A stretch of 43,967 bases of DNA, filler included, from an uncultured virus (IMG/VR IMGVR_UViG_2061766007_001416) (lineage: Duplodnaviria > Heunggongvirae > Uroviricota > Caudoviricetes). It is 3 parts of one record of this genome, joined end to end, with 100 filler letters (N's around TTAATTAATTAA, not from the genome) between each part and the next. Parts side by side here need not be neighbours in the genome. Positions count along the whole stretch, not along the records: positions 1 to 19,131 come from IMGVR_UViG_2061766007_001416; 2 more parts are not named here. One strand, given 5' to 3'. Of the stretch, positions 1 to 43,967 are shown one piece after another; position 1 is the stretch's first letter; every line of letters begins with the position of its first letter. The notes under the pieces were generated by a model, which had not been told where the DNA came from, made no database searches, and was given only the letters and a program-made list of their open reading frames with translations. The position numbers were made by a program, and so were the translations under genes.

Positions 1-51
1 TTTGAATACACATTTGAGCGTGATATTTCGAGATTTATCAAATACGAATAG
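1..51 (+). CDS. 3' end of terminase large subunit (partial)
   Basis: Reads FEYTFERDISRFIKYE* directly upstream of the portal gene; positional and motif inference only. Confidence 0.5.
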   Translation, partial: FEYTFERDISRFIKYE

Positions 52-53
52 AG

Positions 54-1409
54 GTGAGATTTTTGAACTATTCGATGTTATACGGCGAGATTATTAAAAT
101 TTTAAATAAAGACAGTCCTCACCAGTACGGCTATAACAGCGAAATGGCGGCTAATATTGAGCTGTGGAGCAGAATGTACGAGAATAAATCTCCGTGGCTA
201 AGTAAGACTGTTGCAAGTGCAAATTTGCCCGTACAGATTGCTTATGAAACGGCTAAACTTGTCACTCTCGAATTAAAAAGCGAAATTAAAGGCGGTGCAG
301 NNNNNNNNNNNTATACCAGCGTGACGTCCTTACAAAGCTTCGTAAATTTACAGAATACGGGCTTGCAAAGGGCAGCTTGATTATTAAACCGATAGCCGAT
401 GAAAACGGCATAAGAACGCAGTTTATTCAGGCGGACTGCTTTTACCCGATAAGCTTTGACGGGAGCGGAAATCTCATAAAATGCGTACTTGCCGATCAGA
501 TAAGAAAAGGCAGGAGCATTTACACTCTGCTTGAAATACACACATTGAACGGTATGACATACACCATTGAGAACAGACTTTTCAAAAGTGAAAACGACAG
601 TCTTCTTGGCAGCGAAACAAGCNNNNNNNNNNNNNNNNNNNNNNNNNNNNNGCAGACAGCGTCTTTTGCAAATGTCAAAAAAATACCTCTCGGATTTTTC
701 CGCTGTCCTATGGCGAATCAGATCGACAGTAAATCTCCGCTTGGAGTTTCGGTGTATTCAAGGGCGGTCGATCTGATAAAAGAAGCAGACAAGCGTTACA
801 GTAACATTTGCTGGGAATACGAAGCGACAGAAACGGCGGTACACGTTGCGGAAAGTCTGCTTGAATACGACAAGGAAAATGACCGCTTTAATTATCCGGG
901 CGGCAAAGACAGGCTCTATAGAAAAGTGCAGNNNNNNNNNNNNNNNNNNNTTGATAGATGTTTTCTCACCTCAGATACGTTCGACAGAGCTGTTTGACGG
1001 TTGGAATAATCAGCTTAGAATGATTGAGTTTGCGTGTTCGCTTGCATATTCTACGCTGTCAAATCCTCAGAATGTGGATAAAACGGCAGAGGAAATAAAG
1101 TCTTCAAAACAGCGTTCCTACACGTTTATAGCCGATACTCAAAGCAGCTTGCAGACAGCTCTTGAAGAGTGGGTGGACGCTGCATGGTTTTGGTCGCAGA
1201 TATATAGTTTAGTGCCGAACAGCAGTTACAAAACAGATTTTGACTGGGGTGACAGCATTATTTCGGATCCGGACGAAAAGCGTAAGCAGGATATTCAAGA
1301 CTTAAATCTCGGTATTATGCGTCCGGAGGAGTACCGTGCAAAATGGTACAACGAGGATATCAACACAGCATTACAGAATCTTCCGCAGTCTGCCGAGGTG
1401 ATTGAATAA
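54..1409 (+). CDS. Phage portal protein, A118/Gp6-like (gapped; ORF pieces 54-380, 377-997, 846-1409)
   Basis: Motifs SPLGVSVYSRA, IEFACSLAYSTLS, KTAEEIKSSKQRSY, FDWGDSII, EYRAKWY; frame breaks coincide with N gaps. Confidence 0.85.
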
Positions 1410-1892
1410 TGTTTAAGCCGGGCGAAATTGAGGGTATACCTCTTGGCATTGAGCGTCAGTTTTCAGATCTTGAAACACGTATCATGGAAGATATCATCAG
1501 ACGGCTTAAAGAAAACGGCGGCGATATCACAAGGGCGGCTGATTGGCAGATACACAGGCTTCATGAGCTTGGAATGTCGAAAAAAGAGATCAAAGATTAC
1601 ATCCGTGACAGCTTAGAAATGAGCGNNNNNNNNNNTTATCCGTGACAGCTTAGAAATGAGCGACAGACAGATTGACGAAATTTATGCAAAGACTATCCGA
1701 GCCGGATATTACCGTGACGGCAGCATATACAAGCTAAAGGGTAAAGATCAGATACCCTACAAAGAGAATACAGGCTTACAGCAGCTTATAGGAGCTGTCA
1801 CTTTACAGACAAACGGCGAGCTTAAAAATATAACTCGGACAATGGGATTTGCTAAACGTGAAAACGGACAATTACGATTTACGCAGCTTTCC
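1409..1892 (+). CDS. Minor capsid protein 2 (MuF-related, Phage_min_cap2-like), N-terminal fragments
   Basis: LETRIMEDIIRRL...ADWQI motif immediately after the portal; ELKNITRTMGF. Confidence 0.8.
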
Positions 1893-1903
1893 NNNNNNNN
1901 NNC

Positions 1904-2086
1904 CAGGTTCAAATAAACACAATTCTAAGCCTTGCAAATGTTCTTGATGATGAAACAATAGTGCAGTCAATCTGCGATATTCTCGACATAAGCTATGAGG
2001 ATATCAAAGGGAAAATTACAATTGATGAAGAAAAAAACACTGCACAAGCGATTACACAGCTAAAGAGGACGGATGTAAATGAATGA
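1904..2086 (+). CDS. C-terminal fragment of a second (SPP1-like) portal protein
   Basis: Hand translation QVQINTILSLANVLDDETIVQSICDILDISYEDIKGK...VNE*, overlapping the start of the gp7/MuF gene. Confidence 0.6.
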   Translation, partial: QVQINTILSLANVLDDETIVQSICDILDISYEDIKGKITIDEEKNTAQAITQLKRTDVNE

Positions 2087-3020
2087 CCGTCAAAGAGAAG
2101 TACAGCTGTCCATGCTTCAAGATGAGCAGGAATATATAAGAATTCTGAAAGAAACATTCAGGCAGGCTTCACAGGATTGTGAAAATAAAATTCGTGAATT
2201 ATCCGCAAGGACGGATTTGGAGAATATTCAGTCAATTGTTTATCAGCAGCAGTATCAAATGACGATAAAAAAGCAGATAGATGAAGCTTTGATGAACTTG
2301 CAAAACAATGAATATTCAAGCATGAATGACTATCTTGAAAACTGTTATACAAACAGTTTTACCGGAACACTGTACGACCTGCATGGTCAGGGAGTGCCTG
2401 TTTTATTTCCGATTGACCAAAGCCAAGTCGCAAAGGCGGTGCAGCTTGACTCGGCGATATCCGTGGGGCTTTACACAAGGCTTGGCGAGGATGTTTTAAA
2501 GCTTAAAGACAATATCCGCTCACAAGTTTCAAGAGGTATTGCAAGCGGTTCAACATGGAATCAGACAGCGACAGAAATAGCAATGGGTATGAAAAGTCCG
2601 TTTAACAAGGCTTACAACAACGCTGTCAGGATTGCAAGGACAGAGGGACACAGGATACAAAATCAGGCTCAAACTGATACGCTGAAAAAAGCTAAATCCA
2701 AAGGAGCAGATGTTGTAAAACAATGGGATTCAACGCTCGATGACGTTACAAGAGATACGCACAAACAGCTTGACGGACAAATCAGAGAAATAGACCAGCC
2801 TTTCGAAGTGAATGGAAAGACAGCAATGCAGCCGGGGGGATTTGGTGACCCTGCGGAGGATTGNNNNNNNNNNACACAGGATACAAAATCAGGCTCAGAC
2901 AGATACTTTGAACAAAGCCAAATCAAAAGGAGCGGACGTTGTAAAGCAGTGGGATTCAACGCTTGATGACGTTACAAGAGATACGCACAAACAGCTTGAC
3001 GGACAGATCAGGGAGATAGA
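2079..3020 (+). CDS. Phage head morphogenesis protein MuF/SPP1 gp7 family (partial, with a duplicated allele fragment at 2874-3020)
   Basis: RIARTEGHR, KQWDSTLDDVTRDTHKQLDGQ, PGGFGDPAED. Confidence 0.9.
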
Positions 3021-3030
3021 NNNNNNNNNN

Positions 3031-3365
3031 CGGGGCAATGCTTGACATAACATCGGGTGCTTTTGATTACAATACGGTGCTTAAAAGGACCGTCCGGGAG
3101 CTTACAAACAGCGGACTGCGTACAGTAGACTATGCAAGCGGAAAGAGCCTGAGAGTTGAATCTGCGGCACGAATGGCGGTAATGACCGGAGTATCTCAGG
3201 TAACGGCTAAGATAAACGAGCAGAACGCAAAGGAGCTTGACACGGACTATTTTGAGGTTACGTGTCACGGCGGTGCAAGACCAACTCATCAAGAATGGCA
3301 GGGTAAAGTGTACAGCAAAAAGGAACTTGAAACTGTCTGCGGTTTGGGCGCTGCGGACGGCTTAT
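3031..3365 (+). CDS. Minor capsid protein 2, central fragment
   Basis: VDYASG, AARMAVMTGVSQ, HGGARPTHQEWQGKVY. Confidence 0.85.
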
Positions 3366-3384
3366 NNNNNNNNNNNNNNNNNNT

Positions 3385-4308
3385 GGAATTTCTGAAAGAG
3401 CATACACTGATGACGAACTTGAAAAGCTGAAAATTGAAGAGAATACTCCGAGAGAATTCGGTGGTAAGCAGTATACGAAATATCAGGCTACGCAAAGACA
3501 GAGAGCCTTAGAACGGACAATGCGAGCCCAGCGGCAGGAGATAAGCTTACTGCAAGCAGGCGGTGCAAGTGAAGAAGATTTAATGATTGCAAGAGGCAGA
3601 TATCGGGTTACTTCGGCTGAATATACAAGGTTCTCAAAAGCGATGGATTTACCCCAGCAAAGAGAGAGAGTAATGGTTGACGGACTGGGGACTATTGGAA
3701 ATGGGAAATATAAAATTCCTGAAAATGGTGTTGCAAATTCGGGGAATAGTGGTATAATAAAAGAGAAGAGCAATAAGGCTATAACCCCCATTACAGATAA
3801 AGCTATCGAACGAGTTCCAAATGTTAGCATATCAGGATATACTGTGGAACAGTCTTCTATTATTCAGAAACAGCATAAAGAGCTTTTAGATTATTCTCGT
3901 AAAAATAATAATAATAAAGAGGTCGCTTTTGTGATTAATGGAAGCCTTGAAAGTGATAGCAGAAAAATATTCAAAGGTTCAGACGATCAACTGAGTTTTG
4001 GTTCTGCTTTGAGAGGAAAAGATCTTATAGTTATGCATAATCACCCACGAAACAGTAGCTTTTCCTTAACCGATATTGTGTTTTTTGGGAAAAGTGACCA
4101 AATAAAAACATTAACTATTGTAAAGAACAACGGCAATGTGGAGTATATTACAAAAGGTTCAAATTTTGATATGTACAAATTTAAGATTGAATATGACAGA
4201 CTTTATAAAAAGACTGTAAAAAATGGTACAGATGCCGAGATAGATAAATTTATTCAGAAGTTATTAAGCAACAATAAGTCAGGAGTGATTTGGAGTGAAA
4301 AAAAATAA
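3385..4308 (+). CDS. Minor capsid protein 2, C-terminal part with JAB/MPN-like toxin extension
   Basis: Frame is open from the gap (YQATQRQRALERTMR); after NSGII comes a domain with KEVAF...HNHPRNSSFSLTD (E...HxH...SxxD). Confidence 0.8.
   Translation, partial: GISERAYTDDELEKLKIEENTPREFGGKQYTKYQATQRQRALERTMRAQRQEISLLQAGGASEEDLMIARGRYRVTSAEYTRFSKAMDLPQQRERVMVDGLGTIGNGKYKIPENGVANSGNSGIIKEKSNKAITPITDKAIERVPNVSISGYTVEQSSIIQKQHKELLDYSRKNNNNKEVAFVINGSLESDSRKIFKGSDDQLSFGSALRGKDLIVMHNHPRNSSFSLTDIVFFGKSDQIKTLTIVKNNGNVEYITKGSNFDMYKFKIEYDRLYKKTVKNGTDAEIDKFIQKLLSNNKSGVIWSEKK
3731..3758 (+). promoter_or_regulatory. Intragenic sigma-A-like promoter at the carrier/toxin junction
   Basis: TTGCAA-16 nt-TATAAT with extended -10 (TGG TATAAT). 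Confidence 0.6.
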
Positions 4309-4438
4309 CGAATTAAATTTTTTAGATGGTTCTTTAGAAGAACAAAAAGAAGCTGTCGAAAAATTTTTAAGCACTCTTACGGACGAAGAACATGAAAGAG
4401 CTATGTCAGACGAGTTTGCATATCTTGACGAAGAATAA
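4295..4438 (+). CDS. 47-aa acidic protein, candidate immunity protein (not in the ORF track)
   Basis: GTG start with AGGAGTGA RBS at 4281, overlapping the toxin stop; MKKNNELNFLDGSLEEQKEAVEKFLSTLTDEEHERAMSDEFAYLDEE*. Confidence 0.65.
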   Translation: MKKNNELNFLDGSLEEQKEAVEKFLSTLTDEEHERAMSDEFAYLDEE

Positions 4439-4464
4439 ACTAACCGCCCTCATCNNNNNNNNNN

Positions 4465-4886
4465 TTTCTAAGAATGGTGGTATAATTGATACAAATAGAG
4501 GTATGTATAGAAATAGTTCAAATAAAGGAGCTTTTTCACATCTTCCTGAAAAAATGAGTAAAAAACATATTCGTGAAATTGCGAAAGAATATGGTATTAG
4601 TTTAGCAGGTATGTCTATCAACATAGATAAAAACGAAGAACTTTTGAATTTGTTTTTTGCAGGCAGAGCTGACCCCGAATCTGTAGGCGGTATAACATTT
4701 TTCCCGAACGCTTTTAAAAGCAAAGAAGAATTATTAAGAACATTATATCACGAGAGATTACACGTTTTACAATTCAAAGAGTATGGTGTGGATTTTGTAC
4801 AAAACAATAGAAGATACTTTGAAGATATAACTGAACAAGCAGAAGAGCAGTTCATTGAGAACTTGAAGAAAGAAGGGTTATTATGA
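4465..4886 (+). CDS. MuF C-terminal toxin tip, HExxH metallopeptidase-like (5' partial)
   Basis: Starts at KNGGII junction motif after a gap; LLRTLYHERLHVLQ and downstream FE. Confidence 0.7.
4478..4486 (+). promoter_or_regulatory. Extended -10 box at the junction (-35 lost in gap)
   Basis: TGGTATAAT; 19 nt identical to 7799-7817. Confidence 0.5.
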
Positions 4887-5065
4887 GTGATTGGACGAAA
4901 AACCTTATATCTTATATGAATAATGGCAGCGTTGGGATATGCCCTTATTGTTCAAGTGAAAAAGTTGAAGTTGAAAATATAGGAAAAATACGACAATCCC
5001 TTATTTTTAAATGCTTGAATTGTAATAAATCTGAGCATTTTGACGGACTGAGAATAGAAAAATGA
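4883..5065 (+). CDS. 60-aa zinc-ribbon protein, candidate immunity protein
   Basis: ATGA overlap with the toxin stop; CPYC...CLNC. Confidence 0.7.
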   Translation: MSDWTKNLISYMNNGSVGICPYCSSEKVEVENIGKIRQSLIFKCLNCNKSEHFDGLRIEK

Positions 5066-5071
5066 TATTTT

Positions 5072-5102
5072 TACCGCCCTCACACGAGAGCGGTATTCTT
5101 TT
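5072..5102 (+). terminator. ACCGC hairpin, intrinsic terminator-like
   Basis: TACCGC-C-CTC-acac-GAG-A-GCGGTA followed by TTCTTTT. Confidence 0.7.
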
Positions 5103-5122
5103 ACAATTTTGGAGGTGATTAA

Positions 5123-5887
5123 TTGATAGATTTAAAACAAGGCGATTGCCTTGAATTGATGAAAAATATTCCTGATAATTCAATTGATATGATTTTATGT
5201 GATTTGCCGTATGGAATTACGCAAAATAAGTGGGATACCGTCATACCGTTTGATGCGTTATGGGAAAGATATAGCCGCATAATAAAAGATAACGGTGCGA
5301 TAGTGTTGTTCGGGCAAGGATTGTTCTCCTCAGAATTGGCTTGCTCTAATAAGCAGATGTTTCGTTACCGGCTTGTGTGGGAAAAGACAAAGGCTGGAGG
5401 GTTTCTCAATGCAAGACGAATGCCACTACAAGCACACGAAGACATAATTGTGTTTTATAAAAGACTCCCAATATATAATCCTCAAATGAAAGAGGGGAAG
5501 CCGTATATTAATAAGTTTGTTACTAACGGCGACGGAAGGTGTTATGGGGAATTTGATAGAGTGGGAAGGGTAAACGAAAACAAAGGAACAAGATTTCCAA
5601 GAAGTGTAATTAAATTTTCAAATGACAATCATAACTCTCTGCACCCGACTCAAAAGCCCGTTGACTTATTGGAATATCTGATAAAAACATACACAAACGA
5701 AGGTGATTTGGTTCTTGACAATTGCATGGGGAGTGGCTCAACAGGTGTTGCTTGCGTAAATACAAATCGTAATTTCATAGGTTTTGAACTTAACGAACAT
5801 TATTTTGAGATTGCAAAAAAGAGAATAGAAGAAGCACAAACCGCCCTGAGCAGTCAAGGCGGTATTTCTATACCCGAAAAGAAGTGA
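5123..5887 (+). CDS. Orphan N6-adenine/N4-cytosine DNA methyltransferase (beta class)
   Basis: GDCLELM, DLPY catalytic motif, HPTQKPVDLLEYLIKTYT, LDNCMGSGSTG; GGAGGTG RBS. Confidence 0.92.
   Translation: MIDLKQGDCLELMKNIPDNSIDMILCDLPYGITQNKWDTVIPFDALWERYSRIIKDNGAIVLFGQGLFSSELACSNKQMFRYRLVWEKTKAGGFLNARRMPLQAHEDIIVFYKRLPIYNPQMKEGKPYINKFVTNGDGRCYGEFDRVGRVNENKGTRFPRSVIKFSNDNHNSLHPTQKPVDLLEYLIKTYTNEGDLVLDNCMGSGSTGVACVNTNRNFIGFELNEHYFEIAKKRIEEAQTALSSQGGISIPEKK
5840..5879 (+). repeat. ACCGCC hairpin repeat inside the MTase 3' end
   Basis: ACCGCC-C-TGA-gcag-TCA-A-GGCGGT ATTTCTATACCCGAAA. Confidence 0.75.
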
Positions 5888-5893
5888 TATCTA

Positions 5894-6081
5894 TTGATTT
5901 GCCCTTACAATCTCCACTGTGAAACACAAATTCAGCATTGGCAGCAAAACCCCGATGATGACCAAGTTCTCACGGATGGAGCAACAGTAACAAGAACGTT
6001 TTATAAGTACATGGAATGCAAGCAAAACGAATGCGGAGCGTTCTATAACGGAATATGTCACTATTCAAATAAAGACGATTA
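5894..6081 (+). CDS. Small Cys-rich conserved phage protein (further alleles at 6891-7022 and 9019-9173)
   Basis: MICPY...MECKQNECGAFYNGICHY; three near-identical copies. Confidence 0.7.
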
Positions 6082-6091
6082 NNNNNNNNNN

Positions 6092-6884
6092 TAAAGAAAA
6101 ACTTGAAGATTATGACGGATTTGTAGAAAAATTCAAACCTAAGAAAACAACAGACGATTGTTATACTCCTGAAATTGTCTACAATGCTATTGCTGATTGG
6201 GTGGCGAATGAGTACAATTTAAATAAATCCGATTTTTGCCGTCCGTTTTATCCGGGTGGCGATTATGAACATTTTGAATATGACAACAAAATTGTTGTAG
6301 ATAATCCTCCGTTTTCCATACTTGCTCAAATAATCAAGCTTTATACTGGTAAAAAAATTAAATTCTTTTTGTTTGCTCCTACTTTAACACTTTGCCGATA
6401 CGGTGATTATTGCACAGTGCTCCCTGTTGGTGCTGATATAACGTATGAGAATCGTGCTGTAGTCAATACTTCGTTTGCAACCAATCTTGAACCAAATGAA
6501 ATAAGAGCGAGAACAACACCAACTTTATACAAAGTTGTAGATGAAGCTAACAAAATAAACAAACAGAAAGATAAAAAGAGTTTACCGAAGTATAGCTATC
6601 CAATGGAGCTTGTAACAACTGCGGCAATTTATCCTTTTGCGAAATACGGGATTGATTTTGTTATTCCTCGTTCTGAAAGTGTCAGAGTATCAGCTTTAGA
6701 TGTACAACGTCCTCATAAAAAAGTCGTGTTTGGTTGTGGTTGGCTTGTATCAGAACGAGTAAAAGCCGAACGAGAGAAAGCCGAACGAGAGAAAGCGGTA
6801 CGCTGGGAACTCAGCGAAAGAGAAAAAGAAATTAAAACCGCCCTGAGCAATCAAGGCGGTATTTCTATACCCGAAAAGAAGTGA
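6092..6884 (+). CDS. Phage adenine-methyltransferase-like protein (5' partial)
   Basis: Frame is open from the gap: KKTTDDCYTPEIVY...RPFYPGGDY...VVDNPPFS; ends TALSNQGGISIPEKK. Confidence 0.65.
6837..6876 (+). repeat. ACCGCC hairpin repeat
   Basis: ACCGCC-C-TGA-gcaa-TCA-A-GGCGGT ATTTCTATACCCGAAA. Confidence 0.75.
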
Positions 6885-7032
6885 TATCTATTGATTTGCC
6901 CCTACAATCTCCGCAGTGAAACACAAATTCAGCATTGGCAGCAGAACCCCGATGATAATCAAACTCTGACGGACGGAGCAACAGTCACAAGAACGTTTTA
7001 TAAGTACATGGAATGCAAGCAGNNNNNNNNNN

Positions 7033-7236
7033 AAAGCTAAACAGGGTTTATGCAATTGACGAAAAAGGTAACGGTGGAGCTAATCACAGATATGAGATTG
7101 ATTGCCCGCTCGGAGAAACAAACGGTTTTCCGCAGAGTGATGTTACAATCATTCAATTTCAAAACGGTGCAAGAAAGCTTTCTGAAAATGTTCACGGTGT
7201 ACTCGATACAGATTTACTTGAAATCGTTCGTGACCG
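7033..7236 (+). CDS. tad1: Thoeris anti-defence 1 (Tad1) family sponge protein, internal fragment
   Basis: KLNRVYAIDEKGNGGANHRYEI...IQFQNGARK...HGVLDTDLLEIVRD matches the Tad1 pattern (KLN, GGAxHxY, FQxGARK, HGVxDxDLLEIVRDR) as recalled. Confidence 0.85.
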
Positions 7237-7246
7237 NNNNNNNNNN

Positions 7247-7672
7247 TGCAACGGAAATTGCAATGGGAATGAGAAGTCCGTTTAACAAAGCGTATAATAA
7301 CGCTGTCAGGATTGCAAGAACCGAGGGGCACAGGATACAAAATCAGGCTCAGGCAGATACTTTAAACAAGGCTAAATCCAAAGGAGCAGACGTTGTAAAG
7401 CAGTGGGACTCAACACTTGATGATGTTACAAGAGATACGCACAAACAGCTTGACGGACAGATCAGGGAGATAGACGAACCGTTTGAAGTGAACGGCAAAA
7501 CAGCAATGCAGCCGGGGGGATTTGGTGACCCTGCGGAGGATTGTAATTGTAGGTGCTGTATGCTGCAAAGAGCAAAGTGGGCATTAGATGAATCGGAGCT
7601 GAGGGAACTGCAAGAAAGAGCAGAATACTTCGGACTTGATAAAGCAGAAAGTTTTGAGGATTTTAAAAATAA
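7247..7672 (+). CDS. MuF/gp7 second allele, fragment
   Basis: Near-identical to 2568-2863 and continues PAEDCNCRC. Confidence 0.9.
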
Positions 7673-7682
7673 NNNNNNNNNN

Positions 7683-8262
7683 TGCAAAGTGGGCATTAGA
7701 TGAATCGGAGCTTAAAGAGCTTGAAAGCAGGGCGGAATACTTCGGACTGGATAAGGCGGAAAGTTTTGAGGATTTTAAAAATAAATACTTGAATGCTGCT
7801 AAGAATGGTGGTATAATAAATTCAGGCGGTAAAATTACAGATACTAATTTTATGCATATAGAAAAATTTGAACGACAAGCAGAGCAATTTTATAATGCTA
7901 GAGTTCGCAATGGCGATAATGATGTTAAATCAATTTCAGAAAACACCGGATTTAGCTATGATGATGTTTTAGCAATAAAAAATCATGTAATGGTTGATAA
8001 GCATTTATTTAGTGATGGCTCAGTAAGAAAATTTGACCCCAATATTGACCAAGCACTTGCATGGCAAAGATTAATGGAAAATAATTTTAAAAATTCTGAT
8101 ATTCTTCTGCTTAATCACGAACTTCGAGAATTGAGATATATGCAGAGTACTGGGTGTGATTATGAAACCGCTCATAGATATGCAACACAAAAGTATGATT
8201 GGCAATCTGTTATAGATTCGATTATTGACAAAGATAATATTAATCCCGATTTACTTAAATAA
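7683..8262 (+). CDS. MuF C-terminal part with toxin-like tip (HExxE...AH)
   Basis: Overlaps the MuF allele (AKWALDESEL, YFGLDKAESFEDFK), then KNGGII, then IKNH, FDP, AWQRL, LLNHELRE, YETAH. Confidence 0.75.
7789..7817 (+). promoter_or_regulatory. Intragenic sigma-A-like promoter at the carrier/toxin junction
   Basis: TTGAAT-17 nt-TATAAT with extended -10 TG. Confidence 0.7.
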
Positions 8263-8277
8263 GTGGAGGTGGGAACT

Positions 8278-8523
8278 ATGATGACATATATTCGTTTTTT
8301 AAAACTTGAAAATGGCTTTATAACTTATGAATATGGCAGAAATAAAGATGAAATGATAGGCACTGTAACAGTGGAAATAGCGAATAAGGAAAATTGCAAC
8401 TTTGAATTTTATAAAACATCTAAATTTCAGAGTTTCAATACATCTACTTCTCACACTATTTCTTTGATATATCGCTTCATAAAATCTAATGATTATCCAA
8501 AAGAATATGTTTATGCTTGCTAA
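8278..8523 (+). CDS. Small protein, candidate immunity protein
   Basis: GGAGGTG RBS at 8265, ATG at 8278; directly after the toxin tip and before the hairpin. Confidence 0.7.
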   Translation: MMTYIRFLKLENGFITYEYGRNKDEMIGTVTVEIANKENCNFEFYKTSKFQSFNTSTSHTISLIYRFIKSNDYPKEYVYAC

Positions 8524-8532
8524 TAAAAACTA

Positions 8533-8570
8533 ACCGCCCTCACCCGAGAGCGGTATTCTTTTACCCGAAA
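8533..8570 (+). terminator. ACCGC hairpin, intrinsic terminator-like
   Basis: ACCGC-C-CTC-accc-GAG-A-GCGGT ATTCTTTTACCCGAAA. Confidence 0.7.
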
Positions 8571-9187
8571 GTAGAAAGGAATNNNNNNNNNNNNNNNNNN
8601 NNNNNNNNNNNNNNNNNNNNNNNNNNNNNNNNNNNNNNNNNNNNNNNNNNNNNNNNNNNNNNNNNNNNNNNNNNNNNNNNNNNNNNNNNNNNNNNNNNNN
8701 NNNNNNNNNNNNNNNNNNNNNNNNNNNNNNNNNNNNNNNNNNNNNNNNNNNNNNNNNNNNNNNNNNNNNNNNNNNNNNNNNNNNNNNNNNNNNNNNNNNN
8801 NNNNNNNNNNNNNNNNNNNNNNNNNNNNNNNNNNNNNNNNNNNNNNNNNNNNNNNNNNNNNNNNNNNNNNNNNNNNNNNNNNNNNNNNNNNNNNNNNNNN
8901 NNNNNNNNNNNNNNNNNNNNNNNNNNNNNNNNNNNNNNNNNNNNNNNNNNNNNNNNNNNNNNNNNNNNNNNNNNNNNNNNNNNNNNNNNNNNNNNNNNNN
9001 NNNNNNNNNNNNNNNNNGTCCAGCATTGGCAGCAGAACCCTGATGATAATCAAACTCTGACGGACGGAGCAACAATCACAAGAACGTTTTATAAATACAT
9101 GGAATGCAAGCAGGAAGACTGCGGAGCGTTCTACAACGGCAGATGTTACTATAATAAACCCGACAACGATTAAAAAGAGGTGAGAAA

Positions 9188-9300
9188 ATGGGCAAATATA
9201 GCTTTATAACATTTGGACGTGCGTTCAATTACGAAAAAGACGAAATTAAACACGCTCTAAACGGTGAAATTCTTGTTTCATGGGACGAAGAAGGCAGACA
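9188..9300 (+). CDS. Hypothetical protein, partial (second allele at 9697-9864)
   Basis: GAGGTG RBS; MGKYSF.TFGRAFNYEKDEIKHALNGE present twice. Confidence 0.6.
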
Positions 9301-9310
9301 NNNNNNNNNN

Positions 9311-10012
9311 GCGAAAGCTCCACAAACAAGCACCTTAGTACAATTGTCCCCAACTGTGATGATGAACTGGCTGTAGGCGATAAAGTCAAGGCGGTTACAA
9401 ACAATTATTATAAAGACATTATTATCAAGCTTCAACCCGATTCAAACGAAACAGAGTTTACAGAGGANNNNNNNNNNACGAAAGCTCCACAAACAAGCAC
9501 CTTAGTACAATTGCCCCTTACTGCGATGATACACTGGCAGTTGGCGATAAGGTCAAAGCTGTTACAAACAATTATTACAAAGATATTATTATCAAGCTTC
9601 AACCCGATTCAAACGAAACAGAGTTTACAGAGGANNNNNNNNNNCGACAACGGATATATCAGAGCATAATCAAAGCCCTAAAAAAGAGGTGAAAACATGG
9701 GCAAATATAGCTTTACAACATTTGGACGTGCTTTTAATTACGAAAAGGACGAAATTAAGCACGCTCTAAACGGTGAAATTCTTGTTTCATGGGACGAAGA
9801 AGGCAGACATTGGGAAAAAGCTTCAAAAGAAGAAACTGACAAAGTAATTCTTAAAGCTTTTGATNNNNNNNNNNCGAGCTTCCGGCTCTTACGATTTTCC
9901 TTAAAAAGGATACTCAGGTAGATGCAGAGTGGTTTCCGAAAAAACAGCGTCATGACATTACGGCGGCTAAATATTACGGCACCGCTCTCACAAATGCGGC
10001 AAAGGTAGTTAT
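9311..10012 (+). other. Stray allele fragments of the major capsid gene 3' end (9311-9467, 9478-9634, 9875-10012)
   Basis: Similar to 12930-13220 (NKHLSTI.P.C, GDKVKAVTNNYY, WFPKKQRHDIT). Confidence 0.8.
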
Positions 10013-10156
10013 NNNNNNNNNNATTGAGAACATCAGGTCTTGCATTAGATAGGATTTATGGCAGACCTACCCCAAAACAGTTTCAAAAATACATTCGATA
10101 TGTTGAAGAAGAACGAAGTAAACCAAGCGATTACGAATACGAAAAATATGACGATG

Positions 10157-10181
10157 AAGCACCCTAAAAAGGTGCTTTTTT
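10157..10181 (+). terminator. Intrinsic terminator after a partial ORF (10024-10167)
   Basis: AAGCACC-ctaaaaa-GGTGCTT TTTT. Confidence 0.7.
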
Positions 10182-10214
10182 CATACACAAAATTAACGAA
10201 AGCGAGGTAAAAAC

Positions 10215-10871
10215 ATGGATTTTCTCAAAGAAATTTTAGGCGATGAACTTTTTAAGCAAGTTTCCGAAAAGCTCAAAGCCTATAACGAAAACCCCGACAA
10301 CAAAGACAAGCAAGTCAATCTTGCAAATCTTACTGACGGCGGCTATATCCCCAAACAGCAGTTTGACAGCGTAACAGCCGAAAATCAAACGAACACTCAG
10401 AAGCTAACCGAAGCAAACGCTTTAATTGAACAGCTGAAAAAGTCCGCAAAAGGCGATGAAGCTCTTCAAACAAAAATCAGCGAGTATCAGATAAAGGTCG
10501 CAGAACTTGAAACAGAGCTTGTTAAGGCAAAAATCAATGCTGCCGTTAAGGTTGGCTTAATGTCTGCAAATGCCGTTGACGTTGATTATTTAACGTACAA
10601 GTTAGGCGAAAAGGGTGAGAAATTGGAACTGGACGAACAGGGCAATATAAAGGGCTGGAATGATAAAATATCCGCTCTTAAAACGCAGTTTCCCACAATG
10701 TTCACGGGACCCTCGGACGGCGCTTTTGACGGCTACAGACCTATCGAAAAAGGCACTAACCCCGATACGCAGGCGTTAACTCGTGCGGATATCCTCAAAA
10801 AGCCTTATTCCGAACGTGTTAAGCTTTTTAACGAAAACCCCGAAAATTACAGTCAAATCATGAAAGGATGA
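10215..10871 (+). CDS. Phage scaffolding protein (GP20-like)
   Basis: GGYIPK, coiled coil, NAVDVDYL; upstream of the major capsid gene. Confidence 0.85.
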   Translation: MDFLKEILGDELFKQVSEKLKAYNENPDNKDKQVNLANLTDGGYIPKQQFDSVTAENQTNTQKLTEANALIEQLKKSAKGDEALQTKISEYQIKVAELETELVKAKINAAVKVGLMSANAVDVDYLTYKLGEKGEKLELDEQGNIKGWNDKISALKTQFPTMFTGPSDGAFDGYRPIEKGTNPDTQALTRADILKKPYSERVKLFNENPENYSQIMKG

Positions 10872-10878
10872 TTAAATT

Positions 10879-11581
10879 ATGCCAGCAACAAAACTCGGTG
10901 ATATCATTAACCCACAGGTCATGGGCGATATGATTAACGCAAAAATCGAAGCACTTTGCAAGATTACTCCTTACGCAAAAGTTGATACTTCTCTTGTCGG
11001 TGTTCCCGGTGATACAAAGACCGTTCCCTGCTGGAATTATATCGGTGACGCAGAGGACTTTGACCCCGAAAACGACAACGGTGATGAGATCGAAACAACA
11101 AAGCTCACGGCGTCTTCAACCACATTTACAATCAAATGTGCAGGCAAATCCGTAAGTATTTTGCAGACAGCCATCAACAGCGGCTTGGGCGATCCTATAG
11201 GTCAGACTGAAACTCAGATTGCAAAGTCAATTTCCGGCAAAGTCGATAATGATCTTATTAATTCCGCTTATGCCTGTACAAACGTTGTTGACGGTTCAGC
11301 TGCCGCTGTCGGTTATAACGGCATTGTAACGGCAGTTTGTCAGTTTGAGGATGAAGAGGACAATATTGACAAGGTTATGTTTATTCATCCAAATCAGGAG
11401 GCTGCACTTTTGCAGGACAGCAGTTTCCTTTCTGCCGATAAGTTTACCGCAGGTGTTGCCGTTAACGGTTCAATCGGTAAAATTGCAGGCTGTTGGATAA
11501 AGAAGTCGAGAAAAGTCAAGCTTATCAAATACACCAAGGACAACACCAACGGCACAATCACCATTGTAGCAGACTCGACAA
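10879..11581 (+). CDS. Major capsid protein allele 1 (partial)
   Basis: TKLGDIINPQVMGDMI, GVPGDT, WNYIGDAED, KVDND. Confidence 0.9.
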
Positions 11582-11592
11582 NNNNNNNNNNA

Positions 11593-12213
11593 TTCAAGCA
11601 AATCTCCGAAAAGCTCAAAGCCTACAACGAAAACCCCGACAACAAGAACAAGCAAATAAGTCTTGCCAACATCACAGACGGCGGCTATATCCCCAAACAG
11701 CAGTTTGACAGCCTAACAGCCGAAAACAAGACGAACGCTCAGAAGCTAACCGAAGCAAACACGCTTATCGAGCAGCTTAAAAAATCCGCAAAGGGTGACG
11801 AAGCTCTTCAAACAAAGATAGGCGAGTATCAGACAAAGGTTGCAGAGCTTGAAACAGAGCTTGCACAGGCTAAAATCAACGCTGCTGTCAAAGTCGGCTT
11901 GATGTCAGCCAATGCCGTTGACGTTGATTATTTAACGTACAAGTTAGGCGAAAAGGGCGAGAAATTGGAGCTTGACGAACAGGGCAATATAAAGGGCTGG
12001 AACGATAAAATTTCCGCTCTTAAAACGCAGTTCCCCACAATGTTTACAGGTGCTGCAAACGGCTCTTTTGACGGATACCGTCCGATTGAAAAGGGAACTG
12101 CTCCCGAAACACAAACCTTAACACGCAAGGATATTCTCAAAAAGCCTTATTCCGAAAGAGTAAAGCTTTTTAACGAGAATCCCGATAACTACAATCAAAT
12201 AATGAAAGGATGA
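11593..12213 (+). CDS. Scaffolding protein allele 2 (5' partial)
   Basis: Highly similar to 10215-10871. Confidence 0.85.
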   Translation, partial: FKQISEKLKAYNENPDNKNKQISLANITDGGYIPKQQFDSLTAENKTNAQKLTEANTLIEQLKKSAKGDEALQTKIGEYQTKVAELETELAQAKINAAVKVGLMSANAVDVDYLTYKLGEKGEKLELDEQGNIKGWNDKISALKTQFPTMFTGAANGSFDGYRPIEKGTAPETQTLTRKDILKKPYSERVKLFNENPDNYNQIMKG

Positions 12214-12219
12214 TAATTT

Positions 12220-13245
12220 ATGCCAAACACAGCAACAAAAATAGGTGATATCATAAACCCTCAGGTAATGGGTGATATGATAAACGCAAAAATTGAAGCA
12301 CTCTGCAAGCTTACTCCTTACGCAAAGGTCGATACTACGCTTGTAGGTGTCCCCGGCAATACGGTAACTGTCCCCTGCTGGAACTACATCGGTGACGCTG
12401 AGGATTTTGATCCCGAAAATGCAAACGGTGACGAGATCGAAACTACAAAGCTCACAGCGTCTTCAACTACTTTTACGATAAAATGTGCCGGAAAGTCTGT
12501 CGGTATTTTGCAGACTGCTATTAACAGCGGTATGGGCGATCCTGTCGGTCAGACTGAAACACAGATAGCAAAATCCATTGCCGGCAAGGTCGATAACGAT
12601 GTTCTTATTGCTGCCGATTCAAGTACAAATGTTGTAGACGGCTCAACGGCTGCGATCGGTTATGCTCCAATAGTAACGGCTGTTTGTCAGTTTGAGGACG
12701 AAGAGGACAACATCGACAAGGTTATGTTTATTCACCCGAAGCAGGAAGCAACACTTCTTAAAGACAGCGATTTTCTCTCTGCCGATAAGTTTACGGCAGG
12801 TGTCGCAGTCAACGGCTCTATCGGTAAGATTGCCGGCTGCTGGGTGAAGAAGTCCAAAAAAATCAAGCTTATCAAATACGAGAAAGACAACACAAACGGC
12901 ACTATAACCATTGTGGCGGACAGTACAACCGAAACAACAACGAATAAGCACCTTGGCACAATACAGCCCAACTGTGAGGAAACGCTTGATGTCGGCGATA
13001 AGGTAAAAGCGGTCACAAACAATTATTACAGAGATATCATAATCAAAATGGAGCCCGATTCAAGCGAAACGGAGTTTACCGAGGATGAGCTTTCGGCTGT
13101 TACTATCTTCCTCAAAAAGGATACTCAGGTAGATCACGAATGGTTCCCGAAAAAGCAGCGTCATGACATTACGGCGACTAAATATTACGGCGTCGCTCTT
13201 ACAAACGCTGCAAAGGTTGTTGTAGCAAAATTCAAGGCTTCTTAA
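12220..13245 (+). CDS. Major capsid protein (HK97-fold, N4-gp56-like family)
   Basis: Complete 341 aa; INPQVMGDMI, YIGDAED, GSIGKIAGC. Confidence 0.9.
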   Translation: MPNTATKIGDIINPQVMGDMINAKIEALCKLTPYAKVDTTLVGVPGNTVTVPCWNYIGDAEDFDPENANGDEIETTKLTASSTTFTIKCAGKSVGILQTAINSGMGDPVGQTETQIAKSIAGKVDNDVLIAADSSTNVVDGSTAAIGYAPIVTAVCQFEDEEDNIDKVMFIHPKQEATLLKDSDFLSADKFTAGVAVNGSIGKIAGCWVKKSKKIKLIKYEKDNTNGTITIVADSTTETTTNKHLGTIQPNCEETLDVGDKVKAVTNNYYRDIIIKMEPDSSETEFTEDELSAVTIFLKKDTQVDHEWFPKKQRHDITATKYYGVALTNAAKVVVAKFKAS

Positions 13246-13261
13246 CAAGAGGTGATGATCG

Positions 13262-13789
13262 ATGATCATATCGGTTGAAGAACTGCTTGCTCTCCCCGAA
13301 TTTTCGGGGCAGAGTGAGCAGCTTTTGTTAGATAAGCTTTTAGCAGTTGAAGACCTTATAAGATCATACACCAACAATAATTTCCAAAACAGAGCAGTAC
13401 GCTTTGAAGGTGCAAGCATTTTTGACAGGGTTTACGGATTTTCTCCTTATCTTTGTGTGGGCGATACCGTTCAGATCACGCAGTCGCAGGTAAATGACGG
13501 CTTATATACTGTTTCCGATATCACGAGCGAGTATATTCAGCTTGACCGAAATGTTTTTGCGGTATCGTATAATCTTGTAACAAAGGTTGAGTATCCTCCA
13601 TTGATAAAAAGCGGTGTTATCGACATGTTGAAATGGGAGATTAATAACCGTGACAAGGTTGGTATCGAATCCGAAACCATATCACGACATTCCGTTAAGT
13701 ATTTCAACATGGACGGCGATAATGCCGTGATGGGGTATCCGAGATCGCTTTTAGGCTTCTTAAAGCCGTATATGAAAGCGAGGTTTTGA
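13262..13789 (+). CDS. Head-tail connector/adaptor
   Basis: IRSYTNNNF, GIESETISRHSVKY, GYPRSLLGFLKPY; synteny. Confidence 0.8.
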   Translation: MIISVEELLALPEFSGQSEQLLLDKLLAVEDLIRSYTNNNFQNRAVRFEGASIFDRVYGFSPYLCVGDTVQITQSQVNDGLYTVSDITSEYIQLDRNVFAVSYNLVTKVEYPPLIKSGVIDMLKWEINNRDKVGIESETISRHSVKYFNMDGDNAVMGYPRSLLGFLKPYMKARF

Positions 13790-13790
13790 G

Positions 13791-14132
13791 ATGATAGGCG
13801 GAAACATTAACGGCATTTTGCAATTAAAAAGCACGTCTAAAAACGCTATAGGCGAAGCTGTCACAAGCTATACCGACACGGTTGTTTTGAAAGGTTTTCT
13901 TGACCTTATGAGCGGCGATGTGCGGCGGATTGTTTACAGCGCAAAAGTACAGGAGTCAACGCATATTTTCATTTGTGATTACGTGAATTTGCCGCAATAT
14001 AACATAATTCCCGAAAATTGCAGAATGCTTGTAAACGGCATTGTTTACGAAGTGCTGATGATAGATAACCCAATGGAGCTTAATCAGCATTTGGAGATAT
14101 ATTTAAAGCTTGTAGGCGGTCAAAATGGCTAA
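13791..14132 (+). CDS. Head closure (stopper) protein
   Basis: KNAIGE, ESTHIFICD, IDNPMELNQHLEIYL; synteny. Confidence 0.8.
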   Translation: MIGGNINGILQLKSTSKNAIGEAVTSYTDTVVLKGFLDLMSGDVRRIVYSAKVQESTHIFICDYVNLPQYNIIPENCRMLVNGIVYEVLMIDNPMELNQHLEIYLKLVGGQNG

Positions 14133-14775
14133 TAATATCGAATACACAAACAACAGCGTTCAGGTAACGGCGGCGCTGAAAAATGCTGTAAAAAAATGGC
14201 TTTACGAAGCAGGCGGCGAGCTTCAGGCGAGAATTATCCGCAATTCACGAACAAGAACCGGACAGACAAAAGGTTCGTATCAGTATCATGTTGATGAAGA
14301 AAACGGAGTATGTACTGTTGGCAGTGCTTTGGAAAATGCAGTTTGGGAAGAGTTCGGCACAGGCGAATATGCNNNNNNNNNNAAGAATTCTTATCAATAT
14401 AAGGTTGATGAAAATAACGGGGTTTGTGTTGTCGGCAGTGCTTTGGAGAATGCGATCTGGGAAGAATTTGGAACAGGCGAGTATGCCGTTAATAATGACG
14501 GCAGAAAAAAAGGCTGGTGGATCAAGGTCGGAAACGGCAGAGGAGAGATACCGCAGTCTGTTGTGGATAAATACAAATGGGCTAAATATCGTTATGAAAA
14601 CGGCGATATAGGACACGGCAAAAAGCTCAGACGCGGCGGTAAAAGAGGACAGCTTGCGTATGTGTTTACATACGGAAAAAAGCCAAATAAGCCTATGCAG
14701 AGAGCTTTTGAAGCCTTGAAAGAGCCGATAGAAAGACAGCTTGAACGATTGCTTAAAGAAGAAACAGAGGGGTAA
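14125..14775 (+). CDS. HK97 gp10-like neck protein (two alleles joined at a gap)
   Basis: RTGQTKGS, NAVWEEFGTGEY repeated across the gap. Confidence 0.8.
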   Translation: MANNIEYTNNSVQVTAALKNAVKKWLYEAGGELQARIIRNSRTRTGQTKGSYQYHVDEENGVCTVGSALENAVWEEFGTGEYXXXXKNSYQYKVDENNGVCVVGSALENAIWEEFGTGEYAVNNDGRKKGWWIKVGNGRGEIPQSVVDKYKWAKYRYENGDIGHGKKLRRGGKRGQLAYVFTYGKKPNKPMQRAFEALKEPIERQLERLLKEETEG

Positions 14776-14779
14776 TTTT

Positions 14780-15145
14780 ATGGTTGGATTGCTTTCGATA
14801 ATAAATGAACAGCTTGCAGAGAATAATATCCCCTATGAGTTTTCGGAGTGGAAGTCTGCTGTAAGATACCCTTATTTTGTCGGGTCTTATGATGAAAACA
14901 GTTCGTATTTTGAGGATAGCCGCATTGAGGGTACGTTTACAATAGACGGCTGGTCGAGAAAAAGCTGTATCGAGCTTATCAATACAGCCGAGCAAATAAA
15001 AGAGATTTTCTCGGATTTTCAAAAAATACAAAACGGAAATATTTACTACATCCGTTTTAAAAATTCAATGCTTGTTCCGACAGGTATTGAGGATTTGAAC
15101 AGAATAACAATTACACTTGATGTAACAGAATGGAAGGGTGAATAG
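14780..15145 (+). CDS. Putative tail terminator/completion protein
   Basis: YPYFVG, GTFTIDGW; position before the major tail gene. Confidence 0.65.
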   Translation: MVGLLSIINEQLAENNIPYEFSEWKSAVRYPYFVGSYDENSSYFEDSRIEGTFTIDGWSRKSCIELINTAEQIKEIFSDFQKIQNGNIYYIRFKNSMLVPTGIEDLNRITITLDVTEWKGE

Positions 15146-15148
15146 TTT

Positions 15149-15727
15149 ATGGCACTTAAAAAGCATGGAATAACTTCACAGACAGTAGAAAACCTGATTT
15201 TAGGGGCAGGAACAATTTATAAAAATTTAACTTATGCAAGCAATGAGTGGACAGGAACCGTACTCGGAGCGACATCAGGCGGCATAAAATTTCATTATGA
15301 AGCTCAGTGGCTTGATATAGAGGTTGACGGCGCTACTGTGCTTGTAAAGGGAATATCAAAGCAAAAGGTAGGCGAATCGGCAACGCTTGAGGGTCAGATG
15401 ACAGAGGTCACCGAGGATATACTTGTAACGGCGCTTCACCTTGAACAGGCTTCAACGTCAGAGGATACGACATACAACAAGTATGTATCAAAGTCAAACA
15501 TCGACAGCAGCGACTATCTTACAAACATCGCTTATGTCGGAACTCTTTCAAACGGAAAGAATGTTATTATCATTCTGCCGAACGCTCTGTGTACGGAAGC
15601 TTTTGAAATAGAAACAAAGAACGCAGAGCAGACAACATTTTCGGTTAAGTTTGAATGTACGGCTGATCTTACAAACGATACGCTTGATAAGCTTGATATC
15701 AAGATTTACTATCCGAAAGCGACGTAA
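15149..15727 (+). CDS. Major tail (tube) protein
   Basis: LILGAG, LGATSGG, IEVDG; synteny. Confidence 0.8.
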   Translation: MALKKHGITSQTVENLILGAGTIYKNLTYASNEWTGTVLGATSGGIKFHYEAQWLDIEVDGATVLVKGISKQKVGESATLEGQMTEVTEDILVTALHLEQASTSEDTTYNKYVSKSNIDSSDYLTNIAYVGTLSNGKNVIIILPNALCTEAFEIETKNAEQTTFSVKFECTADLTNDTLDKLDIKIYYPKAT

Positions 15728-15746
15728 AATTAAGAGGTGAATAATC

Positions 15747-16193
15747 ATGGCTGAGATAATTTTTAAGGATTTTACTGCTGATAATCTGTTTGACTTCTGT
15801 GCCTTGCTTGACGCTGTGGGTGCGGAGGAAGTAATAAACGCTTTTGACGAAAAAGAGATCAAGGCTTTGCAGAGAGCCGAGGAGAATGTTGAAAAAATCG
15901 GCATTGTTATTTTGATGAAGATCGTAAAGATAATCATCAAAAACATTCCGAAGTCAAGAAACGAGATATGTATGTTTCTGTCAAACTGTACCGTATTTGA
16001 TAACGGTACAGAAACAACGGCTGATGATCTGCGCGATATGAAAATTGTCCCGTTTGCAAGGCTTTTAAAAGCATTGTCCAAAAGAGAGGATCTTGCTGAT
16101 TTTTTCGGGGAGGCTGCCGAATTGCTGGGTTCGGAACAGAAAAATTTGAAGAACTTATCAACAGGCGATACGCAGACCCAAAAGGATACATAA
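15747..16193 (+). CDS. Tail assembly chaperone (G-like)
   Basis: Between major tail and tape measure genes; DFF slippery motif. Confidence 0.75.
   Translation: MAEIIFKDFTADNLFDFCALLDAVGAEEVINAFDEKEIKALQRAEENVEKIGIVILMKIVKIIIKNIPKSRNEICMFLSNCTVFDNGTETTADDLRDMKIVPFARLLKALSKREDLADFFGEAAELLGSEQKNLKNLSTGDTQTQKDT
16100..16106 (+). promoter_or_regulatory. -1 ribosomal frameshift heptamer
   Basis: T TTT TTC in frame; -1 frame stays open to 16459. Confidence 0.75.
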
Positions 16194-16459
16194 ACGCTGC
16201 TATAAAGCGTAACAGGCTCGAAAAAGTGACCGACACTATTCTATCTCAAAACGAGGAAGACAAGTGTTGGTCGCTTTATTTGGCGGCTGTTTCAAATCCT
16301 GCTGTCGAGGTGGGTACTTTTGTTGAATTTATGAAAAGAATCAATCCTCAGCAAAGGGAAAAAGCTGTAAAAAAGCCTGTTGTAAGATTTGATGCAAAAG
16401 CACAGATAAGAAAAGCAGAAAAAATATTAGAGAATTTCAAACCGCCAAACGGGAGGTGA
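16106..16459 (+). CDS. Tail assembly chaperone frameshift extension (T-like)
   Basis: RGGCRIAGFGTEKFEELINRRYADPKG... is continuous with ORF 16226-16459. Confidence 0.7.
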   Translation, partial: RGGCRIAGFGTEKFEELINRRYADPKGYINAAIKRNRLEKVTDTILSQNEEDKCWSLYLAAVSNPAVEVGTFVEFMKRINPQQREKAVKKPVVRFDAKAQIRKAEKILENFKPPNGR

Positions 16460-16464
16460 AGTAG

Positions 16465-19131
16465 GTGGAACTGTTTAAAATATTCGGGAGAATTGCCTGT
16501 GATTATTCCGATGCACAAAGANNNNNNNNNNATTAAAAACTGTTTTTAGTGCAACAGAAGCGGCAGAGGCATTAAAGTATATGTCGCTCGCCGGATGGGA
16601 TGCTGAGCAGTCATCAGCAGCTTTAGGAGGTGTATTAGACCTCGCGGCAGCTTCGGGCGAAGACCTTGGAACAACTTCCGATATTGTTACTGATGCAATG
16701 ACTGCTTTTAAAATGCAAGCTGATGAAGCAGGGCATTTTGCAGATGTTTTAGCTGTTGCGTCATCAAATGCAAATACAAATGTTTCTATGCTTGGCGAAT
16801 CTTTCAAATACTGTGCGCCTGTTGCAGGGTCAATGGGCGCAAGTGTAGAAGATGTTTCTATTGCTCTTGGGTTGATGGCAAATGCAGGAATTAAAGGATC
16901 AACGGCAGGAAATTCTTTAAAGAACGGTTTGGTAAATCTCGTCAAACCAATGAAGCAACAAACAGAAGCGATGAAAAATTTAGGTTTGATAACTACCGAA
17001 GCAGTTATAAGTGTTGATCAAGAAGATGTTGCAAAAGCACAAAAGAAAGTAGCTGACAGAATAGGAGATTTGGAAAAAAAGCAGCTTGCTTATAATCAAA
17101 GTGTTGAAAAATATGGAGAGGAATCGGTACAAGCCAAATCAAAACTTATCGACATTGAAAAGGCAGAACGTAACCTTACTGAAGCTCAGAATGCATTAAC
17201 TAAAGCGCAGGAAGGTACTGTTGAAAGCGTTCGTACTAGCGGAAATGTTTTCGTTGACGAGAAAGGCAACATGAAATCATTAAGTGAAATCATGGCTATT
17301 CTGCGCGAACATTTAGGGGGCATTGAAGCAGATTTAATTGATGAAGAAGGAGAACTTCGTGATGTTGATGATGTTATTGAAGAACTTAGCCAAACCGAAG
17401 AAGGATTGACACAAGCACAACAATTACAGAATGCTGCAATGTTATTTGGAAAGAATAACTTAGCCGGAATGCTTGCCATAATAAATGCCAGTGAGGAAAA
17501 ATACAGCGAATTGACAGAAGCAATAAATAATTCCGAAAATGCAGCAGCTGATATGGCAGCCACAATGAACGACAACCTAAAAGGTGATCTTGCTGGAATG
17601 AACAGTGCGTTAGACGATTTAAAACAAGATGTATATGACAGCTTGGAAAAACCGCTAAGGAATACTGTACAGTTTATTACAAAAAAGGTTGCTCCTGTAT
17701 TGAAAGCATTAATACAAAATTTTGATAAGATTGCACCTCCTATTTTAATTGCAGCTACAGCAATTGGAACATTCTTGCTTGTCGCTAATGCAGGATCTAT
17801 ATTAACAGCTTTTACAAACGGTATAGGTCTTGTNNNNNNNNNNGGACAAGATGTTGAAACTGTTACATCACTTCTTGAAGCAATGGCAAACGGAGGCTTA
17901 AAGGGCAGTGAAGCCGGAACAGCGTTAAATGCCACCATGCGTGATATAACTAACTCTATGAATACCATAAAAGACAAAACCGATTTAGCTAAGTTGGCGC
18001 AGGATGAATTCGTATCATCTACAGGAGATTTAAATGATTTACTTGGTAAAAATTATATCACAATGGGTAAAACATTAATTCCGGTATCTGATGCAAACGG
18101 TAACTTTAGAGATTTAACTGATATTCTAACAGATGTATCAAAAGCAACCGACGGCATGGGAGATGCCGAAAAAGCTGCTGCAATGTCAAGTACGTTCACT
18201 TCATATTCAATTAAGGGCGTAAATCTTGTTTTGAATGAGGGCATTGATAAGGTTGCAGAGTATGAAGAAAATTTAAGAAAAGCAGATGGTTCCGCTTCAG
18301 ATATGGCATCTACAATGAACGATAACCTCAAGGGCGATCTTGCCGGAATGAACAGTGCTTTGGAAGAATTAAAGCTGAAAATTTACGATGGATTAGAAGA
18401 ACCGCTCCGGAATGCAGTACAGTTTATTACAACAAAGGTTGTCCCTGCGTTGACAGCGTTAATGCAGAATTTTGATAAGATTGCACCTCCTATTCTGATT
18501 GCAGCTACAGCAATTGGAACATTTTTGCTTGTTGCTAATGCAGGATCTATATTAACAGCTTTTACAAACGGTATAGGTCTTGTAACAAAAGCTTTTACAA
18601 CGTTGAACACAACACTGCTTGCTAATCCGATCGCTTTGGTTATAGCGGCAGTAGCAGCTCTTGTGGCAGCATTTATATACCTTTGGAACAACTGCGAGGG
18701 GTTTAGAAATTTTTGGATTAATCTTTGGGATAATATAAAAAAATATGCAGGTATTGCCGGAGAAGCTTTAGTTGAATTAATTAACAGTATTATTAATTTT
18801 TGGGCTGATGTAAATTTAAGTATTGCAGAAATATGGGGCAAAATTAAGAATTTTTTGAAAACGGCAAAAAAAGTACTGAATGATTTTGTNNNNNNNNNNA
18901 GAACAATCCTCAGCAGCATTGGGCGGTGTGCTTGACCTTGCGGCGGCTTCGGGCATGGGGCTTGGTGAAGCGTCTGATATGGTAACAGATTATTTGACGG
19001 CGTTTGGCATGGAAGCCGATAAATCTGCATATTTTGCTGATATGCTTGCATATGCACAGGCAAATAGCAACACTACTGCTTCTCAGCTTGGCGAAGCTTT
19101 TGGCAACTGTGCGGCAACTCTCCATGCAGGG
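16465..19131 (+). CDS. Tail tape measure protein (TP901-like core), fragments from at least two alleles
   Basis: GTG start MELFKIFG with GGAGGTG RBS; LDLAAAS, SNANTNVSMLGE, MANAGIKGS; segments recur across gaps. Confidence 0.9.
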
Positions 19132-19175
19132 NNNNNNNNNNNNNNNNNNNNNNNNNNNNNNNNNNNNNNNNNNNN

Positions 19176-19187
19176 TTAATTAATTAA
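19176..19187. other. Artificial contig linker
   Basis: TTAATTAATTAA (stops in six frames) embedded in Ns. Confidence 0.9.
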
Positions 19188-19710
19188 NNNNNNNNNNNNN
19201 NNNNNNNNNNNNNNNNNNNNNNNNNNNNNNNAGTTTGATGACCACGGCAAGATATACTATTGTCGGTGGTGCGAACCTAAGGTAAAAAGGAGAAAAGAGT
19301 CCCGATGAACGATTTATTCACGGAGCTGGACAAGCTCACAGACAGCACTAACAACATTGATTTCACAATGCTGGACATCGGTATTGAAATCAACAGCACC
19401 TCGGATTATGAGGTTGAGGAATTTAANNNNNNNNNNGGAGCTGGACAAGCTCACAGACAGTATCACAGATTTCACGCTGCCGGATATCGGTATTGAAATC
19501 AACAGCACCTCGGATTATGAGGTTGAGGAATTTAANNNNNNNNNNNNNNNNNNNNNNNNNNNNNNNNNNNNNNNNNNNNNNNNNNNNNNNNNNNNNNNNN
19601 NNNNNNNNNNNNNNNNNNNNNNNNNNNNNNNNNNNNNNNNNNNNNNNNNNNNNNNNNNNNNNNNNNNNNNNNNNNNNNNNNNNNNNNNNNNNNNNNNNNN
19701 NNNNNNNNNN

Positions 19711-20200
19711 AGAAGAGTATAAAAGCAGGGTGTACACAAACCGCCCAGCTTATGCAGATTTGGACTCAGCTGCGAAATTCCAGGCAATTCAGGGAATTGT
19801 CGCTACACGGTTAAAGCAACACCCTAATGCAATATGTTCTTACTCGGGTGGTGCGGACAGCGACATTCTGATTGACCTGATTGAGCGGACAAGAGAACTT
19901 TTCAACCTGCCGCCTGTCAAGTATGTATTTTTTAATACGGGACTTGAAATGAAAGCGACAAAAGACCACGTAAAAGCAACTGCTGAGAAATACTCGGGTG
20001 TTGAGATNNNNNNNNNNCGTGTTTTTTAACACTGGACTAGAAATGAAAGCAACAAAAGACCACGTAAAAGCAACTGCTGAGAAATACTCGGGTGTTGAGA
20101 TTGAAGAAGTAAGACCCAAAACCAATATAGTACAAGCTACACGGAAATATGGGATACCGTTTGTATCGAAGATTATGTCGGCAGGGCTTGAGGGTTGGCA
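19711..20200 (+). CDS. PAPS-reductase-family (PP-loop) protein, fragments
   Basis: CSYSGGADSDI, VFFNTGLE, KYGIPFVSK. Confidence 0.8.
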
Positions 20201-20350
20201 NNNNNNNNNNNNNNNNNNNNNNNNNNNNNNNNNNNNNNNNNNNNNNNNNNNNNNNNNNNNNNNNNNNNNNNNNNNNNNNNNNNNNNNNNNNNNNNNNNNN
20301 NNNNNNNNNNNNNNNNNNNNNNNNNNNNNNNNNNNNNNNNNNNNNNNNNN

Positions 20351-20583
20351 TCATGGCTAAGAAAACCATGCTCAGACAGTTAATATCAAAATGGGGCGTA
20401 ATGTCTGTTGATATGACTCAGGCTATCGAAACAGATAACAGCGTTATAAAAATCGACAAAGGCAATTTTGCGGCAGAAATACCTGAGAGTGAAAATCTTT
20501 TTGATGACAATGCAGACGTTCCGGAAGACAATACCGAACCCGAAACAAACGACCCCGAAGAGGTAAACTTTGATGAACTATAA
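20351..20583 (+). CDS. recT: RecT-family recombinase, C-terminal fragment
   Basis: MAKKTMLRQLISKWGVMSVDM; followed by an MBL nuclease. Confidence 0.75.
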
Positions 20584-21343
20584 CATCATCTCGACAGGTT
20601 CTAAAGGCAATGCGGTTGTTTTGAACAGCCGCATGCTGATAGACTGCGGAGTTAACTACAAGCAGCTGTCCCCTTATATAGGGGGATTGCAGCTTGTATT
20701 GTTAACACACATACACGGCGATCATTTCTATCCGTCAACGATTAAGAAACTTGCAAAAATGCGCCCTACACTGCGCTTTGGGTGTTGTGACTGGCTTCTA
20801 AAAGATTTAATATCCTGCGGCGTGCAGAAATGGAGAATAGACGTTTTTACTCCCGGATTGGCANNNNNNNNNNAAATTACAAGCAGTTATCTCCATATGT
20901 AAGCGGATTGCAGCTTGTATTGTTAACGCACATACATGGCGATCATTTTTATCCGTCAACGATTAAGAAGCTTGCAAAAATGCGTCCTACGCTGCGTTTC
21001 GGGTGTTGCGACTGGCTGCTTAAAGATTTAATATCCTGTGGTGTGCAGAAATGGAGAATAGATATTTTTACTCCAGGTTTGGCAAATATTTATAATCAGG
21101 ATCTGCAAATAACAGCGGTTGAACTGTCNNNNNNNNNNTATATTTATAATCAGGATCTGCAAATAACAGCGGTTGAACTGTCGCACAATGTGCCAAACTG
21201 CGGATACAAAATTTTTATTGACGGCGAAAAAATCTTTTATGCAACAGACACGAACAACCTTAACGGGATAACTGCTCCCGATTATGATTTGTATATGATT
21301 GAAGCGAATTACGAGGATGAAGAAATACAGGAACGCATACGCA
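20570..21343 (+). CDS. Metallo-beta-lactamase-fold hydrolase (exonuclease partner), multi-allele fragments
   Basis: STGSKGN, LIDCG, THIHGDH, YATDT, IEANY. Confidence 0.85.
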
Positions 21344-21532
21344 ANNNNNNNNNNGCCGCTTGGTGTCTGCTTTTCTTGCCTTGACGATATTTTTGAGGAC
21401 GATAAAGTAACTGTTCTTGACGACAAGGTTTATTGCAAAAAATGCGTTTGGGACACCTATGCCACAAAGGAGATGTTTGAAGATGATCGACAACCTTTTT
21501 GGGTTGACAGATAAGAAAGAGAGGTTGATGTA

Positions 21533-22036
21533 ATGATTATACACGAAATCGCAGAGAAGTTTAAGGAACTGCTCGACATAGCAGAAACAGAAGAACTTCC
21601 GGAAGACGCATTAAAAGATACTTTTGAAAGCCTTAACCTCGAGTTTGAGGATAAAGCGGAAAACACGGCAATTGTTATTAAAGAGCTGGAGGCAACTGTT
21701 AGCAAGCTGAAAAAGGAAGTTGAGCGGCTTAACAATCATATCAGTTCTATCGAAAACAACATCAAACGCTTGAAATTAGGTCTTGAAACGGCTATGAGAA
21801 CGGCTGGAAAAACTAAGTTTAAAACATTCCTTTTCAGCTTTAACATTCAGAAAAACGGCGGCAAACTGCCTGTAATAGTTGATTCTGATGTTGAAGATTT
21901 GCCGGAAGAATTAGTTACTATCTCAAAAAAGCCGAATTTGGCGGCAATCGAGAAAAGGCTGAAAGAAGAACCGAATACAGATATTTGCCTTTACGCTCAC
22001 TTCGGTGAGCGTGGGGAAAGCCTTAGGATTCGTTAG
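21533..22036 (+). CDS. Siphovirus Gp157-family protein
   Basis: DTFESL, EDKAEN, coiled coil, ESLRIR end. Confidence 0.85.
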   Translation: MIIHEIAEKFKELLDIAETEELPEDALKDTFESLNLEFEDKAENTAIVIKELEATVSKLKKEVERLNNHISSIENNIKRLKLGLETAMRTAGKTKFKTFLFSFNIQKNGGKLPVIVDSDVEDLPEELVTISKKPNLAAIEKRLKEEPNTDICLYAHFGERGESLRIR

Positions 22037-22047
22037 GAGGTGATTTT

Positions 22048-22680
22048 ATGGGCAATATGGAAATTTACGAAAAATCGAGAGAATGTCCTCCAAATGCCCT
22101 TAAAACTATCGCCGCAGGAAGACTTAAAGGAAAGTCGGACATCAATCCGATGTGGCGAATCAAAATGTTGACGGAGCTTTTTGGAGCGGCAGGAATCGGC
22201 TGGTACTACGAGATTACAAAACAGTGGACTGAAATTGGTGCAAACGGTGAGATAGCTGCATTTTGTAATATCAATCTTTTTATCAGGGTTGATAACGAAT
22301 GGAGCAAACCTATACAGGGTACAGGCGGCAGTGCTTTCATTGCAAAGGAAAAAAATGGATTGTACACTTCCGATGAATGTTACAAAATGGCTTTGACCGA
22401 TGCAATAAGCGTAGCTTGTAAGGCTTTAGGTTTTGCGGCTGATGTTTACTGGAATTCAGATAGGACAAAGTATGATAGGGCAGAATTTCAAAACAATCTG
22501 CCAACACAAAACAATTCAGCAGAGCCTAAACAGTACAATTGCGTAAGCTGCGGACAACCTTTTAAGCCTTTTACATCTAATAACAAGAATTATACCGCAG
22601 GACAAGCATTTCATATGGCAGAGAGAAAATACGGCAAGGCAATTTGTATCAATTGTAGGAAGAAAGAGGGAATACAGTAA
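22048..22680 (+). CDS. Rad52/Sak-like ssDNA annealing protein with C-terminal Zn finger
   Basis: INPMWRIKMLTELFG, YKMALTDAISVACKALGFAADVY; between gp157 and ssb. Confidence 0.7.
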   Translation: MGNMEIYEKSRECPPNALKTIAAGRLKGKSDINPMWRIKMLTELFGAAGIGWYYEITKQWTEIGANGEIAAFCNINLFIRVDNEWSKPIQGTGGSAFIAKEKNGLYTSDECYKMALTDAISVACKALGFAADVYWNSDRTKYDRAEFQNNLPTQNNSAEPKQYNCVSCGQPFKPFTSNNKNYTAGQAFHMAERKYGKAICINCRKKEGIQ

Positions 22681-23063
22681 TGAACAATGTATCTTTAGTG
22701 GGTCGATTGACCAAAGACCCCGAGCTTAAAACAACACAGAGCGGTTTATCTGTATGCCGTTTTACGGTAGCCGTTGACAGACCGTATAGCAAAGACAAGA
22801 CGGATTTTATTAACTGCATCGCATGGAGAAAAACAGCGGAGTTTATCACTAGCTATTTTTCCAAAGGTCAGAGAATTGCACTCACAGGCTTAATTCAGAC
22901 AGGCAGTTACACCGGCAAAGACGGTAAAACCGTATATACAACCGACATCAACGTAAATAATGTTGAGTTTTGCGAGAGCAAAAAGCAGAGTGACAGTAGC
23001 GGCAACAATCTTAACAACGTTGAAACGGACGATATGCCGTTCGATGACGATTTGCCTTTTTAA
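22680..23063 (+). CDS. ssb: Single-stranded DNA-binding protein
   Basis: MNNVSLVGRLTKDPEL...DDDLPF. Confidence 0.95.
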   Translation: MNNVSLVGRLTKDPELKTTQSGLSVCRFTVAVDRPYSKDKTDFINCIAWRKTAEFITSYFSKGQRIALTGLIQTGSYTGKDGKTVYTTDINVNNVEFCESKKQSDSSGNNLNNVETDDMPFDDDLPF

Positions 23064-23226
23064 ACTTTTTGTGAATTTCTCAAAAAAGAAGAAAATGGTC
23101 AATATGCTTATGAATACGAAGTATTAAAAAATCATTTAAGCAAGCAAAAATGTGATGATTTTATTGTAAGAAACGCAGGAAATAAAAGTCAATTTATTTA
23201 TATGCATGGGCATATAGGAAAGGATT

Positions 23227-23439
23227 TTGATAATGAGTAAGTTTATAGAGGTTATTTCGCATGAGTATCAAAATGATCAAAGGTGGGCAATTAACACCGA
23301 AAGTATTATGTATGTTACCGCGAGTGACAAAGGAAACGCAAAAGTTTATTTTAATGATGATGACTGGCTAATTTTGGAAGAGAGCTACGACCACTTTTTA
23401 AACAGATTGGCAGAGGTCACGGAGGTTACAGAATTATGA
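23227..23439 (+). CDS. Hypothetical protein
   Basis: ORF with RBS, coupled to the next gene. Confidence 0.55.
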   Translation: MIMSKFIEVISHEYQNDQRWAINTESIMYVTASDKGNAKVYFNDDDWLILEESYDHFLNRLAEVTEVTEL

Positions 23440-23621
23440 AAGCACGAATTGATCTTAAGCCTTGCCCTTTCTGCGGCAACAAATCGGTAGATATGGTTAA
23501 AGGTTTGGTAGCAGGTATTACAATGTTTTCTTGCCGCAAATGCAAGGCTTTAACAAGTTTTCAGGGCAAAGAAGAAGCAAATCAGGCTGTTGGAGCGTGG
23601 AACGAGAGAACAAACAATTAA
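23436..23621 (+). CDS. Lar-family restriction alleviation zinc finger protein
   Basis: LKPCPFCG...CRKC...AWNER. Confidence 0.75.
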   Translation: MKARIDLKPCPFCGNKSVDMVKGLVAGITMFSCRKCKALTSFQGKEEANQAVGAWNERTNN

Positions 23622-23701
23622 CAGAAAATTTACAAAAGAATTTGCGTAGTTGCATACAATTTTTAGCCTTTTCCAGAGGATTTATGAAGGGCGGTGATAA
23701 A

Positions 23702-24288
23702 TTGGCTGAAAATAAAAAATTCTACTGGATAAAACTCAAAACTGACTTTTTTAGTCAAGAAACAATTGACTTCTTGATGTCACAGCCGAACGGCTGCCAG
23801 TATGTTGTTTTGTATCAAATGCTTTGTTTAAATACCGCAAACAACAGCGGAAATCTTTCAACAAAAATTGGGGAAATGATTGTTCCGTATGACGTCAAAA
23901 AGATTGTGAGAGATACAAAATATTTTGATTTTGATACTGTTACAATTGCTTTAGGTTTATTCAAGCAGCTGGGTTTGATTTACGAGGGCGACGAAAATAT
24001 ACTTAAAATTTCCAATTTTGATAATATGGTAGGCTTTGAAAGCCAATGGGCAGAAAAGAAGCGTGCATATCGTGAGAAAAAAAGACAGCTTACAGAAAAA
24101 GTAGAGGACAACAAAAAGGACATTCGAGAGGACAATGTCCGACAAGAGATTAGAGTTAGAGATAAGAGTTTAGAGATTAGAGAAAAGAGTATAGATAATA
24201 GAGAAAAGAGTATAGAAGTTAGAGATAGAAATATAACTAACAACAAAGACAAATTTCTCGAAATTGCAAATCTATTCAACGCAATTTG
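23702..24288 (+). CDS. Phage replisome organizer/initiator (partial; second allele at 24422-24745)
   Basis: TTG start after GGCGGTG; KKFYWIKLKTDFF. Confidence 0.85.
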
Positions 24289-24946
24289 NNNNNNNNNNNN
24301 NNNNNNNNNNNNNNNNNNNNNNNNNNNNNNNNNNNNNNNNNNNNNNNNNNNNNNNNNNNNNNNNNNNNNNNNNNNNNNNNNNNNNNNNNNNNNNNNNNNN
24401 NNNNNNNNNNNNNNNNNNNNNTTCCAATTTTGAGCTTATGGTTGGGAGCGAAAGTGCGAGTAAAGAAGCGGAACGGCAAAGAAAGTCAAGGGCAAAACGG
24501 AAAGCAATAGAACAAAATGTTCAAACAAATTGTGACAAAATGTCGCAAAAAAACGTGACAAATTGTCACACAGAGATTAGAGATCAGAGTTTAGAGTTTA
24601 GAGAAAAGAGTTTAGATACCAGAGAACAGATTTTAGAGAACAGAGAAAAGAACTTAGATAATAAATATTATAATTCAGAAGTTAGAGTTAGAGAAAACAA
24701 CAAAGACAAATTTCTCGAAATTGCAAATCTATTCAACGCAATTTGNNNNNNNNNNAATTCTTATAAAAGAGGAGTTGTGATATTGAATAACAAGTACGGT
24801 TATCAAGTGGACATCACCAGGCCAAAATATCGGGATCTTTACGAACGTTACAAGAAATATAAAAATATCCCGAAGTGGTGTCCGCTGTCGGATTATGAGC
24901 GGTTGGAATTTGAAGAGTTTGTTTTGAATAGGAAAGGAAGAACTAA

Positions 24947-25471
24947 ATGACAGGATTAGAGCTGTTTGAACAAGAAATGAGAACTCGGGGCTGTACGGAA
25001 TCCCAGATTAAGAGCAAAGCTGTTGCTATTGCCCTAGACATTATCTCTCAAAACAAGAATGAATATTTTGAGAATATAAGGGACGCAGAAAAAGAGATCC
25101 GGAGTCTCAAAGGCGAGATTGCTTGCTATAGGAGTGAGGTTGAACATCAAAAGTTTTTGTATGAGCACGAGAAAAAGAGGTTAGACGAATGTCGTGCAAA
25201 ACGAAAAGAATTTTTTGATGACGAGTACAACAAAATCAGCGAATACATTAAAGCTTTTTATCTTGCTTTAGAAGATATGGAAACACCTGAGCAAAGAGAT
25301 GCTCTTAAAACAGCACAAATATTTGTCAACAGCGTTGAGATCGATTCTAAGTATGATAACACGGCTTTTATTGATGGACTTGCAGCGATTTTGTCAAAAG
25401 GACAAGGTGCAGGACTTAGGGAATTAAGAAAAGTAGAAAGGGAAATCAAAAGAAAGGTGGAAAGAATATGA
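24947..25471 (+). CDS. Hypothetical protein
   Basis: 174-aa ORF overlapping both neighbours. Confidence 0.6.
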   Translation: MTGLELFEQEMRTRGCTESQIKSKAVAIALDIISQNKNEYFENIRDAEKEIRSLKGEIACYRSEVEHQKFLYEHEKKRLDECRAKRKEFFDDEYNKISEYIKAFYLALEDMETPEQRDALKTAQIFVNSVEIDSKYDNTAFIDGLAAILSKGQGAGLRELRKVEREIKRKVERI

Positions 25472-25659
25472 ATGACGAATTGATAAGGAAGTCGGACGTG
25501 CTGAATTTGCTGAACAAAACCAAAGTTGCCTTATGGCATGATAATTATGCTGGTGCGGTTCTTATTGCAATACATGATGCGGTTGAGGATATGCCGCCCG
25601 TCAACGCAGTAGAGCTGCCGTGCAAGATTGGGGACGAGGTTTTCGAACCNNNNNNNNNN

Positions 25660-25945
25660 TATACAGCAGGCTAAAAAACTTTTCCCCGTGCCAACGTCGC
25701 CGTAGAAGAGAATCCCAATGTTGTTTTTCTTCATTTCTTTCCAGTGCTCTACATACTTTTGACACTTNNNNNNNNNNATCACACTGCGCAGGGACTAATC
25801 TGTCACGGAATCTAAACTGCTTTCGCTTTCCGCATACGTTGCAAACGAAATAACCTTCGCTGTCTTTGTGACAGTTCTCAAAACTCTGTTCCTGCTTTTC
25901 TGCCGTGTCTGCGGCTTCTTCAATAATGCTTTCGATTATGTTCAT
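25660..25945 (-). CDS. DnaC/IstB-like helicase loader fragments (second allele at 26350-26649)
   Basis: CNVCG..CEC zinc motif; GILFYGDVGTGKSFLA Walker A. Confidence 0.75.
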
Positions 25946-25958
25946 TTTTTACTCCCTC

Positions 25959-26338
25959 TTAAAACGGATCGTCATAGCTTCCGCCTTCGTCTTCGGTGTT
26001 CTTTGCCGGTTCTTTGTTGTCGTACTTACCTGACAAAATTTTGTTGACGTTATCGGGTCTAATGATCCACTCAAATGATGCTTTATTGCCACCTTTGCTC
26101 CATCTGCCGTTTCTACCCGTCAAGAAGTCCGAACGTTCCACACACTCAAACAGCTTTTCAAAGTCGAGATCACTCTTCTGCGCCATCAGCTGCAAAAGCA
26201 TTCTTTTTGAATAGTCGCCAAGACTCTTAACGGGGTCTAAGCTTACGCAAACAGAATTGAACGACAATAGAATATCATCGAGCAATTCGCCGTCCGCACT
26301 GCTTTGCTTTGCTTTGCTTTTATTTACTTTACTTTGCT
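25959..26338 (-). CDS. Replication initiator, C-terminal fragment
   Basis: SDFLTGRN..W..ASFEWII..N..KILSGKYDN; preceded by AAAGC/AAAGT pentamer repeats. Confidence 0.65.
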
Positions 26339-27847
26339 TNNNNNNNNNNCGCCGATATTTCGGGGTTGAGTCCGTCGTCTTTTTCGAAAGTGTTTCGGAG
26401 ATATCTCCTGTCTGTCACTCCGGTTTCGAAAAGATACGCTATCCGCTGTTCCTGCTTTAATTCGGCTATAATCCTGCGTTCACGTTCCTGATCGCACTCA
26501 CACTGCGCCGGGACTAATCTGTCACGAAACCTGAACTGCTTTCGCTTTCCGCATACGTTGCAAACGAAATAACCTTCGCTGTCNNNNNNNNNNACCTGCT
26601 TTTCTGCCGTGTCTGCGGCTTCTTCGATAATGCTTTCGATTATGTTCATTTTTTACTCCTTAAAACGGATCGTCATAGCTTCCGCCGTCGTCTTCGGTGT
26701 TCTTTGCCGGTTCTTTGTTGTCGTACTTGCCCGACAAAATTTTGTTGACGTTATCGGGTCTAATGATCCACTCAAATGATGCNNNNNNNNNNCAAAGCCG
26801 AGATAGACAAGCTAAAAAACCACAACAGAGATTTAGGTGCAGCNNNNNNNNNNNNNNNNNNNNNNNNNNNNNNNNNNNNNNNNNNNNNNNNNNNNNNNNN
26901 NNNNNNNNNNNNNNNNNNNNNNNNNNNNNNNNNNNNNNNNNNNNNNNNNNNNNNNNNNNNNNNNNNNNNNNNNNNNNNNNNNNNNNNNNNNNNNNNNNNN
27001 NNNNNNNNNNNNNNNNNNNNNNNNNNNNNNNNNNNNNNNNNNNNNNNNNNNNNNNNNNNNNNNNNNNNNNNNNNNNNNNNNNNNNNNNNNNNNNNNNNNN
27101 NNNNNNNNNNNNNNNNNNNNNNNNNNNNNNNNNNNNNNNNNNNNNNNNNNNNNNNNNNNNNNNNNNNNNNNNNNNNNNNNNNNNNNNNNNNNNNNNNNNN
27201 NNNNNNNNNNNNNNNNNNNNNNNNNNNNNNNNNNNNNNNNNNNNNNNNNNNNNNNNNNNNNNNNNNNNNNNNNNNNNNNNNNNNNNNNNNNNNNNNNNNN
27301 NNNNNNNNNNNNNNNNNNNNNNNNNNNNNNNNNNNNNNNNNNNNNNNNNNNNNNNNNNNNNNNNNNNNNNNNNNNNNNNNNNNNNNNNNNNNNNNNNNNN
27401 NNNNNNNNNNNNNNNNNNNNNNNNNNNNNNNNNNNNNNNNNNNNNNNNNNNNNTCGCAACCGTCCGATAGATGTTGCAGTAGTAGACAACTCCGCCGAAA
27501 ACGACCGCAAGCTTAACGAGGTTATNNNNNNNNNNNNNNNNNNNNNNNNNNNNNNNNNNNNNNNNNNNNNNNNNNNNNNNNNNAGACAGCTTGAAGCCGA
27601 TAAGCAGCGTGAAATTAACGCTATACGTGATGAATACGAGAAAAAGCTCGCCGAATCCGTTAAAGCCGCAGAACCCTCTCCCGAGCCGATAGACGCAGAT
27701 AAGCTGAAATTTAAAGTTTATTTAACGGCGGCATTTGATTCTTTAAAAAGGCTTACCGACTTCACGCAGAAGAATCAAGATGACACTTACAAAGAAAAAA
27801 TCAAGCAGCTTTTGAACAGCGTGCTTGCAGAATTGGAGGATTAATCA

Positions 27848-28465
27848 ATGAAACTTTATGAACTAACAACAGATTTTTCTGATCTATTCGACCGTTTCGA
27901 TGAAATCGACAACTGGGAACCCGACACCGATGAAGAAGGAAAACCTATTGACGATAACGGCAATGTTATCAAAGACGTTAAGGCATACAAAGAAGCTATG
28001 CTCCAAGCATGGTTTGATACTCTTGACGGTATTGAGGTGCTTTTCGAGGATAAAGCGGTAAATACCGCTATGTACATTAAGAATCTCAGAAGCGAAGCCG
28101 AGCAGTGCAAAGCCGAAAAAATGAGATTTGCAGCTAGGCAGTCGCAAAAAGAAAAAGCTGCCGACCGCCTTGAAAAATATCTTTTGGACAGTATGCAGAG
28201 AATCGGCAGAACTACGATTGACCGCCCTCAGGCTCTCATCACGATAAAGCAGAATCCCGAAAGTACGATAATTGAAAACGAGTTGGCTTTTATTGAATGG
28301 GCAGAATCAACCAACAATAAGAAGCTTTTAAAATACAATCAGCCGTCAATAAAGCTTAACGATGTCAAGTCACTTATCAGAAAAGAAAACAGCGAGAACG
28401 TTCCCATTGAGGATAGAGTTAAGTTCGCTCATCTCGAACGCAAAACGGTTTTGAAAATCAAGTAA
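27848..28465 (+). CDS. Siphovirus Gp157-family protein (second)
   Basis: MKLYEL, DTLDGIE, EDKAVN. Confidence 0.8.
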   Translation: MKLYELTTDFSDLFDRFDEIDNWEPDTDEEGKPIDDNGNVIKDVKAYKEAMLQAWFDTLDGIEVLFEDKAVNTAMYIKNLRSEAEQCKAEKMRFAARQSQKEKAADRLEKYLLDSMQRIGRTTIDRPQALITIKQNPESTIIENELAFIEWAESTNNKKLLKYNQPSIKLNDVKSLIRKENSENVPIEDRVKFAHLERKTVLKIK

Positions 28466-28476
28466 GGAGTGAAAAC

Positions 28477-29370
28477 ATGGGACTTTTTGAAATAGCCACA
28501 AGAGCAAAATCTAAAGCAAGAATCGCATTAACAGGTTCTTCCGGTTCGGGCAAAACGCTTTCCGCTCTTTATCTTGCCTACGGATTTACAGACGATTGGA
28601 GCAAAATCGCATTGATAGACACCGAACATGAACGAGGCAGATTTTATGCTAATCGTGACGATTTGAAAACAGGCGCATTTCTCTACGCTTCGCTTACGCC
28701 GCCTTATTCCGCAGAGCGTTACATAACTTATGTTAAAGAAGCTGCCAATGCGGTTGGAGAAGACGGAGTAATTATTATCGACAGCTTTTCTCATGCGTGG
28801 GATAACGAGGGCGGTGTGCTTGATTATAAGTCGGAAGTAGCCAAACAACAAGGAAAAAACGATTATACGGCGTGGGCAGACGCAGGAAAGGTTCAGAACA
28901 ATCTTGTAAATACAATTCTTTCCGTACCGTGCCACACCATTATTACAATGCGTGCAAAAATGGCTTACGCTATGGAAGTAAATGACCGTGGAAAGACAGT
29001 GCCTGTAAAAATCGGACTTGCTCCTGTTCAGCGTGAGAATACCGAATATGAGTTTGACGTTTGCTTTCAAATCGCTCAGAATCATATTGCAGGCATATCA
29101 AAGGATACAACTTTTCTTGACGGCTGGAGCGGTGTAATCACTCCCGAGATTGGTTCTCAGCTTAACGAATTTTTATCTAAGGGTATTAATCTCCCTAGAT
29201 GTACGAATTGTAATCGTATTATTACAGCCGGTAAAACAAAGAGCGTGCAGCAGATTGTTGACGGTTCTGTCAAGGTGTACGGCAGGCAGCTTTGTATTGA
29301 TTGTACACGAAGAGTTATGAACGAAGAAAAGGCGGCGAAAGAAAATGCAGCTAAGACCGTATCAAAATGA
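28477..29370 (+). CDS. Sak4-like AAA ATPase recombinase
   Basis: GSSGSGKT, LIDTE, IIDSFSHAW, EYEFD. Confidence 0.8.
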   Translation: MGLFEIATRAKSKARIALTGSSGSGKTLSALYLAYGFTDDWSKIALIDTEHERGRFYANRDDLKTGAFLYASLTPPYSAERYITYVKEAANAVGEDGVIIIDSFSHAWDNEGGVLDYKSEVAKQQGKNDYTAWADAGKVQNNLVNTILSVPCHTIITMRAKMAYAMEVNDRGKTVPVKIGLAPVQRENTEYEFDVCFQIAQNHIAGISKDTTFLDGWSGVITPEIGSQLNEFLSKGINLPRCTNCNRIITAGKTKSVQQIVDGSVKVYGRQLCIDCTRRVMNEEKAAKENAAKTVSK

Positions 29371-30685
29371 CCTTGTTGAACAAGTCAGAAATGCCTGGAG
29401 AGAGGGTTATAAAGCACCGTGTATCGTTCTCGGGTGCGGCGGCGGTAAATCTTGTATCGTCGCCGAAATTGCCCGAAGAACGACTTGGAACGGTAAACGA
29501 GTTTTATTTTTAGTTCACCGCAGAGAGCTTGTAGACCAGATTTTCCGGACTTTTGTGAGGTGGGGCGTGCTTATGGATTTGTGCGAAATAGGCATGGTTC
29601 AGACCTTCACAAGACGTCTTAAAAAACTTAAAAAGCCGTCGCTTATCATCACGGACGAAAATCATCACAGCATTGCGCAGTCTTACAAACGCATTTACGA
29701 ATACTTTCCAGATGTCCCGAGAGTAGGCGTTACGGCAACTCCCGTAAGATTAAACGGCGACGGCTTGGGAGATGTAAACGACAAGCTTATTATCGGAGTT
29801 TCCACAAAGTGGCTTATAGAAAATCATTGTCTTGCACCTTATGATTATTACGCTCCCGATATTGCAGACTTAACGAGACTTCATACCAAAATGGGCGAAT
29901 ACGTCACTTCCGACATTGAAAAAGCAATGATAAAGAAAGCTGTTTTCGGCGATGTTATCCGCTATTACAAACAGCTTGCGGACGGCAAAAAAGCTATTTG
30001 TTATTGTTCGTCAATCAAGCATTCGGAAAAGACTGCGGAAGCATTTTGTAATGCAGGGATATCGGCAAAACATATTGACGGCAGTACTCCAAAGTCTGAA
30101 CGAGATAAAGTTATATCTGATTTCAGAAACGGCAGTATTACGATTTTATGCAATGTTGACTTGATATCAGAGGGTTTTGACGTACCCGACTGCGAATGTT
30201 CAATACTGCTCCGACCTACTCACAGTTTGACCTTGTTTATTCAGCAGTCAATGAGATGTATGAGATATAGACCAAACAAACGAGCCATTATTATAGACCA
30301 TGTAGGCAATTACGCAAGGCACGGAATGCCCGACGATGACAGAGAATGGACTTTAGAGAAGAAAAAACACAATAAAATTCAACAGGAAAAAGAACAGTCA
30401 ACAAAGGTTTTGCAATGTCCCGAGTGCTTTTATACTTTCAGTCTTGACGCTTTAGACAGCAGCGAAAGAAAATGCCCTAACTGCGGATATGTTTTCCCGA
30501 GCAAGGGGAGAAAAATCGAGTTTAAAGAAGAAACAGAGTTAATAAAAGTAGTTGGCTTTAAACTCGACTATTCGGGACCCGAGCAATGTCAAAGCTATGC
30601 AGAACTTGTCGAGTACGCAAAAGCATACGGATACAAAGTCGGCTGGGCATATTATCAGGCGAAGAAAATGGGGTTGATAGCATAA
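29345..30685 (+). CDS. SF2 DEAD/DEAH-like helicase
   Basis: LRPYQ, GGGKS, DENHH, TATP, ISEGFDVP. Confidence 0.92.
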   Translation: MQLRPYQNDLVEQVRNAWREGYKAPCIVLGCGGGKSCIVAEIARRTTWNGKRVLFLVHRRELVDQIFRTFVRWGVLMDLCEIGMVQTFTRRLKKLKKPSLIITDENHHSIAQSYKRIYEYFPDVPRVGVTATPVRLNGDGLGDVNDKLIIGVSTKWLIENHCLAPYDYYAPDIADLTRLHTKMGEYVTSDIEKAMIKKAVFGDVIRYYKQLADGKKAICYCSSIKHSEKTAEAFCNAGISAKHIDGSTPKSERDKVISDFRNGSITILCNVDLISEGFDVPDCECSILLRPTHSLTLFIQQSMRCMRYRPNKRAIIIDHVGNYARHGMPDDDREWTLEKKKHNKIQQEKEQSTKVLQCPECFYTFSLDALDSSERKCPNCGYVFPSKGRKIEFKEETELIKVVGFKLDYSGPEQCQSYAELVEYAKAYGYKVGWAYYQAKKMGLIA

Positions 30686-30996
30686 TGACAGAACATCAGA
30701 TACAGGACGAAATTCGCAAGGCAGTATCACCTTATGCAGTAATATTCAGAGTAAATGTCGGAAGCGGAAAAACTGTTGACGGACGTTTCTTTAAAACGGG
30801 AGTGCCGAGCGGATTCTCCGACCTGTTCGGAGTGCGGAAAAGTGACGGCAAGGCTGTTTTTATTGAGGTAAAAACTCCTAAAGGCAGACCTACCGACAAG
30901 CAGATAAATTTTATTAGTCGAATGAAAGAGCATGGAGCAATTGCGGGAATTTGCAGAAGTGCCGAGGAAGCAATTAAATTAATTTTGGAGGTTTAA
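30685..30996 (+). CDS. VRR-NUC nuclease
   Basis: MTEHQIQ, GFSDL, FIEVK..KGR. Confidence 0.88.
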   Translation: MTEHQIQDEIRKAVSPYAVIFRVNVGSGKTVDGRFFKTGVPSGFSDLFGVRKSDGKAVFIEVKTPKGRPTDKQINFISRMKEHGAIAGICRSAEEAIKLILEV

Positions 30997-30998
30997 TT

Positions 30999-31571
30999 AT
31001 GGGATTTAAAACTAATCATAAGGAAGCAGCACAGAGCGATTTTTCTATCAAACCCGAGGGCGATTACGAGGTTATCATCAAGGGCATTGAGGAGAAAACC
31101 ACAAGGAACAATAAGACAGGACTTAACATGAAGCTGCTCATTAGAAACGATGTTCCCGGTCAGAAGTTCGGCAACGGTTTTCTCTTCCATACCTTCTGGA
31201 AACGCAAAGAGCCGACCGAGCTTGATATGCAGGTAGAGGGCTACGGCTACGGACAAATCATGAACCTTAGCAAAGCGGCAAATCTCCCGGACGGCAAGGA
31301 TTACGAAAGCTTGTCGGAATACTGCAATGATCTGATAGATAAATGTATCAGAGTTACTTTGAAGCACAAAGAATACAACGGTAAGCCGCAGGAAAGAATT
31401 TCGTATATAAACGAAACGAAGTTCCCCGACTGCAAGCACGTTTACAAGGAATCAACGACAGCTAACAAAAACGGATTCGCAAGCAAACCGCAGGAGTTTA
31501 ACACTACCGCTCAACAGCAAACTTATTCACCTGTTGATATTTCATTAGATGATGAAGACTTACCGTTCTAA
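30999..31571 (+). CDS. DUF669-like putative SSB
   Basis: PEGDYEVII, IRNDV, DEDLPF tail. Confidence 0.75.
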   Translation: MGFKTNHKEAAQSDFSIKPEGDYEVIIKGIEEKTTRNNKTGLNMKLLIRNDVPGQKFGNGFLFHTFWKRKEPTELDMQVEGYGYGQIMNLSKAANLPDGKDYESLSEYCNDLIDKCIRVTLKHKEYNGKPQERISYINETKFPDCKHVYKESTTANKNGFASKPQEFNTTAQQQTYSPVDISLDDEDLPF

Positions 31572-31665
31572 TTGTGAATTTATTGTAAACAATTTTCGGG
31601 AATTTGCATATTTGTATGCAAATCTGAGGTTATTTTGAGGGACTTTATGAAAGGAGTTTTTTAAA

Positions 31666-34005
31666 ATGGGATTTATAAACAAATCAGAAAATAAATACAA
31701 TGCAATTCCCGAAGAAATGAAGAGACTGCCGAACTGGATTTGCTGGAAAGCCGAACAAAACGAAAAAGCTCACAGCGGTATAAACAAAATACCGATTAAT
31801 CCCCTAACCGGGGAAAAAGCAAGCTCGACCGCACCCGAAACGTGGACATACTTCGATACGGCACTTTCAGCTTCCGAAAACTTTAGAGATATATCAGGTC
31901 TTGGATTTGTATTTACTAACACACCGTATTTTGGTGTTGATCTTGATGATATGCCCGAAGACCTTGAAGATTATCAACACGGAGGGTCGGACAACAGGAT
32001 AGCGGAATTTGTACACGGACTTCAATCTTATGCGGAATATTCTCAAAGTGGCAAAGGGATACACATTATATGCCGTGGAACATTACCGCCGGGTAGACGA
32101 CATAAAAAACCTTATGAAATGTATGAAACCGGACGATTTTTTGTAATGAGCGGCAAATCATGCTCACAGTATACGGATATTACAGAGTGTACCGAAAGCA
32201 TAAAACCGCTTCATGCAAAATATCTCGGCGGTGGAAAAGAGCCTGTTCCAAGAGTTATTCGTACAATGAACTTTGCGTCTGCCAACGATATTGTAAAAGC
32301 TGCTGCAAACGCAAAAAACGGAGATAAATTCAAGAGGCTTTACAGCGGCAGTTACAGCACTTCGGAGTATGCTTCCCAAAGCGAAGCGGATATGGCTTTG
32401 TGTCAAATGCTTGCATTCTGGACAGGCTGCGATGCTGATAAAATGGACGCTATTTTCAGACAATCGGGTCTTATGCGTGAAAAGTGGGACAAAAGACATG
32501 GAGCGGCAACTTATGGAGCATTAACCATTCAAAAAGCGATTGCAGACTGCACAACTGTTTACAATCCAAAGAGATATGATTATTCAATAAGAAGCAGTGA
32601 AAAGCCGAATGGCATTTCAGCCGGCGAGCCTGTTTTTGATGACGAACAAGCAAATTTTCAGCCTAATTATACAATGGACGATATGGGCAATGCTCAGCGT
32701 TTTGTTGACCTTTTCGGCGACCAAATACGATATTGTTACACAGATAAAAAATGGCTTTGGTATGACAGCCGCAAATGGTGCCGCGATAACGAAGGCGTGT
32801 GTGGAAGAATGGCTGACAGAGCAATAGAAGCTATGAAAGCCGAAGCAAAATTTTACATTCAAGCAGACGAAGAAAACGGCGGCGATATGGCAAAAGCATT
32901 TGAAAAACATATGAAAAAAAGTCGTTTCTATAATTCAAGGATATCAATGCTCAATATGGTGCAGCATCATGTTCCCGTACTTCCGTTTCAGCTTGACAGG
33001 TACAAAATGGTGCTGAACACTCCGAGCGGAGTTTTGAACTTGAAAAGCGGCGAACTTAAAGAGCATAAACCCGAATACTATCTTACAAAGATTACTCCCG
33101 TAGAATTTTCGGAAAATGCCGAGTGTCCGAAATGGCTCGAATTTCTGAACGAGATTTTTGACGGTGACAAAGATTTAATTCGTTACATACAAAAGGCAGT
33201 CGGTTACACTTTGACAGGCTCAACGACCGAACAGTGTGCATTCTTTTTATATGGTACGGGAAAAAACGGAAAGTCTACGTTTCTTGACATAATTCGTGAT
33301 GTCTTCGGAGATTATGCGGCGAATATACAGCCTGAAACTATCATGGTTAAGAGCAATACGGGCGGCAATGCAAACAGCGACATAGCAAGATTAAAGGGAG
33401 CAAGGCTTGTAACATCGGTAGAACCAAACGAGGGCGTACGCATTAACGAGGGACTTTTGAAACAGCTTACGGGAGATGACCCTGTTACGGCACGAAAGCT
33501 TTACGGCGAAGAATTTGAATTTAAGCCCGAGTTTAAATTATGGATGGCGACAAACCATAAGCCTATTATCAGGGGAACGGATACGGGTATTTGGCGAAGA
33601 ATCCACATGATACCGTTTATAGTACAGATACCCGAAGAAAAGGTGGACAAGAATCTTAAACACAAGTTAAAAGCCGAAATGACAGGCATATTTAAGTGGT
33701 GCGTAGACGGTTGTTTGATGTGGCAGAGAGAGGGATTGAAAATGCCCAAGGCAGTGTTGGACAGCGTTAGAGAGTACAGACGGGAAATGGACGTAATATC
33801 AGCGTTTATCGAGGATAAATGTCAAATAGGCGGAAACGTTCAATCGAGCGTTCTGTATGCTGCTTATTCAAGCTGGGCAGAAGAAAACAACGAGTATCGT
33901 ATGAGTGCTACTAAGTTTGGTTTGGAAATGGCAAAAAGATTTGAAAAAATAAAAACAAGTAAAGGTCAAATTTTTTACAATGGAGTTTCTTTGATAAACG
34001 AATAA
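31666..34005 (+). CDS. Primase-helicase, P4/D5 family
   Basis: GVDLD, EYSQSGKGIH, SEADMAL, GTGKNGKST, GIWRR. Confidence 0.92.
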   Translation: MGFINKSENKYNAIPEEMKRLPNWICWKAEQNEKAHSGINKIPINPLTGEKASSTAPETWTYFDTALSASENFRDISGLGFVFTNTPYFGVDLDDMPEDLEDYQHGGSDNRIAEFVHGLQSYAEYSQSGKGIHIICRGTLPPGRRHKKPYEMYETGRFFVMSGKSCSQYTDITECTESIKPLHAKYLGGGKEPVPRVIRTMNFASANDIVKAAANAKNGDKFKRLYSGSYSTSEYASQSEADMALCQMLAFWTGCDADKMDAIFRQSGLMREKWDKRHGAATYGALTIQKAIADCTTVYNPKRYDYSIRSSEKPNGISAGEPVFDDEQANFQPNYTMDDMGNAQRFVDLFGDQIRYCYTDKKWLWYDSRKWCRDNEGVCGRMADRAIEAMKAEAKFYIQADEENGGDMAKAFEKHMKKSRFYNSRISMLNMVQHHVPVLPFQLDRYKMVLNTPSGVLNLKSGELKEHKPEYYLTKITPVEFSENAECPKWLEFLNEIFDGDKDLIRYIQKAVGYTLTGSTTEQCAFFLYGTGKNGKSTFLDIIRDVFGDYAANIQPETIMVKSNTGGNANSDIARLKGARLVTSVEPNEGVRINEGLLKQLTGDDPVTARKLYGEEFEFKPEFKLWMATNHKPIIRGTDTGIWRRIHMIPFIVQIPEEKVDKNLKHKLKAEMTGIFKWCVDGCLMWQREGLKMPKAVLDSVREYRREMDVISAFIEDKCQIGGNVQSSVLYAAYSSWAEENNEYRMSATKFGLEMAKRFEKIKTSKGQIFYNGVSLINE

Positions 34006-34122
34006 TTACGGAGGGTTACGGAGGGTTTGAGGGGTTTTCTAAATCTTTCGTATAGAAAAAAATAAATTTAAAAAATATATAAAGAGTTTTGGAAAAAGGG
34101 GTCAAACCCTCCAAACCCTCCG
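34006..34122. repeat. Putative replication origin
   Basis: TTACGGAGGG x2 and inverted AAACCCTCC x2 flanking an AT-rich core. Confidence 0.65.
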
Positions 34123-34133
34123 AAGAGGTGCTT

Positions 34134-34613
34134 ATGAAAAAAATAGATTTTACGGATAAAGACGTATTTGAAAAGCTTGAAGATGAAGCGATAGACGGAG
34201 TTCTTGATTATGATAACTTCCCACCCGAGGAGTATAAATATTTTTCAAGACTGTCAAAGCTGGGATATATGAACCGGCATAAAGGCTGGAGTGTAGGAAT
34301 ATGTCAAGCAAAGCAAGAAGAACTAAGGACACAGTACAGCAAAGAAAAATCAACGGCTAATCAGGCTTATGCTTGGTATGGCGAACTGCACGATAACCGC
34401 ATAAGAGGTCAGGAGCTTGAAACTGCAATGTACAAAGCACAAAGCGAGGCGGATATGCTTATGTACGCTGTCAAGCTTATTGAAAAGCTCCTCGGCGAAG
34501 GCGGCTTTGAAGAAAGAATGACGAAGAAAATAAAATTTTTTCGGCAGGCAAAAGGAGATGTAAAAAATGAGGAAGAAGCCGAGAAAGCGTTGGAGAATCT
34601 GAAGAATGGCTAA
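34134..34613 (+). CDS. Hypothetical protein
   Basis: ATG after GAGGTG RBS. Confidence 0.6.
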   Translation: MKKIDFTDKDVFEKLEDEAIDGVLDYDNFPPEEYKYFSRLSKLGYMNRHKGWSVGICQAKQEELRTQYSKEKSTANQAYAWYGELHDNRIRGQELETAMYKAQSEADMLMYAVKLIEKLLGEGGFEERMTKKIKFFRQAKGDVKNEEEAEKALENLKNG

Positions 34614-34890
34614 ACACACTATCGAAGAATCAGATAATGGACAATTAGATTTTATGTTGAACTTTTTAAAATTTGGCAATGGAAAATCAAACATTCCTGC
34701 TCTGAAAAAACACCTTGATATGCTTAGACAGATGATGATACAGAGAACAGGCGGTCAAGAACAGTACAGAAAATCACATCATATTCCGCTTGAGGATTTA
34801 GGCACGATTGCAAATTGTATCGTAATTGAAACAATGCAGTTGTATTTAAACGGATATTTAGACAAATTGGAGGAAAACGAAAATGAGTGA
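34606..34890 (+). CDS. Hypothetical protein
   Basis: ORF; 3' end recurs at 34949-35030. Confidence 0.6.
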   Translation: MAKHTIEESDNGQLDFMLNFLKFGNGKSNIPALKKHLDMLRQMMIQRTGGQEQYRKSHHIPLEDLGTIANCIVIETMQLYLNGYLDKLEENENE

Positions 34891-35022
34891 TGATTTTATT
34901 AACAGACAGGAAGTAATACAAGCAATCAGGAGTGAACGNNNNNNNNNNCGCAAATTGTATCGTGTTTGAAGCAATGCAGTTGTATTTAAGCGGAGATTTG
35001 GATAAATTGGAGGACAACGAAA

Positions 35023-35415
35023 ATGAGTGAAAGAGAGATTTTGTTTAGAGGTAAGCGTGTTGATAACGGTGAGTGGGCTTACGGCGATTTACTGCATTGT
35101 GATGACGAAACAGAAATTTACAGCGAATCAGTAGGCAAAAATGGCGGATATGTTGTTCCCGAAACAGTCGGCGAATACACAGGATTAACCGACAAGAACG
35201 GCACGAGGGTTTTTGAGGGGGATATTATAGACGTTGCATACAATCCCAATTACGGGGGCGTAGCAAAAGAGAGAATAGGCACTTTTAAGGTTGGATTTGA
35301 AGACGGTCGTTATGTGTATGAAGATGGTGAAGGCTATTTTCTGTTTACCGAAAGCGATGAAATTATTGTGATAGGCAACATTCACGACAACCCCGAATTG
35401 CTGAAAGAGATTTAA
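35023..35415 (+). CDS. YopX-family protein
   Basis: REILFRGKR, GEYTGLTDKNG..FEGDI, IGNIHDNPELL. Confidence 0.9.
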   Translation: MSEREILFRGKRVDNGEWAYGDLLHCDDETEIYSESVGKNGGYVVPETVGEYTGLTDKNGTRVFEGDIIDVAYNPNYGGVAKERIGTFKVGFEDGRYVYEDGEGYFLFTESDEIIVIGNIHDNPELLKEI

Positions 35416-35508
35416 GAGGGTGAGAAAATGACGATTGAAGAAGCAGTTAACGTTTTAAAGTGCATTGTGATTGACACAGAAGACCTGAGCGCCGGAGNNN
35501 NNNNNNNT

Positions 35509-35987
35509 ATGAACAATTCAGAAGACGAACCAACTGAAATAGACTGCCCAAAGTGTAAAAACAAAGGTGTGATTTATTTCAGTGACGGTATTTACGAAAT
35601 GTGCAGAGATTGCGAGTGCATGGTGGCAAGAAGAAGCCTAAAGCGTATTGAGAGAAGCGGACTTAAAGAAGCTTTGGGAAAATGTACTTTTGAGAATTTT
35701 AAATCAGACGATGAATTCCAAAAAGAAATGAAAACAAAAGCTTGGAATTTTACAAAGGATTTTNNNNNNNNNNCGCTTTTGAAATTTTGAATTACAGATA
35801 TCAAAACCCTGATTTAATCACTATTATTTCCTCAGAAAAGCGAATGACTGAATTGATAGATATTGATGAAGCTGTTGCAAGCAGGATAGCGGAAAAATCA
35901 GCAGGGTATTGTATCAACGTTTATAAGGACATCAAAAAGAACTACAGATTGAGGAATATGTTTAAAACGCTCTCAGAGCCGTTTTAA
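35509..35987 (+). CDS. Second DnaC-like loader, fragments
   Basis: CPKC..CEC..SGL..TFENF; FEILNYRY..TIISSE..SRI.E. Confidence 0.7.
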
Positions 35988-36074
35988 GCGTTTTTAATTC
36001 TAGGGGGGTATAATTTATCAAATGAGCGTTTAAAACGGCACAGAGAGCCACAGAGAAAGCGTGAGAGGCGTTTT

Positions 36075-36638
36075 ATGTTTAAAGTAGGAGATAAGTTTAT
36101 CGTTGAGGTAGACGGAGTTAATACTCCGCCCGAAAACAGCGGTGCTGTAAACCTTTATCGAATTAAGGATTTAAATTACTGTTTATGGGCAGAGAATTCT
36201 CTTGTCCTTCCGGAAAAACAGTTGGAAAAGCTTGCAAAGGTTAATGATTTGAAAGACGAGGTCAAGGAAGCCTACGAAAAAGGCTTGAATGATGCGTGGG
36301 AAGCAGCGAGGGAAATTTGTGCAGGAAGATTTGCAGGAAAAATTGACACAGGACACATACTTAATTTTACCGCTACGGAAGCTCTTGATAAAATCAAGGC
36401 TTATGAAGAAGAGCAATCCGAAATCAGGGTCGGCGATGAAGTTGAAATTAACGATTCCGAGGTAATAGTAACTTATGTTCGTGGCAGTAAGATGTATGTT
36501 TTGTACGGCGATGGCTCAACAGAAGAAATTACAGTAAATCGTACGGAAATCAGAAAAACAGGAAGACATTTTGGCGAGATTGAGAGTCTTCTTAAAATTT
36601 TGAAAGGCGGTGATGATTCTGACGAAATACCATTCTAA
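36075..36638 (+). CDS. Hypothetical phage protein
   Basis: AYEKGLNDAWEAAR, IRVGDEV, KTGRHF. Confidence 0.65.
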   Translation: MFKVGDKFIVEVDGVNTPPENSGAVNLYRIKDLNYCLWAENSLVLPEKQLEKLAKVNDLKDEVKEAYEKGLNDAWEAAREICAGRFAGKIDTGHILNFTATEALDKIKAYEEEQSEIRVGDEVEINDSEVIVTYVRGSKMYVLYGDGSTEEITVNRTEIRKTGRHFGEIESLLKILKGGDDSDEIPF

Positions 36639-36716
36639 CAAGACGAAATGTTCGGCAGGACATCTGCACGACAGCAAAAAAGAAGCGGCAAGATGTAACG
36701 AATTAACTTTGCTTCA
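36613..36716 (+). CDS. DUF1064-like protein, N-terminal fragment
   Basis: Hand translation MILTKYHSNKTKCSAGHLHDSKKEAARCNELTLL. Confidence 0.55.
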
Positions 36717-36895
36717 NNNNNNNNNNCAAGCGAGAACGCAGCAATAAAAGCTTGGAACATTCGATACTGCAGAAACACCTCTCAAATCAACGAGAATGCC
36801 GCACAAGCGAAAAAAATACAAGAGTTTGATAAATTGCACTCTGAAACAAAAGAACGAATTTCAAGCGATTTTCAGCAGTTTAGAGAGGTAAGAAA

Positions 36896-37276
36896 ATGAG
36901 CAGAATAGTTCGTTGTGAGGTGTGCGGCGTAAAATTTATTGCAAGAAGTTCAACTCGTAAGTTTTGTGATGATTGTCGTCAAGTTAACCTAATGAAAGGA
37001 TATAAACAGAATTGTAAAGTGTGCGGAAAGCCAATTAGCAGCAAAAATGCTAATTACATTTGTATGAACTGTCGAGAAGCAGAAAAAGAAAAGCAGGCTA
37101 AAAGTCCGAGTGCAGTCGAAAAGGAAATTGCCAAAAGGTATCACATAAGTTTAGCACGTTTTAAAAGTCTTGATAAGCTTGGTTTGTTTGTGCTGGAAAA
37201 CGAGGAGTACAACCGTACTCATGACACAGCGTTTAGTTACGGTTATTACAGAGCAATAAGGGACGGCTATCTTTAA
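36896..37276 (+). CDS. Multi-CxxC zinc-finger protein (allele at 39224-39586)
   Basis: Four CxxC pairs; shared ENEEYNRTHD..SYGYY end. Confidence 0.7.
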   Translation: MSRIVRCEVCGVKFIARSSTRKFCDDCRQVNLMKGYKQNCKVCGKPISSKNANYICMNCREAEKEKQAKSPSAVEKEIAKRYHISLARFKSLDKLGLFVLENEEYNRTHDTAFSYGYYRAIRDGYL

Positions 37277-37455
37277 ACCTCTCTAAAATCAATGAGAATG
37301 CCGTGAATTTGGGCGGAAACACCTAAGGGTATATAACTTTACCTTTCGATACGAAAACGTCATACAGGCGAATATAGAGTGATTTATGAAAGAGATGATA
37401 AAGTGACAGCGGACGATTACACGGAATGGGCGAATGAGTATCGCCNNNNNNNNNN

Positions 37456-37789
37456 CGAAAGAAAATCATTACATCCTTGCATTTTTGTTTATCTTCCGGA
37501 AACGCAGAGCTTTGAGTGTTTTGATATCGGCATTGATACTCTCGGCGAATACACAGGCTTAACCGACAAGAACGGCACGAGGATTTTTGAGGGGGATATT
37601 GTTAAGCAAGAGTTCTCAAAGTTTAGACAAAGTACAAACGGAATTTGTGAGTTTCACGATGGTTCGTTTGGGCTGAAAATTAAAGATTTGGGAATTGAGA
37701 AGTTTTTGCCTTTTGCGTGTATCTGCAATGTGACTTATAAAGTCATCGGCAATATTTACGACAACCCCGAATTGCTGAAAGGAGAATAA
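37456..37789 (+). CDS. YopX-family protein, partial
   Basis: GEYTGLTDKNG, IGNIYDNPELL. Confidence 0.85.
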
Positions 37790-37830
37790 AAAGTGCAAGA
37801 AACAAACTACAGTTACCGGAGGAATGATAT

Positions 37831-38184
37831 ATGGCAGAAATACAGATAATCTACCGCAAGGGGTATTGTAAAATGAGGGGCAGTGATTTTTGCACACAAT
37901 GTTACACTGCGTGTGCAAGTGATTTAGGATGTAACATGTTCAATGAGGGCAAACAAGAAAAGAATGTTATACCTTTTGGAGATTGTATTTATGCTGAATT
38001 CAAATATATCTACAAAGGGATGAACGTCAAAAATTACGAATTAGAAGAATTTCAAGATCCATATAACCCTCACCTTAATTGCATGATGTTAGAAACAAGA
38101 AATAAAAGCTATGAATGTGAAAAGGTTATTATTGACGGGAAATGTATCTACAATGAATATGATGAGCATACAAGCGACTCTTGA
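37831..38184 (+). CDS. Hypothetical Cys-rich protein
   Basis: GGAGG RBS, 117 aa. Confidence 0.6.
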   Translation: MAEIQIIYRKGYCKMRGSDFCTQCYTACASDLGCNMFNEGKQEKNVIPFGDCIYAEFKYIYKGMNVKNYELEEFQDPYNPHLNCMMLETRNKSYECEKVIIDGKCIYNEYDEHTSDS

Positions 38185-38326
38185 GGTTGTAAGGCTTAAG
38201 ATGCAGTATGCAATGATTAAAGGAGATTGAGAAAATGACGATTGAAGAAGCGAAAGAACAACTGTGGGANNNNNNNNNNTGGCAACATTCACGACAACCC
38301 CGAACTGCTGGAAGGGGAGTGAGAAA

Positions 38327-38575
38327 ATGGCGAAGCCGAAGAAAAAATACAATGTTTATGCAACTCCGTATCTTGAAGCAGAAGAATTGGAGAATTGCGT
38401 GCAGTATCCACGTGAATTTATGGGCGAAACTTGGGCAGTCTCGGAAGCACAGGCAATTAACAACGTTAGATACAGAACAGTAGGGAACACAAGCCAATAT
38501 TTACCGTATATAACGTCAGGGCACTGGGAAAAGGGAATAGAGTGGGAAGCTGAGTTGGACGAACAAGGAGAGTGA
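38327..38575 (+). CDS. Hypothetical protein
   Basis: MAKPKKKY...GETWAVSEAQAINNVRYR. Confidence 0.6.
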   Translation: MAKPKKKYNVYATPYLEAEELENCVQYPREFMGETWAVSEAQAINNVRYRTVGNTSQYLPYITSGHWEKGIEWEAELDEQGE

Positions 38576-38704
38576 TATAATGTATATGCCAGTTTATTGT
38601 TTTTGGGGTATGACAGATGTTTCAAACGCTCCGCCATTTACTGAATATGTCAACTGGATTTTGTCAAGAAAACATTATGGAAAGAGAGTTAAGAGGGTGA
38701 TAAA

Positions 38705-38964
38705 ATGACGATTGAAGAAGCGAAAGAACAACTGTGGGAACTTATCCATGACAGGGAAAGTTTTATAGTCGGCGACAACGATGAAGAAATTTACCGCAAA
38801 GATATTGAAGCACTCAAAAAGGCTCTGGAGCTTTTTGAAAAGCAGATACCGAAGAAGCCGAAAAAGGGAGTCTGCCCTAATTGCAGCAGCCGCCATGTTT
38901 ACGCAGCAACGCTGATGACAGCAGAAACTTTTGAATACTGCGGCGATTGCGGTCAAGCGTTAGA
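38705..38964 (+). CDS. Zn-ribbon phage protein, partial
   Basis: KQIPKKP..CPNC..YCGDCGQAL. Confidence 0.65.
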
Positions 38965-39223
38965 NNNNNNNNNNCTTTTGTGGGAAGATACCAAACTTAT
39001 ACGGACAGGAAGTCCGAGATTATGTAAACGGTGAATGGACTGAGATGTCACGAAAAGAATATTGGGTGCAAACGCAATGCAGTATAACTTGCTTGATGGG
39101 GATTGCGAGGGCAAAAGCATATGGTGTGATAGGTGGGACTCGGTATATAAGCGAGAACGCAGCAATAAAAGCTTGGAACACTCGATACAGCAGAAACANN
39201 NNNNNNNNTGACGAGGAGAGAAA

Positions 39224-39586
39224 ATGAGCAGAATAGTTCATTGTGAGGTGTGCGGTAATGAATTTACTGCTAGAGCGCACGCCACAAGGCAAAAGTATTG
39301 CAATGATTGCCGCCCTTTGATTTACGGAGAACGTCAGCCTTGCATTAAATGCGGCAAAATGGTAAACAAAACTAATTTAACTGGAATATGCTGCAAATGC
39401 AGAGCTGAAATGCGGAATAAAAGACAGTCTAAAGCTTCAATCTCAGCCGAAAAGGAAATTGCGAAAAGCCTTGATAATCTTGATTTGGTCGTGCTGGAAA
39501 ATGAAGAGTATAATCGTACTCATGACCAAGCGCTTAGTTACGGTTATTACATCGCAATGATGGAGGGTTATTTTAAACCCCTCTAA
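39224..39586 (+). CDS. Multi-CxxC zinc-finger protein
   Basis: Homologous to 36896-37276. Confidence 0.7.
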   Translation: MSRIVHCEVCGNEFTARAHATRQKYCNDCRPLIYGERQPCIKCGKMVNKTNLTGICCKCRAEMRNKRQSKASISAEKEIAKSLDNLDLVVLENEEYNRTHDQALSYGYYIAMMEGYFKPL

Positions 39587-40513
39587 TTTCAACGGAAATG
39601 GCTTTAAATTGCACGGAAACACAATCGGGTATAAAACTATACCTTTCAAAGCAAAATCGTCATACAAGCGAAAATCAGGCGATTTATGAAAGAGGTGATA
39701 AAGTGACAGCGGACGATTACATGGAATGGGCGAATGAGTATCGCCAAGAATTAGACACAGTTGAACATCGTATTCGTAAAGCAGAAGCGAGAAGCGGGAA
39801 AAAGCTTGGGAACATTGAACGCACAAATCTTGAAAAATTGCNNNNNNNNNNATACAACCGTACTCATGACCAACCGCTTAGTTACGGTTATTACAGGGCA
39901 ATGAGGGACGGTTATATTTAAACCCCTCTAACTTCAACGGAAATGGCTTTAAATTGCACGGAAACACAATCGGGTATAAAACNNNNNNNNNNGCGGAAAC
40001 ACAATCGGGTTTAAAACTATACCTTTCAAAGCAAAATCGTCATACAAGTGAAAATCAGGCGATTTATGAAAGAGGTGATAAAGTGACAGCGGACGATTAC
40101 ATAGAATGGGCGAATGAGTATCGCCAAGAATTAGACACAGTTGAACGTCGTATTCGTAAAGCAGAAGCGAAAAGCGGGAAAAAGCTTGGGAACATTGAAC
40201 GCACAAATCTTGAAAAATTGCNNNNNNNNNNAAGGCAAAAGTATTGCGACGATTGCCGCCCTTTGATTTACGGAGAACGTCAGCCTTGCATTAAATGCGG
40301 NNNNNNNNNNNNNTTATAAAAACAAAAAAGAAACTTAGAAACAGCCTCGGGAATATGGAACGGCAAAATCTTGAAGAAAAGCTATCGATGTTTTATTCTC
40401 AAAAGATCGAGTGTTTAAGCATTGCCAAAGAACTTGAAGAAAAAGCAAGAGCGATCAGGGAGAAAGAGGGGTTGTAGATTGACTGCAAAGCAATATTTGT
40501 GGGNNNNNNNNNN

Positions 40514-40923
40514 AATGCACAAGTAGACTATGAAGAGTTAGAGAAAGCAATATTGTGGTATGCAAAATCTCCTGTTTTGAGTTCAAAGCATATCTATATG
40601 CATGGGGACTATCCAGCGGTAAGTATACACAAGGAGAAAATACATATCCACAGGCTTTTGATGATGTATTGGCTTAATGCTTGTTTGCCGACAGAATATT
40701 CTGTACATCATATTGACAAGGATAAGCTTAATGCTACAAAAGGGAATTTGTCTGTTGTATTCAATCCGACACATCAAAGTATTCATAACAAAGGTAAAAC
40801 AATATCGGAAGAACAGCGGCAAAGAATTATAGAATATAATCATTCTCGTAAAGGTGAACACAGAAATTACAAAAGAGAGATTTCGGCTAAAGAGGTTTAT
40901 GATTTGAAAACTAAAGGATATAG
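40514..40923 (+). CDS. HNH endonuclease with NUMOD3-like motif (probable 3' end at 41161-41263)
   Basis: IHRLL..VHHIDKDKLNA..NL..H..H; KGKTISEEQRQRI. Confidence 0.8.
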
Positions 40924-40933
40924 NNNNNNNNNN

Positions 40934-41150
40934 AGAGAGATTTTGTTTAGAGGTAAGCGTGTTGGCGATGGAGAGTGGGCTTATGGCGATTTACTTCATT
41001 GTGATGACGAAGCGGGAATTTATAGCGAATCAGTAGGCAAAAATGGTGGATATGTTATCCCCGACACCGTTGGGCAGTACACAGGCTTGACCGACAAGAG
41101 CGGCACGAGGATTTTTGAGGGGGATATAGTAAAAATTACTGGTTTTCACA
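40934..41150 (+). CDS. YopX allele fragment
   Basis: Near-identical to 35033-35225. Confidence 0.8.
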
Positions 41151-41268
41151 NNNNNNNNNNTTTTAATCAAATCTCTAAAACGTTAAATCTTGATTGGGGT
41201 TGTGTGAAACGCCGCTATGATGATTTTATTCACGACAACCCCGAACTGTTGGAAGGAGATTGATAGCA

Positions 41269-41625
41269 ATGGACAATTCAAGATTAAGGCGAGAACAAGA
41301 TATTTTGGAAAGGCTTGAAAATGTTAAGCGACTTATTCAGATGGAAACTACCATTATGACGGCAAACGGAGCAGAGCAGTATGCGAACTATTGCATAGTA
41401 GACCGTAACGGTCAAAAAATCGGCGGTTGCAGTAATAATCTGCTGAACGATTTGAGAGAAAAAATACAACTGCAATTGCTGTCAATTACGGCACTATGCT
41501 ACGGCAATAACCCTGATTTGGGTGAACCTGATGTTATGCTTGAATGGAAACAATCGAACACAAATGAACATTCAGAGGACAAATTCCGTGATATGTGGGA
41601 CGAATGTTTGGGTTGGGTTTGCTGA
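41269..41625 (+). CDS. Hypothetical protein
   Basis: ORF after AAGGAG RBS. Confidence 0.6.
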   Translation: MDNSRLRREQDILERLENVKRLIQMETTIMTANGAEQYANYCIVDRNGQKIGGCSNNLLNDLREKIQLQLLSITALCYGNNPDLGEPDVMLEWKQSNTNEHSEDKFRDMWDECLGWVC

Positions 41626-42481
41626 AAGGAGAGTGATGTAATGTACACACCGATTTATCGTTGGAGTACAGTAGATGTTTCAAACGCTCCGCCATTCAGC
41701 GAATATGTCAACTGGGTTTTGTCAAGAAAACATTATGGAAAGAGAGTTAAGAGGGTGATAAAATGANNNNNNNNNNNNNNNNNNNNNNNNNNNNNNNNNN
41801 NNNNNNNNNNNNNNNNNNNNNNNNNNNNNNNNNNNNNNNNNNNNNNNNNNNNNNNNNNNNNNNNNNNNNNNNNNNNNNNNNNNNNNNNNNNNNNNNNNNN
41901 NNNNNNNNNNNNNNNNNNNNNNNNNNNNNNNNNNNNNNNNNNNNNNNNNNNNNNNNNNNNNNNNNNNNNNNNNNNNNNNNNNNNNNNNNNNNNNNNNNNN
42001 NNNNNNNNNNNNNNNNNNNNNNNNNNNNNNNNNNNNNNNNNNNNNNNNNNNNNNNNNNNNNNNNNNNNNNNNNNNNNNNNNNNNNNNNNNNNNNNNNNNN
42101 NNNNNNNNNNNNNNNNNNNNNNNNNNNNNNNNNNNNNNNNNNNNNNNNNNNNNNNNNNNNNNNNNNNNNNNNNNNNNNNNNNNNNNNNNNNNNNNNNNNN
42201 NNNNNNNNNNNNNNNNNNNNNNNNNNNNNNNNNNNNNNNNNNNNNNNNNNNNNNNNNNNNNNNNNNNNNNNNNNNNNNNNNNNNNNNNNNNNNNNNNNNN
42301 NNNNNNNNNNNNNNNNNNNNNNNNNNNNNNNNNNNNNNNNNNNNNNNNNNNNNNNNNNNNNNNNNNNNNNNNNNNNNNNNNNNNNNNNNNNNNNNNNNNN
42401 NNNNNNNNNNNNNNNNNNNNNNNNNNNNNNNNNNNNNNNNNNNNNNNNNNNNNNNNNNNNNNNNNNNNNNNNNNNNNNNNN

Positions 42482-42780
42482 TAGTGTCAGATAAAGTGAA
42501 AAAATCTGCTACATATCAAAACAGTCTTGATGATTTGATTTTGAGAGAAGAGGAAATATTAAAGGAACGACAAGAAGTCAAAACTGAGTGGTGGAGATGC
42601 AGGAAAATGATAAGGAAAATTCAGTCTGCAGAACAATCGGATTCATTGAGATATTATTATTTGCTCAATTATGATAACTGGACTGATGTTGCAAAAAAAA
42701 TACATGTTTCAGAACGTTCAATCTATTCGATCTATGGAAATGCACTTAATGCTTTTAGAAAAATTTCTGGTTTTGAATAA
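42482..42780 (+). CDS. ArpU/RinA-like late transcription activator (5' partial)
   Basis: LRYYYL..WTDVAKKIHVSERSIYSIYGNAL C-terminal HTH; last gene of the early region. Confidence 0.75.
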
Positions 42781-42782
42781 AG

Positions 42783-42827
42783 TTTGCAGTGTTTTGCAGT
42801 GCAATGCAGATGTCAATATGTTAGAAT
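42783..42827 (+). promoter_or_regulatory. Putative activator-dependent late promoter
   Basis: TTTGCAGTG direct repeats at 10-bp spacing, then TGTTAGAAT extended -10-like box. Confidence 0.55.
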
Positions 42828-42918
42828 AATAGTAGTAAAAGTTTGGGCGGAGCAAAGGACTTTTGACCGCACTCNNNNNNNNNNNNNNNNNNNNNNNNNN
42901 NNNNNNNNNNNNNNNNNN

Positions 42919-42930
42919 TTAATTAATTAA
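42919..42930. other. Artificial contig linker
   Basis: TTAATTAATTAA within Ns. Confidence 0.9.
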
Positions 42931-42974
42931 NNNNNNNNNNNNNNNNNNNNNNNNNNNNNNNNNNNNNNNNNNNN

Positions 42975-43962
42975 CGCATGGTGGGAAATTAAAGAAAGTC
43001 CCCTTGAAATGACTTATAAGCCAACCGGGCAGAAAATATATTTCAGAGGTCTTGATGATCCGCTTAAAGTTACATCTATTACGGTTGATGTAGGTGTTCT
43101 CTGCTGGGCATGGCTTGAAGAAGCATACGAAGTTATGAACGAAGCCGATTTTGATACTTTGGATGAGTCAATTCGAGGTGAAGTGCCTAAAGGATTGTTC
43201 AAACAGTGGACAATTACTTTCAATCCTTGGAATGAACATCATTGGCTTAAAAAACGCTTTTTTGACAACCCCGATGAAGATACCCTCGCAATGACTACAA
43301 ATTATAAATGCAACGAGTGGCTTGACGATGCCGATAAAAAGCTGTTTGAAAGTATGAAGAAAAACAACCCTCGCAGATACGAGGTAGCCGGATTAGGCAA
43401 TTGGGGAATTGTTGACGGACTTGTGTATGAGAACTGGCACGAGCAAAGCTTTGAACCTCGTGAAATAATTAAAAACAACCCGAAAATAAAAAGCGTTTTC
43501 GGGCTTGATTTTGGCTACACAAACGACCCGACAGCTTTTTTTGCAGGGCTTCTTGACGTTGAAAACAAGAAGCTTTTTGTCTTTGATGAATTTTATCAAA
43601 GAGCATTGTCGAATAGAGATATCGGCGAAAAAATCACTGCTATGGGGTTCAGAAAAGAACGTATTGTCGCAGACAGCGCCGAGCCTAAATCGATTCACGA
43701 GTTAAAAACGCTGGGATTAACCGGTGTGCAGGGAGCGAAAAAAGGCAGGGACAGCATTATGTATGGCGTACAGTGGATACAGGATTTGGAAATAATTATT
43801 CACCCACGCTGCGTTAATTTTCTGACTGAAATCAGCAATTACACATTTGAAAAAGACAAGTTCGGAAACTCAATCAACAAACCGATTGATGATTTTAACC
43901 ATTTAATGGACGCTATGCGTTATGCGCTTGAAAGATATATCGGCAGCAAATGGCTGTATTAG
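42975..43962 (+). CDS. terL: Terminase large subunit, PBSX family (5' partial)
   Basis: FRGLDDPLK, WLEEA, TFNPW, GLDFGYTNDP, ADSAEPKSI, NHLMDAMRYA. Confidence 0.93.
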
Positions 43963-43967
43963 GGGGT

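Follow-up and report, generated by a model that had tools for sequence, protein, structure and literature searches.

Introduction

Nuclease colicins carry a constitutive promoter within their structural genes, which maintains expression of immunity when the promoter of the toxin itself is silent. In phages, morons (Hendrix and co-workers) are promoter-gene-terminator cassettes carried in late operons. The peptide motifs VENN (in CdiA) and PxxxxDPxGL (in Rhs) mark the border between a conserved carrier and a variable toxin, as well as the point at which cassettes recombine. An internal promoter near such a border is known from Salmonella Typhimurium: in the accessible text of PMC7043789, the rhs promoters P2A and P2B precede PxxxxDPxGL by 89 nt.

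Jamet et al. 2017 (PMC5576092) described the polymorphic MuF toxins found in temperate phages, and the genes considered here resemble them, in what was available of that source, in their MuF1 or MuF2 N-terminal domain, variable C-terminal toxin, small downstream ORF and Firmicutes prophage setting. The words motif, promoter, junction, recombination and linker are all absent from its main text, and no description of the junction element presented below was found in PMC5576092 or in the later MuF literature searched. Internal promoters are known in Rhs toxins, while none was found described for MuF. An earlier note on this DNA knew of no description of the arrangement; the Rhs internal promoters (PMC7043789, PMC7618764, both available in part) mean, however, that it has already been described in kind.

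The likeness to Rhs, as far as the available text of those reports goes, is that the promoter, predicted in the case of MuF, lies within carrier coding sequence, just upstream of the carrier/toxin demarcation. The carriers and hosts differ (Rhs/T6SS in Enterobacteria versus MuF in phages of Clostridia), and whereas the Rhs promoter precedes the peptide motif by 89 nt, in MuF the predicted −10 box and the demarcation motif are one and the same, and these bases are the last conserved ones. Rhs transcripts lead to a toxic product from a CTG start, while most MuF tips have no start. The Rhs cases are experimental and concern single strains; the MuF promoter is predicted by comparison across about 200 loci.

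Results

Organisation of the window

The window, i.e., the whole stretch of 43,967 bases analysed, contains 60 runs of N that divide it into 61 pieces. The scaffold is a chimera built from allelic pieces of phage: some pieces that are 80–97% alike stand in tandem, and a MuF1 allele lies within the MuF2 gene (Table 1), so the three toxin tips are alternative alleles of related phages placed end to end and not one array. Examples of allelic segments are 2568–2863 and 7248–7543 (87.5% identical), 2875–3020 and 7329–7474 (93.8%), and 7572–7672 and 7684–7784 (86%). The piece with tip 2 starts only 13 bases ahead of the junction motif, directly past the N run at 4455–4464 in which its upstream sequence was lost, and assessment of −35 boxes was limited to junctions 1 and 3.

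Table 1. Features of the MuF loci in the window (coordinates in nt; all + strand unless the cell is marked otherwise).
Feature	Position	Strand	Details
MuF2 (Phage_min_cap2) carrier, N-terminal pieces	1409–1892	+	PF06152 profile positions 2–68, 70–137; N run 1626–1635
MuF1 (Phage_Mu_F) allele, assembly chimera in mid-MuF2	1903–3020	+	PF04233; pieces 2079–2863, 2874–3020
MuF2 carrier, C-terminal part and linker	3032–3730	+	PF06152 positions 150–270, 285–364; N run 3366–3383
Junction promoter 1 (predicted)	3731–3758	+	−35 TTGCAA 3731–3736, spacer 16, TG 3750–3751, −10 TATAAT 3753–3758
Tip 1	3754–4308	+	In frame with MuF2; AT-rich; no Pfam family
Small ORF 1, candidate immunity gene	4295–4438	+	47 aa
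Start of conserved hairpin after small ORF 1	4441–4454	+	Cut by N run
Junction motif 2, TGGTATAAT	4478–4486	+	Upstream gone in N run 4455–4464
Tip 2	4482–4886	+	HExxH motif
Small ORF 2, candidate immunity gene	4883–5065	+	60 aa
Conserved hairpin and U-rich tail behind cassette 2	5072–5101	+	Fold −13.0 kcal/mol, z = −5.6
N6/N4 DNA methylase gene	5123–5887	+	PF01555; then cassette-type hairpin 5840–5863
Second cargo ORF	6093–6884	+	Hairpin 6837–6860 after it
MuF1 carrier, C-terminal pieces, two alleles	7247–7788	+	PF04233; N run 7673–7682
Junction promoter 3 (predicted)	7789–7817	+	−35 TTGAAT 7789–7794, spacer 17, TG 7809–7810, −10 TATAAT 7812–7817
Tip 3	7813–8262	+	No Pfam family
Stretch spanned by whole contigs of three metatranscriptome runs (two studies)	7831–8506	.	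7836–8506, 7836–8502, 7831–8454
Small ORF 3, candidate immunity gene	8263–8523	+	86 aa from GTG
Conserved hairpin and U-rich tail, right-hand anchor of cassette	8533–8564	+	Fold −12.5 kcal/mol, z = −4.2

Both MuF carrier families are present, with matches to Phage_Mu_F (PF04233) at 2079–2861 and 7248–7670 and to Phage_min_cap2 (PF06152) at 1409–1892, 3032–3364 and 3385–3633. The carrier at 7247–7788 shows 91% amino-acid identity to two uncultured Ruminococcus MAGs. Tip 2 gives a weak match to Tox-MPTase4, under the Pfam cut-off, and a Pfam search with the second cargo ORF gave no family; this ORF is followed by a repeat of the 5818–6024 flank. Small ORF 3 has an alternative ATG at 8278, preceded by GGAGGTGG. 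In-frame ATGs are present in tips 2 and 3 (4503 and 7852). The earlier note listed them as lacking a good ribosome-binding site, and neither has one matching the better immunity-gene sites.

Folding energies of the hairpins in the window are −12.5 to −14 kcal/mol, and the hairpin of cassette 2 is 96.9% identical to 8533–8564. A hairpin with a T run lies no more than 30 nt from the stop of the first small ORF in 24 of 27 representatives. It is also found 3′ of a short MuF gene (L061), which makes this terminator a backbone element, not specific to the cassettes.

Junction motif and predicted promoters

The sequence TGGTATAAT occurs three times in the window, counting both strands (chance expectation 0.28; none of 100 shuffles had three copies), at 3750–3758, 4478–4486 and 7809–7817. 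Each copy is at a MuF carrier/tip boundary, on both carrier families, and is read in the same phase (xxT GGT ATA ATx), bearing out the proposal that all tips begin at the peptide it encodes. Plain TATAAT is not enriched (33 copies, 29.6 expected).

Direct reading gave the −35 boxes of junctions 1 and 3 as originally proposed. Both predicted promoters score 10/12 and have a TG ahead of the −10 box; no site with 10/12 plus TG was found in a scan of 12000–31999. Promoter 1 encodes V-A-N-S-G-N-S-G-I-I and would start transcription at about 3765; two other loci (L172 and L175) carry an identical TTGCAA-16-TGGTATAAT. Promoter 3 encodes Y-L-N-A-A-K-N-G-G-I-I, with a predicted start at about 7824, and a further locus (L125) retains its hexamers and tip 3 with one spacer base changed. 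Tips 2 and 3 have CTAAGAATGGTGGTATAAT in common and differ from the very next base, directly after the −10 box.

Conservation across MuF homologues

The junction was compared in 203 related MuF loci, including 31 junction representatives under 80% identity to each other. The motif was seen at the junction in 18/80 and 13/44 viral-contig loci, in genome contigs and in two GenBank phage records. The cultured temperate Acutalibacter phage Fontainebleau has TTCACA-18-TGGTACAAT at an A-S-G-T-I-K junction.

The view that the G-I-I peptide is a by-product of a promoter was supported by its codons. Homologues that retain the peptide while its synonymous codons drift, which the earlier note had named as a refuting outcome, were not the pattern observed. 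Among 30 unique junction G-I-(I/M) contexts, GGT and ATA were each used in 29 and together in 29, T preceded the motif in 26, TTG was found 16–17 nt upstream in 29, and a match of at least 5/6 to TTGACA in 26. Background G-I-(I/M) in the same loci (n = 138) had GGT in 22, ATA in 41, GGTATA in 11, and GGTATA plus TTG in two. Given a TATAAT, TG plus TTG at 16–17 nt occurred in 20/35 junction contexts versus 5/284 elsewhere. The encoded residues vary: S, N, Y, G or D ahead of the motif, G, D or V (GGT, GAT, GTT) in the codon that contains the n of TGn, I, K or T (ATA, AAA, ACA) in the codon with the weak third −10 base, and then I or M (ATA, ATT, ATC, ATG). The −35 box appears in two frames, xTT GAa/c Axx (V-E/D-K) with a spacer of 16 and TTG ACa (L-T) with a spacer of 17. 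A spacer of 18 is found only with TTTACA or TTCACA and never with TTGA, which would make a TGA stop. Information content falls to 0.1–0.8 bit in the spacer, while the hexamers and TG are fixed.

Strong sites were defined by a threshold of our choosing (at least 11/13); as the sequences share descent, counts of sites are not independent events. Viral contigs gave 107 unique MuF ORFs with 46 strong sites, of which 38 fell between −1 and +155 nt relative to where the carrier match ends and two in carrier bodies; the junction count in 200 synonymous-codon shuffles of this set averaged 5.97 (sd 2.1, maximum 13). Adding genome contigs gave 147 unique complete long MuF ORFs with 60 strong sites at the junction, versus 8.4 in 100 synonymous shuffles (sd 2.6, maximum 15). 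Carrier bodies had three (2.1 in shuffles) and the last 150 nt had ten (1.7 in shuffles). A strong site past the carrier was present in 77 of these 147 ORFs (11.5 in shuffles) and absent from the other 70, so it is far from general. The linker peptides by themselves already bias the DNA towards promoter-like sequence, since the shuffles still yield 8.4 junction sites. No junction-type site was found in 20 short MuFs (sets of 11 and 9).

Homology breaks at the motif. Pairs with 84–94% identity in the 51 nt up to and including the −10 box drop to 25–47%, the random level, over the next 40 nt (mean of all pairs, 32%), and GC falls from 0.46–0.50 to 0.28–0.34. This collapse directly past the −10 box marks it also as the exchange point, as had been suggested.

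RNA and depth evidence

The three metatranscriptome contigs over cassette 3 begin 14–19 nt past the −10 box (7 nt predicted) and leave out the carrier; runs X2 and X3 show zero cover over 7247–7830. These are assembled contigs with depths of 3.5–10.8 that show neither strand nor true ends, and none has a loose 5′ end; their starts give a weak hint of promoter activity. In RNA run X1, a loose end of 645 letters finishes with 30 letters that, compared by eye, correspond to the end of small ORF 1 towards the shared hairpin. In run X15, whose library kind is not on record, a contig is continuous over 7768–7960, contig depths add up to 76 and 150 over the flanks (150 at 8533–8564) and to about 7 in tip 3, and there is one joint from 7794 to 8531.

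Discussion

The short linker between the MuF carrier, whether Phage_Mu_F or Phage_min_cap2, and its exchangeable C-terminal toxin tip would contain, in frame, a promoter for a housekeeping sigma factor (sigma-70/sigma-A type), one whose −10 box is extended. Its predicted consensus is TTGAmA, 16–17 nt, TGnTAwAAT, and (S/N/G)-G-I-I would be the footprint of TGnTATAAT in the one phase without a stop (xTA TAA) or a Cys/Trp codon (TGn TAT AAT). Transcripts would begin about 7 nt past the −10 box, in the first codons of the variable tip, pass through the tip and immunity gene, and stop at the conserved hairpin behind the cassette. We favour, with reasonable though not strong confidence, a sigma-A promoter that transcribes the tip and immunity gene apart from the late operon and mainly supplies immunity. 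Most tips have no start and ribosome-binding site near the predicted transcript start, and the small ORFs do, so the main product would be the immunity protein. The 350–700 nt of untranslated tip ahead of the immunity gene would be an unusual leader, which counts against this proposal.

The same promoter could instead serve to make the free toxin tip with its immunity protein; in the lysogen the two would work inside the cell as a toxin-antitoxin, addiction or abortive-infection module, a role shown for Rhs C-terminal domains. The available parts of the Rhs reports offer parallels, in Salmonella (a toxic product from a CTG start; PMC7043789) and in EHEC rhsF and rhsG (PMC7618764), and one tip (L099) has a strong ribosome-binding site and an ATG 13 nt past the predicted start. 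That tip is, however, the sole one of 31 with an immunity-grade site among in-frame ATG, GTG and TTG codons of the first 60; the median best ribosome-binding energy is −5.0 kcal/mol in tips versus −7.6 in small ORFs, many best tip starts are more than 80 nt downstream, and the ATGs at 4503 and 7852 lack such a site (canonical starts only). A toxin-antitoxin role for the free tip, raised in the earlier note, thus finds no consistent start codon and is unlikely. A somewhat smaller chance is given to the DNA block being mainly a recombination anchor (homology patch or recombinase site) for cassette swaps, its promoter likeness secondary or unused. Homology stops precisely with the −10 box, a hairpin conserved to the same degree forms the right flank, and the flank depths and joint in run X15 agree with this. 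An anchor would be expected to show contiguous conservation, whereas here the spacer is free between fixed hexamers and TG; the −35 box persists in either of two frames and at either of two spacings, binding by RNA polymerase predicts just such a match to TTGACA-17-TGnTATAAT, tolerated variants included, and no recombinase was seen adjoining the locus. Anchor and promoter roles are mutually compatible.

Selection on G-I-I as a peptide, such as a pre-toxin linker or processing site, with the promoter likeness an accident of AT-rich codons, would fit the peptide demarcation motifs usual in polymorphic toxins (PMC3482391, available in part) and the residual junction sites in synonymous shuffles. 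It is very improbable given the codon fixation (29/30 versus 11/138), residues that vary while the bases stay, the −35 box at the right distance in 29/30, and 60 observed sites where no shuffle exceeded 15. The 60 N runs, the tandem allelic pieces and the piece boundary just ahead of motif 2 might have pointed to chance or to an artefact of the fragmented scaffold; this is refuted by the same motif at the same place in viral and genome contigs of other assemblies and in the two GenBank phage records, and its probability is negligible.

A predicted promoter for immunity within the MuF gene recalls nuclease colicins, but the colicin promoter comes late in the toxin gene, close to its 3′ end, while the majority of MuF sites stand where the toxin domain begins, at its 5′ border, and only the minority in the last 150 nt is colicin-like. 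With morons, the cassettes share an AT-rich extra segment among head genes, missing from related phages, a sigma-70-type promoter (here predicted) before it and a hairpin terminator behind. A moron sits between genes, whereas the MuF cassette continues the reading frame of the structural gene before it, and its promoter must therefore also be coding sequence; the MuF terminator, moreover, belongs to the backbone. Like VENN and PxxxxDPxGL, the junction marks the carrier/toxin border and recombination point, but those motifs are conserved as protein and the MuF junction as DNA, its peptide being degenerate in the manner of a promoter consensus.

Because the predicted promoter is the last conserved element, cassettes would be exchanged at it, and any resident tip/immunity cassette would come under its control. 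Both the lysogen and a newly infected cell would then be supplied with immunity apart from the late operon, and the junction promoter probably serves to keep the antidote gene expressed even while the late genes are silent.

The MuF Junction Motif and Its Setting in the Window

The DNA motif TGGTATAAT, which joins a TG dinucleotide and one free base to the -10 box TATAAT and encodes (S/G)-G-I-I, occurs only three times on the two strands of the whole window, each time at a boundary between a MuF carrier and its variable C-terminal tip, as the earlier note had claimed. Chance expectation is 0.28 copies, and three were reached in 0 of 100 shuffles; plain TATAAT is not enriched (33 against 29.6 expected). 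All three copies are read in the phase xxT GGT ATA ATx, within ORFs running on from a MuF-type carrier. The -35 boxes proposed for copies 1 and 3 were both recovered by a consensus scan, so that the window holds a -35 hexamer close to TTGACA at 16-18 nt as well as a TATAAT with TG at -15/-14. No site in positions 12000-31999 combined a score of 10/12 with TG in the same scan. Tip 2 begins 13 bases ahead of its motif, right behind an N run, and its -35 region is absent. Judged from sequence alone, GGAAAAAGT is not a ribosomal slippery site, as it contains no X XXY YYZ pattern.

Features of the MuF region (positions in the window)
Feature	Position	Details
Phage_min_cap2 (PF06152), MuF2 carrier	1409-1892, 3032-3364, 3385-3633	Pfam; 129.6 bits for 3032-3364
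Phage_Mu_F (PF04233), MuF1 carrier	2079-2861	Pfam, 53.4 bits
Phage_Mu_F (PF04233), MuF1 carrier	7248-7670	Pfam, 62.2 bits
Junction promoter 1 (putative)	3731-3758	TTGCAA-16-TATAAT; 10/12 with TG before -10 (consensus scan)
Junction promoter 3 (putative)	7789-7817	TTGAAT-17-TATAAT; 10/12 with TG before -10 (consensus scan)
TGGTATAAT, copy 1	3750-3758	
TGGTATAAT, copy 2	4478-4486	
TGGTATAAT, copy 3	7809-7817	
Small ORF behind tip 1 (candidate immunity gene)	4295	47 aa
Small ORF behind tip 2 (candidate immunity gene)	4883	60 aa
Small ORF behind tip 3 (candidate immunity gene)	8263	86 aa

N-terminal domains of the MuF superfamily are present in the window, and Pfam assigns them to both Phage_Mu_F and Phage_min_cap2, in agreement with the claim that the motif is carried by two carrier families. 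The fragments at 54-1406 match no Pfam family; in the annotated relatives L204 and L205 a portal gene lies directly upstream of the MuF gene. All three tips stay below the Pfam cut-offs: tip 2 scores 16.4 bits against Tox-MPTase4 (cut-off 25), and tips 1 and 3 give nothing credible even at E values up to 1. With tip 3 as query, viral contigs yielded no relative. At about 4030-4075 in tip 1, the peptide MHNHPRNSSFSLTD shows an H-x-H...S-x-x-D pattern, again with no Pfam family at E up to 1, and we take this to resemble the JAB/RadC metalloprotease signature, as a lead only. Behind each small ORF is a hairpin with a U-rich tail and a folding energy of -12.5 to -14 kcal/mol, and the GC content of 0.46-0.50 in the carriers drops to 0.28-0.34 across tip and small ORF.

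The window consists of 61 pieces separated by 60 N runs. Pieces that are 80-97% identical follow one another (e.g., 10251-11574 and 11593-12921, or 2568-2863 and 7248-7543), and a MuF1 allele (1903-3020) splits the MuF2 gene (1409-4308), with N-terminal pieces of the latter before it and C-terminal pieces behind it. As a rule there is one muf gene per phage, at 614 genes in 611 genomes in a published survey (PMC5576092). For these reasons the three tips are alternative alleles from a related phage population, laid end to end by scaffolding, and the gene order of the window should not be taken as that of one phage genome. Within positions 1-13000 the MuF1 alleles number at least three, beside one MuF2 gene, and scaffold and capsid genes are duplicated. 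The chimeric scaffold does not weaken the junction finding; it means that the motif is a branch point of the assembly graph. Among genome contigs, the nearest carriers come from two uncultured Ruminococcus MAGs (91% amino-acid identity), one of which shares both tip 3 and TTGAAT-17-TGGTATAAT with the window.

Elsewhere in the window, an N6/N4 DNA methylase gene (5123-5887) and an ORF without a family (6093-6884) share what comes behind them, a hairpin and then a flank (5818-6024 and 6817-7021, 90.8% identical), and look like alternative inserts at another hairpin-bounded swap site.

Codon Usage at the Junctions of Related Loci

Relatives were fetched with the two carrier ends as queries, giving 80 MuF1 loci (the best 80 of 264) and 44 MuF2 loci from viral contigs, and a further 79 MuF1 loci from species-representative genomes. 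In the viral sets, a junction G-I-(I/M) was present in 18/80 MuF1 and 13/44 MuF2 loci, and every one was written GGTATAAT. For the codon comparison, contexts were chosen by peptide only and duplicates were removed over all three locus sets; the background was G-I-(I/M) in any ORF of at least 100 aa from the same loci. The proposed codon fixation and upstream TTG box were borne out, the sole exception being a context 40 residues inside a tip (L012).

Codon and -35 features at junction and background G-I-(I/M) contexts
Feature	Junction (n=30)	Background (n=138)
GGT for Gly	29/30	22/138
ATA for first Ile	29/30	41/138
T preceding the motif	26/30	38/138
GGTATA	29/30	11/138
TTG at 16-17 nt	29/30	2/138 (counted only jointly with GGTATA)
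At least 5/6 matches to TTGACA (junction contexts only counted)	26/30	

Comparison of relatives at the DNA level thus supports the core reading of the earlier note, that G-I-I is the by-product of a promoter. The codon ahead of Gly may encode S, N, Y, G or D and has T as its third base in 26/30 contexts. Where Gly is exchanged, Asp or Val (GAT, GTT) takes its place, at the free n of TGnTATAAT, and Lys or Thr (AAA, ACA) in place of the first Ile changes the weakly conserved third base of the -10 box; the last junction codon is ATA, ATT, ATC or ATG. The -35 box is read in two frames. At a spacer of 16 it reads xTT GAA/GAC Axx (V/L/I-E/D-K/N) and at 17 TTG ACA/ACT (L-T), while a spacer of 18 was seen only with TTTACA or TTCACA, TTGA in that phase giving xxT TGA. 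In other phases of the -10 box, xTA TAA would contain a stop and TGn TAT AAT would need Cys or Trp; the observed phase is therefore the one that coding allows, and G-I-I its footprint. In some junction types the -10 box is nearer the carrier, and the Leu of the carrier peptide K-Y-L-K is then TTG, doubling as the -35 box; the same Leu is CTG, CTA or CTC in the G-K-S-G-I-I type and in two short MuFs with K-Y-L-K/N (L061, L070). In the relatives the hexamers are kept while the spacer and synonymous context vary.

A MuF1 subclass ending in K-A-K-T-Y-N-E-F-K has TTGTCA-17-TATAAT in another phase (TAT AAT = Y-N) where its tips diverge, in seven genome loci (L131, L132, L135, L150, L152, L153, L154) and in L078. 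This site is ambiguous as to selection at the DNA level, L136 having the same peptide without the site.

Position of Promoter-Like Sites along MuF Genes

A strong site was defined by at least 4/6 matches in the -35 box, at least 5/6 in the -10 box with A2 and T6, a spacer of 16-18 nt, and a summed score, TG included, of at least 11. Among 107 unique MuF ORFs of viral contigs there were 46 strong sites, of which 38 lay between -1 and +155 nt from the end of the carrier match, two in carrier bodies and six deeper in tips; 200 synonymous-codon shuffles of these ORFs gave a mean of 5.97 junction sites (sd 2.1, maximum 13). With genome loci added, the set grew to 147 unique complete long MuF ORFs. 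No junction site was present in short MuFs (0/11 in one set, 0/9 in another). Given a TATAAT, TTG at 16-17 nt together with TG was found in 20/35 junction contexts, compared with 5/284 elsewhere in the loci. Grouped at <80% identity, the sites form 31 representatives, and all counts refer to sequences rather than to separate evolutionary events.

Strong sites in 147 long MuF ORFs and in 100 synonymous-codon shuffles
Region	Observed	Shuffle
Carrier body (125 kb)	3	mean 2.1
Junction window (31 kb)	60	mean 8.4, sd 2.6, maximum 15
Mid-tip	7	mean 1.7
Last 150 nt	10	mean 1.7, maximum 5
ORFs with a site after the carrier	77/147	mean 11.5

The toxin ORFs with a strong site in the last 150 nt include L054, L028, L079, L065, L168, L188, L197, L180 and L137. 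Such a site, just ahead of the small ORF, has a colicin-like placement and may replace the junction promoter.

The Exchange Point and the Exchanged Cassettes

Over the 51 nt up to and including the -10 box, some pairs of relatives are 84-94% identical; over the next 40 nt the same pairs fall to 25-47%, and the mean of all pairs there is 32%. This collapse of identity right behind the -10 box bears out its proposed role as the exchange point. Behind the motif, 28 homologue tips gave three Pfam matches above cut-off to Ntox50 and one to DUF6883, along with three weak matches (DUF6883, Tox-MPTase4, SprT-like), and 21 had no family; with the three tips of the window included, 24/31 tips have no Pfam family. 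Ntox50 stands behind the motif on both carriers, MuF1 (L062, L067) and MuF2 (L082), and begins about 21 residues past the -10 box in all three, with differing spacer sequences.

A small ORF of <150 aa lies immediately downstream of the MuF gene in 27/28 representative homologues, and in 24/27 representatives a hairpin with a T run follows within 30 nt of the stop of the first small ORF. The outer stem of the hairpin is kept, as AAGCAC...GTGCTT or, in the window type, AACCGC...GCGGTT. The hairpin was considered as the cassette's own terminator and this was dropped; the same hairpin is also found behind a short MuF gene (L061), which makes it a backbone element and the right-hand anchor of the exchange.

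In sequencing run X15 (library kind not on record), summed contig depth is 76 (7742-7786) and 150 (8507-8551) on the flanks of cassette 3 and about 7 in the tip, and a single contig connects 7794 with 8531. In this sample the same flanks seem to enclose many alternative cassettes, or none.

RNA Contigs Covering Tip 3

A search with tip 3 located it in bovine gut metatranscriptomes, and the runs were compared over 7247-8582 as assembled contigs, from which strand and true ends cannot be read. Three RNA runs, belonging to two studies, have whole contigs at 7836-8506, 7836-8502 and 7831-8454, with no loose 5′ end. On the upstream carrier, runs X2 and X3 have zero cover over 584 nt (7247-7830) and X1 just a 98-nt patch (depth 3.4 versus 10.8), although such stretches without RNA cover (7345-7830 in X1) do not by themselves mean silence. 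A contig of X15 spans the junction (7768-7960). As a weak hint, the RNA contigs fit a transcript that starts at roughly 7824, ends at the hairpin and is about 740 nt long, its ends having been lost at low depth. Branching of the de Bruijn graph could also create contig starts behind a shared motif. This is an unlikely source here, as a unitig specific to tip 3 should extend back to about 7797 rather than 7831-7836, and one X15 contig matches tip 3 only up to 7826. A 692-nt contig of X1 connects the shared hairpin with sequence ending in 30 letters that, by eye, match the 3′ terminus of small ORF 1, and would start near 3792 if the rest is colinear with the window.

Possible Role of the Putative Junction Promoter

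The codon, position and exchange data support the interpretation of the junction motif as a putative sigma-A-type promoter. Two purposes can be weighed for it. It might express the free tip, which would resemble Rhs; a toxin-antitoxin role of this kind was one of the possibilities raised in the earlier note. Close to the predicted transcript start, only 1/31 tips (L099) offers a start codon with a good ribosome-binding site, whereas most of the small ORFs do have such a start. A search among ATG, GTG and TTG codons brought up no conserved internal start for a free tip, and this purpose is the less supported. We favour expression of immunity, because the tips mostly lack a good start and because, in MuF toxins that have no junction site, the enriched sites in the last 150 nt (10 against 1.7) stand ahead of the small ORF.

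Packaging and delivery of the MuF toxin have been proposed by Jamet et al. (PMC5576092) and Zhang et al. (PMC3482391). A toxin made late and carried by the virion would reach the next cell, or a resident lysogen, while late genes are silent. The antidote would then be obtainable only from a late-independent promoter, and one located in the constant linker would work for any cassette. More speculatively, and in our view improbably, a constitutive host-type junction promoter might be a timing device: an incoming genome and a lysogen would make the matching immunity protein at once, no matter which cassette is in place, and cells that destroy or silence the DNA (e.g., by restriction) would keep toxin without antidote, amounting to entry-addiction or anti-defence. 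In a wider sense, the demarcation motifs of polymorphic toxins might often be regulatory DNA instead of peptide signals.

Comparison with Known Systems

Related concepts are the moron and the colicin immunity promoter. A moron has its own promoter and terminator around an extra gene missing from related phages. Here a promoter motif and a hairpin are present and the short-MuF relatives lack the cassette, but that hairpin also stands behind the short MuF gene L061. Morons are moreover separate units between genes, whereas here the tip is fused in frame and the promoter motif lies inside the ORF.

In Rhs genes, promoters that lie inside the coding sequence a short way ahead of the toxin demarcation, and that transcribe the C-terminal domain together with the immunity gene, have been demonstrated in Salmonella (PMC7043789) and EHEC (PMC7618764). 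The Rhs module has a YD-repeat carrier, the demarcation motif PxxxxDPxGL and a start for free-toxin translation on the internal transcript, in contrast to the MuF1 and MuF2 carriers and the single tip with a suitable start found here. Whether other toxin families do likewise is a question posed by the Salmonella authors (PMC7043789).

For MuF, no description of an internal promoter was found in the literature searched, subscription journals and supplements being outside its scope. The main text of Jamet et al. 2017 (PMC5576092) does not use the words motif, promoter, junction, recombination or linker; two later MuF papers mention only vector promoters, and the terms 'internal promoter' and 'own promoter' are absent from 300,000 characters of Zhang et al. 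2012 (PMC3482391). Within the literature searched, the view that the arrangement is undescribed stands for MuF, and is qualified by the Rhs precedent in kind (PMC7043789, PMC7618764): the principle of an internal promoter is known, and what is added is that the -10 box of the putative promoter is itself the demarcation motif and exchange point.

The MuF2 protein of the Acutalibacter phage Fontainebleau (ON453893) is 633 aa long, and its junction (L204 2920-2960) carries TTCACA-18-TGGTACAAT. The -10 box of this site is TACAAT (L204 2950-2955), and the predicted start lies about 7 nt behind it. Fontainebleau is a cultured temperate phage with a GC-rich host, Acutalibacter muris, and a tractable test system.

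Prophages of gut and rumen are rich in MuF toxins (PMC5576092, PMC11699363). If the linker promoter is real, the G-I-I junction motif would be explained as regulatory DNA, there would be a simple reason why cassettes recombine exactly at the junction, and lysogens would be predicted to be permanently immune to their own phage's toxin. The DNA signature of the junction helps annotators to mark the start of unknown toxin domains. The internal-promoter principle, experimentally confined to Rhs in two enterobacteria, would be extended to a phage-borne toxin family of Firmicutes.
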